This document shows, one piece after another, positions 1 through 64,000 of a stretch of DNA of 64,000 nucleotides. The notes beneath the pieces were generated by a model. It made no database searches, was not told the origin of the DNA, and saw only the letters and a list, made by a program, of their open reading frames with translations. The stretch is from positions 2,790,001 through 2,854,000 of the forward strand of contig OX337237.1 in assembly GCA_946965045.2 (NCBI GenBank), written 5' to 3'. Source of the DNA: Epithemia pelagica. Its lineage: Eukaryota > Protista > Bacillariophyta. The position numbers were made by a program, and so were the translations under genes. Position 1 is the first letter of the stretch. Every line of letters starts with the position of its first letter.

Positions 1-31
1 GGCCTCCAAGCTCTCGTCCAAGGACATCAAC

Positions 32-3025
32 ATGAGCAACAAAGCTGTGATGGAACTGAGGATTCAGTCACACAACCAGCTACTGCAAAAAGTTTCTATG
101 ATTGGAACCAAGATTCGTGGCAAATATTTGCATTTATGTGGTCAGTCAATTCCTTTTTCCTCTATCTGCCACGATATATGGCAGGGACCAAAGACCGACA
201 TTCTTGGAATTGTTCTTGTATTCACAGACCCCCGCAATTGCCACCATTACAAAATTCCGATCGGTCTTCTTCAGACAAAGGGTCATACGGCATCACAAGT
301 TGCCCGTCACACAGAGGGTTTGCTAAACACAGTTGGCTTTACCAAGGATGATTTGTTGGCATCGGTAAACGACAACACCAACTCTGCGGTTCTTGCAGGG
401 AAATACATCATAGGTCAAGATCGGGCAGGCAAATGTGAAATGCACAAGGCTGAATTGATTATTAAGCACGCCACTGGTCTTGCCCGGCGCAAGAAAGGCG
501 GCAAAGTGACCGATGAGTTTCCAGAGTTTGTGGACGTCTACAAGAAGTTTCATAAGTTTGCTTCTTGGTTGATGTCAAGCAAGGCCCGGTCTCGTTTTGA
601 TGATTTTCGAAAGTACGCCCAAAGCATCAACATGGTCGTCATTGAGATCCCTCTTCCCAATCTTACAAGGGTGGGAGGATGTGTCATCCTTTTCCAAGCC
701 CTTTTGCGACTCAGATTTGTATTCGAATTGTATGTCAGACATGCATCATGTCCTGAAGATTTCAAGAAGCTGTATCCCAACAGTAACTACTGGAATGCCA
801 TGGCTCAATTTGAGGCAATTCTCCTGCCGCTGAAAACTTGCGCTATGAGTTTGCAGTCTGATGAACCATCTTCCAACTCTGCTTCACTGGTTGAGATTTA
901 CATGTCCAAGACATTCATCAAAAAAATGAGAGACAATGGCGTCCCAGCTCTTCGAGTGACTTCGCATGCCAACCAACCTGTGACAAAGCAGTGAGATGCC
1001 AGTAAAACCATGACACAGCTTGAAAAGAATCGCAAATTGATTGCCTTTGATAAGTGTTTGGTCAGTTCCAAGACACTCATCAATCGTCTATTGAAAGAAT
1101 ATGATCATTATATGCGAGATGGTCCTGACGTCGAGGCAGAAAATGCTATGCTTGCAAACCCCCTTTTGTATACCATTGGAACAAGCTTATTCCAAAAACT
1201 TGGAGTGTATTTGGCAGTGGATATTGCAAGACTGGGGCAGCAGTATGTCACAGATATGGTTTCAAGATTTTCCAAGAAGAAACAGCAGAGCTTCGATGGA
1301 CCATCTGCTCCATCTGGTTCGACTGCTGCCTCTACTAACGACACTGGAGATGCAGATGCAGATGACGATGAAGACTCAGATGCTGGGGAGATTGGCGATC
1401 TACTGGGTTCCACAAGTCTATTTGGCCAGGTGGAACGAGACAGAGAAATAGTACAACGTGCCCTCATTCAGAACAGTCGTGGGAACACTACTGGTAATAC
1501 AGAGAATGTGGCCACACAGAACAATAATGAAGCGGAAATCCAGACACAGCAGAACTTTTTCCGGCGATGTGAAGAAGAACTGGCAGGCTACAAACGGTAC
1601 TGTGAGAGAGAGGTGCACCCGAATTGGGAGGCAGTAATCAAGAAATTCCCTACGGACAAATACAAGATGGAGTCTGAAAAGTGGACCGAGCGAGAAAAAA
1701 GGTTGTTTTCCTTTCGATGTGGGCAGAAAGATTTCCCGACAGTAGGCAAATACTTTGATTGTCTCCAGTGGTGGCAGCTGAACAAGGGAACATTCCACCG
1801 CATGTTTCCAACAGCCATGCTCTGGTTGAGTAAACCCTCCACCAATGCGTTTGCTGAGAGGGTGTTTTCCATGGCTTCCTGGTTCGCATCGAACCGACGA
1901 ATGAATCGACAGGGTAGCAAGGTTTTTGAGATGAGAACCCTGGATTGCATCAACAGGAAAGTTTTGGAAAGCATTTGGGTTGCCGAACAAGAGTTGGTTG
2001 AACAAGAGATTGTAGAAGGCAAGACTGTTTTGACTGTATCGGATGAGCACGGTCGTGAATCAGTCAACAACCAGGATGTACTACTTCTCTCTGAGCAGTC
2101 TTGTCAAGGAGATGTGCGTAGATACCATCAGATGATCAATGGTCTCCGAGACCACATGGACTACAATGACAAAGCGTCCGAATCTTTGGTGGTGGAAGAT
2201 GATGATGGTCCCCAAAAATTCTCCTATATTGGGGACGATGGCAAGACATACGAAGCAGACTCCATCGACATAGTCAACATTACCAGAGATGATGTCCCTG
2301 AAGCAAGCAAAGGTGAAGTCGAAGGTAATGGTGAAGGTGAAGGTGAAGGTGAAGTTCCCACTGAAAACCAGGCACCTGCTACCCAAGCATTGACATCAAC
2401 AGTGACCGATCAACATCAAATGAATGAATCTGATGACGAAAGTGATGGGGACTTAGGGGATGCCGATCTGTTAGAATATTTGAAAGAACGAAAGGACGAA
2501 GTCGAACACGAGGGAGACATGACGGTTGTTTCCTTGTCTACTGTCCAAACTAAGGGGCAGGACACTGCCCGGTCCAGTGCTGGAGGGAAAACCTCTTTGG
2601 ATTCGTCATCGAAGAAGAGGGCTGCCTCAAAGACACCGTCGGTGTCCTCTGACAAGGGAGGAACTGCCAAGAAACAGAAACGATCCGTAGCGGGTAAGAA
2701 GCCATCTCCTGAAGAACGATTGAGGGCCAAAAAGAAGGATGGAAATAAAGATGGAAAGAAACGAGCAACTGTGACGAGTCTTCCCTTACGCCGCAATACA
2801 AGGACTCCATCGCCTAATAGGCAAGGGTCAAAAGGAAAAAAGGCGGTAAGACGTTCTCCACGCAAAAAGAAAAGGAAGCAGCAGTCAAAATCCCGTGAAC
2901 AAAAGGCAATAGTGTATGAAGTCGAGGACACTGAAGAGGAAGACAATGAAGAAGAGGAGGAGGAGGAGGAGGGCTCATACAGTGATGATGACGACGAGGA
3001 TGGCAACGATGAGACGGAAGATTAG
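32..3025 (+). pseudogene. hAT-superfamily transposase, interrupted by one in-frame TGA (992-994); frame stays open to the left window edge
   Basis: ORFs 32-994 and 1010-3025 are in the same frame (Q*DASKTM). Motifs: CHDIW (first D), VNDNTN (second D), CEMH (CxxH), and the C-terminal dimerisation domain LQWWQ...FP.AM.WLSKPSTNAFAERVFS (catalytic E). Long acidic/basic low-complexity tail. Confidence 0.85.
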
Positions 3026-3042
3026 GAACAAGTACTTAGTGA

Positions 3043-4290
3043 TTAGTAGTTTATTGATCGAACGATCTTGTTAAGATCTGTGACTGCAGGGTATTTCAAC
3101 ATAAAGTCTCCAACACATCGTCTCACCTGTTGTTTTGTACCCTTCGACCCAAGTAATTCTCCAAGTGAACCAAACAGCGGGTTTACTTCTTGCCATTGTT
3201 GTTTGGGGATCCAGTACTCGAGTAAATTAGAGCATTGTGATCCATCTTGGCAATATGGGGGAATCCATTTGAGATGTCTTGCCCATTTGAGGACGTGGAT
3301 GTCGCTTGGAATGCCATCGTTTCTCCGGAATGAATACGAAATCACCAAAGTTGCCGTCTTGTACCCAACACCAGGAAGAGTGATTAATTCTTCGATGGTA
3401 ATTGATGAGGGGAGTCGACCATTATGGCGGACGATGAAATAGTCAGCAGCATTGACTATTCGTTCTCCATTCACATAGTATTTGCCTGATTCCGACATGA
3501 GGCTACAGACAACATTCATGCCATAAGTGGTGGCAATGTCGATTGTAGATTGGGCGTTGATGAATCCCATTGAGAACAACCTTGGTACCAACAATGCTAA
3601 TTGCTTGTCGGAAGTACTGCTGCTCATAAGAATGACCATTAGGCACATAAAACCACTGTCAGCATCGAGTGAATCGGCATATTCATCGATCCATGGTTCC
3701 CATGTGTCCCGGGGTGCCAGTAGATTGTATGTGTTTGTGATACACTGGTGAAGAGAGAGGAGATCGTTCAAGCATCTCAACCTTTCCTCCTTGGGTGTTG
3801 GATGATTCCATTTTAGTGGGGGGTCTGGTCGACAATAGCCAATTGTCAATTTGGGCATTGTTCCTGGAAGATGTCGAATTGAATTGTTGTATTGATTGAT
3901 GCCAGTCCTTTTCAATAAAGACTGCTTGAACTTGTCAAGACGTGCTCGGGTAAGAGGACTCCCTTGAAAGACATTTCTCTTTCGGAATCCAAAGATAGGA
4001 TACGGAGCATGTTGTTGGGTTTTGGGTTCTAGATGATAATGGTTCTTTTCTGTAGGTGAAAGAGGTGGAGGACAATTGGATATAGGGGTTTCACTGGTAT
4101 TGGAAGGCGGACTGGGTGATGAGGTAGGTGGGAGGGTAGGACGATTAGATATGTGAATAGGACCTGGTGATGGAGTAGGCGACAGGGGAATGATGGGGCT
4201 GTCCGTGACATTGACACTGTAGTTCGGAGGAATGTTCTTTTTGAGTCGATGGAGAACGTCTTCTATAACAAGGTTGATGAGGAGAGACAC
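3043..4290 (-). CDS. Endonuclease III/Nth-like HhH-GPD DNA glycosylase/AP lyase with a Pro-rich N-terminal region; first in-frame ATG at 3858, true start uncertain
   Basis: LMVILMSSSTSDKQL; helix-hairpin-helix ELITLPGVGYKTA (catalytic Lys); GIPSDIHV (catalytic Asp); WQEVNPLFGSLG. No C-x6-C-x2-C-x5-C Fe-S motif at the C-terminus. Confidence 0.85.
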   Translation of the reverse strand: MSLLINLVIEDVLHRLKKNIPPNYSVNVTDSPIIPLSPTPSPGPIHISNRPTLPPTSSPSPPSNTSETPISNCPPPLSPTEKNHYHLEPKTQQHAPYPIFGFRKRNVFQGSPLTRARLDKFKQSLLKRTGINQYNNSIRHLPGTMPKLTIGYCRPDPPLKWNHPTPKEERLRCLNDLLSLHQCITNTYNLLAPRDTWEPWIDEYADSLDADSGFMCLMVILMSSSTSDKQLALLVPRLFSMGFINAQSTIDIATTYGMNVVCSLMSESGKYYVNGERIVNAADYFIVRHNGRLPSSITIEELITLPGVGYKTATLVISYSFRRNDGIPSDIHVLKWARHLKWIPPYCQDGSQCSNLLEYWIPKQQWQEVNPLFGSLGELLGSKGTKQQVRRCVGDFMLKYPAVTDLNKIVRSINY

Positions 4291-5040
4291 GTCAGGTGGG
4301 CAGCCATAGGTCTGTTGTGATGTGTTATGAAGCAGGAAAGGGGTGTCGAATCGTGATAACCAGGATAACAGTAATGACGAGATTCAACGGTCTTGGTTTT
4401 TTCTTGCACAGTTCTCCAAGTGACTCTGGATGAAATCAACAATCTTGAGATAGGTTTCATTGGGTTGAATGTAGAAGGAGGGTTGGCAGGTGATTTGAAG
4501 CAAAACAAGCTGTGTTGAATTGTTGATTGGTGGTGAGTTGTTGGAGGCATAAGGAATGTTGTCGTGACGTATTTGATTTTGTAATTCTTGAACAACGTGG
4601 TGAAGAAGGGAGGAAAACTTGGTATCAATAAACATTCGGAGGAAGGATAGATTCTTTGTTCCAAAAGATATGGAGCTTGGGATGAATTGGACATGAGGAA
4701 CAATGGTAGCATCGAAGCGGCAGAGCCAGCAAAGTACAGCCTTGGAGATACACCATCAACTTGATCCAGGACAAAAGAGACAAGAGATTGATTTGTTGCA
4801 AGTCGGTGTTCAATTCGACATGAACATTTGACTATGATGATCTGAGACATGCTGATTTGTGGCTCCCTTTGAGGACAAGTGTTCAGTGTTCAGTTCAGTG
4901 TCGGTATTACAGCAAACAAAGGGGGTTGGGTTTTGGTGGGGAGTGTGGAATAAGAAGTGGACATTGTTGACACTATATTGCATATTGGAGTAGAATGGCG
5001 TAGATTGTAGGTGAATGGAATTAGAAAGGATCGGGGTGTT

Positions 5041-5435
5041 GGGTGGAATTGAGTTGTGACACAGGTAATTCATGAATTGAATTCGGAATTTGGCAAATTC
5101 AATTTTCTCTGAATTCGTGGTAGGGGAGTGTGAATTCAATTCATTACAGAATGGGCGACGAATTCATATGGGAATTCAATTCATAGCTAGGTAATATATG
5201 AGTTTCGAATTGAAGTTAATTTGTGTGTGTCGATATACGAGTTTTGTTTCATAATTTAATTCGTGATAGTACAGTATATGAATTGTATTTCAAACTTAAT
5301 TCGTCTTATGTCAAAATACGAATTAATATTCTAATTTCATTCAGATATATATAGAAATGAGTTGGTTGAATTAAGCTAATTTCAGGAGATTTCGCTTGTG
5401 AATTATTTTCGGTAATTCAATTCAGATTTTAATAT
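5041..5435. repeat. AT-rich array of AATT/GAATTC(AATT) motifs, possible transposon subterminal repeats
   Basis: About 26 AATT occurrences counted by eye in ~390 bp, many as gaattc or gaattcaattc. Confidence 0.6.
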
Positions 5436-5458
5436 TTACAACTTCCAAACCGTGGTGG

Positions 5459-5753
5459 CTTCAAATGAGCTCGTCTCGGAGTTGCTTACATAAAAGAAGA
5501 CTCCAATCGCCACACACGCAGTCACCGAGATCAAAAGAAAGACAACGAGAATTCGGACAAGCCGGACGGCCATTGATTCATGCTGGGCAATACTATCTTG
5601 TGGGCTCGTTGCCTCTGCCACATCTTGCTCCTCCTTCGATCGAACAGATATGTCGACCCCCTCGCTCACATCGTCATCTTCGAAGAGAGACACATCGTTA
5701 TCTTCTGAAGGAGACATGCTCAGTCTTTTACCCATGGCCCAAATAGATGGCAA
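5459..5753 (-). pseudogene. 5' stub of a receptor-type cyclase-PDE gene (acidic N-terminus plus first TM), truncated
   Basis: SLFEDDD...VAIGVFFYVSNSETSSFE matches SLFEDDE...VAVGVYFYVSNTETSSFE of the intact gene at 35476. Similarity stops abruptly after TTTGAAG (~5459). Confidence 0.85.
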
Positions 5754-6155
5754 AGAAAATTATGACCTCAGACTCATGTTTTTGTGTCGTTCGAGATATC
5801 CCTCAGATTAGGTGTCCGCTTCTTAGCTAATGGAACTCTACTGTAAGTCATAACCCCCAAATCCTAAAAAAAATCGTTCCTAAACTTGAGCCCATAACCT
5901 GTTCGCTGAGAAATTAAGATCCGTTTAAGGCAAAATTTGTCCGGGGGTAGGCCTCGGCTTATGAACTTTCGACACAAACTTATTCTCAGCGCATGTATAT
6001 ATATATGTGCATACATGTATATGATATATCCCCCCCCCCATACAAGAAGGAAAAAGCTCCTCAACCCCTACCACCACGAGCATCTCGTCCTTTTCTCGGG
6101 CCTCTTCTTCGCTTTGTACCTCCACCCTTGACTTCTTCGCTTTGTACCTCCACCC

Positions 6156-7508
6156 TTGACAATGGCCGAGGATCTTGAAAAGAGGATGGAGAGAGCCTTT
6201 GCCGAAGTCGAGGCAGGTTTGGCCCAAAACCAGGACGACTCCACCTCAGAGGAGGAAGATGCCCCGACCCAGATGCCAACGCCAACACCACCTCAAGCAG
6301 TCACACAGGGACCTCCTGACTTATCCCAACAACTGAATTTGACAAAAACCAGCGTCCCTCCCACTCCTGCAGCAACAAGTGTCCCACCAGTGCGACGTGA
6401 GTCACCCCGACTCCGCATTAAGAGACTCCTACAAGAGCAAAACAACGACAAGAAGCCCAAAGCCAAGAAGGCAAAGAAGACTGCTCCAACATCAGCTCCT
6501 ACAGCCTCCGGAAAAAACACAGCAACATCGAACACAACAACCAAAGCGAAAAAAGGAAGCGTATCACAAGCAAAAAAGGGTAATGGAGGACCAGGTAGAT
6601 CGAGAGGGAGGAACTTCACTGAAGACGAGACCTGGTACCTCCTTGATCTTATTTCCGCCATAGAACCTGCAGGGCAATACGATTGGGATCGAGTAACGGA
6701 CGCCTACAACGAAAGGTTCAAGGCGTCCGACCGCCTCAGGGACAGGGAATCTCTCAAACGCCGTTTTGGTGCGCTACATGGGAGAAAGATTCCTACGGGA
6801 GATCCACATTGTCCCGACGAAGTGAAGGCGGCCAAACAGATCCTCATCGACATCCAAACACGATGTGATGTTGGCGAAAAGGCAAACAGACACGACATTG
6901 GCTTCGACTCGACCTCGTCGGAAGGAGAGAGTGTTGCAGATGGAGAAGCAGACTACGGAGAAGATGAAGAAGACGACCAAGAAGCAGACGATCAACAAGG
7001 AGAGAAGCAAGACAAGGAGGAAAATCTGGAGACCCCCAAAACAAGTGTCAAGCCGCATGGATCAAAGCCCCTTCGGTCGGATACGAAAAGTCGACGCAAG
7101 CGAACAATTGACTCCGACGACAAAACTGACGCTATCATGAAATTCATGATGGTGTCGCAGCAGAATCGTCAAGATGCAGAAGAGAAAGAAAGGAAGTTTC
7201 GCAGAGAGAAAGAAGACCGTGAGAAAGAAGAGCGACAGAAGCGTGACGACGAGCGACGTGAGAGAGACGAGCGTCGTGCGGAACAGTCAATGGCTATGCA
7301 ACAATCAATGCTGCAAATGATGATGCAGCAACAGCGTAACTTGCTCATGTTGCTTGCACCGAATGTAATGGGACAGGTCCAACCGCAACAGGTCCAACCG
7401 CAACAGAACACTACAACGCCTGCGGGTCAGCTCCAACCGCAACACACTCTAACACCTGAAGGCCAGAACATTGATCAGAATGATGACAAGGAAGGAAAAG
7501 AAATTTAG
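6156..7508 (+). CDS. Harbinger accessory Myb/SANT-like DNA-binding protein
   Basis: RGRNFTEDETWYLLDLI...DWDRV...Y...RDRESLKRRF...IPTGDPHCPDEVKAAK, followed by an acidic region and a charged coiled-coil/Q-rich tail. Lies inside the TIRs, convergent with the transposase. Confidence 0.75.
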   Translation: MTMAEDLEKRMERAFAEVEAGLAQNQDDSTSEEEDAPTQMPTPTPPQAVTQGPPDLSQQLNLTKTSVPPTPAATSVPPVRRESPRLRIKRLLQEQNNDKKPKAKKAKKTAPTSAPTASGKNTATSNTTTKAKKGSVSQAKKGNGGPGRSRGRNFTEDETWYLLDLISAIEPAGQYDWDRVTDAYNERFKASDRLRDRESLKRRFGALHGRKIPTGDPHCPDEVKAAKQILIDIQTRCDVGEKANRHDIGFDSTSSEGESVADGEADYGEDEEDDQEADDQQGEKQDKEENLETPKTSVKPHGSKPLRSDTKSRRKRTIDSDDKTDAIMKFMMVSQQNRQDAEEKERKFRREKEDREKEERQKRDDERRERDERRAEQSMAMQQSMLQMMMQQQRNLLMLLAPNVMGQVQPQQVQPQQNTTTPAGQLQPQHTLTPEGQNIDQNDDKEGKEI

Positions 7509-7533
7509 TAGATAAAATAACTGGTATAGTTGA

Positions 7534-8835
7534 CTACGAAAGAGATGAATGGTATCCCTGTTGTCCTGTAAGATACAAATGGGGGTAAAATGTCGTCCGA
7601 ATCTGGTTGAAGCCAACACACGAAGCCCTGTAGTTGTACAATAGGACAACGAGAGACAGGACAATCTTCCTTTCTCCCATCTCTTCATACTTAAGGCGAT
7701 CTTTCAGGCGAGGGAAGGAAGCTTGCAAGCCTCTCATCCCCCACTCGGACAGCTGTCGCACCGAAGTGGCCGCCTTGTACATCTCCCTTGTATTTCTCAC
7801 TCTACCCTATCGATCCACATTGTTTTGATACGACTTCAACAAGCTCGGCCGATTCTCCGATCCGAAGGCAGAGTCCACGACAATGCGCCCGCCACCACGT
7901 CGTCGTTCACTGTCGTGCACGGCATCTAATTTTTCGTAGATCTTCGAGAGGTGGGACAACGTAGAATCGTGCCAGGATCCAGGCGCGTTGATGTAACACG
8001 CCCGGATCCTTCCATCTGGTGAAAAAACAAAAAGGTTTGAAATATAGTGATCGCATTTCCATCCATTATAGAAGATGCTTTCAAGATCAGGGTTAGCTTC
8101 GATGAGGACTTTGAGTCCGTCCATCGCTTTCCACACATTCTTGAGCACAGGGTATTTCTCCCTGATAACCACCTTGAAGCTCGCTATTTCGCTTCGCGTT
8201 GGCAATCTCACCTCGGCGTCCGGATGGTTCTGGAGGACTTTGACCAGAAGACGACGCCCAAAGCGCAACCAAACAGAAACTGGGTTCGCAGTCATCCCAA
8301 AGATGACCTGCAAGGGGATCGTTGAACCACGAGTACGCGTCCAGGCGAGCACTAATCCTAGACATATCGTTGCGTCTATTTGCCGTTTCCGTCCTGTTCT
8401 ACCAGTTTGTCGAACGCGTCTCATGTGAAACTTTTTGTTCGCTTTCTGTGGATAGGGACTCCAACTGTTAAACAGTGGCGTGAACAGCTTTAGCAGACTC
8501 TTAAATGACTCATGATCAAAGCAACACAAAGCTATCAACGAGAGGTCATCACCACTATTGTAAAGTCTCATGAACGAAGAGTATTTTGGATGTTGGAGAG
8601 CAGCGCGACGAATCCCGCCCGAACGATTACGAACACGCTGTGCTTCCTCAAGACGAAGCTTCTTCTTCTTCTTCTCCTCCTCCAGGAGAAGAAGGATCAA
8701 TGCATCGTCGTCTTCATCCATGGTATTACAACAACAAATATTACTACAGGTTAGTCGAAAAGAGGATGACGATGAGGCCGAAAGGCGTGTCGAGGTGGAG
8801 GGAGTCTCGTGGGGGAAAATGGCGCGACATGCCAA
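7534..8835 (-). pseudogene. Harbinger DDE transposase (DDE_Tnp_4-like) with an in-frame TAG at 7807-7809; likely ATG at 8721
   Basis: AMDG, FYNGWK, PDGRI...APGSWHDS, VVDSAF; after the stop, TSVRQLSEWGMRGLQASFPRL continues in the same frame. Confidence 0.9.
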
Positions 8836-10798
8836 TGCATATATATGGTTATGTATATCCTATAACGTGCGTTGGGTTTTCCAAAGAATGACACTGGTTA
8901 GGTTTTATGACTTACAGTAGCAGTCATCGTCTTATACTAAAAATGTGTTTTCCGAACGTAAATGTAGGATTTATGCTTTTTTGAGTTTATGACTTACAGT
9001 AGAGACCCAATTTAATGCGACCGACCCTGTGGTCTGTCTGTGACCACGATGAATGCTCCACAGTCTGTCCTTCTCCTCATTAAAATTCACAAAAAGCAAA
9101 AACATCATCTTGAATGGCCGGCGTGAAAGTGACCGTTGATGGTTGGCGGGCGTCCTCCCATCAACACGATTGAAATTTAGGACGCTGGCGACAACTTGTC
9201 ATAAAATCGCGAGCACAAAATCTGGAGGGCAAAAAAACACTGATCACGTACCAATATGACCATGGTGCAGTCGTTGTCGACTGAGTGCGTCTTTCCTTTA
9301 GTTGCTGTGTGATGCTTTGTTTCTTCTGTAGGATTTGATAGGATCTTTGCCCATTTTCTCATTATTAGGCTTGTCACCCCATGGGTCGAGCTGTTTTGTA
9401 GGTTGGTGACGCTTTGCTTTCGTCGTAGCGATAACAAGAGACTGATTGTCACCACTTTATAGGCTACAGGCTACGATTTGCTCGTCTGGTCTATGCTCAT
9501 CGAGGATAATTCTTAGTGTTGGTTGTTTCTTCCTCCGGGTGAAGACGAGGACGAAGGAGTGGGATGAAAACACTCAACAGGAGAATCCGGACTCCACCAT
9601 ATCACACCATTAACATTGATCTTTACCCCTATGACTATGATACAGACTAGGAATTCTACGTAGACTAGTATCAAAGTAAAAGGGCTACAAATGAATCAAT
9701 CATCAAGACTAATAAGCAATGTCAGAGTGGTGAGATATGAGATGTCCCAAGGATTCCAGAAAATGGGGCTCCGAAGCAAACACAAGCAGGCAGCAGCGAG
9801 GGACACTGAGAACATTGTCCTGAGTCTACTAACAGCTCTGTCTTTTCTGACTTACATTACTTGCATGGAAGCGGACAAACCATGCAATTGCCATCGACAT
9901 GGGTGCCGTAGTCGAGGTTCGTTGTTTGTTTGTTGTTTGCCTTGTGAGTGAGAACGGAACTGTGAATTGTGCACTAGCAACCGTCAACCGTCATGCACGC
10001 TGGGCCGTTCGAACTGATTTGAATTGTGACAAAGCAATGCCGGCGTGTCCTTTCTGCTTTTTGATGGACAATGGGATGAGCAATGGAGAAAAAAATCCTG
10101 CTTTGCTGTCTGTGACAATGGGTATTTTGTTTCCGAGCAGACGAGCTAAGAAGCGGACACCTAATCTGAGGGTTACTCATATATGGGTATAATTATAATG
10201 GGTTTCATTAGGCCCAATAGAGAATCATTGGAATAATTCTAGACTGTGAAGAACGTCTTTTCCTCAGTGTACGTCAAAGTTAAAAGGGGACCAAGAGCAA
10301 GACCAAGATCACCTCCCTCTTCCCTACCGATAGATGTTGATATGAAATGACGCCGGGCTTGGCACAGGCCAGCGACAAACCTGTCACGGTAGGATGTCAC
10401 GGTTCAGCATCTTCACTCGGAAGTTGCTTCACCGGAAAACATCTGCACATTCCGATAACGACAGGATATCAGAGAACAGCAAATGACGAAAGAAAGGGAC
10501 CGCCCTATCCGAGCCCTGCCGAGAACTGGTATGAGTTGTTAATCGAAATTTTTCAACAATGATGGATTGTCCTCCAATGCATGGACTCCATCCAATGAGG
10601 CAAGGCTGGCGATTGGGTCAACACAGCCAAAGCCGAATCCGAATCCACAACGCACTGAGCTCACTCTTATCAGGTTCAGCGTTCGTTTGGCAAAGGTCTG
10701 ATCTCCTTTGGCAGCGTTCCACCACCTCTCAAGAGTAATTTGGGCTTTTACTGGTAAAGAACTACCAGCTTTTCTTTTTCTGGCCGGGGCCCCAGCTC

Positions 10799-13132
10799 GT
10801 GCTGGGGCTCGGGGGGGGGGGGGATAGTGGTCAGATTTCCTTCCTTCCTTCTGATTCCACGGACCTTTCGACAGCTACTCCCATGAAGACGACTGTTACG
10901 GAACCCTCAGGCACGGGCGATTTCTCGTCTACAAGTAAGTTCGGAATTACCTTCCTCTCCGACGAAACTGCCCAGGAAAAGATCCTTTGTTTGGGAATCA
11001 AGCGAGGGGGGAACACCTTTTGCATAGACCCCAAGTGCTCCAAAGCCGGGGACCATGGAACAGGTTTACCCCCCTTTGACTTGTCTCAAACCAGCGGAGG
11101 ATTCATTATGAAGAACTCGGCATCCGCCTTCTGCTCGCCAGTCATTCCTCTTGATTCTATTCCGTCCGAAATCAAGAACAAGCTCCTCCAAGAAAAGCAT
11201 ACGGTGGATGACTGGATGAAGAAGTCCCTAGCTATCAAGCGCTTCGCGTTGATCAAAAAGGAACAAGGAGAAACAGCTGAGAACCTTGAAGAGTCGGAAG
11301 CTCGTGTCATCAAGATCACGGACTCTTCGACACCGTACACTGTTTCGAAACGTTTCGCAACTTCAAATCCGTCTTTTGTAGTTGAAAATTTCTCTCCTCA
11401 TCGAAAAATCCTCGGCGGAAATCTGCAAGAGGTGACAACCAAGATCCGAGAAGACCCAAGCATGATCCCAATGGTATTGCGGGAGATCGAGGATTCTATG
11501 ATGGAAGCTGGAGAGTTGATCCGTGCTATCTCCTCTGACCAGGTAAAGGCAAAACAAGAAGTCGTTGATAATGTTGAAGCCTTGGGGTTGCAACTGGAAA
11601 AGCTACACATGGAAATCGGACCGAGGGAAAACATTAATGAGGTTTTTCAAGCCCCAACAATTTGGGGTGTCCTTCAAGCCATTACCAACTCAATTACGTG
11701 GAGTGATTCAACTTCGGGGGGAGTCAACCAAGACTCACTCCGATCCATGGAATCGTTTGTCAAGTCCAAGATCGGTGATCTAGACATTCAAATCAACAAC
11801 ATGTCGACTCATTTCAAGACGCTTCATTTGCAAACACGAAACGATTTACAGACCGTGTCCACGGATGCTAAGGCCATGGTGGATTCCCTTTGTTCTCACT
11901 TGGTCAAAGGCTTCCAAGGCCTCATCAGTCGAATGTCTACGGTGGAGCTGTCGGTGCAGATAATTCAACAGAACGGGATAAACAATCCAAGCAACTCGAT
12001 GTCGAGCGGTACTTTGGGAAACTTGACCCCGCAACAACAAATCGATTGGTTGGCTAAAACCAGCAAGCTGGAGGCAGAAATCCAAGGACTAAAAGCTGTC
12101 CTCCAACAGGGACAAGCGGATTTTCAACGTTTGAAGTCTAAGATGGATACAACAGCGATCAAGTTTGGAAACTTGGGTTTGTCGACAGTGGGCGACTGCA
12201 AAGCATGGGTCGCTATGAAGTTTGGCTCCAGGGCATATGGATTGTTCTTCGACTTGCCTTTGGTTTTGGAATGGTGTGCCTCCCAGGAGCATGGCGACGT
12301 TTTGTCCATGCTTACGACAATGGAAAAAAGGCACAAGATGCAAATCGCTACTACAAATGAAGCGAGATCTCTTTATGCCATGAAGCTTGAGTTTCCACAG
12401 ATTCTTTACAAAGATCTGCCTGGAACCGGCCGAGACCCGTCTTTCTTAACAGCTATAAAAGACTATGAAGATTGGGAGGCTCCAGAAACAGGAGTCCGAG
12501 ATAGAATCATCAACAAGATCGGCAATATGCAATCCATGTTTGGAGAACAGATCGCAATCACAATGTCGGGTGAACCCAAAGCCCGTGCCTTGGCTACCTC
12601 GATGCTGTCGGTCTCAATTGGATGTTGTCGTGAGCTTGTGAATTATTTTGACGAAACAATGAACGAGCTTACGATGAAATCGAAATTCACCACACGCAAG
12701 GCTTTTAGCCTGGTAACGCAAGTGGTTCGACGCTTCTTCTTGGACCTCTACAAGGTGAGGGCTCAAGTCTATTCGTCGATTTCAACCTCGGATCAAAGTG
12801 GTCAATGTGTGTGGATCCTCTATGGGGTGCTTCGAACCCACGACGTCATGGCAGAATATTCTACCGCGCGTTTCAAGAATCACCCGTCCGTTTCCAGTGA
12901 ATATATTCGGTTCCTGTCGACGAACTCAGGATTTGAATCCCTAAAAACACTGGAGGACAAGGTGGACTCTCTCAAACAAAACATGCAAACGGCCACCAAA
13001 GAATGTCATGCGGCGAAGAAAGCAGCTGATACTGCTAATAGCACTGTGGACTCAGTCAAAAAGGACGTGGCTGAGTTGAAGAAAGCGAACAAACGCCGTG
13101 GCGGAAACAACAGCAACAACAACAGCGATTGA
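10799..13132 (+). CDS. Gag-like ORF1 of YR retroelement 1
   Basis: N-terminal C-x10-C-x4-C-x5-H, coiled coils, and C-terminal YGVLRTHDVMAEY...F..HP matching WGTLRAHETMKEY...F..HP of element 2. Confidence 0.7.
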   Translation: MLGLGGGGDSGQISFLPSDSTDLSTATPMKTTVTEPSGTGDFSSTSKFGITFLSDETAQEKILCLGIKRGGNTFCIDPKCSKAGDHGTGLPPFDLSQTSGGFIMKNSASAFCSPVIPLDSIPSEIKNKLLQEKHTVDDWMKKSLAIKRFALIKKEQGETAENLEESEARVIKITDSSTPYTVSKRFATSNPSFVVENFSPHRKILGGNLQEVTTKIREDPSMIPMVLREIEDSMMEAGELIRAISSDQVKAKQEVVDNVEALGLQLEKLHMEIGPRENINEVFQAPTIWGVLQAITNSITWSDSTSGGVNQDSLRSMESFVKSKIGDLDIQINNMSTHFKTLHLQTRNDLQTVSTDAKAMVDSLCSHLVKGFQGLISRMSTVELSVQIIQQNGINNPSNSMSSGTLGNLTPQQQIDWLAKTSKLEAEIQGLKAVLQQGQADFQRLKSKMDTTAIKFGNLGLSTVGDCKAWVAMKFGSRAYGLFFDLPLVLEWCASQEHGDVLSMLTTMEKRHKMQIATTNEARSLYAMKLEFPQILYKDLPGTGRDPSFLTAIKDYEDWEAPETGVRDRIINKIGNMQSMFGEQIAITMSGEPKARALATSMLSVSIGCCRELVNYFDETMNELTMKSKFTTRKAFSLVTQVVRRFFLDLYKVRAQVYSSISTSDQSGQCVWILYGVLRTHDVMAEYSTARFKNHPSVSSEYIRFLSTNSGFESLKTLEDKVDSLKQNMQTATKECHAAKKAADTANSTVDSVKKDVAELKKANKRRGGNNSNNNSD

Positions 13133-13156
13133 CAAGAAGGAGCATCTAAATTAGGA

Positions 13157-16100
13157 ATGGACATTTCACCATCTGTCTCTGCCGATTTAGATGCTCTAAG
13201 TGAAGCCTCCACTATTAGTTCCGGCCGTCTTCTACAATGTGGCGACAAACCGCGAGCACGGTCGCATCCCCCTTGTGAGGTTACAATTCAACGATCCGTT
13301 CGACGAATGGTGGACCGCGGCGTGAAAACTTTTCGTGCTGACGTCTCTTGTCTTCTCTTGGGACAAAGTTCCTGGTATTGGGGCTTGGCGTTGAACCAAG
13401 GGGATTGGAGTGGGATCTACATGCTGGCCAGCGATTATGAGGCCAGACGCACCAACCCCTTTTGGCATTCGGTTGCCAAACAGTTAGAACCAAAATTGCA
13501 CCTTGTGCCCAGCATCAACTTCATCCTGGGCCGAGGCTTGATTTCCTTGGTATTGATTGAAGGAGATCCAACGTATTTGGGGTCTACCTTACCTCATATA
13601 CCGTCCGATTGGCCTGTCCTGATGCTTCTTCCTGCGGGTTGGTCACGTCCGTCCATCCCTGACGTGCACTGGCTCGCCGTGAGTCACACACGTTGTGGCG
13701 GTGTCACTACGGCCAGAGTCAATATTGGCCGTCGCAATCTCCCTCCTTTGCACTTTCAGGTGGAGGTTCGGCAGTCTATTTCCTCGATTCTCGATCACTC
13801 AGTTCGGCCGACGTCTTGCTCAGCTGTCGGGCCATCTCAACCATGTTACCCGCAACACAGTCAACTTTACGTCCGCGATTTGAAGCGTCATGTTTTGGTG
13901 CCCACAACGTTCTACAAGACTGGGTGGGGCCACCGTCCCCTTACCCCCGCCGAGTTAGGATCCGCTTTTGATCTCCCCTTGTGGCTGCCTCCTACCTCGG
14001 ACGCCCATGCTTGGGGGCACAACCATGTGATGGGGGCGCGTTTTGTCCCTATCAAGATCCCTGCTGCTGTGTTGGGCGGTGCCGTCCCTCATTTGGAACC
14101 GGTCTATGTACATCATCTGGATCGAGCCGGGGAAAAGCGTGACGGGCCTCCTCCTCATTCTCCTCTGACGCCCAAACGTCTGCGAGTTTCGCCACCCATG
14201 GATGCTACGACGCGTGATGGTCAACCGGGCACGAGGTTTGCTCCCATTCGTGCTTTCCTGCCCCACTCAGCTTGGCTGGACGACTCACTCATTGCAACCA
14301 AAGCTACTAAGGCGGACGATGCGGAAGCCCCCTATGCTTTGTGGGATGGTCGCATTCGTGGCGTGTTTCCTTGGGTTACTGATCGGGCCTTAGCTGGGTT
14401 TCGCACTCTTGGCCTTTGGTGGTGGCGACGTTTTTTGTACCGTAGTTTTGTGTGTTATGTCCGAAATCGGTTCGGGATGAATTGGCTGTCGCTTCTACCA
14501 GCGGCGCGCCAGCGCCAGGGGGGGGGGGGGGGGGGTGGTGATGTTTTCTCTTTGCTTGAGGTCTGCATAGCTGGGCGTTCGGTTCTTTCTCAATTGCTCG
14601 CGGCCTCCTGGTGGGATTGGGACCACGGCTCCTCCCTGATCTTTTGGCGGTGGAACGGCCAACAACAACGCCGCCAAACTCGCCAAGGTCCTATCACGTG
14701 GCTATTTTGACACCGATGCATCCATCCTTAGTTTAACCGACTACTTCGATGTCCCCAAGGGTGACACCGACATCCGGATGGTTTATAATGGAACCAGCTC
14801 CGGCCTCAACGATTCCTTGTGGGCTCCAAATTTCTGGCTTCCGACGGCGGAAACTTCATTGCGCCTTTTAACAACCGCTTCGTACTGTGGAGACATGGAC
14901 CTAGGGGAAATGTTTCTCAACTTCCCCATGGACCACAATCTGCGTCCTTTCGCCGGTGTGGATCTACGCCCCATCAAAGACTTGTTCCCTTCGGAGCTTT
15001 TGGAGGCGGGATGTGCAGACAAAGTCCGCTGGAACCGCCTGTTTATGGGCATGCTCCCAAGCCCTTTTCACGCGGTGGAACAGTTTTAATTGGCTGAGGA
15101 AGTCGCTAGAGGCTCCCCTCATGACTTGCTTAACCCCTGCGGATTCGATGAGGTTCGGTTTAACATTCCGGGCTCGGCCGATTATTCTCCAGTACGGCCT
15201 TGGGTGATGAAGTGGAACTCCCGAACTAACTCCATCGCCGGTGATTCGGTTACATACATGGACGACATTCGAATTGTCGGGTCGTCGGCAGAAAACGCAT
15301 GGCAGGTGGGTAGACAACTGGCTTCACGTCTCCAATATTTCGGCATTCAGGACGCGCCGAGGAAACGTCGTCCGCCCTCCAAGACCCCGGGAGCATGGGC
15401 TGGGTCGGTCCAGCATATTTCAGACACTGCTGTGTCCAAGACGGTCACACAAGCGAAGTGGAAAAAAGGGAAAGGAATCATTCGACTGTACAAAGAGGCT
15501 TTCAAGAACAGTGATTCCCCGTCCTTTTCGCACAAGTAAATGCAACGCGACGTCGGGTTCCTGGTGCATCTAGCAATGACTTATGCTTGCATGATGCCTT
15601 TCCTTAGGGGTTTCTACCTGTCCATGAACTTGTGGCGAGGAGGACGCAACAAGGAAGGATGGAAACTTTCAGCGAGGGAATGGATTACAGAACTGCAGGA
15701 AAAACTCGACACTCGAGAATACGACACGCTCTGCGGCTTTGGGAATGACGTAGAGAAATCATTCGACCAACGCGAAAAGGAAGACCTTCAACCTCCACCT
15801 CAAATATCCGGTGTCCCAAGACTCAAGGCAGATGTTGAGGCACTGTCAGCTCTTTTTGACTGTGACACTCCCCCAATCATCAAGGTCCGATGCAAAACCA
15901 TCTTTATTGCCTTATACGGATCTGGCGACGCGTCTGGAGCCGGATTCGGATCCGCCATCCAGCTGCCGCAAAAGGGATTGTCTTACCGAATTGGCGTCTG
16001 GGATAGTGACGTTGTGGTGGGAGAGTCTTCAAACTGGAGAGAGTTTACCAACTGTGTGGAGGCTCTGGAGGAGGAAGCGAGGAAAGGGACTTTGAAATCC

Positions 16101-16952
16101 TCGGAAGTATTTTTCTTCACCGACAACTCAACGGTGGAACGGTGCTTTTACAAGGGGTCCTCCTCCAGCCCCAAACTCCTAGACCTGGTGATCCGCCTAA
16201 GACGACTAGAAATGGCACACTCGTTGCGGTTACACATTTCACATGTGTCAGGTAAAAGAATGATTGCGTGGGGTGTGGATGGTATTTCCAGAGGTCAGAT
16301 GAACGAAGGCGTCATGGCGGGTCAACCGATGCTGGCATTCATCCCACTGCACAAAACACCAATTCAAATGTCAGACTCCCTTATGGGATGGGTAAAGTCA
16401 TGGCTGGGGCCAAAGACGGAATGGCTTACCCCCATGGACTGGTTTACAACCGCCCACGACATCAGAGGCTGGACAATGCCTACTGAAGCAAACAAACTGT
16501 CCCTGCCAATACTGAGGCCAGGACACTTTGTTTGGAGTCCTCCTGCGGGCGCAGCGGATGCCGCCCTGGAAGAACTCAGGAAGATTAGACACAAGAGACA
16601 AAAGTCTACTCATGTCTTTCTATGTCATCGTCTGCTTACTCCCCGCTGGTACAGACTGATGCACAAAGCTTGTGATCTCGTTATTACCATTCCGGCTGGA
16701 ACGTCGTTTTGGCCTCGTGACAACTATGAACCTCTCATCGTTGGTTTTGCCTTCCCTTTTCTTAGGTCAAAGCCGTGGCAACTGCGCGGCACGCCAAAAA
16801 TGTTCGCAGTGGAGAGGAAGTTGCGAGAAATGTGGAAAAACGATGAACTGGGTGGACGGGATCTTTTGCGGAAACTTTGCATTCAGTGTTGGAAACTGGC
16901 CACCATGTCGGAAAACATGGTGTCCAGGGTGTTATTTTTCGAGCGAAGATGA
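13157..16952 (+). pseudogene. pol of YR retroelement 1 (N-terminal module, RT, RNase H, DIRS-type post-RNase H domain)
   Basis: YFDVPKGDTDIRMVYNGT, DMDLGEMFLNF, MGMLPSPF, YMDD, GDASG, SSNWRE, FFTDNS, GVDGISRG, WSPP. Frameshifting deletion near 14660; in-frame TAA at 15087 and 15537. Confidence 0.9.
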
Positions 16953-18317
16953 CGGTTTCTACATTGCTAGCAAAAATACATCCTACGGGCAAGATGATCA
17001 AGATCGGCTAGTTTCAGAAAGTTGGAAGCAGCAATCTCGAGACAGATCCGAAGACTTTTTGAAAGCAAGAAAGGGTGACCATTTGATCACCCCGTTTGAG
17101 TGTGATTTTTGAATCTTTCGCAAGCTGCGATTGAGAGACCCGGATCGTACAAACGTGCAAGACAACTATCTCATGATTTGCATCAGACGAATGAATCTCG
17201 ATGCCTTTTGGCGTAGAGCTCCCAGCACAGTAAAACAAAATGCAACCTTGGTGAAGCGTATGATTGAAAGCTCGGCAAAAGTAGGGATTCCGCATGGGCC
17301 GTTTGAAAGAGCAATTGTGGATACCACATAGCATTTCTCATGCTTGATGACTCGAGGAACCAAGGAAAATATCACAAGACTCATAAGCAATTTGATTCGG
17401 TGAGAAGAATCCGGTCGGCATTCTCAAACTTTGTTCGGACAACTCCTTCCACCTTGATGGGGCCGGCGTCTATGGTATTGGTGGACAACAATGGCAAGAC
17501 CGCGAGCAGGATTGGAAACGACGAAAGTGGCTCTCTCTGGTTCTCAAGATTTGCAGAAGGTCTTAAAAGAAGAATGGGTCAAGACTGGCGACCTGACCAG
17601 GCAATCACCCCGGATTTGCTACTAGCGGTACTCTCCTCGGTAGAACAAACGGTCGTGGACTCGGAGTCGTTGGAGTGGCAATACACGCAAATCATGGCGG
17701 GTACCTTTTTTGTGATAGCTTACGTATTGTCGCTAAGAGGGCCCGAAGGTTTTCTTCTGGACTTGGAAGGTCTCCGTCGACATGGAGACTCTCTTCGGCA
17801 TCGGGCTAGCTGCGTGGTTATAGCATTGTGGGGTCAATTCAAGGGCGAAAACGCTGAAAGAGCGCACTTGCTTCCTTGTTGCGATATTACAGGGAGTGGC
17901 ATTCCAGTTCGGACTTGGGTTCGACGAGCGGTTCTTTTGGCTCAGGATAACAACAAAACCAAGGGACCACTGATGACTCATAGAGATGGAAAAAAGATAT
18001 CATCTCGGGATATTGATGAAATATTCCACTTCCATTTGACGCAGGTGTGGAATCAAAGCCCCCATCTGTTTCCCTCTCACGCGATCAGTGACGAGGAAGA
18101 CATTGTGAACAAGTACTCAAAGTTTCGATCCTTCAGGAGAGGATCAAATACCCGGGCGAAAGAAATGAACGTATCGATTCCTGACACAGACATCATCAAC
18201 AGATGGCGCGTTAAAGAATCAGCAGGAACAAGAAAAGAAGGCGGGTCCATGGATCAAACCTACACCGATCCGGCCCTGTTGTTGGCGCCTTTCCTTCGTT
18301 ACACCCAACAGATGTGA
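16672..18317 (+). pseudogene. Tyrosine recombinase of element 1 with Cys-rich N-terminus, overlapping pol in another frame
   Basis: LSLRGPEG (R), GQFKGE (K), RSFRRGS, INRW, QTYTD (Y). TGA at 17110 and a frameshift near 17310. Confidence 0.85.
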
Positions 18318-18873
18318 AAGAACATGACAGATTCGAAGTGGGGGGTACAGAGACCAACAGGATACCCTGATGCCGACATGGCAAGGCTCAGGCTCCTGCT
18401 CCTTGGGCTCTGGCTGGAAGTTCTTTGTGAGTTGCCCGCCTCCTTCCCTCCGTGGGCTGATTGTATGGTGCTACCTGATCAGGCCTGGAGGGAACTAAGG
18501 GAGGAACAACGGGAATCCTGCAATTGTTCTTCGAGTTGGACCTTTTGGAAGCGGTCTCCACTTTCTTTGGAAACAAAGTTGGTGACCTCTGAGTGGAAAG
18601 AGGGTGACCCTATTCCCCCCACAACATGAAGCAGATCAACTCTGTGGATTGAGCGAATCTAATGTTAACTCAAAAGTGTTCTACTCTACTCTGCCCTTCG
18701 TTCCGGTTAGAACTGCAATGGATGACAAATCCATCTCGACATGGCGAAGAGGTGGGAGCTTGGGAAGGATTCAAAGGCCCCCGAAAGAGTAGGGTACTGG
18801 GTAGGAGTACTGGTACTGCCCCCGAAATATGATTTTATCCGTAGGAGTATTATTATATATTATTTGTCATTTG

Positions 18874-19704
18874 GTACTTCGCTAGCTCTAGATTCTCTAG
18901 ATGGCAACTTCGGTAGCCACACCCCCTAGCGGGGGTGTTTTTGAGGTTGTAATTTCGTTGAAACACCCCCATCTCTCTGGTAGAAAAATAACCTGTTTCT
19001 AGTCGGCAGGCATATCTCATTCCATCCATCGCGATAACAACACGGACCTCGGTGTTGCACCTGTTGTTGTGCACCTATTTTGACACTTGGTACCTGTCGG
19101 TCGAGTCATAGGCCTCTAACCAATAGCGTAGGATACGTCTGCATGGCCAAAATATGAAGGTTGAGTCTATTGTGGAGCTGGTTCACAGGCACCATGCCTC
19201 GTGGCACGGTCATACGGAAGCAACGCCTCACCATTGCGAACGAAGCATCTCAGAGGGATGTATGGCTCTTATCATTCATTGTTTCGACACCTAATGGTAC
19301 ACAATATACATAACAGTAGTAACGGAGTATATCGACAGCAGGACCTCTATTCCCATGTGTTTTTGGGGCCATCATGGTCTCGTGTCGTGCCATAATGCTG
19401 GCCCACTATTTTCATCCTTGCCTAGAGTGACCCTCATGCACTGTGCCGCTCACAATGCACTACCATGGTACTAATATGAATTACACGATGGTCGGATCAT
19501 GATGGGGTGATCATAGGAGGTCACCAGCAACAACAAAGTTTGATTGTCGTGTTGTTATCGTGGTTGTGAAAATGAGATATGCCTGCCGACTAGACCAGAC
19601 ACCAGAGAGATGGGGGTGGCTACACGAAATTAAACCCTCTTAGCCACCCCCGCTAGGGAGTGCGGTAGCCATTAGCCATAGAGCTCTACTACCTAGAGAA
19701 GTAC
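18874..19704. mobile_element. MITE/foldback-like non-autonomous element with ~170-bp imperfect TIRs
   Basis: Exact inverted blocks: 18999-19021 vs 19571-19593 (23 nt) and 18965-18981 vs 19601-19617 (17 nt). Also ccctagcgggggtg (14 nt), cgataacaacacg (13 nt) and terminal gtacttc/gaagtac. No convincing ORF. Confidence 0.75.
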
Positions 19705-19875
19705 GATATTTTTGAGTCTCAATGTCTACTGTCTACAGCGCACTTTAGGTAAGGTTAGGAGTACTTCTCTCTACGTTGAGTCTCTACCTACTACCTACCT
19801 AGAACCTAGACACACTAGCTAGAGGAGAGAGGTAGTTAGAGTTCGGGGAGCTACTGCTTCCGCCGTTTATTGTTA

Positions 19876-19911
19876 TGTGGAGTGTGGAGTGTGTGGAGTG
19901 TGGAGTGTGGA
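19876..19911 (+). repeat. (GTGTGGA)n heptamer microsatellite
   Basis: About 5 imperfect copies. Confidence 0.8.
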
Positions 19912-20245
19912 CAGCTCAATCTTTTCAGCGACCAAATTCCCCCGAAAACAAAAGAAAAAATCGCATGATACAGACCCAGCAAGAATACTGTCGGTCTTGT
20001 GTCTTGTTCATTGTTGGATCTTCTTGCCTCTTGCCACATGCCACATGATCAAGAACAGCACTACGAATCTCATAATACAATTATCATCTTGCTACGAGTC
20101 TACGTCTACGAGTACCAGAAGAGAGAGGTTGGTTTTTGTAGACGTTGTGCTCGGGAGATCTTTGATCGCGTCGCTCTTCTCCCTACCCGATTCCATAGTA
20201 CTCATAATAATATTATTATATTCCATCCGGCGTATCCGGTATCCG

Positions 20246-20287
20246 GTCTGGAGTCTGGAGTCTGGAGTCTGGAGTCTGGAGTCTGGA
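20246..20287 (+). repeat. (GTCTGGA)6 heptamer microsatellite
   Basis: Six perfect copies. Confidence 0.9.
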
Positions 20288-20867
20288 ATCTGACGCTGCT
20301 CGCTGATTTACGAGCATGAGAACGAGTTACCCCCTAGCAGGGGCGAGTAGCGGAATCCCGCCTGAGTCGGAAAAAAGAGGCATTCCTATTCTCAATTCTC
20401 ACCCCCACGGTACTCCATCCTCACTCTTCCAAAACATCGCACCACAAATCATTCCCACTGCGTTCATCAACCTGATAACACTATATTAAAGTACTTAACC
20501 AACACTGGGGGGGGTAAGGCCCCCCACCCATTCAATCCCGTTTAGGGAGGGATCCGGAATCGCGCCGCCTCCAGATTCTGAACAATGCACGTCTGCTGTG
20601 GGCGAGCGTGTATCCAACCAGTGAGCCATTCTCCTTTTACTCACATAGTGAGCCTGCTCTCTCGAAATCTCTTCGCAGTAGTACAGTAGTCAGTTGCTGT
20701 AGGGTGCCACCCCCCAGCGCCCAACTTGGAGAAACAGCCCTCCAATCTTCAACAGTCAAGCTGACAACAACAAGCGACCTGTACATGTACCACTAGGTAG
20801 TACAGTCGAGTCTTCACCCCGTGTGGTCGTTTCTTCCATATCTTATCATCCATCTCACTCTTCATTC

Positions 20868-22448
20868 TCACATCGTCTCCGAAAATCTAACCAAAGCTTC
20901 CACCGATGCCTTTGCATCGGTGTATCGCTCCACCATGGTCATTGATGGTAAGATTCCTTGACCTCTCAAATCCTTTCTCCATCGATTGTTTGCCTCTAAC
21001 ACTTCTGTCGGTATCCCCCGATTCTGCGCCTCTGTTGTTGCGCCTCTTCTCAACGATCGTCGGACACTGTATGCTTCTTCAATCTTTGTTGTGTCCGAGA
21101 TCAACTGAGGAAATCGGTGTTGGATTCGCTTCCACAGATCGTGAAACAACACATCCAAGTCACCCACCAAAGCTCTCGCAATTTGTCCTTTACGCTTCTT
21201 GTTTACCCGAAACAACGGGCCCGTGGTCACTTGGACTGCGTCCCAACTCCTGATGGCTCTTTCAAACCACACTCGCACTTCAATCCCAGAGCTTGTCTTG
21301 TCTGCCAAGGGATGAATATATATTCTGAATGTTCCGTTGGTTTGCTTGAAGCGACCCGCGAGTGCCAATGGTACGTGTTTCTTGCGAGGGTACTCGAGTC
21401 CTTCCTCCCAATATTTTCTCATTAAACCGATGTCGATCTGGGGAATTTCTTCTCCCCTCAAACCTGCTACGAAGCCAGCCACAATCAACGCTCCTGTCAA
21501 AGCTACCTCTCTTTTGCGCACGCCTTGCAATCCACCTCGCCATTCATCCTCCAAGATGGAGAGTCCTGCCTTGACTTCGTCCAACGTTGTCGCCTGGTCT
21601 GGAATCCAGACATCACCCATCCTCCGATGACAACCAGTCATGAAGCGTTTATACCAGTGGGAGTTTGTCGGGCTCCCGCTAAAGAACAAGCCGCCTCTCT
21701 CCCCATAACCAACCGTCGCCAAACCTGTTCCCCCCGGAAGGTTGTGGTAAAAATTTGACACAGCCGATCGCACCTTCCAAGCTGTCTCGAACTGAATGCG
21801 ACGAGCGTTGCGGCCCGGGTTCATTGTCTTCATGAGCATAAGGCAGGCTACATTGAGTCCTTGTTCGTTTCCGATGGGGCATGGGCCTCTTTGCGGCAAA
21901 GGCTCTTCCAAACCCATTGCCTCACCAGTCTCGACGAGTCCCTTCACCTCCCGCCAATTTTTCTCTACCGTCGTCCTCTCACGTGACCAAAACGCATCCA
22001 AGATCGCTCTTCTGATACAGAGCAGCAGTAGTTTATCCGCTTCTTTCTGCTCATTCGGGAATTGTCCCTGCAAGTTGAAGAAGCTGCATTCGTCGCTCTG
22101 GAACGTCACCATCAAATCATCACCAATCCGCGCCTCCTGAAAACGCATCTCGTCGTCAGCCATCTCGCCGTGCAGCTCGGTATCCAACAACGCATCATCC
22201 AAGTCACCTGCCTCGTATACAGGGAACTTGTCCTCTGCCAGTTGACAGTAACACCTTGCATGCCATATACCACAACACGTTCTACTCGTCCCCCTTGTAC
22301 TCCCAAAGTTGGAGCAAACAATCCCAGACAGCGGTTGGACCGGATGTCCACAGTTCTTGCAATTCCCCGTCCACTTTGTCCAATAGCGTCTTTTTTCGTT
22401 TGACCTGCCAAGGTTGACTGTAAAGAAAGGGGCAAACAAAAGCAACAA
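20868..22448 (-). CDS. Tyrosine recombinase of element 2, apparently intact, with N-terminal Cys/His cluster
   Basis: AGLRGEE (R), GRFKQ (K), RRSLRRGA, NNRW, ERYTD (Y). N-terminus W.GNCKNCG...C.NF...CCGIWHARCY. Confidence 0.9.
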   Translation of the reverse strand: MLLLFAPFFTVNLGRSNEKRRYWTKWTGNCKNCGHPVQPLSGIVCSNFGSTRGTSRTCCGIWHARCYCQLAEDKFPVYEAGDLDDALLDTELHGEMADDEMRFQEARIGDDLMVTFQSDECSFFNLQGQFPNEQKEADKLLLLCIRRAILDAFWSRERTTVEKNWREVKGLVETGEAMGLEEPLPQRGPCPIGNEQGLNVACLMLMKTMNPGRNARRIQFETAWKVRSAVSNFYHNLPGGTGLATVGYGERGGLFFSGSPTNSHWYKRFMTGCHRRMGDVWIPDQATTLDEVKAGLSILEDEWRGGLQGVRKREVALTGALIVAGFVAGLRGEEIPQIDIGLMRKYWEEGLEYPRKKHVPLALAGRFKQTNGTFRIYIHPLADKTSSGIEVRVWFERAIRSWDAVQVTTGPLFRVNKKRKGQIARALVGDLDVLFHDLWKRIQHRFPQLISDTTKIEEAYSVRRSLRRGATTEAQNRGIPTEVLEANNRWRKDLRGQGILPSMTMVERYTDAKASVEALVRFSETM

Positions 22449-25400
22449 TCAAAGGTTCGTGTTGAGACTTGCTCAAAAGAGCGCTGCCAACGGGCACAGT
22501 AAACACAAAATCTGCCACTTTGCCCAATTTCTTTCGCCAACGGTTGGTCATCAGAGCAGGGCAAGCAAACACGTGTCCGGTTCGGGTTCTGATGTGCCGA
22601 GCTTCACACAATTGATTGACGGCTACATCCGCAATAGCGGGAGCTGGCAGCCATATGAAATGATCGTCCTCGAAAGCTCGATCAAACCAATCCTTGGTAT
22701 TGAGTTGCTTCCACGAAAGAAAAGGTGTGCAGCTTTTTAGCCAGTCTGTCAACCCACTTTGGCGCTCTTCTGCGGTCTTGTTGAGAGGGACAAACAGCAA
22801 CATGTCCCCTCCGGCCATAACTCCTGTCATCAAATCACCTCGGGACAGACCATCTGTCCCTTGCTCAATCATTCGTGTTCCAGCCACCCAGATCACTCGA
22901 ACAAAAACTTTACCCAACATGTCAAGTCGCTTCGTTCGCAAGACCAGTTCGTACAAGAGCGGCGTTGAAGATGTTCCTCTGAAGAAGGCGGATTCAGCGG
23001 TCGAGTTGTCGGTGAACATAAAAATTTCAGCTCCTTTTGGTATGGTACGTCCTTCACAAGCGCCTCTAGCCTGAGAACCAGGTTGTACAGTTCCCTATGA
23101 TTTGAGGACCTCCCTCCGTATGCCCGAGTCCAAAGTCCGTGTTCGGTTTCTACAGTTGGAGAACCATAGATCCAAAGCGAGATCCAAAACCTTCGCCAGA
23201 TGCATCTCCAAAAATGATTGCCACCTTCGCTCCTTTTCTTGGACGAGCGAGAATCTTTGGCGGTATCTCATCCTTAGTCAATTCACTCAAGGCCGCCACA
23301 TCGCTCGCAAATCGTGGAGCCGGTGATACTTCCTTCGGTGGAGCCTCTTGGTTAGATACTTCGCTCACTTTTTGCTTTCTCCGATCTTTCTCTGGGAGTC
23401 GCCAACCTTCAGCATCTCTATCGGATCGCCAAGTTTCTAAGGTCAAGTGTATCCCTTTAAGGTAAGGGACCATTGTGTCGAAAGTCAACGAAACGTACAC
23501 CAAGAAACCTCTAACTCGCTCCAATTCTTTTCTATTGATCTTGCCGCCTGTCGCTGCCCATCCCTTGAGCGTGTTGATGTGCGCCCTGGTCTTGTCCCAC
23601 CGTTCTTGTGATACTGTCTTATATACGTCGCCATTTTCGTCAGTTCCTACCACTACTCCAGCCCATGCACCAGGAGTCTTGCTGGGAGGTCTGCGTTTTC
23701 TGGCTTCATCCTTCAATCCAAAATAGGCAACTCCCTTGGCCATCTTACTTGCGGCCGCCCAAGCCTCCTCCTCTGTCGGTGCCGTCTCCCTCAAATCATC
23801 TACATAGGGATGAACATCCGCCGCAATTTCACCATTGTCTCGAATTTTGCTGATCCAAGGTACACTTGGATCATAATCGGCGTCTCCTGGTAAGTTCAAG
23901 CGGACGTCCACCCAACCAAACACGTTGCTTGGGTCTAACCTGTCACCAAATGTAATTCTCTTTACTCTTTGCGCATTCTGAGTGGCTTGATAGGGTGATG
24001 TGGTTAATCCCATGGCACATCGCGTCCATGCCTCCCACAGTCTCGTTCTTCCAAATCGGTTCTTTAACTCTTCTGGAAACAAGTCTGTGATATCTATGCC
24101 CGTGTAGTGTCTCAAGTCTGGATGTAACCAGAAATTAAGAAACATTTTGCCGAAATCATTGTCGGCTGACCACGTTCGCGACTCTACAGTCCGTAACATG
24201 GAATTTACATTTCCAAGGCCAAACCACGGAGCGAACAAGGACGCATTCAATCCGCTTTTGGTTCCATCATATACCATACGGATGTCTTCCTCACCTTTTG
24301 GTACCGAGAAAAAACTCGTAGGTGATTTGATCCCATCCGTTGGTGCAATGTATCCCCGCGTCCTAACCTTGGTGAGCTTTTTTTTCTCGAAAGCTCGTTG
24401 CTTCTCGTCTGGATTAGCCTGCTGTCTCCGTCGGTACGAAGGTGGCTTTCCAATCCACATCGGCTCTATGCCATCACGCATCTCGCGGAGCCATTGGGCA
24501 TCGGGCATCCTCCAAAAGAGTGGTGAGGATCCTTTGTCCCAATCCCACCATGATGCCTGAGAAGCGTGGATCAAAGCACTCAGACCCGCCTTGAGAGTTT
24601 GCTCTCTTGAATCATCATCGTCTCGAAATCATTGAGATCGAAACCACAACCAAAACTCTGAGCAAACCAAACGCTTCCAATATCTCAGAGCTCCTTGCCG
24701 GATGATCTCGAGGGCTTTGATACACTTTGCCTGTTTCTTCACATCTTGAATCTGCAACTTGCTGCAGATGCGATCGTCCCACAGGTAAGTAGGGATTTCT
24801 GCGTCATCCGATTTCGTTGCCTTCAAATTTCTATCCTCACGTCTCTCCTCAACATTCAATGAACCAACTCCTTCTTCGCTGTCAGGTGCGGCATACAAAG
24901 CATCTGCATCCGTCATTCGCAATCCTTCGGAGTCCAATTCATCCCGTTGAGAACTTTCGTTCCGATCCAACGTCCCATCCGCCTGATTTCCATCTACCTG
25001 TTCATCTTGTTCGTGATCACCACTCATCCATTCTCGCAAAGCTAGGGCAATCTGAACCCTCGCCTTGAATGGCACCACCAATTCATCAATCCAACAATTC
25101 AACTCTCGTTGTGAAGCCCTTTTGTGCAATTCTGCGGGAAAATCAAGGGCTATGGCCAGTTCTTGAGGAGCGAAAGGACGTCGAACATATGAGGTCGTTG
25201 CAAAAACACTTGGCATCGTATGAACCCGATGTCTGTCCTTTTTCCAATTCATTTTCCGATCCATCACGTTCACGCCTTCCTTAGTGGGATCATAGTCCCT
25301 CGACGCTGAGCATTCGCTCCCATTGATGGTTGGATCGACCACTCCGCTCATTGTTGTCCTTTCCAATCCTGGCTCGACAAAGTCCCTCCAACAATCTGCA

Positions 25401-26083
25401 AAACGACATGAACCTTCCTTTCCCACCACGCGCTCGGCCAAATGAATCAAACATTCCTGGGTGGTGACTCCGCCCAGCTCATCGTGCCGGAGACGAATTA
25501 GCGTCGTGTTCCACCCCGAACCTTCATCACCATTGTACGGTCCTGCTCCTTTCCGTACACCGATCCAACAAACCACTCGAACCGACTTCATCGTCCACAC
25601 CGGATGACTAGGCCCGGGTGCTAATCCCCCATCGAAGAAGACAATATCCACTTCCGGACGGTTGTCCCAAGATTGTGGAATTTTGAACATGATTCTCCTC
25701 TTCTTGGCTCCTCTGTTCTTGGTCAGTTTATCTTCCCGTGGTATCGCTAGCTTCGCCCAACTAGTTGATCCCGTCTCTCCGCTCGCTTCTTTCCCCTCTG
25801 GAGTGTCAATCCATCTTACTTCTCCCAACGATGACACTGCCCAAAACCAGAATGGGGTCCCACCACTCATCAGTCCGATCTTACAATCTCCCCTGCCTAC
25901 TTTCAATCGCGAAATCTTTCGCTCCTCCACACCTGCAGGCGAGTGGCAAATCGACTGACTTTCTACATAACAATTAAACTTTGTCGAGTTGAAACATCGC
26001 TCAACATCGCCATCTTCTCTTTTTCTCGCTTCTTCTTCCTTCATCTCCTCTGACCTCCTTTTTCGTCCTTTCTTGAGACTCAC
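22282..26083 (-). pseudogene. pol of YR retroelement 2 (RT, RNase H)
   Basis: FFSVPKGEEDIRMVYDGT, DNDFGKMFLNF, MGLTTSPY, YVDD, GDASG, SSNHRE (shifted frame), FTDNS, GTDGLSRG. In-frame TGA at 24629; two apparent 1-nt deletions near 23180 and 23050. Confidence 0.9.
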
Positions 26084-26095
26084 AATTTCTTCATA

Positions 26096-28477
26096 TCATG
26101 CTTTCTTTCCGGCACCTTTGTTCGCAGACGCCACAGCGGAATTGACAGACCGCTGCAACTTCTCAGTCTTGTCCTCCAAACCTGATTTGAGAGCCGCAAA
26201 CTTCGACCTCGGAGTGGCGAAACGAATCAAATGTTCGTGCAAGATTAACGCTATCTTTGGATGCCCGCTAAAGTCCGCTTGCCGGTATTCCTTCATGGTC
26301 TCATGCGCGCGTAACGTTCCCCACAACATTCCTGCTGGGGTATTCGTTGCACGGCCCGGAGCTCGGGCTTCTCGCAAGCTTCAAAAGGTCGCTCGCACGC
26401 AATGCGAGATCAAGATCCATACCTCCTGGGAACTTGCCTCGCTCTCCGCCTGGACTTGCTGGTGATAACGCACGATCCAATGGCAGAGATTGCCCCAAAA
26501 CGTCTTGCTCTGCAACAACAATTCATGTGCCACACTCGCCGGCTCAGTCCCGAAAGCAAACAGGTCGCTGATTGCCTGTTCCAATGTTCGGCGCCCGTCC
26601 TTGACATGATCCAAGATGCGTTGGTGGATCCCTTCTCTGCCCGAGGGAGGATGGAAATCTTCAAACTTGGGTGCGCCACCCAATGCTCGAGAATTCGTTG
26701 TTTGCGACTGGTCCGATCCTTTACCCAACAACGGCGGCACTTCAAGGTTGAAAGAAGCGATATAAGCCGTGTGGTAGGGGGTTTTGTCTCGCACTTTGGC
26801 CGTGGTCGCTCGCAAATTGGCGGCACGTTCCTCGTCAAGACTCACATCGGATGTCGCCAACGAGAGTAAAGAAACAGCATCCACAAACACATGCGGATCA
26901 GCATTGACGTCGTGACGCGACATCCATGCAACGCAAAAGCTCCTCGTCGGGAAAACAATCGATCCAACAACAATTGCCTCTGTCTCGGCCTGTTCTTGAA
27001 GGTCCTTCAATTCAGTTCGCAACTCCTTGATCTCTTCCTTCATACGAGTAAACTCCTCTTGAATCCATGTCTGGTCCACACTCGTTGTCGATGCAGTACT
27101 CCTTGCGCCAGTAAAACTAACTGTGGCAGAGCCGCTGCTACCAGAGCGACCAGTTGTATTCCAACCAAACGAACCACCACTGCCACCTGTTTGACCTGTC
27201 GACCCATGGCTCTTGGCTTGTTCCAACGTTTCCATTCTCGCCGCCAAGTCGGCCAACATCGCCGCCCATTTTCCACCTGGGTCACTGTTGTGACTTGAGA
27301 AACGCGACAATAACGAGAGTGTCGGATCGACAAACTGCTTTCTGAAATCGCTGCTGTCTCCAAAGAACTTGACCAGACCCTCTTGCACCACTTGCTTCGC
27401 AGCAGCCAATGCTTGCTCAACCTTGACATCCACAGCGTTCAATCGTCCCAACACTTCTCTATCCACCTTGTTTTCCATCCGTTTCGACACAATGTCCTGC
27501 AATTCTCGAACCGTCGTCATGCAGTGAGTCAATACCTCAAATGCCGACTGAGTTCCAAACTCAGATGAGCGTTCACCCAACAATGCATGAATAACCGAGA
27601 GCTTGACGTGGATCTGCTCGATATCATCATCCCATGATGCTTCGATCTGATCTCTCTCACGGCCCTCTTTCTCGTGTTCCACCCGTAACGTGTTCACGTT
27701 CGAAACCAGGTTGCTCCAAGCTCCTCCTTGCAGAACTTTAACAGTTGGAGTCGCTTGTTGATTCCCAATATCTTCTGGGACATCCTTCCATGGAACCCCT
27801 GGTCGTCGCTTAATGGGTGTCTCCACTGCTCCGGCCTTAACATCTAGATCCTCCTCGTCGTCACTAGCAACCATTTCTACCATAGGCTCAAAAGCTTGCT
27901 TTGTCGAGCGCTTAGGGTTTGGCGTCATCGCCACGAACTTGACCTCTGCCTTGGTGTTTGCCATGACTTTTGTGACTGTAGAACGATCTACCTCATCACC
28001 CGACTCGGTCGCGGCATGCTTGAGGGACGCAAACGAGGCCTGCCAGCTCTCTAGGGATCGAGGGCTCAATTCCATTTCGTTCCAATCAATAGAACGAATG
28101 CAATGACCCGGGAGAACAGGTTGACAGAAGACAGAATCCGAAGCGTCGGAACCACTAGCCCCCCGAATAAAAATGCCCGAAAGGTCATCTCCAACCAACT
28201 TGGACCAATCATGCTTCTTGGCGGCATGCGAAGTCACCGAACACCCAACCCGAACACATACCCGCTGCCCTGCACCGATTATGCCCCGACAAGACGCCTC
28301 AAAGGTATCTTGCTCGAGAAGAACAACACCGAAGAGAGAACCCGAACGAAGGGTCCCCCCCCCCCCGGTCACAGAAACAGCAGACTCACCTGACGACCCC
28401 ACAGAGGGCGAAGAATCCGGAGTACTTCCCCACTCAAACTTCATGACAAACGATGACAAGGATGAGGTGGATGGCAC
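26096..28477 (-). pseudogene. Gag-like ORF1 of element 2 with an in-frame TGA at 26381-26383
   Basis: C-x10-C-x4-C-x4-H near the N-terminus, coiled coils, and a C-terminus homologous to ORF1 of element 1. Confidence 0.7.
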
Positions 28478-28818
28478 GGTCGAACAGGGAGAACCGAAGC
28501 GAAAGAAGAATGTAAAGAACCGAACGGGTGATCAAATCCAACGGTGACCTTCACAAGTCTTCTTTCCAACAATTTATGATTGTTGAAACTTTGTTGGGTC
28601 AGTCATACAATGACTGCCCCAACACAACTCAATTCTTCTTGGGAACTCTTTGGGAGCGATTGCTTGATCATCGTTCGTCCGTCGGTCCCTTCTTGACCGA
28701 GGCGGTACGATGCGGCTCGTCCTCCAAAAACGGCGATTTCCCGATGATGATACAAAACCATTTTCACCTCCACAGTTCCACCGCGGACCCAAACGAGTGA
28801 GATCCACTGTATCAGCAA

Positions 28819-29643
28819 TTGACGTCTTCACACCGTATCCTTTTGCACATTCGTTCTATATATAGTGACAAAGGCCCTCGGCTATTGAAGTCCCACCGGA
28901 ACCTCTCTGTTGTGTCTATCGAACTGCCCCACTACAGCACCATTTCCACCACCAGGAATGGAAGCAAAGAAACACTTACTAATCCACCCGACAACCGTAT
29001 TTCACTCTACCAACCTTCTTCTCGTTCACCCACCACTCCCTCTTTCCAATTACCGCTTCTAGAACGGGCCATCCTCCTCTCATTTCTCGACTGGCATGGG
29101 AAAACCACCAGACCATTGCAGTTAAATGCCTGTGGCGAAGTTATCCAACGTCACACAATCCAAGATGACGCGGCTCCTATCCTCCGTCCCCTTATTTTGA
29201 TGATTCACAGTCCCTTTCCAACAGAACGCATGTTGTACCTTACCTATTTGACGGCTCCTGTCCACTCAGGCTCTGTGGCAACTGGAGGAGTGGACGATAT
29301 GGTCTCCTCGGCAGGCAACACAGACGATGGCATGGAGGACGACTATGCGCAATTGCGAGTCCGCATCAACCAAAAACCAGCCATTCTCATTGAGGCGTGG
29401 CACACTGCCGGAACACCCAACCAGGAATTGGCCCGCACCACCGCTGTGGGCATGTTGCCGCCTGGAACCTCTACGGTGCAATTGGACCCCGTCCTTCATC
29501 ACGACCACCAACGAACGAGACCATTTCAATTGTTGGGATGGAGTTTGTTGCCGGAAACAGTGGAAGGTTGCTTATCACTCGAATACTCACTCGAAGAAAG
29601 TCGAGTTCCGGTGGAAGATTACTGGAATTGGTTTTCAAAGTGA
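28819..29643 (+). CDS. Hypothetical protein, unassigned
   Basis: 274-codon ORF whose C-terminal half has globular-looking composition; no recognised motif. Confidence 0.3.
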   Translation: MTSSHRILLHIRSIYSDKGPRLLKSHRNLSVVSIELPHYSTISTTRNGSKETLTNPPDNRISLYQPSSRSPTTPSFQLPLLERAILLSFLDWHGKTTRPLQLNACGEVIQRHTIQDDAAPILRPLILMIHSPFPTERMLYLTYLTAPVHSGSVATGGVDDMVSSAGNTDDGMEDDYAQLRVRINQKPAILIEAWHTAGTPNQELARTTAVGMLPPGTSTVQLDPVLHHDHQRTRPFQLLGWSLLPETVEGCLSLEYSLEESRVPVEDYWNWFSK

Positions 29644-30429
29644 TGAAAGCTTGTTGCTTGCCACGCTCCTGAGAACCAATATACATGCCGCCTGGACAAG
29701 AAAATGTTAGGAACGCAGCTTCCAGAAGGGTACCACCCTGCATTACGATCGTCTGCCCTTTCAGGCCGGCGCTTTGTTCTGAACCTTGCTACCCAACACA
29801 TGACAAGACTCCACGCCAAGTATTGCATTCCACAACATGTCTGTGGAAGAGTCTCGCAATCTTTTGGGTTATCATTTTCCCATTTTTGTTCACTTGTTAA
29901 CATATAGCTCTACCTTTCATCTCTTGTGAGACTCGGATGCTCTCATTTCTTTGTTTTTGGATAAGAAACTACTCCTAGGAGGACAGGTAGGATGTAGGAG
30001 TACTAAGGAAGATAGGGTATATGCGAGCTACGCTCTCTTCTCGAAAACCACAAAAACGGCAAAACATTTGCTATGGGAGTGGGCAGTGGACCCAATCAGC
30101 TTTTGATTGCGTGCCAAACTCCACTTGGCCAAATGAATCGAGTCGATGCAGCAGATTGAAGGACATGGAGGAGACACCTCTGTTGCTTGCAGCAATCGGG
30201 TTTTCATGACAGTCAATGGTAAACGAACGTTGAGTGCCCCCATGAGAAGAAGGAGGAGGAAGATAGGCAAACTGAACTCGATTCGGGCCGGTTTGGGTAG
30301 ACTCGGACGGAATGGTGGAAAGGGAACTGGCCACACCACTGTCTAAAAACCCAGATGGTTCTGACTTTTCTTCATTCTGCTGGTTTTGGGAAGGTGGTTG
30401 CTTGTTTGCCAATGGTGTTTCATAACAAC

Positions 30430-30535
30430 GACGGGACGGTTGGGCAACGGGGATAGAAGAAGGGATTGGAAAGGCATTCGGGACGGGACGGTTGGGCAAC
30501 GGGGATAGAAGAAGGGATTGGAAAGGCATTCGGGG
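30430..30535 (+). repeat. ~50-bp tandem duplication (gacgggacggttgggcaacggggatag...gaaaggcattcggg) x2
   Basis: Two adjacent near-identical units visible directly. Confidence 0.8.
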
Positions 30536-31652
30536 CTTGCAATGAAGGAGGATTGCTATACAACGAAGAAGTGTCGTTGTGGTTTTTGGCGATACTGTTC
30601 TGGTCGTCTCGTTCAGTCGATCTCGAGGATATAGAGTCGTTTTGAGCGGCATATGCCTCTCTGGCTTGCTTCTGAGAGAGGCGGTGGCGTTTGTGGGAAC
30701 CAGTGGACATGTTATGGGTGTTATTGGAGCACCGCACCTCCACCTCCGTGATGAATGTGGGGAGAATATGGTGTAATTTGGAATTTTGTATCAACGTCGA
30801 GAGTTGCAGGACGAGCCATGGGGGTGAGCGTATACGAATGCGCATCGCGCATCGACTGATGTGCGACTCGCCCTGCTTGGGGGTAGAGAACGAGTATTGT
30901 TGTTTACTCGTACTCGTATACAACAAGAAGAAGAGACGAGAAAACGTGCCCAACCAATCTTCGAAATCCGCAGATGCCAGATGACAAAACCACACACATT
31001 ATTTTCGGAAATCCATCGAAAAAATCATGAAAAAATGTAAGGGAAGCACAGGAACACAACACAGCGGTATCTCTTGTGTTTCTATCAACCTCATGACGAT
31101 AACACTCTCACAGATAGCTTATCAGTGACATTGGAATGGACTGATCATGGCAAGTATGATCCATTTTCGCGTCATCATTCTTTTAGGCGTCGCACTCATG
31201 TCGAAAGTACAAGGGCTTCTCTCTCTGTGTCTAATGGAAACGGTACTTCAACACTACGAGAAGCAACGTCTCGTTTCTCTTTGCTTTCGCAGAGGCTCCA
31301 TGGTGCCTTCACGACGGACGAGATGGGACACATTTGGTTCCCTCGATGACGACACGGCTGACGAAAAGACGAATCCGTTTCCTCCATGCAAATTTCTTTC
31401 AAGTCCACCTACCGTTGAAGACGTTGCAGCGACACGAAAATTCTCCTAAACATGACATAGGTGCGGAGAAAAGAGGCCTCGAGAGCCTCTTGTTGGAGGG
31501 AAGCTCCGTATCGAGTAGACTTGTTGCACATGAAAGAGTTTACTAGGTAAAGATTGAGAATTCGTTAAAGCTATGAACAGAGAGCACCTTGATTCTACAT
31601 TGGAATGACAAGGAGCGAAGTACGACAAGTATCGAAATGAATGATCTTCTTC

Positions 31653-34600
31653 TTATGAACTCAAAAGGTCACCAAATCTTCCCAGCCCCTTGGTAGTTTG
31701 CCGCCCGTTCACTGTCACACTTGGTGTGAATGCACCAGTGTCTTGGTCAGATGCAGAAGTAACCGATCCATTACTGACGAGACTTGGTCCTAATGCTATC
31801 GGTGCCACAATTTGCCTCTTCTCCTCTTCTTCGCATTTCGCAATCATGGCAGCCACAACTTCTTGGCCACGATTTTCCCATTCCTCCCGATTCTTTTGGG
31901 CGTAACCCAAGTATTCGTCGCTGGATACACCAAAGACACCACAATCGCTCAACTTCTTGGCCAATGGAATAATGTAAAAGTCGAAGAAGCCCATTTCACC
32001 CTTGTACCAAAACTCGGAGGGGTCTTTCTCGGAGCGTCCTTGTTTGTAAGCAGTATACATTTCCATGAACAAGCGTTCGTTCCATTTTCGGAAAATGTGC
32101 CAATGCTGCATGGTATGGGCCACATCCGAAGCCTGGATTAAATGCTCAATGACAATGGTGGCCTTGCGGTTCGTGTTCACAGTGACTGACTCACCCAACC
32201 TACTACCTTCGGAAAAGGCCTTGTCCCAACGTTGGTTACGCAATTGCTTGAGATCCTTGTCCATGACATCCGTCGCCATCACTCCTGCAACCGACAAAAA
32301 GTAAAAAATGTGAGGGTATGCGTATACAAAGACCTTCCCTTTTGAAGATCACGTCAAAGACCGTACCATTGACAACGAGTTCACGGAACCGAGCCATTTC
32401 AGCCTTGGTGCTACAAATAACATTGCGGAGATCATCGAACTGGTCTTCCATCAAAAGATCCCAAGACAAGTCGACCGAGTTCTGTTCGGCCAAACTCTTT
32501 CCATTGTATTTGTTAACCAACGGCGACTCCTCCTTGACCAATTGAGCGTTCGGCACTCCTGGATGATCAACGTCATGGATCAATGCCGAAAAGACACAAG
32601 CAAATTGCGTCAAAGGATCGGACGTGATACCATACGTATGATCATGGAGAGTCGATTCCAGCGCACCCTTGGTTTCTTCAGCAGTTTGGATCACACGTTC
32701 GGAAGGAGCGACAATGCGGCTCATGAGCTTGACAACTGACATGGTTACATGAGAGGCGTGCTCGAAATTGTGAAACGCATTGTCTGGGTACATGCTGGCA
32801 ATTCGTGTGATGAATTCACGAAGATCGTTCATGATTCCTTCGCTGAACTCAATGGATTTCGCACTTCGCGTAGAATCTGCCAAGGCCGGATCAAAGTCAG
32901 GAAGCATAATGACTTCCTTGACCTCGTCCAAGACTGTACCTGTCTTTTCCAAACCGTGCCCACTGCGATTAAGGTCTGATAGAACGTGTTTGCTCTTACG
33001 TGAAGAGAGTTCTTCTCGTGCCTGGCGTCGAGAAACAACTTGTTTGAGTAGTTTGGCCATGATTTCAAGGTTCCAATCCACCAGTCGACGTGTCTTTTCA
33101 TCCATTGCTTCTGCAAGAAGTTCATCCCCAGTTCCGTGGCCCGACGATGAAGAAGGTCCTCGTACAATTGGTTCACACCAGTAAGTCTGGATCCTTCCTT
33201 TACCCTTGGCTTCTACTCCGCCCTCGCGTTTGGAAATCCAGTGTCCTTTTCCTGCTGCCTTCAGTAACTCAGTCGTAGACGGAGAAATATGGATCTTTGA
33301 TACACTGCCTGTGCTTTCCATACGCGCAGCCGTATTCACCGTATCACCAAACAACTGGAATCGAGAACGTTCTCCACGCAAAACGCCTGCGGTTACCGGA
33401 CCAGAGTTCAAGCCAATGCGAATTTCTAGATCTGCAGTATCCGGACCCAGGGTTCGTCCCAATTTCCCGACCAAAAGCGCTGTTTTTTCACGAATGTCAC
33501 GAGCAAACTTGGCCATGACGACGGCATGATCGGCTCGAGGTTCCGGAAGACCCGCGACAGCAACGTATGAATCGCCAATGGTCTCGACCTTGAAAACGCC
33601 TCGACGTGAAGCAATTTTATCGTAGGATCCGTAAAGCGTCTCAAGGAGTGTGAACACTTGGGCGGGCTCTCGGACAGAACTCCACGCTGTGAATCCACTG
33701 ATATCCGCAAACACTGGTTGAAATAAAAACAAATGTTAGAATATCGGGACGTCATCAGGGTCACAATGTGGCCCACTTACTAACGGTCGTGTCGGAAAAC
33801 AGTTCGGCAATGGGAGCGTTCTCACTTCTTTGAGCACCACCTCCCACCGCTTCCGCTTCGTCGTCGTTATGGAGAAACTGTTGCAAGCGAACTTTGGCGG
33901 TAGAGACATGTTCTTTGGCGGACTTGGGTTTTTGAGGCGCGGAAAACATGCGGTCACGAACCACTTGTGGAAACAGGTTGGACACGACTGCTGCAGATTG
34001 CTGCGCCACTTGCATGACCTTTTGCTGCCGCCGTTCGCTGACACAATCATAGACCAAGAAGAACACGGCCGTAAAAACAAAAATCGAGACGGCGACCACC
34101 GTGAAGATAATTGGGTCATTGGACTCGTGCTCATCCTTCATCTTATCAGATGGGTACAGGCGAATCCAATAGGGACAATAATCTTCATCAATAGGAAATC
34201 CTGTGTACTGACGTTCACGCAAGGCCTTACTTCCGAGCGTCGCCAAGTATGAGAATCGTTCATATTTGTTATACTCGGAATCGTGCAGATCTCCAGGTCC
34301 GAGGTAGCTGACATCAGGACCGTTGATCTCATACGTCAGCGTCTGCTTACAAGGACTTCCAATTACAGCAACGAGACCTTTGGTGCCGGGAGCGAGAAGA
34401 TTTTCAAAAATCTTGCGCCAGAAAATGGTGGTGGCAACCAGTCCTACAACTGGATGACTCTTCGGTTCCAGACTTGGTACGCTGACTGCGTCGGTGGCAC
34501 TTTGCACAATGGGGTAGTAGAAAGAGAAATACGGTTCAGAAGGGTCAATATCTTCGGTACCAACACGGTCGGCAATCCATTCTACGTCGCTTTCAAGGAT

Positions 34601-35476
34601 GGGTGGAAGGTTCACGGTTTTACCCATGATCACACTTCGACTTGCTTCTAGCGCCAAGACATCACTCGAGAAAAAGGTCATCAAATCCGATCCCCATGCT
34701 GTGTCAAGCAAACAAAAAGTTAGACAAAACCTGTCAGACAATCTCAGTATCTCCATGCTCTTCGTACACTGACACTTACCTCCCCATCGGGGCACTACCG
34801 GAGAAGCTTGCCATGTCGGATAATAGAAGGAACTATCCGGTGCAATGCCATCGTTGGTGTGGATATGAGGGTAGTCGAAATAGCTATCCAGATTGGTTCC
34901 TTTAAAGTTTGGACTGTCCTTTTGAATCGCCAAACTTTCATCGACCCATCCTTGATGTTCCTTTCCATAGGCTTCCCATTCCGCTCGATCTTGGTGCAGC
35001 ACTCGAGGGTAAATGCCAATTACGGATGCTCGAGAAAGCGTGAGGAGCTTTTGTGCCTTGACAGCAAAGTCAGGAAGTGTGACAAAGGGCCAGGATGTAT
35101 TGTCGTGCTCTTGAATGGATACCATCATCCCCATCAATGAGTCGCTGGCACCGAGCGACTGATCAAAGACGCTTCCAATCGCATCAAAGGCCTTGTCACT
35201 GCTGTCACGAAAATCGTCTTCAAAGGAGGACGTCTCGGTATTACTCACGTAAAAGTAGACTCCCACAGCCACACCAGCTGTGACTGCATTTAAAATAAAA
35301 AACACAACGAATCGAACCATACTCAAAGCCCTGGATTCCTCCTTGGCAATCGCCGGTTGGTTCGTGATATCGCCCATGTTTTCTTGCGTCATCTCGGCTG
35401 TACTGTCGAGGGCCAAACTGAACTCGTCATCTTCAAAGAGAGACTCGTCCTCCATTTCTTCAGCACTCATGTCCAT
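31653..35476 (-). CDS. Receptor-type adenylate/guanylate cyclase-phosphodiesterase fusion (TM - extracellular CHASE-like sensor - TM - class III cyclase - HD-type PDE); introns 34699-34779, 33714-33780, 32285-32366
   Basis: GT-AG introns join an open frame. Cyclase motifs MFADISGF, KVETIGD, RFQLFGDTVNTAARMES; PDE motifs FHNFEHASHV, HDVDH, ATD, IQASDV. Confidence 0.92.
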
Positions 35477-36176
35477 GGTTGTACCCTTGATCTCTCAGAC
35501 CAAATGGAGTGTTCAAAAGGCAAAAGGAAGAAAGAGAGCCCTCACTTTTCTTTTTGAAATGAAACTGCCCGACCGATGATCAGTTTACATGAGGTCATTT
35601 TCAAGATCAAAAGAACGCTTCGCCATTTCGCCATCATCCGAAAAAAACAGTTGAGCTCTCATTAGATTTCTACTCAGACTGGTGTCCAAAATCTAGCAGT
35701 ATGTAGAGGTAAATATAATTTGATTCTGTACATTCAGTCAAACAATTTAAAGTGAATTAGATATTCTTAGAACTTAGAGTCTGACTCCAGATGACATGGG
35801 ATGACGTGGTTACCTCTCGTTTGAGTAAGAATGCTCTGACGTGTCGAAAGGCAGTGCGTACGAACACGCGTGTAAGAAGTAGTAAGTACTCGTAACTCGT
35901 AGTAAGGGGACGAGTACCGAGTACCGAGTACTCCTACGAGCACGAGTACGAGTAGAACTCGCACGACGTCGCTCTAGAGAGAGGAATGACCAACGAACTA
36001 GTAAATATCATGTTAAAAGGGATTTCCGGTAGGTCGTACTTATACTCCGATAATCCATTAAATATGATTTGGGGGGTATTAAGTAGAACTTGTCCGAGAC
36101 TTGAGTACGAGTACCGCTCTTTCTTCTTCTTTAAATATTCTATAATGCCCTACCGTATACGAGTAATGGTAAATTC

Positions 36177-37081
36177 TAGAGCTGGGTCAAGCAACAGCTT
36201 TTTTCTGCTGGAGAACTCAAGCGCTTGAGCGCTTGAGCTAGGACCAAATTCAAGCGCTCAAGCGCTCAAGCGGCAGCGAACAGGGCTAACACGGGAAACT
36301 ATGGCAATAGACTCATCGCAATACCTCTAGTGAAATGGTAACTACTCTTATTATGTAACTGATATGCAATGGAAACTCTGTTAGAAGATACTTTCCCAGT
36401 TCTCACGCGAAAAATGGAGATCAGAAACTGTTGAAGGATCAAAGAATGATTGTTTTGGCGTGATTATCAAACCAGCAATACTGAATGCCCGTTCAGAGGA
36501 GGCTGCTGTTGCCGGCATGGCAAGATACTTAAGAGCAAGTCACCAAATATTGGGAAACTCACTTGCCTTTCCTTTCCACCAAGAGAGCAAAGGATCTTGT
36601 GCAACTTTCGTCCCAGCCTTGTTCACGTAGTACATTTTAAGTCCTGCCGTTGTACGGAACTTGTCAATTTCAAGACGGCAGATGGTAGCATACGATACCC
36701 CTCCACTATAAATCTTCCTGGAGTCTCCATTGTCATCCTCTTCGTCATCCATCATTTCTCCCAGCGTGTCACTGACTTCAAACTCCACTTCTGTCCTTGC
36801 CCTCTTGGTTGGAGAAGGAACTTCATGCTATTAGTTCCTCTTCGGACACTTGCTCATCATTATCATCATCTGGATGGTATGATGACTCATTCTCATCATC
36901 ACTGGAGTTCTCGGGCATTTTGGAAAGGTGTGAAGTGTGAAGGGCAGATGAATGAGGGTTTTTGCTACGTTTAGGGACTTTCCGGTAGTCCGGGTGCTTG
37001 AGCGCTTGAGCTCTCAAGCAACACCCTTTCTGCGCTGGAGCTCCTCAAGCGCTTGAGCGCTTGACGCTTGACCTAGCTCTA
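36177..37081 (-). mobile_element. Internally deleted hAT element (905 bp) with 16-bp TIRs and 8-bp TSD GTAAATTC
   Basis: TAGAGCTGGGTCAAGC vs TAGAGCTAGGTCAAGC (1 mismatch); GTAAATTC at 36169-36176 and 37082-37089; subterminal CAAGCGCT/GCGCTTGAG repeats. Remnant LSWW...FPNIW*LALKYLAMPATAASSERAFS. Confidence 0.95.
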
Positions 37082-38517
37082 GTAAATTCCATTTCTTTAG
37101 CTGCGAGTACGAGTACGAGCTCGTACGAGTACCAAGTACTCCTATAGAGGGACAGTGGACAGTGGATAGTCGATAGTCGATAGTCCTATTCTACTCGTAA
37201 ACGTTATATAAGCTCTAAATACTAAATACTAAAAACTAGATACCAGTAGCCAGCTACTCCTACTAGGAAATAGGGAATAGAGAATAGAGATAGAGTGGGT
37301 AGCTAAGAGCTACTCCTATTCTTTTCTTCAGAGAACGTTTTCCCCCATCATCTATTCATCTATTACTAGCTAGGATGCCAATTGTCAATGGTCCAAGTCC
37401 AAAGTACAAAGAACAAAGTAACTAGGTAGGAGTAGAAAGTACCTTCTTAACGAGAGCTAAGACCTCATGTCTCATGTCTCATGTAGTCAGTCATAGAATT
37501 CGCACAGTCCAAGTCCGAAGGTGGGGGGCACAACCCGAACACTACTGCATACGCACATCGATGCAAGGCTGCGAAGTGTGAACAGTAGCTCGGAAGTGCC
37601 TCCGATGATGTGATGATGGATGACTCAAACTCTTACTCAGTCCAAACATACTTGACGCAACTCGAGAACAGGAAACCTATTCGAGGAAAGACAGAGATGA
37701 TTATTTGACGTCATGCGGCTGCGGCCCCAAAAAAGATGGGAGCAAGAAAATTCCTCTTACTTTGTCCTGGCACCATGCCTCTACCTAGATAGACAGCTCG
37801 AACCTTACACCCTGCTCACCCTTGCTCCTATCCCACAGTTTGATCAAGACATAATCCGGAAGGTAATCAATCACCCTGGGCAAATAATGCAAATTTTGCA
37901 AAATAGGTAGAACGAGATTATAGATTATGCCCACAGCTTGGTCTTTAGTTCTCCCGATCAATACTGGAGTATTCCATTGTAGAGCTGTCAAAGTACATCG
38001 AAAAAAATGGAAGAGGTTCACTCAAATGAACCTCATCGTCGTAACTACTACCGTGACACGCTTTGGTAAAAAGTGTTGCTCGTAACCTTAGAGGACTACT
38101 CCTAGCTAGGAGTAAGAAGCACTCCTTCTCTGTAGGAGTAATCTATTCACAGGTCCCATTCTGATGACGTTCACTCCCTTGTACCATCTGACCGTCTCAA
38201 CTTAGTTGAAACGAGAATCAACACCCACACCCCACGATCCTTTCCATGAAGGATAGCGATATAACATAAGAAAAAGTACATCATTTCTCGCTGAGGTTTG
38301 GTGATACGTGTGGTGCGGAGCATTGCTTCCACCATTTTGTGTCACGATCTTGCTCTCTGTGTGCTCGTCAACGCGGCAACAGGCAACACAGCACCGTTGT
38401 CATATCCCCAAACAAAGTAATCGCTTTGAGGTGGACAATTCGCTTTGAGGACCGTAGACCCCTTTCTTCCTCTCTTTAAAGTCGTAATCAACAACAACTC
38501 GAAGCAGAGTCCTGTGC

Positions 38518-41500
38518 ATGTCTTTTGTTCCAAATCCGACGCAAACTAATGCGTCTTCCAACAACAATAGCAAGACCGCAGTGAGCGGCGCCGCCGGCGC
38601 CGCTGCGGCGTCCAGTTCCACCAACACGGATCCCAATGCCACCGCTGTAGAGTCTGAAAGTGATATCTTCAAGCTCCGTACATTTGATGTTTACTGGGTG
38701 GAGAAATATGCGCTTATGTACAAAGATGGATACGCCAAGGTACGATTGAATGACATTGATGAGAACAAGATACCTCGAATCACGTCTGCCGATTCATTGA
38801 CCATTTGGAAGCCTGCAAGCGAAGTCATTGTTGTCTAATTTTGATGCTGTGTCATTGTTCATGTATAGACCTTCGATAAAGATAATCGCAAGGCCATCAC
38901 CGTTGCGAAACAGCGATCGTCGATTCCTATAATTTTGCGTGACATGGCTCCCCCGGAAGGCTCGATCTTTGACCCTGCCAGGAAATGGCAAGAAGAGAAA
39001 GAACGGCGATTGCTCCGAGCTGAGGAAGATACGGCCGCAGCAGCTGCGGCGGACAAGAAAAAGTCTGATAAGAAGGATAGTGGCAAGAAGAAAACGACAG
39101 CTGAAAGTATCAAAGAAAGCAATGCCGCAGACAAGTTGAAACGTGACCACGAACGTGATTTGCAAAAATTGTCCAACCTCAAGACGTTGAAGGCCTTGCA
39201 AGAGACCGTCTGTGAAACCAGTAGTGGCCAGATTCATCGTATGCTAAAAATGCTACACTTGGCAGTTTCCGACTTGCGCCAGGGATCCGTTAATGCCAGC
39301 GAGGCTGAAGTTTTGGACATTCTTTGGGCGCTGGAAGAGATGGAGAGCTTTCGTGCAGCCGATTCCTTAGTGACGGCAGAAAAAGCTGCCAAAAAGGAAT
39401 CGAAAGATTCTGACAAGAAGGATAAGAAGGCTTCCAAGAAGGATTCGAAGAAAGAGTCGAAGAAAGGGAAGAAAGATGCTAAGGAGGAAAAAGCAGACAA
39501 GGTTGTATTGACTACTGAAGCTTTGACTCTCAAGAACTTGTACAAGGATGGAGGAGATTCTCGTGGAAGCTTCAAGGACTCTTTGAAACACGCTCGTAAA
39601 CTCATGAACTCCAAAGATAGCATCATTGCTTTCCAGTTGACGGATATGCCTGATCGCTTGCCTCCCTTGTCTCGCTACAATCGCAAGTTCAAGCTCGAGG
39701 ATTGGCAGTGTTCCATTTTGGAAGCTATTGATAATCGTCAATCAGCTGTCGTGTGTGCGCCTACTTCATCTGGAAAGACGTTGTTGAGTACGTACACGTG
39801 TAAGAATGCCAATGGAACCGTGCTGTTCGTTTTGCCCAGCGAAGTTCTCGTGTGGCAGGTGGCCTCTACGTATTACCAATTCTTCAAAGGAAACGTGACT
39901 GTGTGCACAGACCAAATCACGTTCCAAGAAGTCACGGGTGATGCACAGGTCTACATTGGTACACCAAAGGCTCTAGAACGCTCCATCTCTAAAGTTCGAG
40001 GAGCTGCAGGAGAAGAATTAGTAAAGGGAGAGCGTGAGTTTATGATTTTGGATGGTGGATACAGTCAATTTGATTATCTTGTGCTGGATGAAGTCCATAC
40101 TCTGAATGGACCAGAGGGAGATTCCTTACAACGTATCATCAAGAGTTGCAACTGCCCCGTCTTAGCTTTGAGTGCAACCATTGGAAACGCCACCCAGCTT
40201 CGCGATTGGTTTGCCTCCGTGCGAAAAACTCAGATGGAGACTATGGTTGTGGACGTTCCCACGAAACCAGAGGACGTTGTTCTCCGAGAATATTTTGCCC
40301 GTTTCATTAATCTTCAACGTTATGTTGTTACCGAGTCGGAAGGCAAAGACGGCAAAGTGAAACATAAGCTGGTGAAGCTTCATCCTATCGCCGCAATGAC
40401 AGCAGAACGCCTCAAAAATCAACCTGAGTTGATTGAATCGCTCAGCATGACGCCGACAGATCAAATGGATTTGTGGAAGCGTATGCGATCCATCTTCCCT
40501 GCGACTGCTCTTGAAGAATTGGACAATCCTGACAAGTTTTTTGCCCAACACGTCGACGAAAGCAAACGTGTTACGTTGATGCAAACCAAGGAATATGAAT
40601 CTTATCTGAAGAAGCGATTGACAACCCTCTCGGAGTCTCACCCTGATCTGTACGACCGTTTGCGAAAGGCCCAGTTGCCTCCGCCTCTCACAGCCAAAGC
40701 TGACGTCAGTGATATGCTTTACGGGGTTGTTCAACAGCTCAAAGCCAGTGATTTGCTTCCGGCTGTGGCCTTTCAGCTTAGTACCTACGGGGCTTTTGAC
40801 ATGTTCAAGACCCTGTTGGAACGCTTGGAATCGGAGCAAATGGTAGAATTCCCGAACTACCGCAAAGATTTGATCAAGGTGGCGAAGGAAAAGACGCAAA
40901 TGCGGAAGATTGCGGCGGGTAGAGCCAGTCGTGAAAACGCTGCTGAGGCTGAAGAGGAAGCCAAAGAAGGTTTTGTTGACGAATCATTGATCCAAGAAGA
41001 CACGACGAAACCCCACGACAAGTACGTTCTCGCACCAACAGGGAAGCGCTTAGGTTACAATGAAGTGGAAAGCATCATTTCGGATATGAAGAAGTCTGGT
41101 GAGCACGTGGACGTGAACCATGCCCTTATCCGTGGATTGCGTCGTGGCATTGCGATTTATACAAACGAGGTTGGCTTCTCGTGTTATCGCCGGCAAGTTC
41201 AAATCTTGGCTCAGAAAGGACGCCTTGGCGTGGTCTTTTCAGATGATGCCTTAGCGTATGGTGTCAACATGCCATTCCGTTCATGTGTCTTCTGTGGTGA
41301 TATGGGTGATCGTTTAACGCCATTGATTGCGCAACAGATGCAGGGACGCGCTGGACGTCGTGGTCTAGATGTTCAGGGAAATGTCCTTTACCTCGGTATG
41401 GAATGGCCTTACATTGAAAATCTCATGCTTGGTCAGATTTCTCAGGTAACCGGTAAAGATCCGCGTTACCCAATCATGGCCCTCCAAGAAGCGTTGGCAG

Positions 41501-42435
41501 CCTCAAACAATCCAGATGACACGATGAAGTTCTGGCACGATGGCCATAATAAAAACTTTGCTTCTGTCATTCGTCGTGTCCAGCGCTACCAAAAATGCTT
41601 TCCAACCGTTTCTGAAGAGCAAATGAAGTGGATGTGTGGGACGACCTTGGAGGAATTCACCAAGGGTGAAACCAATGAGACCTTCCTCGAAACATCGCAG
41701 AATATTGTGAAAGGTCTGGGCTACGTCAATGACAATATGACTTTGGCCATGGAGCACAATGTTCTGACACTTATTTGGGAAATGAACGACTACTTGCCGG
41801 AGGCAATTCATTTGTGCTCCGTTCTGGAGCTTATGTACACCCGCTTCTGTCACAACAAGACCAAGAACTTCAAAGAATCAGATTCCACTCAGAACGATTT
41901 CCTGTCGGTTTTGCTCCATGTGGTTGATCGCGTACCCTGCGTGGAAGGTGAAGAAAGTCTACAGCAGTCACTTCGAGCCACCACGAATCTCGAGGAAGGC
42001 AAAGCGGTCCACGACGAGGCCCGTGAGTTGTGGCTTGAAACAGAACGATTGTTGCGTGCGCAAGCTGATATGATCGACGGCTTGGACATTGACCAAAAGG
42101 AAAAGGACAAGATGCATCTCGCCATTCCACCGAGCAAAGGTGACTCCGACGGTGATGGGACTGGACCTGCCTTTGACAAGGGAGTGTATGATATGTTGGT
42201 TTCCAAAAAGAAGGGTTTCTCGGAAGATCAATCGACCACCCGCCGGAATGAATTGAAGGAGCGCATTGTCCGGTTGGGTCAAATTTGTCAGATTGCACAC
42301 AACACCATCCAACAGCCTCATGGCAAGTATGAAGCATTGGAAGTACACTTTCGTCGAATGTTTTCCAACGTCAAGTACAGTGTGGCTGACATGATGAACC
42401 AGTTGACAGATCAAGAAGATTTGACAATTGTTTAA
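38518..42435 (+). CDS. DDX60/Ski2-like DExH RNA helicase; probable intron 38740-38868
   Basis: APTSSGKT (I), LDEVH (II), LSAT (III), LAYGVNMP (V), QMQGRAGRRG (VI). Predicted splicing YAK|TFD is in frame. Confidence 0.85.
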
Positions 42436-43026
42436 AAAAAGAGGCTCGGAACCATACATATTCACGGCACTCTCAGTATTCTTCTCTGCGCGATTTCTCC
42501 ATACACACTCCGTTCGAATGATTTCGTTACATTCCTTAAGTATCTCCTTAGAACAAATTGCTAGCTTTAGAAAGTTGTCGATCCGAGGACAAATCTGCCG
42601 TGTTTTGGTCTACAGTACGGCAGGAATACGAACGTTCAAGTCCAACTCATTGATGAGTTTACATGACTTTGGTAGGAGAACCCAATTACACCCACTGAAA
42701 CTCGATCCAAACTCCAAATGAACCCGTTGGAAAGTCGCAGGTTTTCCAGGAATACTTGTTCATGCCCCTCTCAAAAGAAGCTGGTCGTTTTCGTATCCGA
42801 CAAGATCGGAAAAAAGTGGAGAAATGCGTGTCATTGCAGCAGTTCTATTAGGTGCCCAAAGCAGAGCTACGTGTGTGATTCTTCAAGTCTCGAAAAATCC
42901 AGCTTGGGTGGTCTCAAAAAATCCAGCATGAGTGTTGTTTCACGCACTACGGTAAAAATGCACTCCTTGCAAAAGGTTCTGTTGGCAAACAGTCCATCAC
43001 ATGGCTCCGTTTCGTGTTGCCGTTGG

Positions 43027-44373
43027 TCAAGAGACGGTAACAACGACGCGTGTGGCACCCTGAATTTCCCCTTGTGGACCCAAGGCAAGGGCTGTACTTT
43101 TGGCTCGACCATGAGGGTGATTGTCACCCTCTCGTTGTTGCTGTTGTTGTTGCCAGAGGGCCTGATAGAGGCATGTATAGCAACAGACTTGCTGAGTAGC
43201 GGTAATTTTCATGGGAATGATGATATCCTGGAGTGCAACATGACAAAAGGGACAAGCCGCCAAAGAAGAACCATTCTTGTTGGTATTCACCAGGGACGAG
43301 GATTGGTCCAGTAATGGCGTTTTCAAAGAAGAAGAAGAAGAAGAAGAAGGAGCAAACAGCCATTGTGCCACATGTCCGAGGCCGTCCAGGATCCACAATC
43401 GACCCGTGCGTTCCAATTCTTGCCACAAAAAGCGACGATGGGCAAACGAAACTTGCAGTCGTTGTCCTCGAAAAGAAGCATTGGTCTTGTGGTTGTAGTT
43501 GTAGTTGTTGTCGGGATTGGAGGATTGGTAGGCGAATCCAAAGATCCACTGCAGAACATTGGTAGTGGTTGGTGTGGTTGTCGTGGTATTCCAACAATGG
43601 AGTACTAGCAAGAGTCGTGCCAGTGGGACAAGGAGATTGAATCCTTGTTGAATCGCGAGCGCCGTTTGTAATTGTCGTTTCCGAGCCACTTGTTGTTGTT
43701 GTTGTACATTCTGAAATTCGGTCGGCAGCAATTGTCCACTTACTTCTTCTTGTTCGTCGTTGTCGTCGTGTCGTTGTTCTTGTTCTCGTCGTCGTTGTGC
43801 TTGTTGACAATGTACGATCCATTCTTGGAATTGTTCGTAGAGAATGGGTGCCAGACTCGTAAGGACCAGGTAGGACAAGAACCGTTGTCGAGAGAAGACT
43901 TGTGGTTGTTGTTGTTGTTGTTGTAGGGTGTTTGAGAGCGGTGATGAGTGGTGGGTCGTTCGCCGAGTGTCGACCAAACGCAATCCCAAGGCTTGTGCCG
44001 CAGGAGTTTGGCCTTGTGTCGTCCATTCATAGCCAAAGTGAAGAAGGAGAGGAACCAATCCCATGCGATTCAAGACCTTGCACCAATCCAACAGAGGAAT
44101 AGTGTCCTGGTGGTCGTCCTCGGACGACGACCCCAAGAGGGGTTGTAGAATGGCCCGTGTTTTGGACACCAACACGTGGAGGAAAAAGGCATCCAATGCA
44201 GCTACATCCAACACTGGAGCGACGACTCCTACTGCTGGAATCATGGGTTCGGGAGGGTCGAGGTCGTTCTGGTTGGTACCATCCACGTGAACGGTGGTGG
44301 TGTCATTCGGAGAGGACAATGGCTGCTTGGTCGAGGCTGCCGCCGCCGCCATGGTGAATGGAGACCGTCTCAT
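43027..44373 (-). CDS. PEX2: Peroxin-2-like peroxisomal RING protein (likely ATG at 44352)
   Basis: VLDVAALDAFF, TPAAQALGLRL, VSFAHRRFLWQEL, and a C-terminal CPFC...P...VCCYTCL, resembling the PEX2 pattern. Confidence 0.65.
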   Translation of the reverse strand: MRRSPFTMAAAAASTKQPLSSPNDTTTVHVDGTNQNDLDPPEPMIPAVGVVAPVLDVAALDAFFLHVLVSKTRAILQPLLGSSSEDDHQDTIPLLDWCKVLNRMGLVPLLLHFGYEWTTQGQTPAAQALGLRLVDTRRTTHHSSPLSNTLQQQQQQPQVFSRQRFLSYLVLTSLAPILYEQFQEWIVHCQQAQRRREQEQRHDDNDEQEEVSGQLLPTEFQNVQQQQQVARKRQLQTALAIQQGFNLLVPLARLLLVLHCWNTTTTTPTTTNVLQWIFGFAYQSSNPDNNYNYNHKTNASFRGQRLQVSFAHRRFLWQELERTGRLWILDGLGHVAQWLFAPSSSSSSSLKTPLLDQSSSLVNTNKNGSSLAACPFCHVALQDIIIPMKITATQQVCCYTCLYQALWQQQQQQREGDNHPHGRAKSTALALGPQGEIQGATRVVVTVS

Positions 44374-44709
44374 ATAGTTGGACTGTCACATCCAGGAATG
44401 GTACCTCCGGGTTTTAGATATATTTCGCCTCTAGCTTAGAGATCAAGGTAGAAAAGGTCTAGGGTAGAGTAGGTAGCACGATTTGGAACTTTGCCACGTC
44501 AACATGAGAATCTGCGACCGATCTTTCTGTTTCTCCCTTTCCGTCCGCGGCCATGGCAATCACATCATCATCGCATCGATCCCACCATTTCTCTCAGCAT
44601 CTTCATTGAATTGGACGGCAACTATATTCCCATATACCTGTCGAAATCTTGCTCCTTGTGGAATTGACTGGAATTGAGCTTTGTATAGCGTATTTTGGTA
44701 CAGGACAAG

Positions 44710-45336
44710 ATGAGTTCTTCCAGTTTGAGACTGAAGCAAGCATGGACGACCATCCTGACACGATCCGCCGGTTGTGGGCGAATGTCAGGGAGTCTCCGGA
44801 CAACCGCGCCCCTTTTGTCGTTGGTGGCAACCTCCTCGCCAATGACTGGTAGTGCGTTTGGAACCGAGAACGGAAGGTCGTTGCATCGTCTGGATCGTCG
44901 ACTCTTTTCTTCTTCTTCCTCTGGAACTAATGAGGGTGGTTCCCACAGTGATTTTGAGCCACAAAAAAAGGCGGTCCAAGCGGACGAAATGACCAAGACA
45001 CTGGCCATGATTCAACAACATGTCCAAGACAATCCCGTCATGTTGTACATGAAGGGCAATCCGGAACAACCACAATGTGGATTTTCGGCTCGCGTCATTG
45101 CCGTCTTACGGGAGACGCAAGTGCCCTTTGCCTCGGTCAATGTGTTGAATTATCCCTATATTCGCGAGGGTATCAAACAATACAGTCAATGGCCGACCAT
45201 TCCGCAATTATATGTCAAGGGTGAATTTATTGGAGGATGTGATATTGTCGAATCCATGCAGAAGTCGGGAGAATTGCAAGACTTGTTCAAAGAAGCAGTA
45301 CCAGCAGCAGCTGGAGAAGCCGAACCAAAAGACTAA
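44710..45336 (+). CDS. GRX5: Mitochondrial monothiol glutaredoxin
   Basis: Ser/Arg-rich presequence, VMLYMKG.P..PQCGFS, WPTIPQLYVKGEFIGGCDI. Confidence 0.95.
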   Translation: MSSSSLRLKQAWTTILTRSAGCGRMSGSLRTTAPLLSLVATSSPMTGSAFGTENGRSLHRLDRRLFSSSSSGTNEGGSHSDFEPQKKAVQADEMTKTLAMIQQHVQDNPVMLYMKGNPEQPQCGFSARVIAVLRETQVPFASVNVLNYPYIREGIKQYSQWPTIPQLYVKGEFIGGCDIVESMQKSGELQDLFKEAVPAAAGEAEPKD

Positions 45337-45692
45337 AAACTAACTCGAACGTTTGTGAAAGTAGAACTCGTGTTGCTACCATAAGGAGAGAGGAATGACG
45401 TTAGTTTCACTTGGTGTGGAACAAGGAACTTCCATTCGGTTTAGTTGTAGCGTATCGACAACATATACTATTAGAAAGATGGACGAGAGCACAGACACCA
45501 TCCTATTAGAAGAAAGAATCCTCTATCGTACAAAGTTCACTAGAGGTGGACCAGAGAACAGACACCATCCTACTAGAAGAAAGAGATCCTCTATCGTACA
45601 CAGTTCACTCCAATGTTTCCGATGCTCTCCATATGGAAAATGCCTCAGATGTGACCCTGCCCATGTCCGTCCCTCCATGACGCTCCGCTGTT

Positions 45693-48596
45693 TTACGACG
45701 ACAAGGGTACATGAGCCACACCGGCCGTTCGAGAATCACAGTCCGATTCCGTCAATCGTTCGCCGGTTTGGGCCCAATAGGTTGTCTGGACCAATGCCTT
45801 GGTTCTGGTACAGGAACTGCTATTGTTGTTTGGTTGTTGGGGGGATGCTCCATCCACCACCAACAAACCAACGTCGTTGCGATCAAAGGGGGATGACAAG
45901 ATATTAAAGGAATGCCGTAATTCTTGTTCCATCAACTCCATTTCCCAGGCATTCCACGTGACGGTCTTGAGGAGACCTTGACCCGTCACAAATTCGTCGT
46001 CGTCCTCCTCTCCATTCTCATTTGCCATGTCCCGTGTTTGGTTTTCCTTGTCATTCTTTTTTGCAGAAGAATTGTTGCTGCGAGTCTTGGTTGATCCGGC
46101 AAGGCTCGTGTCCTTGTTTCGAGACATTTGTCGTGGTGGTGGACAACACAGGGCATGACTTTGTGTCCAGGCCAAGGGAAGAGTCACTTCATTCGGTCCT
46201 TCGTCGTCTTCCGATTCGAGGGGTTCATTTCGTATTTGATACACCAATTTGGCCACGCGATACCATCTCAACGGGCAATGATTTGGATCGGGAGACTTAC
46301 TCTTGTTGTTGTTCTTGTTGGTACCTCGGGCATCATGGCTCGAATAGACTGCTTCGTGAGACGTCCAATGCCACAACCGCATCCATACACATGTCCGACT
46401 TTTATTGATAATGTTGGTTTGGTTTTCCTTGTCGGATTGGAGGAGCATGGTAAAAATGCCCTTGGTTTCGGCCATGTGTACTAATTCATGAATCCAGTAC
46501 TGCAAGGGAGATGTGGTTGCACCCGTGGTCGTCGTCCAGGATAATGACGTGGTGGGCAACACAGAAGACGACAAGGCATGGCGCATGAAATAAATCGTTT
46601 CGACGTGTCCTTCTTCTCCTCCCCGATTGGCCGTTTCTTCTGGTCCCAAACGCGTCGTCGTGGGAGTCTGACGACCAAAGCCCAAAATGGAGCAACAGCG
46701 TGAACACACCACTGGATACCAACTGGCATCTACCAAGGAAGACGAATTGAAAATGGAGGGTTGCCACGACCTGCCATTCCATGCCGTGGTGGCGTCTTCC
46801 TGGAGCATGGTCACGGCAAAGTACGATTGCCGATTCAAAACAGTTTGGCGGCAGACCAAATAGGCTGGATTGTACCCCACGCGAACATTCTCGGTGGTAC
46901 AATTGTCGAAGGATGGTTGTGGCCAAAAGGGATTGCTGGCCGTTTCTCCTCCACACGACAGATATTCGGCCATGTCCTGCCAATGACCGGTCGGAAGTTG
47001 GTAGGTTGACAAGCCACGATTCAACGAAGAAGGAGAGTTTGTGGATTGGGCGGCATTGTGCGACTCTTGCTCTATTTCGTCATTTCCACCAGATCCCTCC
47101 GGAGGAGGAGAAGAAGAGGGGTCCGCAAATAAATTCATGCAGGTTGTGGGAGACGTTGTTGTTGTGGAGGAAGCTTGTTGTGGATGGCACATGCGACAGA
47201 CAATGGAGGTTGCATTGGTCCTCAAGGACGAGAGTAAATGTGATTGGTCTTGATCACCAGCGTCTATTGGAGGGTCGTCCATTCCGTGTTGCGACGCCCT
47301 ATTATACTGGATCCGCACGGACCAGGTCCAGCACGTGGGGATCTTCGATTCCATGAGAGACGTGTCGTCGTTGCAATTTGTGGTGGTGGTGGTGACTGTG
47401 GCGGTGTCCACTCGTGTGATTTGTAATGAATGAGGAACGCCAGGTACATCCAACGTAATCAACAACAAACCATTATTGCCACCAGACTCGTCTTTGTCAT
47501 CGTCGTTGTGTCCTTCCGGAGACTCTTTCTTCTCGTCCTCGTTCGTTGGATCTAGAACCGCTTTGTTGTCATGTTGTTGTTGCAAGTTTGGAGGATGACA
47601 ATAATACAATCCAACTCGCGTACCGTTGTTTTGACGTGCAGAAGTCGTAGTTGTACCGGTACAACCTTGTACGGGTTGACACGAAAAGTAACTGGTCCAG
47701 TTCATGGTCTGGTTGTTATTGCTGCTGCATGCAGACTGGAGGAAAGAAGAGTTGTCGTGTGGGTACGGTGCCGGCACTGTGGCTTGCAATTGAATGTGAA
47801 GACTCGACAGGTGTGGCAATTGCGTCACGTGAATCTTCCAATCCGACCAGGGACTGCGTTTGGTAGTGCTGCGACTCGTCGTCGTCTCGGTACGAGTCCT
47901 CCCACCCTTTCCCACTTTTTGGTCCGCCACACCAACCCGAGATTCCTCTGAGTCGTCCCGTACTACTGGATCCAGTCGGTCCTTTGGTGGGACAGGATGT
48001 TCGTGTTCCAAAGAGAAACTCTGGACTGGACCGGATGCTTCCCTACTCGTGCTGCCGGCAGTGTCGCCATTCGTATGCGGTAGACTTGTCTTTTGTGCAT
48101 CCATATCCCCAGGACTGGAGGGTTGCTTTGGCAAAACCCGTGTCTTGTTCTTGTTGGCGTGTTTGGTTTGTTGTTGTTGCTGCTGGTGCAGCAAGGACTG
48201 GACCTGTTCCTTTGCTAGATGATAATCGTGCGATGCATCCTTGAGGGATGCTTGACCAATCAAGGTCGACAATTCGTTCCAGGCGGCCCAAACCTTGGTT
48301 TCTTGGGGTGACAACAAGGAAGACGTTGTCGTCGTTGGGGTGCGTTGTTGTTGTTGGCGTTGGCGTCGACGTCGTTGGCGACAGATACTCTTGTGCTGAC
48401 GATTCCAATCCGCTTGTTGACATTCCACACTGCAATATCGTTCGTCTCCTTGACAGCGACTGCATCGAAAGAGTGCCTTGGAAATCGTGCCACAGACATG
48501 ACATGAAACTGACTCCCTTGGACCTACCGCGTGGGTGGCGCTCGATAATGGCACTCTCCCTGTGGGGTGAGTGGTTGTAGGGCGGAGTTCTCCCAT
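45693..48596 (-). CDS. zf-MYND plus HECT_2/UBE3D-like (E2-binding) protein
   Basis: CHVC...CSRC...YCSVECQQADW..QHKSIC (MYND). Later IVCRMC, LPTGHWQDMAEYLSCG and VVCSRCCSILG resemble UBE3D/Ipa1-type domains. Confidence 0.6.
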   Translation of the reverse strand: MGELRPTTTHPTGRVPLSSATHAVGPRESVSCHVCGTISKALFRCSRCQGDERYCSVECQQADWNRQHKSICRQRRRRQRQQQQRTPTTTTSSLLSPQETKVWAAWNELSTLIGQASLKDASHDYHLAKEQVQSLLHQQQQQQTKHANKNKTRVLPKQPSSPGDMDAQKTSLPHTNGDTAGSTSREASGPVQSFSLEHEHPVPPKDRLDPVVRDDSEESRVGVADQKVGKGGRTRTETTTSRSTTKRSPWSDWKIHVTQLPHLSSLHIQLQATVPAPYPHDNSSFLQSACSSNNNQTMNWTSYFSCQPVQGCTGTTTTSARQNNGTRVGLYYCHPPNLQQQHDNKAVLDPTNEDEKKESPEGHNDDDKDESGGNNGLLLITLDVPGVPHSLQITRVDTATVTTTTTNCNDDTSLMESKIPTCWTWSVRIQYNRASQHGMDDPPIDAGDQDQSHLLSSLRTNATSIVCRMCHPQQASSTTTTSPTTCMNLFADPSSSPPPEGSGGNDEIEQESHNAAQSTNSPSSLNRGLSTYQLPTGHWQDMAEYLSCGGETASNPFWPQPSFDNCTTENVRVGYNPAYLVCRQTVLNRQSYFAVTMLQEDATTAWNGRSWQPSIFNSSSLVDASWYPVVCSRCCSILGFGRQTPTTTRLGPEETANRGGEEGHVETIYFMRHALSSSVLPTTSLSWTTTTGATTSPLQYWIHELVHMAETKGIFTMLLQSDKENQTNIINKSRTCVWMRLWHWTSHEAVYSSHDARGTNKNNNKSKSPDPNHCPLRWYRVAKLVYQIRNEPLESEDDEGPNEVTLPLAWTQSHALCCPPPRQMSRNKDTSLAGSTKTRSNNSSAKKNDKENQTRDMANENGEEDDDEFVTGQGLLKTVTWNAWEMELMEQELRHSFNILSSPFDRNDVGLLVVDGASPQQPNNNSSSCTRTKALVQTTYWAQTGERLTESDCDSRTAGVAHVPLSS

Positions 48597-49189
48597 TGTC
48601 GTCGCTCTTGTTTCTTCTGTCGCTCCCTTACAAACCAACCTATTAGGTAGGTTCTCTTTCTCTTTGTTTCCTTGCTGTTGTCGTTGTTGTTACTCTTGGT
48701 TCAGGGATGCGTCACTGGTTGTGTGTGTTTCCCAGGAGACGAACAATACCTAGAGAGCAGGGGAGGAGAGAGAGTCGAGAACAGGGGCATCGAGAGGAAG
48801 ATCTCGAGAGAACAATTGAATAGTGCGCCATTGTGGCCAACATTTTTCGGCGTCCAGCAGCTGTTGGCAGATGGGTCGCGTTTCTGTCACGATGCTATGT
48901 TTGCTATGTGTGGGTGGATGGACCCTACTCCTATCTCTACCATGTACGGCGATTCGTCCTTGCCGAGAAAGGATGTCTCATGGAATCGGTGACATGACCA
49001 GGAAAAGTCATTCTTGTTACAATCTCCGATCTAGAGAGACAAAGTGCGCTGAAAGAGGAAAGGGGGTGTCTATACTACTAGAGGTCCTTGGACGTACACT
49101 AGTGCACAAGAGAGAAAAAGAGAGAGCTTGTGGTTTTGTTCCCTTTTCATTCGTCTCCAAGAAACGAGCCCGGAGAAGAACTACATTGA

Positions 49190-50092
49190 TTGACGTTCTC
49201 CAGCGGTAAGAATAGATGAAAGAATTGTTGGACCATCTCCCGATGATGGGATCCTGGCTTGATCCGGCTGGATAAAACGCCGATCGTCCCCTCCACGGTT
49301 GGCGTCAGCCCTGTTCTTGTTGTCGTCGTCGGATGGAGTTGTGGTGTATTTGGTCATCATGGCTGCCACTACTTCTTGGCCACGATTTTCCCATTCCTCC
49401 CGATTCTTTTGGGCATAACCCAAGTATTCGTCACTCGATACCCCAAAGACACCACAATCACTGAACTTTTTGGCCAATGGAATAATATAAAAGTAAAAAA
49501 AGCCCAGTTCACCCTGGTACCAAAACTCGGACGGATCCTTTTCCGCTCGTCCGTGTTGGTAGGCCGTGTACAGTTCCAGGAACAATCGTTCGTTCCATTT
49601 TCGAAAAATGTGCCAATGCTGCATGGTATGAGCCACATCGGAGGCCTGAATCAAGTGCTCAATCACAATGGTCGCCTTGCGATTGGTATTGTGGACCTGT
49701 GTGGTGGCATCCATATTACGAATCGTAGTATGGTTGTTGTCTTGGGAAAAGGCCTTGTCCCACCGTTGATTGCGCAATTGCTTGAGATCCTTGTCCATAA
49801 TATCCGTTGCCATGACTCCTGCGTGTGTGCGTAGTTGGAAACACCATGCATGAGACAAGACAAAAGTGTCAGAAGTGGTTTTGCATGGCTCAAGAAAGGG
49901 AAATATAGATCGATCTGGACAGCAACACCCCACAAGAACACGTACCATTGACCACCAGTTCGCGGAACCGAGCCATTTCCGCCTCCGTGCTGCAAATAAC
50001 ATTGCGGAGATCATCGAATTGGTCTTCCATCAAAAGATGCCACGACAAGTCGACCGAATTCTGTTCGGCCAAACTCTTGCCATTGTATTTGC
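49190..50092 (-). pseudogene. 3' stub (PDE C-terminal part) of a cyclase-PDE paralogue; intron 49819-49945
   Basis: KYNGKSLAEQNSVDLSW...RELVVNG|VMATD...IQASDVAHTMQHW is near-identical to 31653-32520, with the intron in the same position. Similarity ends near 50092. Confidence 0.9.
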
Positions 50093-50596
50093 TATTAGAA
50101 GCTTGGTGAAGGTAAATAATTCGTCACCGATTCGTCAACACCAAATGCGGAGACGTGACATGTGGGTATTTGGCCACGTCAGATGACGCGCGTCAATCGT
50201 GACGCCGTCACAGTAGCAACCTTGGGTACAGCCTCTCATCAATGAAGATAAATGGAACAATGCGCAGCGACATGACACACATGAACCGTCATCTCGCTGT
50301 TTGGAGTGCGCGAAAGGAATTTTCTTTGGCCTCCATGACGCACGTCTATTATTCTATCGACGACGAGGGCATGCCAAACTGCCGAACTTTCTATAGTTCG
50401 ATCGGGCATTCCCCTCATTCATTGTCGTCGTGACTTTGTATTCGGCTTTCGGCTGCCTTTTAAGAGAGGAATAGATTGAATTGTGTTGAAGGAGAGAACT
50501 AGAACGAATCTGCAAGACAGAATCAAGATCAAGGTATCTGGAGAGTGGAGGTACATTGGAACAACCGCAAAAGAACAACAGTGAACAACCACCACC

Positions 50597-53500
50597 ATGG
50601 AAGCAGTAGCTGCAGCCGCAACAACCTCATCGGACGACCACGTGGCAGTCTCAATGAGAACGAACGAACCAAGCCAAAACGAACCAAGCCTGGCGGAGGA
50701 TTCTAACACCACCAACAACGACGACAACTCGAACCGCAAGGACCAGGACTCCAATCTGGAACTAGACAAACAGGAGGGGATCCTTCCAGTTTCGCCACAT
50801 TCTCAGCCAGGAATGAGCACCCCGAATTCCTCTGTGAATTCCTTCCAGGCCAAAGCAGCATCTTTTCCAGTCGAGGTGGATGACAGGCAGAGGGACGATT
50901 CGAACCAACCAGAGGACGTGAAGAACGAGAACGAAGCACCATCCAGCATTCGTAGCCACCAGACCAACGAATCGTCGTCTGCGGCATCCACTCCGGATAC
51001 GAACAGCAGCAGCAGCAGTAGGAAAGTCTCCTCCATGCCAATCGCCAAGGAGGAATGTTTCCGAAAACAAGAGAATCTGGACGACAACAGTGAGGCATTG
51101 CATGGCAACAACTCACCCCGAAACAACCAGAACGAACCGACCAGTCATGTTCCTCTCCCGGTAGCCGCCATGAATGCCAATCCTCCTATGCCATCTTCCC
51201 CATCAGTAGACACCCTTGCGCTGACCGTGTTCGATGGGACACGAGAGGAAGATACCATTCTCACACCGACGACTGCTCCTCCTACTACGAATACTACAAC
51301 TCCTCCTCCTCTTTCACCACCAACACTTACGACTACCCTGGTCCTCGATTCGGACGGCATGACGAGTCAAAGTAGCGTGCATCGAAACAACAGCTACAAC
51401 AAGAACTACAAGAACAAAAAGCCCTTGACCGCACAAGGCTTTTTGCGAGCCTTGGAATTGGAAGATGAAATCCTCTTGTCCGACTATGTCTTGTTGCCTC
51501 AAGATGATCCTCGTCGTCATTCGACGGACTATAGCGGGGAAGATTGTTTCTTGTCGCATCGCGGACCGGATACCAAACGCGATTTGGTGGTACCCTTGGC
51601 CCGTACCTTGACCAATCTCTATGGCTATCGTTTGTTTGTCGATGCCCAAGCCGTGAATGAGCATGCGCGAGGATCCGGTCACTTGCCCAAACGCGATGTC
51701 TTACGGCATGCCTTGTGGAAATGTCAAAGCATGCTCATTTTGATTTCGCGAACCTTTGATCAGTCCTCCTGGTGTTTGCGAGAATTGTATACCGCCCTCT
51801 ATCGGCGTCGCGGTGATTCCGACTTTGAATTGTGCATCTTGTGGTGCGATGGCTTGACACCGGAATTGGGCAATCATTTGCCCGCCTATGCCGGATTGCA
51901 ATTGCATCGGTATCATCCAGCACCTCCCCACCAAGGAGGAGAAGAAGAGTCGAACGGTGCAACCGCCGTAGCCTCGTATCAGCCCTATACGACCTTGGAA
52001 GGCTTTGCCGTCGATTGTTTGCATCCAGTGGTTCGACACTTGATCTCTGGTCCTACGGCACCACTTGTATCCCAGGCCATTTTTACCGAAACCTGGCGAT
52101 GGTATTGTCCACTCAAACCACCCACGACACATCCAGGGCCACCGCCACCATCCGTACTAGCAACAAGATTGCAATCGAATGGGACACCATTATCCACAAC
52201 AACAACAGACGTAGTCCTGAGCAACGACCCCAACACTCCTCCATTCACTCGTACCAATAAGGATGCGGAAGTGGCCTCGAACGACAACGACGTTACTAGC
52301 CACAAGAACAACACGAATCAAGAACAACAACAGCCACGGGCAGAAGATGTCGAAGTGGGCAGTAGCAGCACCAGCCGGAGTAGTCCAAGTCATGATGACA
52401 ACCAAGACAAATCCAAGAAACCACCCAGCTTGCTATCCTCGTGGAACCGCAACCCGACCCTCCGGTACACCTTCTGGATTCTGATACTCTTGATTCTCCT
52501 TTGTGGAGTGGGTATTATCGTGGCGGTGGTGCTTCGAAATACCAAGGACGACGACGACAACAACAACAACACGAATGGACAAAGTGCTTCGTTGGATTCC
52601 CCCTCGTCTTCCACAACGAGTAACCCTTCTGTGCCTCCCACCTTGTCTCCATCGACACTCTCACCCACGACTGCCTTTCCCACACGAGTCCCTACCCCGA
52701 CACCCAGTGGTGCACCGAGTACATCCACGGCTCCTTCGATGGATCCACGAAAGGTGGTCTTGGTGGAATTTTTGCGGAATCAAACTCGGGTCGAAACTCC
52801 GTTGCAATATCCTGCCCAAGATCTCTCCACCTCTTCCATTGAAGAACTCGCCTTGACATGGCTGGTCGATGAAGATTCACTCGCGCTCGAAGTCAATGAT
52901 GCCTCGTCGCAACGACGTATTGTACAACGGTATGCGTTGGCAACACTCTGGTTTCTCCAAACACCCGAAACAACCTGGAGACAAGTGAATCAAATCAATT
53001 GGTTGTCGGCGGCACACGAATGCGAGTGGGCCATGGTTACCTGTCGAAACACGACAATTACGAATGATAATGGCGAAGAGGTTGGAATGGATCTTGTGGT
53101 GGATCAATTGGCTCTCGGCCGTCTCAAATTGACGGGTACCATTTCGGAAGATGTGGGACTCTTGACGGATGTTACATCTTTGGAGTTGACTGGCAATTCC
53201 TTGATTGGACCGTTTCCACCTCTTGTGTTGCAAATGACATCTCTCACCGTGCTACGACTGGATGGCAATGCCTTGACTGGTCCCATTCCCAATGAATTGG
53301 GCACCACGTTGACGCAATTGCAAGACTTGAGACTTTGGAACAATTTGTTGACGGGTACCCTGCCGAGTAGTATTGGCGAATTATCTCGTTTGACCTACTT
53401 GGATACAGGCAACAATCCGAGTTTGGGAGGTGTCTTGCCCACAACCTTGACGCAGTTGACAGCCCTGGAATCCATGCGATTGTGGATCAACAACTTTACG

Positions 53501-54091
53501 GGTCCTATTCCGGAAAATATCGGGGACCTCGAAGCATTGGAGTCACTCCTCCTGTCGAACAATGACTTGACGGGAACTCTGCCGAGTAGTTTTGGTCTAT
53601 TGAGTAATTTGGTCGTCTTTTATGCCGGATTCAATCCTCAATTGGGTGGTCCCCTTCCCAATGTTACGTTGTTGACATCGCTCACCCACCTGTGGTTGGA
53701 AGATACGGATTTTACTGGACCCATTCCCGAAGATGTGGGTGGCATGAGCAGTTTGCAATATTTAATCTTGACCAATAATCGCTTGTCGGGTACGATTCCC
53801 ACCAGTATTGGTCAACTTTCCAATCTCCTTCAATTTCGAGTGCTTCTAAATCCCGAATTGCGAGGTCCTATACCAAGTTCCATGGCCGATTTGACCAAAC
53901 TGAGTCTTTTTAACATTCACAATACCTCCTTGACAGGTGAGGTTCCCTTGTGCTCGGTGGTAGACTCACGATCCTATAGCATTGTGGCAGCCGATTGCGA
54001 CCAAGTCAATTGTACCTGTTGTACTCAGTGTTGTGACAGAGTAACGGGATCCGAGGACTCTCTCTTTAGAAGTGTCTGTGCTTTGCAATAA
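50597..54091 (+). CDS. TIR-TM-LRR receptor 1 (1164 aa)
   Basis: TIR EDCFLSHRGPDTKRD...SWCLRELYTALYR; TM at ~52472-52534; S/T/P stalk; QRYALATLWF and WLS..HECEW.VTC cap; ~12 plant-type LRRs; C-cap CDQVNCTCCTQC. Confidence 0.92.
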   Translation: MEAVAAAATTSSDDHVAVSMRTNEPSQNEPSLAEDSNTTNNDDNSNRKDQDSNLELDKQEGILPVSPHSQPGMSTPNSSVNSFQAKAASFPVEVDDRQRDDSNQPEDVKNENEAPSSIRSHQTNESSSAASTPDTNSSSSSRKVSSMPIAKEECFRKQENLDDNSEALHGNNSPRNNQNEPTSHVPLPVAAMNANPPMPSSPSVDTLALTVFDGTREEDTILTPTTAPPTTNTTTPPPLSPPTLTTTLVLDSDGMTSQSSVHRNNSYNKNYKNKKPLTAQGFLRALELEDEILLSDYVLLPQDDPRRHSTDYSGEDCFLSHRGPDTKRDLVVPLARTLTNLYGYRLFVDAQAVNEHARGSGHLPKRDVLRHALWKCQSMLILISRTFDQSSWCLRELYTALYRRRGDSDFELCILWCDGLTPELGNHLPAYAGLQLHRYHPAPPHQGGEEESNGATAVASYQPYTTLEGFAVDCLHPVVRHLISGPTAPLVSQAIFTETWRWYCPLKPPTTHPGPPPPSVLATRLQSNGTPLSTTTTDVVLSNDPNTPPFTRTNKDAEVASNDNDVTSHKNNTNQEQQQPRAEDVEVGSSSTSRSSPSHDDNQDKSKKPPSLLSSWNRNPTLRYTFWILILLILLCGVGIIVAVVLRNTKDDDDNNNNTNGQSASLDSPSSSTTSNPSVPPTLSPSTLSPTTAFPTRVPTPTPSGAPSTSTAPSMDPRKVVLVEFLRNQTRVETPLQYPAQDLSTSSIEELALTWLVDEDSLALEVNDASSQRRIVQRYALATLWFLQTPETTWRQVNQINWLSAAHECEWAMVTCRNTTITNDNGEEVGMDLVVDQLALGRLKLTGTISEDVGLLTDVTSLELTGNSLIGPFPPLVLQMTSLTVLRLDGNALTGPIPNELGTTLTQLQDLRLWNNLLTGTLPSSIGELSRLTYLDTGNNPSLGGVLPTTLTQLTALESMRLWINNFTGPIPENIGDLEALESLLLSNNDLTGTLPSSFGLLSNLVVFYAGFNPQLGGPLPNVTLLTSLTHLWLEDTDFTGPIPEDVGGMSSLQYLILTNNRLSGTIPTSIGQLSNLLQFRVLLNPELRGPIPSSMADLTKLSLFNIHNTSLTGEVPLCSVVDSRSYSIVAADCDQVNCTCCTQCCDRVTGSEDSLFRSVCALQ

Positions 54092-54984
54092 GTAGAAGAG
54101 CCAAAACATCCAGAAGAGGTCGACCGAGGTGAAACGTTATGGAAGCAACGGATATAATAACGAGAGACCACACGGGTTTAATTCAGCACAAGCAGGAACA
54201 TAATCCACATGGCGTAAAGGATCAGGAATTTGAGCCACGAAGCATATCTCATGTTGGCTGTGTATCATGTCTTGTTGCCTTTCATCAAATCAAGGCTGTC
54301 AAATCGGCAAATCCGAAACGCAATGGAAAAGCCACGAGCCTCCAGCCCACAGATCGACGTGAAATGCATCCAAAATATTGGTATCAGGTGTATTGCATAT
54401 TGCATCACGCAGTAGGGAAACGATAGACTCTACCCAAGAAACCATGTCGTCTAAGTTTTGCACTCTTTCGATGGGTTGCTGTCATATGTTATTAAAGACA
54501 AGACGCACGGAAGGGAGATGCACTTTCTGGTGATCTTCTCTTGGACTCATTTTACGTGAACGCGACTGACGGATTGCGCGGGTGTTTGGTTCTTCTCACA
54601 GGCGCATGGAGGACCTCGCTTCACAGTGGCTGTACACGCACAGTTTGTATGCTCTCCGAAGCTTGTTAGCACACCGCCAAGTTTGCTTCGATCTTGCTGT
54701 TCCTTTTCCTTTTGTGGTTGCTTAGACCACAACTTTATGCTCTGTTGTGGCTCAGGCCTGCAGTGTCAAGGTTTACGCTCGCTTTCGGCTGACAGAACAA
54801 AAGCACGTAGCACAGGTAGAGAACCCGGAGGTTTGCGTGAATGCATTGCTCGCGATCTTCTTTGGGAACGCGACTTGGAAATTGTAGGATATGATGATCC
54901 ATGTTCACATGTTTCTGTCTTCTCATTTCCCTTTTGAGACAATTCACTACGACACTCGATTGTTCTATCCTGACGTTCTACATC

Positions 54985-57597
54985 ATGGAGAACGAGGCAC
55001 AAGTACGATCTCAGAATACTAGCAATGACTGGTATCACGACAAGGATGACCACGACAACGGGATTAACCGTATGCAGTCATCGTCGGATTCTTTGACCGG
55101 TGAAAACTTCTTGCGAGCCATGGAATCGGAAGATACAACGCTTCTGTCTCGCTTTATTTTCCCCAAAGAACAAGAAGATGTTGATGACGAGTATCCAGGC
55201 GAAGATTGCTTTCTGTCGCACCGCGGACCCGATACGAAACGTGACTTGGTGATTCCATTGGCCCGTTCCCTCAAAGAATTGTACGGTTATCGCTTCTTTC
55301 TAGACGCCGAGCCAGTCAATGAACACTCTCGAGCGTCCGGTCATCGCAACAAAACGGACGTGCTTCGACAGGCTTTGTGGAAATGCCGCGTCTTGTGGAA
55401 ATGCCGCGTCTTTGTGGTGTTCTTGTCTCGTGAGTTTCACAAATCCAAATGGTGTCTGAAGGAATTGTATACAGCCCTTTACCGGCATCGAGGCAAAGAC
55501 AACCATGACTTTTTGGTGCGCATGGTCTTTTGTGAAGGTATGGATCCTGACATTTGCGATGTCATGCCTGCCTATGCCGGTTTGAAATTGGGACAAACGT
55601 TTGGCACGTTGTACAAACCCTATACGACATTGGAAGGCTTTGTGGTTCATTGTTTGCATCCCACGATACGACAACTTTTGTCAGGAAACAATGCCTCTAT
55701 GGTACCCGACAGTGTATTCACCGAAAAATGGAGGATACATTGTCCCCTCAAACCTCCCAAGTACCTCGAAACAGTGCCCTCAAATTTGGACGAGGAATCG
55801 TATCCCTCAAGGCCAAGTAACATGGAGCACCGCTTTTTTGATGAGGCCACTCAAGAGGGTCCATATGATTCAGACATGAATATTCCCTGGCATTCGACCC
55901 GGAACGAGATCCATGCGAAGTTTAATGCAGAGAGCAGTGAGAAAGACGAACCCAATGGATCTAATGTCGTTTCAGTATGCTCCTGGGCAAGCACACGGAC
56001 TGTCTCGGTCTTAGTTGCGTCTTTTGCCCTTATCCCTTTCGGTGCGATTGTGATTGGTATACTGGTCCCCTTCAACCGTTCCGTCGATGATGACACCCAA
56101 ACCTCGTTGCGTCCAGCAACAAGCATAACTCCCACTCAATCACCATCCCATGTCAGTTCTTTGCCTTCCTCGTTGCCCTCGTCATTTCCCAGCTCCACTC
56201 CGACCGAAACTCCATCTCCGACCGAAGACCCTCGCACAATGGATATTTTAACGTTGATCCAGAGCCACACGCTAGTGCAACCTTTGGCACTTCGTTATCC
56301 TCTCAATCTTGATGAACACTCCTCGGCAACACCAGAAGAAAAAGCATTGACATGGTTAATTGATGAAGATCTGGCGAAATTGGGAGTCCAAACTCCGTCG
56401 GGGCAGCTTCGAACCTTGCAACGGTACGCTCTGGCGACTCTTTGGTTCCTGCAAACACCAGAGAGGCCTTGGAAAGAAAAAGACCAAGTTAACTGGTTAA
56501 GCGAAGCTAATGAGTGTGATTGGGCCATGGTCACCTGTCGAGAAAAGATGACAATGACAAATGCCCAAGGAAGTAGCAACGATACTGAACGAGTCGTAGA
56601 CCGACTGGGAGTGACAGCCCAGAAGCTACAAGGCCCGCCTCCCCAGGATTTGGGCCTGTTGTCGAACTTGAGTTGGTTGGATTTGAAAGGGAATGAACTC
56701 TCGGGATCCTTTCCCAGTTTTATTTTACGGTTGACTGGTTTGGCCTTTTTGGACTTGGCTGGTAATCAATTCACGGGACCAATTCCGGACGAGATTGGAA
56801 CCTTGACTCAGTTACAAGAACTTCGGCTGTGGAGCAATTCTTTTACAGGAACTGTTCCCCCTACCATTGGTGAGCTTTCTAATCTGTTTTATATCAACGT
56901 TGGCACCAATCCTAGCTTGGGAGGCCATTTACCAAGTTCGGTGACGAAATGCACTATGCTTAAAGAAATGGTCTTGTGGTTCAGCAATTTCACTGGACCC
57001 ATTCCAGACGACATTGGCAACTTGGTCGAATTGGGAAACCTACTTCTTTCGGGAAATTCGCTATCGGGCACGATTCCTGACAGTTTCGATCAACTGGTGA
57101 ATCTCGTAGTCTTCATGGCCGAAGGTAATGGCAATTTGGGAGGTCCCCTGCCTAGTAATCTCCCTGAGTTGTCACGGCTAAGCCACGTGTGGTTAGAGGG
57201 CAATCGTTTTACAGGAACAATCCCCAACGGCATTGGACGGTTAACCAACTTGAAGTTTTGGATGTTGCAAAACAATTTGTTGAAGGGTACAATTCCGAGC
57301 AGTGTTGGTCAACTTTCCCAACTATTCGAATGGGACGTTGGTAACAATCCTGGACTGTGGGGCCCCATTCCTACGTCCTTGTCGGACTTGGAAGACTGGC
57401 GTATCTTTAATATCCACTCGACATCCTTGACGGGAAAGGTGCCTCTATGCGGTGTTTATGGGCAACGTCAATACACAACAGTGGCGGCGGATTGTAACAA
57501 AGTCCAGTGTCCTTGTTGCACCCACTGCTGTGACGGTGTGCCAGGCACAAAGTCTCATGGAATCATGTTTGTGGCAAAGTTGAGGACTGAAGAATAA
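54985..57597 (+). CDS. TIR-TM-LRR receptor 2
   Basis: Same architecture. TIR at ~55201, KWCLKEL, TM at ~56002-56073, ~12 LRRs, C-cap CNKVQCPCCTHC. ATG 54985 preferred over the track start 54901. Confidence 0.92.
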   Translation: MENEAQVRSQNTSNDWYHDKDDHDNGINRMQSSSDSLTGENFLRAMESEDTTLLSRFIFPKEQEDVDDEYPGEDCFLSHRGPDTKRDLVIPLARSLKELYGYRFFLDAEPVNEHSRASGHRNKTDVLRQALWKCRVLWKCRVFVVFLSREFHKSKWCLKELYTALYRHRGKDNHDFLVRMVFCEGMDPDICDVMPAYAGLKLGQTFGTLYKPYTTLEGFVVHCLHPTIRQLLSGNNASMVPDSVFTEKWRIHCPLKPPKYLETVPSNLDEESYPSRPSNMEHRFFDEATQEGPYDSDMNIPWHSTRNEIHAKFNAESSEKDEPNGSNVVSVCSWASTRTVSVLVASFALIPFGAIVIGILVPFNRSVDDDTQTSLRPATSITPTQSPSHVSSLPSSLPSSFPSSTPTETPSPTEDPRTMDILTLIQSHTLVQPLALRYPLNLDEHSSATPEEKALTWLIDEDLAKLGVQTPSGQLRTLQRYALATLWFLQTPERPWKEKDQVNWLSEANECDWAMVTCREKMTMTNAQGSSNDTERVVDRLGVTAQKLQGPPPQDLGLLSNLSWLDLKGNELSGSFPSFILRLTGLAFLDLAGNQFTGPIPDEIGTLTQLQELRLWSNSFTGTVPPTIGELSNLFYINVGTNPSLGGHLPSSVTKCTMLKEMVLWFSNFTGPIPDDIGNLVELGNLLLSGNSLSGTIPDSFDQLVNLVVFMAEGNGNLGGPLPSNLPELSRLSHVWLEGNRFTGTIPNGIGRLTNLKFWMLQNNLLKGTIPSSVGQLSQLFEWDVGNNPGLWGPIPTSLSDLEDWRIFNIHSTSLTGKVPLCGVYGQRQYTTVAADCNKVQCPCCTHCCDGVPGTKSHGIMFVAKLRTEE

Positions 57598-58123
57598 TGG
57601 ACTGTCTTTGTCTGATGAGGTCTGTTGAAAAATGGAGTGAACCAAATGACAAATCGTGAGGGACATACGGACACCCACCGAGAGAACCAGGATAATGCTA
57701 TCATAAGAGTCGACGACATGAATCTAAGGCGAGAAGAAAACTCAAGGAGTACGGAATGACATGAGATTCATTCCTTTTAGGACTGATACTCTTCTAGCTT
57801 AGAGGTGGTTTTCCTGCTACTCCTGTGCGACGAAAGTCATTGGTTGTGTAGATGGAGTGCCGCTCGTGCAGAGACAGCCTGCCTACCTAATTTACATGGA
57901 TAGTCCGAGGATACTTTCTACCAATCAAAAGTATCCATTAGAAACACGTCACTGATCTTTGCATTGGTTCTGGAGATGGAGTGCCGCTCGGAATTGACGT
58001 GACAGAGAGCTTGCGACTTGCGACTCGCAACATACCCGTAGACTCATGTGCAGAGGATTTGTCAACGACAGCAACGACAGGCAAAAGATCTACAATCTAC
58101 CTCAGTAGAGCCGTCATCCACGC

Positions 58124-61100
58124 ATGGATAGAACGATGGATGAACCTTTCAGAGATGGTGAGGGAGTGGAGGAAGGGGAAACTCCTTCTTCGTGGAACGC
58201 GGAAATGAGGGCCAAGGTGGAAGAGGAGGAGAAGAGCGATACAACGGAACATGAAACAGATCACAGAGACATGCAAGAAACTGGTAGTCGTCGAAACTCT
58301 AGTACGAAGAAGAACGATAAGGCGAGGCACGCTTCCTGCCAACCAAAAGGGGAGGAAGACAAATTCGATGAGATTTGGGCTAACAGCAACTCGAACAGCG
58401 ACCTTTTGGAGGAACCGCTTGAATTTCCTTCCACGGTGGTAGTGGATCATCATCAGGCCAGCAAGTACTCAACAAGCCTGACAGGCGAAAATTTTCTACG
58501 TGCCCTGGAAGCGGAAAATCAAGACCTGTTGTCACATTTTATTTATTTCCAACAACAAGCCTCGACGGCTGACCCTAAACAATTTCAGTACGATTGTTTC
58601 ATGTCCCATTTGGACCAAGATACGCAACGAGATTTGGTAGCACCTCTGGCAGAAACCATGCAAGAGATTTATGGATTTCATAGTTTTGTGGACTCGGACA
58701 ACAATCCAAAAGGTGATGTGAAGAGTCCAAACGAAAACAAGGACAGCTCACGGACCATCACTGCCTTGTGGACATGTCGTGTTGTCTTGGTGTTTTTGTC
58801 GCGTGAATTTCACAAATCCAATCGTTGCTTGAAGGAGTTGTATACAGCCTTGTATCGACGCCGCGATCCCTCCCAAGACTTTATCATGCGTATCGTATTT
58901 TGCGATGGCATGGATCCAGGTTTGTGTGACAGTTTGCCAGCGTATGCTGGATTGGATGTGGGTGACACCTTTGGTACCCTGTATCGACCCTACATGACCT
59001 TGGAACAATTTTGTGTCGAATGTATGCATCCCACTATGCGACAATTATTGTCGGGCAATGACGCAACCATTGTCCCCGATGGCATCTTTTTACAACACTG
59101 GAGACGGAATTGTCCTCTCAAACCGCCTCGGTATCTAGTGGAGTCGTCTGCTGCTACCAATCCCACCAAGACGAGTACTCCAACGTCTGCTTTATCTATG
59201 GATATTGCCCATGAGGAGAGTCTTTCCGTTCGCAATCCAAAAGACGTCCTTGTGTCGTCCCTGAAATACAGCTCCAAGCCTCAACAGTCGAAACAGCTCA
59301 AGGAACCGATGAAGGATTCGTCTCGAGGCATGACGAGATCCTCTATCACTCTGAGTCGTGATGACCTGGAGGTTGCTAGCACACCACTACAGCATGACCC
59401 GACACTTTCGAAGAAGGACATTCCAAAACCACAAGCCACAACAGGATTCTTCACTAGGAGAAAAGTAGTTGTATTCGGTTCTGTGATTGGTCTGGTGATT
59501 CTGGTGGTAGCGATTGTCGCTGCAGTGGTGACCACCCGATCCCCCGACACGACCACGTCGTCCGCTTTCAAAGAAGAGCAAGTTGCTCCTTCTCCTTTGC
59601 CCACAACGGCTCCAGTCGCATCCAGGAGTGCTCCCACCCCCGTTTCACCCTCATCACCACCTACGACGCCACCTCCAACGCCGCTACCGACGAGTCCTCC
59701 ATCCCAATTCATGGCTCCTACCACCAGCCCTCGAATCGTCCAGGTGGTCTCCTTTTTACAGAGTGTAACACTTACCACCTCAACCTTGCGCTATCCAGTC
59801 TTTGGACCATCCGCCACACTGGAAGAAAAGGCCTTGGCGTGGATTTTGGACACGGATCCTGCCCAATTAGGAGTAGAAACCGATGCGGAGCAACGACGAC
59901 TGGTACAACGATATGCCCTGGCAACCTTGTGGTTTTTGCAAAACACCACGGAGGCGCTGTGGGAACCAGACGCTCAACAAGGTTGGTTGACGGCGGCACA
60001 CGAATGCGACTGGGCCATGATCACCTGTGAAGACGTGCGGTATTTGGAGGGCATTGGCAATACCATTATTACCGAACGGTTTGTTGACGCGCTGGTAGCT
60101 GTAGGAAAGAATATTCAAGGGCAGCCCTCCAATGATTTGGGACTCTTGACTCGTTTGACAGAATTACTTTTGAGTGAAAATGCTTTGACCGGTCCCTTCC
60201 CTGTGGGCCTGACGCACTTGACGGCACTTAAAGTCTTGGAGTTGGATCAGAATGAGATACAAGGGCCCATTCCCAGCCAGATTGGAGAATTGACGGACCT
60301 GGTTGAATTGAGAGCCTGGAGCAATCTCTTGTCAGGACGAGTTCCCTATAGTTTTCGGCGTTTGTCCAAGCTAACGACATTGGATTTGGATGACAACGAA
60401 ATTTCAGGTACCTTTCCTTCGGCGCTCACGAGTTTGACCAATCTACGATTTTTGGAATTGGACAACAATGCCTTTTCGGGAACCATCCCTGATAGCTTTA
60501 TTTCGCCCTTGTCTAATCTCCGCTTGCTCGAGTTGGATGGCAATCAGTTTTCGGGGCCGCTCCCAACAACACTATCGGGATTGATACAGCTGAATACTTT
60601 GTATTTGCACGACAACCGATTCACCGGTTCTATACCAGAGGATATTGGCCGTTTGACCAATATGATACGTCTTGCCTTTCAGCAAAACCGATTCACTACC
60701 TTTCTTCCGAGCAGCGTTGGTGACATGGTCAAATTGACTTACTTGAGCTGTCATTCCTGCAGACTATCAGGGTCTATTCCCGGTACATTATCAAACTTGA
60801 CCGATCTGAACACACTCGACCTTTCGTTGAATGATTTGACAGGGACCGTGTTTAGTGGCTTGAGCGAATTGTCCAATCTAGAGGTGTTCAGCATTAGTCG
60901 CAATCCAGATTTGGGTGGAACCATTCCCAGCGAAATCGCCGACTTTCCTCAACTAACACGGTTGTATGCCTATGCGACCAATATATCGGGTGATATTCCA
61001 CTTTGTTTGAACACAAACAGAACCTATGAATATATTGTGGCCGATTGTGAAGAAGTTTCTTGTCCCTGTTGCACCCATTGTTGCCCCGCATTTGGTGATA

Positions 61101-61132
61101 TTCCCTCCTTTGGAAATTCAAACTGCCTGTGA
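58124..61132 (+). CDS. TIR-TM-LRR receptor 3 (1002 aa)
   Basis: TIR YDCFMSHLDQDTQRD...NRCLKEL; TM at ~59465-59533; ~13 LRRs; C-cap CEEVSCPCCTHCC. Confidence 0.92.
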   Translation: MDRTMDEPFRDGEGVEEGETPSSWNAEMRAKVEEEEKSDTTEHETDHRDMQETGSRRNSSTKKNDKARHASCQPKGEEDKFDEIWANSNSNSDLLEEPLEFPSTVVVDHHQASKYSTSLTGENFLRALEAENQDLLSHFIYFQQQASTADPKQFQYDCFMSHLDQDTQRDLVAPLAETMQEIYGFHSFVDSDNNPKGDVKSPNENKDSSRTITALWTCRVVLVFLSREFHKSNRCLKELYTALYRRRDPSQDFIMRIVFCDGMDPGLCDSLPAYAGLDVGDTFGTLYRPYMTLEQFCVECMHPTMRQLLSGNDATIVPDGIFLQHWRRNCPLKPPRYLVESSAATNPTKTSTPTSALSMDIAHEESLSVRNPKDVLVSSLKYSSKPQQSKQLKEPMKDSSRGMTRSSITLSRDDLEVASTPLQHDPTLSKKDIPKPQATTGFFTRRKVVVFGSVIGLVILVVAIVAAVVTTRSPDTTTSSAFKEEQVAPSPLPTTAPVASRSAPTPVSPSSPPTTPPPTPLPTSPPSQFMAPTTSPRIVQVVSFLQSVTLTTSTLRYPVFGPSATLEEKALAWILDTDPAQLGVETDAEQRRLVQRYALATLWFLQNTTEALWEPDAQQGWLTAAHECDWAMITCEDVRYLEGIGNTIITERFVDALVAVGKNIQGQPSNDLGLLTRLTELLLSENALTGPFPVGLTHLTALKVLELDQNEIQGPIPSQIGELTDLVELRAWSNLLSGRVPYSFRRLSKLTTLDLDDNEISGTFPSALTSLTNLRFLELDNNAFSGTIPDSFISPLSNLRLLELDGNQFSGPLPTTLSGLIQLNTLYLHDNRFTGSIPEDIGRLTNMIRLAFQQNRFTTFLPSSVGDMVKLTYLSCHSCRLSGSIPGTLSNLTDLNTLDLSLNDLTGTVFSGLSELSNLEVFSISRNPDLGGTIPSEIADFPQLTRLYAYATNISGDIPLCLNTNRTYEYIVADCEEVSCPCCTHCCPAFGDIPSFGNSNCL

Positions 61133-62189
61133 TTGGGTAATAGCTGCCCTTCTTTGGAAATTCTAGGCAGCTACCCATCCTTGTCGGACCCCCGACTTAT
61201 AGGCTGGGTTTCCACGAAGAATGACGAGATACGAGATGCATCTGTGTATTTGGACAACGCCAAAAAAAACAAGTCTCACAACAATTTCGAGAATTGACAC
61301 CCCACGATACGGCCCATGATTTGTTTGGACCACCACCAACAACAATAACACCAACGGCGTCCCACCGCCACAACATCAACAACAAGAGCAGTATGAGTAA
61401 ACGAATGGCAATAATCAGTCGTTTTGGTTGCACAGCCACTCCCTATGCACAAGCTTTAAAGAGCAGGGGTGGAACGTGCGGATCAATCGGGTGTTCAAGA
61501 TTTTTGTTTCGCCATGTCGACACAAGCCACCTTGGTTGATGTTCGACAGTCCACCTTTGCTCAAATGGCAGGTTTGCTGGGCAATGCCTCCACGGTCCGA
61601 TGGTATTCCGTGGACGAACGCAAAAAGCAAGAAACACAGTCCCCCCCCCCCAAAGACACTCCACCATCCGCGTCTTTCCAAAACAAGGACAACACTGCAG
61701 TCGTTGCTGCTTCTAGGAACCATGAGACCAGCAACACGTCCTCGTCCTCGTTTGGATCGCTCCAACAGCCTACCTTGCTTCCAGTGGACCCTGTTTTGAA
61801 GGTAGAACGAAAATTTTTGCAACAGCATGTTTGTCCTTCGGGATCCATGACGATCGAATCCTTGCAACAAACATCCAAGGCCTTGTTCGCATCCCACTCG
61901 GATGTGAGTCTTGAAACGAAACCTGACTCCTATCCTGTTGTTGAATGAGGGGTTGCAAGAGCTGTGGAACTAGATTCCAGCGTGTTGGTATACCAAGACT
62001 CACAGAACACACCAATTCTAAAGACTGGGAAGGATCCGATGATCGACTGGATCAATCAACAATCTTCCGATCCATGGTAAACTTTTCCGTTACTCTCATT
62101 CATGAAAATCCATCAATAGAGCCGCAGAAACACATCAACATGCACTCCAGCTCAACAACCATCAAACGAACCAACCACGAAACAAAGAA

Positions 62190-62662
62190 TGTGAGCATTC
62201 CACGTGGAATTGGTGAGCTGACGGACCCTACCTCGCTTGACTTTCCAAATCAATGGTCTTGTGGAGCCAATATTTGAGGCAATATCGAACTTTACAAAAT
62301 TGAATTTCGTGAGTTTCCGTTCCAACGTTAGGGCAACCAGTGGCAACGACTTTTCAGGTCTCATTCCTGATCACTTGCTCTCGGCCTTGAGGTTTCTGGA
62401 TTTTTCAAAAAATCAAAGGCTGGAGGGTATCATTTCAACCTTGGTTGGGAACCTTCCCGTTTTCACTGTCTTCTACGCCTGTCGCACCATCCGGACAGGC
62501 GCCATACGTCTGTCTCTGTGTGGGTCGGCAGAGGGGAGGTCTAGTTTGGTCGTTGTGGATTGCGAAAAAGTGGCGTGCCCGTGTTGCTTGTATTGCTGTC
62601 TAGCGTTTGGGGATTGTCCTGGCTTTGACTTTATCAAACTGGAGTACATTACTTACTTCTGA
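62190..62662 (+). pseudogene. Decayed LRR/C-cap remnant of the same receptor family
   Basis: IPRGIGELTD, then in another frame ISNFTKL...NDFSGLIP...LRFLDFSKNQRLEG...VVVDCEKVACPCCLYCC. Confidence 0.75.
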
Positions 62663-63142
62663 ACCTTTTGTGAGCGGCAGAAGGAAACCAAAAGGGTCAG
62701 AGGTAACAACTACCACAGGTCCCAATGGTCGAGCCATGACACACAAAAGAACCTACTGGGCAAGAGAACCACACACACCACATCATACAACAGCCGTATA
62801 GTTCTCAAAACATGCAAACTGCTCTGGACTAGAAAATCTTGGAAGCATATAGTCCTCAATCTCTTGATCTGTCTTGATATGTATTGAAAATTTGCTCTGC
62901 TTTTCAATTCCCATCTTTTGTGTTGCGCGGAAAAAGCGTCACCGCGCGTACGCGTACCGCCAAGGGTGCCGTATACGCGCCCGCAGGCCCAGCACACAAA
63001 ACGCAATGCGCCAGTCGCTGTTGAATCACCGATATTATGGAAGTTGCGGTTTGCAGTCCTCTTCATCATCAATCTTCATCCCTGTCTACACGTCGATGAT
63101 GCGACGTTATTGTCAATAGCGTCGTCGATTCCGCATACCGCT

Positions 63143-64000
63143 ATGGAAAACACTCCAGATGACGAGGAACCGTCCCTTGCCCTTGAGGAGCAAATCCCCG
63201 AACATGCGGATTGTGAGTCTTTGACGGCGGCCAACTTTCTTCGTGCCATGGATTCCAACGACCCAGATGTATTGTCGAACTTTGTGTTTCTTTCCAAACA
63301 TGATCCACGGCCGGATTATAAAGGCGAAGATTGTTTCATGTCGCACAGAGGACCCGACACCAAGCGAGATTATGTTGTTCCACTGGCAAAGACATTACGA
63401 GAACTCTACGAGTTCAAGATTTTTGTAGACTGCGAACCAGTCAATGAACTTTCACGGAACGCACTGGATCTTGATAAGGGCGAGGTGATTCGGCACTCGT
63501 TATGGAAATGCCGTGTGGTTCTCGTCTTTTTGTCTCGTGATTTTCATAACTCGAAATGGTGTTTGTTGGAATTGTACACCGCATTGTATCGTCAACGAAT
63601 GGATCTTGAGAACAAAGACTTTGTTCTTCGAATCATATTTTGTGATGATATGGATCCTGACAAGTGCAACGAGATGCCTGCTTACGCTGGGTTGGATCTG
63701 GGTGGAAAACTTTGGGGTTCTTTCGGAGCCGTATACCTATCTGGAAGACTTTGCCGTGGGTTTGCATCCCATTGTACGAGAGATAATTTCGACGGATGAA
63801 GCTTCTCCTCGTTCTCCGGCATCTGAAAAAGAGTTTTTTACGAAATGGCGCCGTCACTGTCCACTCAAAGCTCAGTCCAATAATCTGAAGAATGTGAATC
63901 CCCTCCACCGGAAGCTCCTAATTCTTGGTTTTATGTTACTACTTGGCGGAATTGTGGTGGCGGCTGTGATGTTACCGGACGATCCGACTCCGTTGCCGCC
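63143..64000 (+). pseudogene. TIR-TM receptor copy 4 (5' part), with one extra A at 63706-63709 causing a frameshift; runs off the window
   Basis: EDCFMSHRGPDTKRD...KWCLLELYTALYR. After the shift: NFGVLSEPYTYLEDF...KWRRHCPLK...HRK-LLILGFMLLLGGIVVAAVML. Confidence 0.85.

What the first reader, a model, noticed from the sequence alone, without database searches (positions are those of the whole stretch)
50597..64000. Tandem array of 'inverted Toll-like' receptors: N-terminal TIR - TM - stalk - C-terminal LRR
Seen: four intronless, same-strand paralogues plus a remnant. Each has TIR near the N-terminus, one internal hydrophobic segment preceded by basic residues (RNPTLR, TRT, TRRK, HRK) and no N-terminal signal peptide. 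The three complete copies continue with an S/T/P stalk, a Cys-capped LRR ectodomain and many N-glycosylation sequons on the C-terminal side. There is no Walker A (NB-ARC/NACHT) or kinase domain. Known: animal TLRs are type I (LRR-TM-TIR), plant TNLs are cytosolic TIR-NB-LRR, and plant LRR-RKs signal through kinases. Inference: these are type II surface receptors with a cytosolic TIR, an independent assembly of TLR-like parts, possibly an innate immune or sensing system of a diatom. I cannot confirm it is undescribed without a search.
Basis: partly seen in the sequence, partly recalled or inferred. Interest (0 to 1): 0.92.

Follow-up and report, generated by a model that had tools for sequence, protein, structure and literature searches.

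The report
Diatom inverted TIR–membrane–LRR receptor gene cluster
A diatom genome carries a tandem cluster of genes for membrane proteins that put a plant-type TIR "immune enzyme" domain inside the cell and a plant-type leucine-rich-repeat sensor outside, in the opposite order to animal Toll-like receptors. I found no description of this arrangement in the papers I could search.

Summary
Window 50597-64000 (+ strand) carries three uninterrupted ORFs (1164, 898 and 1002 aa), the start of a fourth gene, and a 3' LRR/Cys-knot remnant. Each gene encodes an N-terminal TIR (Pfam PF01582 above its cut-off), one hydrophobic span, an S/T/P stalk, 11-23 plant-type 24-residue LRRs and a C-terminal Cys knot. 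None has NB-ARC, a kinase domain or a Walker A motif.

- **TIR domain.** It folds like plant NLR TIRs (RUN1, L6, RPS4, Roq1) and keeps the catalytic glutamate (CLxEL).
- **Topology.** Flank charges favour TIR-in/LRR-out in 11 of 11 family members.
- **Gene integrity.** Only copies 1 and 3 are intact in both haplotypes, and they are under purifying selection. Copy 2 has duplications inside its TIR. Copy 4 has a frameshift in the window and a premature stop in the other haplotype.
- **Beyond this genome.** Other, mostly unnamed, sequences show TIR-TM-LRR, TIR-TM-propeller-LRR and TIR-TM-DUF285; a TIR-TM-Cys-rich protein occurs in the diatom Gedaniella. The same TIR module also sits on a TPR protein of the diatom Entomoneis and on unnamed NB-ARC-TPR proteins.
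The N-glycosylation asymmetry is not supported, and "Toll-like" is loose: both domains are plant-like.
- **Earlier notes.** The scan already noted this stretch and neighbouring copies on the same genome.

Most likely these are type II surface receptors with a cytosolic TIR NADase. The function is inferred.

The parts
50597..54091 (+). Copy 1, 1164 aa: low-complexity N-terminus, TIR module, linker, TM, S/T/P stalk, helical N-cap, about 11 LRRs, Cys knot. Intact in both haplotypes.
   Evidence: ORF; Pfam TIR 35.7 bits plus LRR families; dN/dS against the L001 allele 0.36 overall, 0.13 in the ectodomain.
51425..52123 (+). Copy 1 TIR module (aa 277-509). The catalytic-type Glu is E396, in WCLREL.
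52466..52534 (+). Copy 1 transmembrane span (aa 624-646).
   Evidence: KD19 3.45; flank net charge +2 on the N side and -2 on the C side.
54901..57597 (+). Copy 2, 898-aa ORF. The likely true start is M29 at 54985. About 12 LRRs and a Cys knot. It has the highest word depth in the RNA-like run X4.
55375..55410 (+). Tandem duplication inside the copy 2 TIR. It is 18 nt and in frame here (LWKCRV twice). The other haplotype has a 19-nt version plus an 11-nt duplication near 55109, which together put the N-terminal half of the TIR out of frame.
   Evidence: blastn of window against L001; indels in run contigs.
58124..61132 (+). Copy 3, 1002 aa, intact in both haplotypes. TIR module aa 119-335 (58478-59128, E238 in RCLKEL), TM aa 448-471 (59465-59536), ectodomain from aa 535 (59726-61129) with about 12 LRRs and a Cys knot.
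   Evidence: dN/dS 0.04 in the TIR and 0.18 in the ectodomain.
62225..62662 (+). Remnant holding only the last about four LRRs and the Cys knot (39% identical to copy 3 aa 889-996). No TIR or TM is detectable upstream of it.
   Evidence: tblastn; ORF 62237-62662.
63143..64000 (+). Copy 4, 5' part. TIR with WCLLEL, a 1-nt insertion near 63706 that shifts the frame, and the TM at 63915-63974 in the shifted frame. The gene runs off the window. The other haplotype (L001 15029-18028) reads through as 999 aa with about 23 LRRs but has an in-frame stop just before the Cys knot.
   Evidence: contigs of X2-X4 show no indel relative to the window.

Best explanation
This is a birth-and-death cluster of genes for single-pass type II membrane receptors of a diatom.

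Proposed anatomy and mechanism:
- The N-terminal TIR domain stays in the cytosol.
- The internal hydrophobic span acts as a signal anchor.
- The S/T/P stalk, helical N-cap, plant-type LRR solenoid and C-terminal Cys knot face the outside, or the lumen of a secretory compartment.
- Ligand binding to the LRRs would cluster the receptors and bring the cytosolic TIR domains together.
- TIR domains that keep the plant/SARM1-type catalytic glutamate assemble their active site only when self-associated. Clustering would therefore switch on NAD+ cleavage, giving either signalling nucleotides or NAD+ depletion, and so a defence or cell-death response.

Shown here: the domain order, the TIR fold, conservation of the glutamate, a charge bias consistent with this topology, purifying selection on copies 1 and 3, and probable transcription.

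Inferred: the topology itself, the enzymatic activity, activation by clustering, and the immune role.
For: - **Domains.** Pfam finds TIR above its cut-off plus LRR families in every copy, with no other domain.
- **TIR fold.** The AF2 model of the TIR module has pLDDT 78.8. Its best solved matches are plant NLR TIRs (RUN1, RPV1, L6, RPS4, Roq1), probability 1.0. AlphaFold DB clusters agree.
- **Catalytic residue.** A family profile aligns CLkEL onto WCLMEL of the flax L6/L7 TIR domains and WCLEEL of Roq1, the motif that, from memory, holds the plant catalytic Glu. The Glu is present in all four copies.
- **Whole-protein model.** The full-length model shows a disordered N-terminus, the TIR, a disordered linker, one helix at 446-470, a disordered stalk, a helical cap, and an LRR solenoid at pLDDT about 90.
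- **Topology.** The N-side flank of the TM is more positive than the C-side flank in 11 of 11 members, including distant ones. The stalk is 30-59% S/T/P.
- **Ectodomain type.** It matches plant LRR receptor-kinase ectodomains such as GSO1, HAESA, MIK2 and FLS2.
- **Selection.** dN/dS between haplotypes is 0.04-0.32 in the TIR and 0.13-0.18 in the ectodomain, against 0.7-1.2 in the linkers.
- **Transcription.** The RNA-like run X4 covers copies 2, 3 and 4 but not the intergenic gaps, and shows no splice joints.
- **Recurrence.** The architecture recurs outside this genome in P0088, P0182, P0184 and P0167.
Against: - No dedicated topology predictor or experiment was available, so the orientation rests on the positive-inside rule and on domain logic.
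- NADase activity was not tested. A conserved Glu does not prove catalysis, and copy 3 has R in place of the W that precedes the Cys.
- Two of the four copies are damaged in one or both haplotypes.
- Whether run X4 is RNA is not on record. One X4 contig runs from copy 3 through the remnant.
- No ligand, downstream partner or induction data exist.
Confidence: 0.6

Rival explanations
1. This is a scaffold-type receptor. The topology is the same, but the TIR does not act as an enzyme. It recruits other TIR proteins by homotypic contacts, as TLRs recruit MyD88. The recruited partners would be the TIR-only, TIR-ankyrin or TIR-NB-ARC-TPR proteins that carry the same TIR module.
For: The same TIR module, including its N-terminal helix, occurs at 35-43% identity on NB-ARC-TPR, TPR, ankyrin and TIR-only proteins, one of them from the diatom Entomoneis. 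TIR-only relatives come from contigs of the same ENA sources. In the tree these modules are intermixed.
Against: The catalytic-type Glu and the adjacent Cys are kept in all copies and in distant members, which is what an enzymatic TIR would show. The best structural matches are enzymatic plant TIRs rather than TLR or MyD88 TIRs. The two modes are not mutually exclusive.
Confidence: 0.2
2. This is a non-immune surface protein. The LRR ectodomain would serve adhesion, mating, cell-cell or cell-bacteria communication, or cell-wall sensing, with the TIR as a generic signalling or death module. The cluster would reflect ordinary family expansion.
For: TIR-less type II LRR proteins with the same N-cap and Cys knot exist in other diatoms, for example Thalassiosira exigua KAL7551210.1. 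The paralogues are old, with saturated dS. No induction data are available.
Against: In characterised systems, TIR domains with the catalytic Glu act mainly in immunity or cell death (established knowledge). Presence/absence variation, pseudogenisation and tandem clustering are typical of immune receptor loci. The ectodomains are swapped among LRR, propeller, DUF285 and Cys-rich modules.
Confidence: 0.15
3. This is a decaying or non-functional array, or a gene-model artefact. On this reading the long ORFs do not give working TIR-TM-LRR proteins.
For: Copy 2 has duplications within its TIR, which scramble the frame in the other haplotype. Copy 4 has a frameshift in the window and a premature stop in L001. 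One copy is only a 3' remnant.
Against: Copies 1 and 3 are intact in both haplotypes with dN/dS well below 1 in the folded domains. The ORFs run about 3 kb uninterrupted. The same fusion is seen on contigs of 3.7-4.8 kb from other sources. There is RNA-like coverage.
Confidence: 0.05

Closest known systems
Animal Toll-like receptors (LRR - TM - TIR, type I)
   Same: Single-pass membrane protein that pairs an LRR ectodomain with Cys-containing caps and a cytosolic TIR. Activation by ectodomain-driven TIR juxtaposition is the likely shared logic.
   Different: The order and topology are reversed: the TIR is N-terminal, with a signal anchor instead of a signal peptide. The TIR is closest to plant NLR TIRs and keeps the catalytic Glu. 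The LRRs are the plant-specific 24-residue type, and no TLR appears among the top 60 solved-structure matches.
Plant TIR-NB-LRR immune receptors (RUN1, L6, RPS4, RPP1, Roq1)
   Same: N-terminal TIR of the same structural subtype with the SxWCLxEL-type motif and catalytic Glu, and LRRs at the C-terminus.
   Different: There is no NB-ARC domain. A transmembrane span and stalk lie between the TIR and the LRRs, so the LRRs are extracytosolic. In the tree the TIRs form a separate diatom clade with 100/98 support.
Plant LRR receptor kinases and receptor-like proteins (GSO1, HAESA, MIK2, FLS2, EIX1)
   Same: The ectodomain repeat type (LxxLxxLxLxxNxLxGxIP), a cap with a C.W..V.C motif, and strong sequence matches.
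   Different: Inverted topology, a TIR instead of a kinase, a helical diatom-specific N-cap, and a C-terminal DC..C.CC..CC knot at the free C-terminus.
Diatom TIR-less type II LRR proteins (e.g. Thalassiosira exigua KAL7551210.1)
   Same: An internal TM, an N-cap motif, plant-type LRRs and the same C-terminal Cys knot. This is probably the scaffold onto which the TIR was fused.
   Different: No TIR in the cytosolic N-terminal part. Soanes and Talbot 2010 (PMC2939053) reported that diatom LRR receptors had no attached functional domain.
Gephyrocapsa huxleyi membrane TIR proteins (PMC12489294)
   Same: Algal TIR proteins with the catalytic Glu, a TM helix and an extracellular region, proposed to act in antiviral sensing.
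   Different: There the extracellular region and TM precede the TIR (type I order), and the authors state that no LRR or NBS domains are attached.

Membership tests
Toll-like receptors (animal) | Type I order: signal peptide, LRR ectodomain, TM, C-terminal TIR | tested here: not met
   The TIR is N-terminal, the single TM lies downstream of it, and the LRRs are C-terminal.
Toll-like receptors (animal) | TIR of the receptor/adaptor scaffold type, closest to TLR, IL-1R or MyD88 TIRs | tested here: not met
   The top Foldseek and profile matches are plant NLR TIRs. TLR and MyD88 TIRs rank lower.
Plant TNL (TIR-NB-ARC-LRR) | Central NB-ARC NTPase with a Walker A motif | tested here: not met
   No NB-ARC hit and no Walker A motif.
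Plant TNL (TIR-NB-ARC-LRR) | N-terminal plant-type TIR with the catalytic Glu | tested here: met
Plant LRR-RLK / RLP | Plant-specific 24-residue LRR ectodomain | tested here: met
   Repeat parsing; matches to GSO1, HAESA, FLS2 and others.
Plant LRR-RLK / RLP | Type I topology with a cytosolic kinase or a short tail | tested here: not met
   No kinase domain; the LRRs are C-terminal to the TM.
Enzymatic (NAD+-cleaving) TIR domains | TIR fold | tested here: met
   AF2 model plus Foldseek, probability 1.0, TM-score by target 0.5-0.68.
Enzymatic (NAD+-cleaving) TIR domains | Catalytic glutamate at the position conserved in plant TIR NADases | tested here: met
   The profile alignment places CLxEL on L6/L7 WCLMEL and Roq1 WCLEEL. 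That this motif's Glu is the catalytic residue is from memory. E396, E188, E238 and E142 are present.
Enzymatic (NAD+-cleaving) TIR domains | Measured NAD+ hydrolase or cyclase activity | not testable with these tools
   Needs a biochemical assay.
Type II single-pass membrane protein (N-in, C-out) | No cleavable signal peptide, and one internal hydrophobic span with more positive charge on its N-side flank | tested here: met
   One peak per protein; the N flank is more positive in 11 of 11 members. No dedicated predictor or experiment was available.
Diatom type II LRR proteins with C-terminal Cys knot | Internal TM, C.W..V.C N-cap, plant-type LRRs, and a DC..C.CC..C(C) knot at the C-terminus | tested here: met
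   Shared with T. exigua KAL7551210.1, P0088 and P0182.

The most novel reading that the evidence does not exclude
Diatoms may have their own class of surface immune receptors that wire extracellular recognition directly to a cytosolic TIR NADase. These receptors would use interchangeable ectodomains (LRR, propeller+LRR, DUF285, Cys-rich) and share the TIR module with cytosolic NB-ARC-TPR (NLR-like) proteins. That would be a third, independently assembled TIR-based innate immune system beside those of animals and plants.
Probability: 0.35. Interest if true: 0.85.

Novelty: new variant of a known kind. Interest (0 to 1): 0.72.

Why it matters
Almost nothing is known about how diatoms, which are major ocean primary producers, sense bacteria, viruses and parasites. 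A 2010 survey reported that diatom LRR receptors had no attached signalling domain (PMC2939053).

This locus offers a concrete, testable candidate: a surface LRR sensor fused directly to a TIR domain of the enzymatic plant type. If the topology and NADase activity hold, two things follow. The LRR + membrane + TIR solution to pathogen sensing would have been assembled at least twice, with opposite polarity. TIR NADase signalling could also be triggered from the cell surface without an NTPase oligomerisation module.

The shared TIR module on NB-ARC-TPR proteins further points to an NLR-like arm in the same lineage.

Tried and rejected
- **Glycosylation asymmetry.** It was checked as topology evidence and is not present, so I dropped it.
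- **Word-based search with copy 2.** Beyond this species it found only plant LRR kinases and two TIR-NB-ARC-TPR proteins.
- **Search with P0182, region 1-400.** It returned only the query itself.
- **Metagenome contig scan with the TIR module profile.** It gave 131 pattern matches, none confirmed.
- **ESM Atlas feature search.** It gave only bacterial soluble TIR-LRR clusters at scores of 0.83 or less. That is below the level that means kinship, so I did not use it.
- **Rfam on 48-64 kb.** Nothing.
- **PADLOC.** Only weak ThsB/SAVED-TIR hits, which add nothing beyond "TIR".
- **tblastn of the four proteins against the whole window.** No further copies upstream of 50597.
- **Six literature searches.** No description of a TIR-TM-LRR type II receptor.
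- **First LRR-counting regex.** Its spacing was wrong. I corrected it.
- **Gene-fusion artefact.** Considered and rejected (see the rival explanations).


Full report
**1. What is in the sequence**

The + strand of 50597-64000 holds three long uninterrupted ORFs:
- copy 1, 50597-54091, 1164 aa;
- copy 2, 54901-57597, 898 aa;
- copy 3, 58124-61132, 1002 aa.

It also holds a short ORF at 62237-62662 and a fourth gene that starts at 63143 and runs off the window.

Pfam places TIR (PF01582) above its curated cut-off in all four genes, at 30.7-37.5 bits against 21.3. It finds several LRR families in the three complete copies and nothing else: no NB-ARC, NACHT or kinase. A motif scan finds no Walker A or kinase catalytic loop. 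tblastn of the four proteins against the whole window finds no other copy. It shows that the 62225-62662 piece matches only the last LRRs and the Cys knot of copy 3, at 39% identity.

**2. Anatomy**

The alignment of the copies and a full-length AF2 model of copy 3 give the same layout:
- a disordered, low-complexity N-terminus;
- a short conserved helix, then a TIR module of about 215 residues (pLDDT 70-86);
- a disordered linker;
- one long helix (aa 446-470 in copy 3);
- a disordered stalk that is 30-59% S/T/P;
- a three-helix cap carrying the QRYALATLWFL and C.W..V.C motifs;
- an LRR solenoid at pLDDT about 90;
- a terminal DC..V.C.CC..CC knot.

Repeat parsing gives about 11, 12 and 12 LRRs in copies 1-3, and about 23 in the full copy 4 of the other haplotype. 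All are of the plant-specific 24-residue type.

**3. The TIR domain**

- An AF2 model of the TIR module (pLDDT 78.8, pTM 0.81) matches solved plant NLR TIR domains best: RUN1, RPV1, L6, RPS4, RPP1 and Roq1, at probability 1.0 and TM-score by target up to 0.68. Bacterial, SARM1 and TLR/MyD88 TIRs rank lower. AlphaFold DB clusters give the same picture.
- A profile of the module, searched against PDB sequences, aligns the family's s.wCLkEL onto SKWCLMEL of the flax L6/L7 TIR domains and STWCLEEL of Roq1. From established knowledge of plant TIRs, this is the motif that carries the catalytic glutamate.
- The Glu is present in all four copies, at E396, E188, E238 and E142. Copy 3 has R in place of the preceding W.
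- What Pfam leaves unmatched after the first about 100 residues is simply the second half of the TIR fold.

**4. Topology**

- Each protein has exactly one strong hydrophobic peak and no N-terminal signal sequence. The hydrophobic start of the copy 2 ORF lies upstream of the Met that aligns with the other copies.
- I compared the 15-residue flanks of the span in 11 proteins: the four copies, two further copies from this genome, four distant relatives and a TIR-less diatom protein. The N-side flank is more positive than the C-side flank in all 11.
- Together with the stalk and the Cys-rich caps, this favours TIR in the cytosol and LRRs outside.
Sequon density is equal or lower on the C-terminal side in copies 1 and 2.
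- No dedicated topology predictor was available, so the topology remains inferred.

**5. Are the genes alive?**

A syntenic locus from another assembly, L001 (ENA ERZ21939226, 92-97% identical, so another haplotype or a close strain), allows allele comparisons.

- **Copies 1 and 3** are intact in both. dN/dS is 0.32 and 0.04 in the TIR module and 0.13 and 0.18 in the ectodomain. It is 0.7-1.2 in the linkers.
- **Copy 2** carries a tandem duplication inside the TIR. In the window it is 18 nt and in frame. In L001 it is 19 nt, with an additional 11-nt duplication upstream, and together these put the N-terminal half of the TIR out of frame. Both indels also appear in run contigs.
- **Copy 4** has a 1-nt insertion near 63706 in the window. 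Contigs of runs X2-X4 show no indel there. In L001 it has an in-frame stop just before the Cys knot.
- The paralogues are old, with saturated dS.

This is the birth-and-death pattern usual for receptor clusters.

**6. Transcription**

Four public runs of the same organism hold the locus. Three behave like genomic DNA. The fourth, X4, has word depth of 240-450 over copy 2 and about 16 over copies 3 and 4. It drops to zero in the two intergenic stretches 57800-57999 and 62859-62987. One of its contigs starts 49 nt upstream of the copy 4 ATG, it shows an adapter at 57751, and it has no splice joints.

That looks like RNA, but the library type is not on record. One X4 contig also runs from copy 3 through the remnant. 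I therefore treat transcription as probable rather than proven.

**7. Relatives**

An exhaustive HMM search of 1.84 billion representative proteins with the TIR module found only 15 proteins at or below 1e-30. Their architectures are:

| Architecture | Proteins |
|---|---|
| TIR-TM-LRR | this genome's copies; P0182 (about 16 LRRs, same caps) |
| TIR-TM-propeller-like repeats-LRR-Cys knot | P0088 |
| TIR-TM-DUF285 | P0184 |
| TIR-TM-Cys-rich | P0167; its cluster includes Gedaniella sp. CCMP2646 |
| TIR-NB-ARC-TPR | P0018, P0019, P0089 |
| TIR + TPR (no Pfam NB-ARC or TIR hit at 1e-4) | P0090, from Entomoneis paludosa |
| TIR-TPR | P0093 |
| TIR-ankyrin | P0094 |
| TIR-only | P0087, P0092 |

- More copies lie in this genome. 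A TIR-TIR gene sits about 19 kb beyond copy 4 on the opposite strand, next to a hAT transposase. P0091 lies on a contig of the same length (775,818 bp) as the one holding copy 1's protein, probably the window's own contig.
- A tree of the TIR modules separates a diatom clade from plant TNL TIRs (100/98). It groups this genome's TM-linked TIRs together (94/97). NB-ARC-TPR-linked and TM-linked modules are intermixed at deeper levels.
- The ectodomain scaffold without a TIR exists in Thalassiosira exigua.
- The simplest reading is that a mobile diatom TIR module was fused to a pre-existing type II LRR scaffold, and separately to NB-ARC-TPR proteins.

**8. Comparison with what is known**

- The ectodomain's closest solved relatives are plant LRR receptor kinases: GSO1, HAESA, MIK2, FLS2, PEPR1 and BRI1. 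No TLR appears in the top 60.
- "Inverted Toll-like" therefore describes the logic, not the ancestry. Both modules are of the plant type, and the protein fails the defining tests for TLRs, TNLs and LRR-RLKs (see the membership table).
- Six full-text searches found no description of a TIR-TM-LRR type II receptor.
- Soanes and Talbot 2010 reported that diatom LRR receptors lack attached domains.
- The closest algal case is Gephyrocapsa huxleyi. Its membrane TIR proteins have the opposite order and no LRRs.

**9. Mechanism and verdict**

The best-supported model is a type II surface receptor in which ligand-driven clustering brings cytosolic, catalytically competent TIR domains together and switches on NAD+ cleavage. 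A scaffold mode, in which the receptor recruits the TIR-only or NB-ARC-TPR relatives, is the main rival and may coexist with it.

Architecture and fold are shown. Topology is supported only indirectly. Enzymatic activity, the ligand and the immune role are inferred.

Novelty is a new variant of a known kind: a new arrangement of known immune modules. It is rare in current databases but not confined to one species. Earlier first-stage notes of this scan had already flagged the same stretch and neighbouring copies on this genome.

Noticed in passing
L002:10001-13700 (ENA ctg1359l, about 19 kb beyond copy 4, opposite strand): A further family member begins with two tandem TIR modules (P0086, 415 aa). 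It is followed by broken ORFs with LRR hits. A 1266-aa hAT-type transposase ORF lies immediately upstream (L002 5488-9288, - strand).
   Followed up: partly
window 55109 and 55392: Run contigs disagree on the 11-nt and 1-nt indels in the copy 2 TIR. X1 has only the 1-nt insertion and X2 only the 11-nt one. Several copy 2 alleles or mis-phased unitigs must therefore exist. Which allele is expressed is unresolved.
   Followed up: partly
window 60795-61440: In run X1 the summed word depth jumps to 1000-2200, against about 380 nearby. The spike covers the 3' end of copy 3 and the following intergenic stretch. It could be a repeat, a second organism or RNA-like signal. It is unexplained.
   Followed up: no
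window 45693-48638 (-) and 49181-50014 (-): The upstream neighbours are a 981-aa zf-MYND protein and a phosphodiesterase (PDEase_I-like) fragment. In L001 the cluster is followed by a 651-aa ORF without Pfam hits and a TLD-domain gene.
   Followed up: no
P0018, P0019, P0089, P0090, P0093 (not in the window): Proteins carrying this TIR module on NB-ARC and/or TPR regions (one with added MORN repeats) look like an NLR-type family. One (P0090, TIR + TPR) is from the diatom Entomoneis paludosa (MMETSP1065); the others are unnamed. I found no paper describing TIR-NB-ARC-TPR in diatoms.
   Followed up: partly
window 50597-51424: The 276-aa N/S/T/P-rich N-terminus of copy 1 evolves almost neutrally (dN/dS 0.85) and differs by a large deletion in the other haplotype (1099 vs 1164 aa). 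The true start codon of copy 1 is therefore uncertain.
   Followed up: no

What the first reader, a model, noticed from the sequence alone, without database searches (positions are those of the whole stretch)
51539..63571. All four TIR domains keep the NADase catalytic glutamate
Seen: the motif xCLxELY puts Glu at 51782, 55462, 58835 and 63569, and the first strand reads DCF(L/M)SH with RGPDTK in three copies. Known: the equivalent Glu is catalytic in SARM1, plant TNL TIRs and bacterial Thoeris ThsB, which cleave NAD+ or make cADPR-type signals when clustered. Inference: ligand-driven clustering through the LRR could switch on a membrane-anchored NADase, giving a one-protein receptor-enzyme rather than an adaptor scaffold like TLR TIRs.
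Basis: partly seen in the sequence, partly recalled or inferred. Interest (0 to 1): 0.78.

Follow-up and report, generated by a model that had tools for sequence, protein, structure and literature searches.

The report
Diatom reversed Toll-like receptor cluster
A diatom-type genome carries a tandem cluster of membrane receptor genes with an N-terminal, plant-like TIR domain inside the cell and leucine-rich repeats outside; all four TIRs do keep the glutamate that NAD-cleaving TIRs use, but that residue alone does not prove enzyme activity, and only one of the four copies looks fully intact and canonical.

Summary
Glu codons sit at 51782, 55462, 58835 and 63569 in xCLxELY motifs. DCF(L/M)SH starts the first strand, and RGPDTK is present in three copies. 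All four domains pass Pfam TIR. A confident model is a complete TIR fold closest to plant NLR TIRs. Sequence and profile alignments put the Glu on L6/L7 E135 and RUN1 E100.

The inference is only partly supported. This Glu occurs in over 70% of all TIRs, including non-enzymatic TLR1/2/6/10. Stronger support comes from the plant-type HRG..TK loop, the ligand-contacting Trp, their joint loss in three family members, and purifying selection.

The four copies are not equivalent:
- A is intact.
- B has a 6-residue in-frame duplication, and its allele on the other haplotype is frameshifted.
- C has lost the Trp and the RG.
- D is frameshifted inside the TIR on this haplotype and intact on the other.

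The architecture is TIR, one membrane helix, then a plant-type LRR ectodomain. I found no published description. Diatom relatives carry the same TIR module on NB-ARC-TPR proteins.

No RNA or activity data were obtained. First readers of this scan had already noted this stretch and other Glu-bearing TIR genes in this genome.

The parts
50597..54091 (+). Gene A: 1164-aa uninterrupted ORF. Order: low-complexity N-terminal tail, TIR module, TM helix, Ser/Thr/Pro stalk, LRR ectodomain, Cys-rich C-terminal cap.
   Evidence: The other-haplotype allele is an open frame (L011:5451-8759).
51422..52126 (+). Gene A TIR module (aa 276-510). It holds DCFLSHRGPDTK at 51542 and the Glu codon at 51782-51784 in WCLRELY.
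   Evidence: Pfam TIR E 9.8e-9. AF2 pLDDT 82, pTM 0.83. VIA-align Z 11.9-12.7 to plant TIRs and AbTir. dN/dS 0.27 between haplotypes.
52478..52534 (+). Gene A transmembrane helix (aa 628-646).
   Evidence: Kyte-Doolittle mean 3.45 over 19 residues. The N-side flank is net positive and the C-side flank net acidic.
54901..57597 (+). Gene B: 898-aa ORF with the same architecture. The likely start is the Met at 54985. The Glu codon is at 55462-55464 in WCLKELY. TM helix at 56011-56067.
55378..55413 (+). 18-nt tandem duplication in the gene B TIR (WKCRVL/WKCRVF) at the helix B to strand C junction. It is in frame here. The other haplotype has a 19-nt version that shifts the frame.
   Evidence: Both forms appear as contig ends in public reads (table 7, place 388). 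[quoted passage not shown]
58124..61132 (+). Gene C: 1002-aa ORF with the same architecture. The Glu codon is at 58835-58837 in RCLKELY, so the Trp is replaced by Arg. The AA loop reads LDQDTQ instead of RGPDTK. TM helix at 59465-59521.
   Evidence: The TIR module has dN/dS 0.10 between haplotypes, so it is constrained despite the substitutions.
61945..62662 (+). Remnant of a further paralogue: two overlapping frames encoding LRRs and the Cys-rich C-terminal cap. There is no TIR and no TM helix.
   Evidence: ORFs 61945-62277 and 62237-62662. tblastn with the D allele gives 38% identity over LRRs.
63143..64000 (+). Gene D, 5' part; the gene runs off the window to about 66126 in window numbering. 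It holds DCFMSHRGPDTK at 63329 and the Glu codon at 63569-63571 in WCLLELY. An extra A at 63706 shifts the frame inside the TIR, giving a stop at 63799.
   Evidence: Reads show both alleles at about equal depth in three runs (table 4, place 5307 of L014). The other haplotype encodes an uninterrupted 999-aa protein (P0086, L011:17854-20853). A second frame change lies just beyond the window, at 64017-64023 in window numbering, in a poly-C run and is unresolved.

Best explanation
The stretch is part of a tandem, fast-turning-over cluster of single-pass receptor-like genes in a diatom-type genome. Each protein has a cytosolic N-terminal TIR module, one membrane helix, a Ser/Thr/Pro stalk and an extracellular plant-type LRR domain with a Cys-rich cap. 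This is the reverse domain order of a Toll-like receptor.

Shown: the domains, the fold, the homology of the Glu to the catalytic Glu of plant TIRs, purifying selection on the TIR, and the broken alleles.

Inferred: a ligand bound by the LRRs brings the cytosolic TIRs together. The canonical copies then bind and cleave NAD+ at a pocket formed by the HRG..TK loop, the Trp and the Glu, and either make a nucleotide signal or deplete NAD+. The canonical copies are A, the intact D allele, and the two TIRs of the neighbouring gene E. B is uncertain because of its duplication. C keeps the Glu but has lost the Trp and RG, and more likely acts as a non-catalytic or altered partner.
For: - Domain: Pfam TIR is above cut-off in all four copies, with LRR families C-terminal.
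- Fold: the AF2 model of the A module has pLDDT 82 and pTM 0.83. Foldseek's top hits are all TIRs, with plant RUN1, L6, L7, ROQ1 and RPS4 first.
- Fold coverage: VIA-align gives Z 12.7 to RPPT-TIR and AbTir-3AD, 12.6 to RPP1 and 11.9 to RUN1-NADP+, covering the whole TIR.
- Glu homology: phmmer aligns the Glu on L6 and RUN1 WCLxEL. hhalign against plant TNL TIRs gives 97.7% probability, E 1.5e-12, and matches both FLSHRGPDTK to FLSFRGPDT+ and WCLkEL to WCLeEL.
- Literature on the Glu: L7 Glu135 is the NADase catalytic residue, next to Cys132 (10.1101/2021.11.09.467869).
- Literature on the pocket: the plant FRG AA loop lines the RUN1 NAD pocket, and W71 and E75 bind ligand in SARM1 (PMC7075850).
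- Coupled loss: across 15 genes of this TIR subfamily, the 12 with a G..TK-type AA loop all keep Trp and Glu. The 3 with a degenerate loop each lost Trp or Glu. My rough Fisher p is about 0.002, ignoring phylogeny.
- Selection: dN/dS between haplotypes is 0.27 (A TIR) and 0.10 (C TIR), against 0.94 for the A N-terminal tail.
- Shared module: the same TIR module heads NB-ARC-TPR STAND proteins in other diatoms, including Entomoneis paludosa. In plant TNLs that position is occupied by an oligomerisation-activated TIR enzyme.
- Topology: there is one strong TM segment, no signal peptide in A or C, and a positive N-side flank. The C-terminal part has Cys-rich caps and is homologous to plant extracellular LRRs, E 1e-95.
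Against: - The Glu is present in over 70% of all TIRs and in over 90% of the non-enzymatic TLR1/2/6/10 group, so it does not discriminate (PMC7075850).
- The fold matches scaffold TIRs (MyD88, MAL, IL-18Rbeta) nearly as well, at Z 10-11.5.
- The BB-loop region is longer than in plant TIRs and lacks their RGD/E motif, and helix A has no plant SH motif (alignment). The self-association surfaces and composite active site of plant TIRs therefore cannot be assumed.
- His replaces the Phe of the plant FRG motif.
- No run on record as RNA was found, so expression is unshown.
- Only A is both intact and canonical on this haplotype.
Confidence: 0.5

Rival explanations
1. Scaffold TIR. The TIRs are not enzymes. 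After receptor clustering they recruit other TIR proteins by TIR-TIR assembly, as animal TLRs do. The Glu is kept for structural or interaction reasons.
For: The same Glu is kept in over 90% of the non-enzymatic TLR1/2/6/10 group, and the survey's authors conclude it has a role beyond catalysis (PMC7075850). The genome holds at least 10 further TIR loci outside this cluster that could serve as partners. The model matches MyD88, MAL and IL-18Rbeta TIRs at Z 10-11.5. C is under strong purifying selection (dN/dS 0.10) although it lacks Trp and RG, so a non-catalytic function is selectable in this family.
Against: The AA-loop and helix C motifs are plant-NLR-like rather than TLR-like, and no RDxxPG box 2 is present. 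The AA loop, Trp and Glu are lost together in three genes, which is easier to explain by a shared ligand pocket. The best sequence and fold matches are enzymatic TIRs.
Confidence: 0.3
2. A different TIR chemistry. The pocket acts on nucleic acids or NAD-capped RNA (2',3'-cNMP synthetase/nuclease, or NAD-RNA decapping) rather than on free NAD+.
For: The Cys of WCLxEL is kept in A, B, C, D and both TIRs of E. [quoted passage not shown] TIR NAD-RNA decapping is reported in PMC10937652 (listed; only its abstract was read).
Against: Nothing specific points to nucleic-acid binding. The basic helix D residues used by L7 were not examined. A membrane-tethered TIR has limited reach to nucleic acids. 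SNC1 immunity needs the NADase but not the synthetase activity (PMC9706416 abstract).
Confidence: 0.1
3. A decaying cluster. The genes are relics without present function, and the Glu is simply not yet mutated.
For: D is frameshifted on this haplotype and B on the other. There is an LRR-only remnant at 61945-62662. Gene E is split by an insertion of about 8 kb. The TIR-only copy on contig 9 has lost Trp, Cys and Glu. No RNA evidence was obtained.
Against: A and C are long uninterrupted ORFs on both haplotypes. Their TIR and ectodomain parts have dN/dS of 0.10-0.40 at dS of about 0.03-0.10, while the A tail evolves neutrally at 0.94. Every broken gene has an intact allele.
Confidence: 0.05

Closest known systems
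Plant TNL TIR domains (L6/L7, RUN1, RPP1, ROQ1, RPS4; Pfam PF01582, 'group 2' of Toshchakov and Neuwald 2020)
   Same: They are the best sequence and fold matches. The TIR is N-terminal. The strand A/AA-loop motif FLSxRGxDT(R/K) is shared and is identical to the SHRGPDTK of a moss TNL. So are the SxWCLxEL helix with the catalytic Glu and neighbouring Cys, and the F(Y/C)D..DP strand D motif.
   Different: There is no NB-ARC: a membrane helix and an extracellular LRR follow the TIR instead. The BB loop is longer and lacks RGD/E. There is no SH motif in helix A. His replaces Phe before RG. The module has a family-specific N-terminal helix pair and a C-terminal W..CP helix. EDS1-type downstream partners were not looked for.
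Animal Toll-like receptors
   Same: Both are single-pass membrane proteins that combine an extracellular LRR with a cytosolic TIR.
   Different: The domain order and predicted topology are reversed: the TIR is N-terminal, there is no signal peptide, and the protein is type II. The LRRs are of the plant-specific type. The TIR is not TLR-like in box 2. [quoted passage not shown]
Haptophyte (Gephyrocapsa huxleyi) ectodomain-TM-TIR proteins induced on virus infection (PMC12489294)
   Same: This is a microalgal membrane protein with an intracellular TIR that keeps the Glu and matches plant RPS4 in structure. The authors propose it as a receptor that makes signalling molecules.
   Different: That protein has its TIR C-terminal and a non-LRR ectodomain. 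The authors state that their TIR genes encode no LRR or NBS domains. Sequence relatedness to the present family was not tested.
Diatom TIR-NB-ARC-TPR proteins (P0018, P0019, P0091 from Entomoneis paludosa, P0092, P0094)
   Same: They carry the same extended TIR module, 37-49% identical and matching over the whole 219-position profile, with the same AA-loop and WCLKELY motifs.
   Different: They are cytosolic STAND architectures with no TM helix or LRR. None of this type was found in the window's own genome, where the module occurs only with TM-LRR or as a truncated copy.
Bacterial Thoeris ThsB and AbTir
   Same: The TIR fold is shared (AbTir Z 12.7 with 134 of 134 residues aligned). PADLOC ThsB matches are weak for A, B and the intact D allele, E 5e-6 to 4e-4.
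   Different: Only generic TIR similarity is seen. There is no operon partner and no ThsA-type effector context, and C gives no ThsB match.

Membership tests
TIR domain (Pfam PF01582) | Profile HMM score above the curated gathering cut-off (21.3 bits) | tested here: met
   A 35.7, B 33.9, C 30.7 and D 37.5 bits. The HMM covers only about positions 3-98 of 179.
TIR domain (Pfam PF01582) | Complete TIR alpha/beta fold | tested here: met
   In the AF2 model of A (pLDDT 82), residues 36-214 align to whole TIR chains: RUN1 23..191 at Z 11.9, and AbTir 134 of 134 residues at Z 12.7. DSSP assigns four strands; a fifth was not called.
NAD+-cleaving TIRs (plant TNL TIR, SARM1, AbTir, ThsB) | Catalytic Glu in the helix after strand C (E75 column; L7 E135, RUN1 E100) | tested here: met
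   Present in all four copies and aligned to the plant Glu by phmmer and hhalign. It is necessary but not sufficient.
NAD+-cleaving TIRs (plant TNL TIR, SARM1, AbTir, ThsB) | Ligand-contacting Trp four residues before the Glu (W71) | tested here: inconclusive
   Present in A, B and D; replaced by Arg in C on both haplotypes.
NAD+-cleaving TIRs (plant TNL TIR, SARM1, AbTir, ThsB) | AA-loop (F)RG motif lining the NAD pocket of plant group 2 TIRs | tested here: inconclusive
   HRG is present in A, B and D, with His replacing Phe. C reads HLD.
NAD+-cleaving TIRs (plant TNL TIR, SARM1, AbTir, ThsB) | BB loop and self-association interfaces that build the composite active site | tested here: not met
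   At the sequence level the BB-loop region is about 6 residues longer than in plant TIRs and lacks RGD/E, and there is no SH motif in helix A. Other interfaces may exist. The homodimer prediction gave no verdict.
NAD+-cleaving TIRs (plant TNL TIR, SARM1, AbTir, ThsB) | Measured Glu-dependent NAD+ turnover | not testable with these tools
   Needs a biochemical assay.
Toll-like receptors | Signal peptide, N-terminal extracellular LRR, TM helix, C-terminal TIR with box 2 RDxxPG | tested here: not met
   The order is TIR-TM-LRR. There is no N-terminal hydrophobic signal in A or C, and no box 2 motif.
Plant TNL (TIR-NB-ARC-LRR) | NB-ARC NTPase between the TIR and the LRR | tested here: not met
   No NB-ARC hit in any of the four proteins at E up to 1. 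A TM helix occupies that position.
Plant-type LRR receptor-like proteins or kinases | Extracellular plant-specific LRRs with capped ends, plus (for RLKs) a cytosolic kinase | tested here: inconclusive
   The LRR part hits plant LRR-RLK ectodomains at E 2e-95 to 1e-54, 29-34% identity. No kinase domain is present. The orientation is opposite to plant RLKs and RLPs.

The most novel reading that the evidence does not exclude
Diatoms possess a lineage-specific 'reversed Toll-like receptor'. It would be a type II surface receptor whose extracellular plant-type LRRs directly switch on a cytosolic, plant-NLR-like TIR NADase, with no adaptor and no NTPase. The same TIR module also arms NB-ARC-TPR sensors in other diatoms. 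That would amount to a TIR-nucleotide immune signalling network in a major group of marine phytoplankton. Catalytically degenerate paralogues such as C would act as regulators.
Probability: 0.3. Interest if true: 0.8.

Novelty: new variant of a known kind. Interest (0 to 1): 0.55.

Why it matters
Diatoms carry out a large share of ocean primary production (general knowledge, not tested here). Their defence and cell-surface sensing are poorly understood. Seven full-text searches found no description of TIR proteins in model diatoms, and an older survey reported diatom LRR receptors as lacking any effector domain.

A surface LRR receptor fused directly to a plant-like TIR would link two ideas that are usually kept apart: pattern recognition at the membrane, and TIR nucleotide signalling inside the cell. 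It would also give a simple system for testing whether proximity alone activates a TIR enzyme.

The cluster also shows birth-and-death dynamics typical of immune loci. It has divergent haplotypes (dS about 0.03-0.10), allele-specific frameshifts, a remnant copy, and a neighbouring paralogue split by an insertion.

Tried and rejected
- **Homodimer prediction** of the A TIR module: score 0.00, reported as 'no answer'. It is not evidence either way.
- **Expression**: the single run search returned four coded runs of one study, all kept as contigs of unknown kind and none on record as RNA. Expression could not be assessed. One run (X3) has very uneven depth, but contigs cannot show RNA level.
- **Position of the Glu in 3D:** I used sequence and profile alignment and secondary-structure position instead.
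- **Word-index homologue search** restricted to the TIR region: only six proteins, so I ran the exhaustive profile search.
- **'Sister assembly' as another strain or species:** rejected. Both alleles sit at about equal depth in the same runs, and both contigs occur in ENA records of the same clusters. I treat it as the second haplotype.
- **D frame change as an intron:** rejected. The two frames overlap, and the difference is a single extra A relative to the other allele.
- **PADLOC scan**: only weak generic ThsB-type TIR matches.
- **Species identification:** not pursued beyond 'diatom-type'. That label rests on the Entomoneis paludosa relative and a Thalassiosira exigua LRR protein.
- **Two paper searches failed on term syntax**.

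Full report
**1. What is in the sequence**

The region holds four same-strand paralogous genes.
- A is ORF 50597-54091 (1164 aa).
- B is ORF 54901-57597 (898 aa, with a likely start at the Met at 54985).
- C is ORF 58124-61132 (1002 aa).
- D starts at 63143 and runs off the window.

The Glu codons are at 51782, 55462, 58835 and 63569, inside WCLRELY, WCLKELY, RCLKELY and WCLLELY. DCF[LM]SH starts at 51542, 55204, 58592 and 63329. RGPDTK follows in A, B and D, and LDQDTQ in C. A six-frame scan of all 64 kb for the relaxed motif finds only these four sites.

Pfam scores TIR (PF01582) above its cut-off in all four, and several LRR families in the C-terminal halves of A, B and C.

**2. Architecture and topology**

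Each complete protein has exactly one strongly hydrophobic 19-residue segment, with Kyte-Doolittle means of 2.6 to 3.45. A and C have no hydrophobic N-terminus. The flank on the TIR side is net positive, and the other flank is acidic or neutral.

After the helix comes a Ser/Thr/Pro-rich stalk. Next is an LRR N-cap ending in a C.W..V.C motif, then the LRRs, and finally a Cys-rich tail (CxxxxCxCCxxCC).

The LRR part hits plant LRR receptor kinase ectodomains at E 2e-95 to 1e-54. The most economical reading is a type II protein with a cytosolic TIR and an extracellular LRR. This is inferred, not shown.

**3. Is it a TIR, and is the Glu the catalytic one?**

- *Sequence against solved structures.* phmmer finds flax L6 best (E 0.0024), then L7, RUN1 and ROQ1. 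In those alignments the diatom Glu lies on the Glu of WCLMEL and WCLDEL. [quoted passage not shown] By my count from the construct numbering, the RUN1 residue is E100. The PDB entry title 'E100A mutant ... bound to NAD' agrees.
- *Profile comparison.* Nine family members against plant TNL TIRs give 97.7% probability and E 1.5e-12. Both the strand A/AA-loop motif and the WCLxEL helix align. One moss TNL in that set has the identical SHRGPDTK.
- *Model.* An AlphaFold2 model of the A module is confident (pLDDT 82, pTM 0.83). The Glu is residue 121, in helix 116-131, just after strand 103-108.
- *Fold search.* Foldseek's top hits are all TIRs, with plant ones first. VIA-align gives Z 12.7 to RPPT-TIR and to AbTir with 3AD, 12.6 to RPP1, and 11.9 to RUN1 with NADP+. 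The alignments span whole TIR chains.

The domain is therefore a complete TIR and the Glu is homologous to the catalytic Glu.

**4. How much does the Glu tell us?**

Little on its own. [quoted passage not shown] That includes over 90% of the TLR1/2/6/10 group, which has no reported activity. The authors conclude that the residue has a role beyond catalysis (PMC7075850). The four copies are also paralogues, 46-57% identical. The model matches MyD88, MAL and IL-18Rbeta TIRs at Z 10 to 11.5, not far below the enzymes.

Other features carry more weight.
- *AA loop.* The same survey says that the plant-specific FRG AA loop forms part of the RUN1 NAD pocket. It also says that W71 and E75 bind ligand in SARM1. 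A, B and D keep HRG and the Trp.
- *Coupled loss.* I tabulated 15 genes of this TIR subfamily: the window genes, the neighbouring gene E, the copy on contig 9, and relatives from the profile search. The 12 with a G..TK-type AA loop all keep Trp and Glu. The three with a degenerate loop each lost Trp or Glu. C has Trp to Arg. The contig 9 copy reads QSLMQLY. An Entomoneis paludosa protein reads WCLKQLY. A rough Fisher test gives about 0.002, ignoring phylogeny. Coupled loss suggests the three elements serve one pocket.
- *Selection.* Between the two haplotypes, dN/dS is 0.27 for the A TIR and 0.10 for the C TIR. It is 0.94 for the low-complexity A tail.

Against a plant-like mechanism, the BB-loop region is longer and lacks RGD/E, and the helix A SH motif is absent.

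**5. The four copies are not equivalent**

A collinear contig in ENA is 92-97% identical. It is the second haplotype, because public contigs from three runs carry both alleles at about equal depth.

- D on the window haplotype has an extra A at 63706. That is 137 nt after its Glu and still inside the TIR, and it gives a stop at 63799. The other allele encodes an uninterrupted 999-aa protein. A second frame change in a poly-C run just beyond the window is unresolved.
- B on the window haplotype has an in-frame 18-nt tandem duplication (55378-55413, WKCRVL/WKCRVF) at the helix B to strand C junction. The other haplotype has a 19-nt version that shifts the frame. Both forms appear in the read contigs (table 7).
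- C is intact on both haplotypes but lacks the Trp and RG.
- A is intact and canonical on both.

An LRR-plus-Cys-cap remnant lies at 61945-62662.

Beyond the window, on the minus strand, gene E encodes TIR-TIR-TM-LRR. Its second TIR is split by an insertion of about 8 kb. A TIR-only copy on contig 9 has lost Trp, Cys and Glu.

**6. Relatives and literature**

An exhaustive profile search of 1.84 billion representatives found only 15 proteins at E below 1e-30 that match the whole module. Their architectures are TIR-TM-LRR, TIR-NB-ARC-TPR, TIR-ankyrin and TIR with other repeats.
- TIR-TM-LRR: the window genes and one further protein, P0090, on a 3.7-kb contig.
- TIR-NB-ARC-TPR: five proteins.

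One relative is named, from the diatom Entomoneis paludosa. The window's genome has at least 16 Pfam TIR matches and 3 NB-ARC matches.

Full-text searches found no description of TIR proteins in model diatoms. [quoted passage not shown] A 2025 paper describes haptophyte ectodomain-TM-TIR proteins with the conserved Glu, but without LRRs and in the usual order.

**7. Verdict**

My best reading, at about 50%, is a proximity-activated NAD-cleaving TIR in the canonical copies, with C as a degenerate partner. A scaffold role stands at about 30%. Other TIR chemistries (about 10%) and a functionless decaying cluster (about 5%) remain possible.

The reversed TIR-TM-LRR architecture with a plant-like TIR is a new variant of a known kind.

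The homodimer prediction gave no verdict. No RNA evidence was obtained.

Noticed in passing
window 61945-62662 (+): An LRR and Cys-rich-cap remnant of a further paralogue sits between genes C and D. It is in two overlapping frames and has no TIR or TM helix.
   Followed up: partly
L002/L004/L015 (G000:C10 about 2883000-2892600, minus strand; 29-39 kb beyond the window end): Gene E encodes TIR-TIR-TM-LRR. The second TIR is interrupted after ...TELYG by an insertion of about 8 kb and resumes at LYGYKFFVD. Both TIRs keep WCLKELY.
   Followed up: partly
L007 (G000:C9:644930-645523, minus strand): A TIR-only copy of the same module (294-aa open frame). Its motif has degenerated to QSLMQLY and its AA loop to GDKGNRE. 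It has an allele, P0089, on the other haplotype.
   Followed up: partly
window 45242-62914 against L011: The two haplotypes differ by about 3-4% in DNA over this locus (dS about 0.03-0.10 in the genes). A roughly 210-nt stretch (about 50960-51171) in the low-complexity N-terminal tail of gene A does not align to the other haplotype.
   Followed up: partly
window 1010-3022 (+): A 671-aa ORF has a hAT-family dimerisation domain (Pfam E 3e-6), so it is probably a transposase-derived or transposon gene. Several other long ORFs between 10.8 and 35.5 kb have no Pfam match at all.
   Followed up: no
window 38935-42432 (+), 45696-48638 (-), 49181-50014 (-): The neighbouring genes are a DEAD/ResIII helicase-like ORF (1166 aa), a zf-MYND protein (981 aa) and a phosphodiesterase-like ORF directly upstream of gene A.
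   Followed up: no
L014 2400-3060 (window about 60800-61460): In run X3 the contig depth over the 3' end of gene C and the following intergenic stretch is 3-5 times that of the flanks (about 1100-1950 against about 390). This could be a repeat, or a transcript if X3 is RNA. The kind of run is not on record.
   Followed up: no
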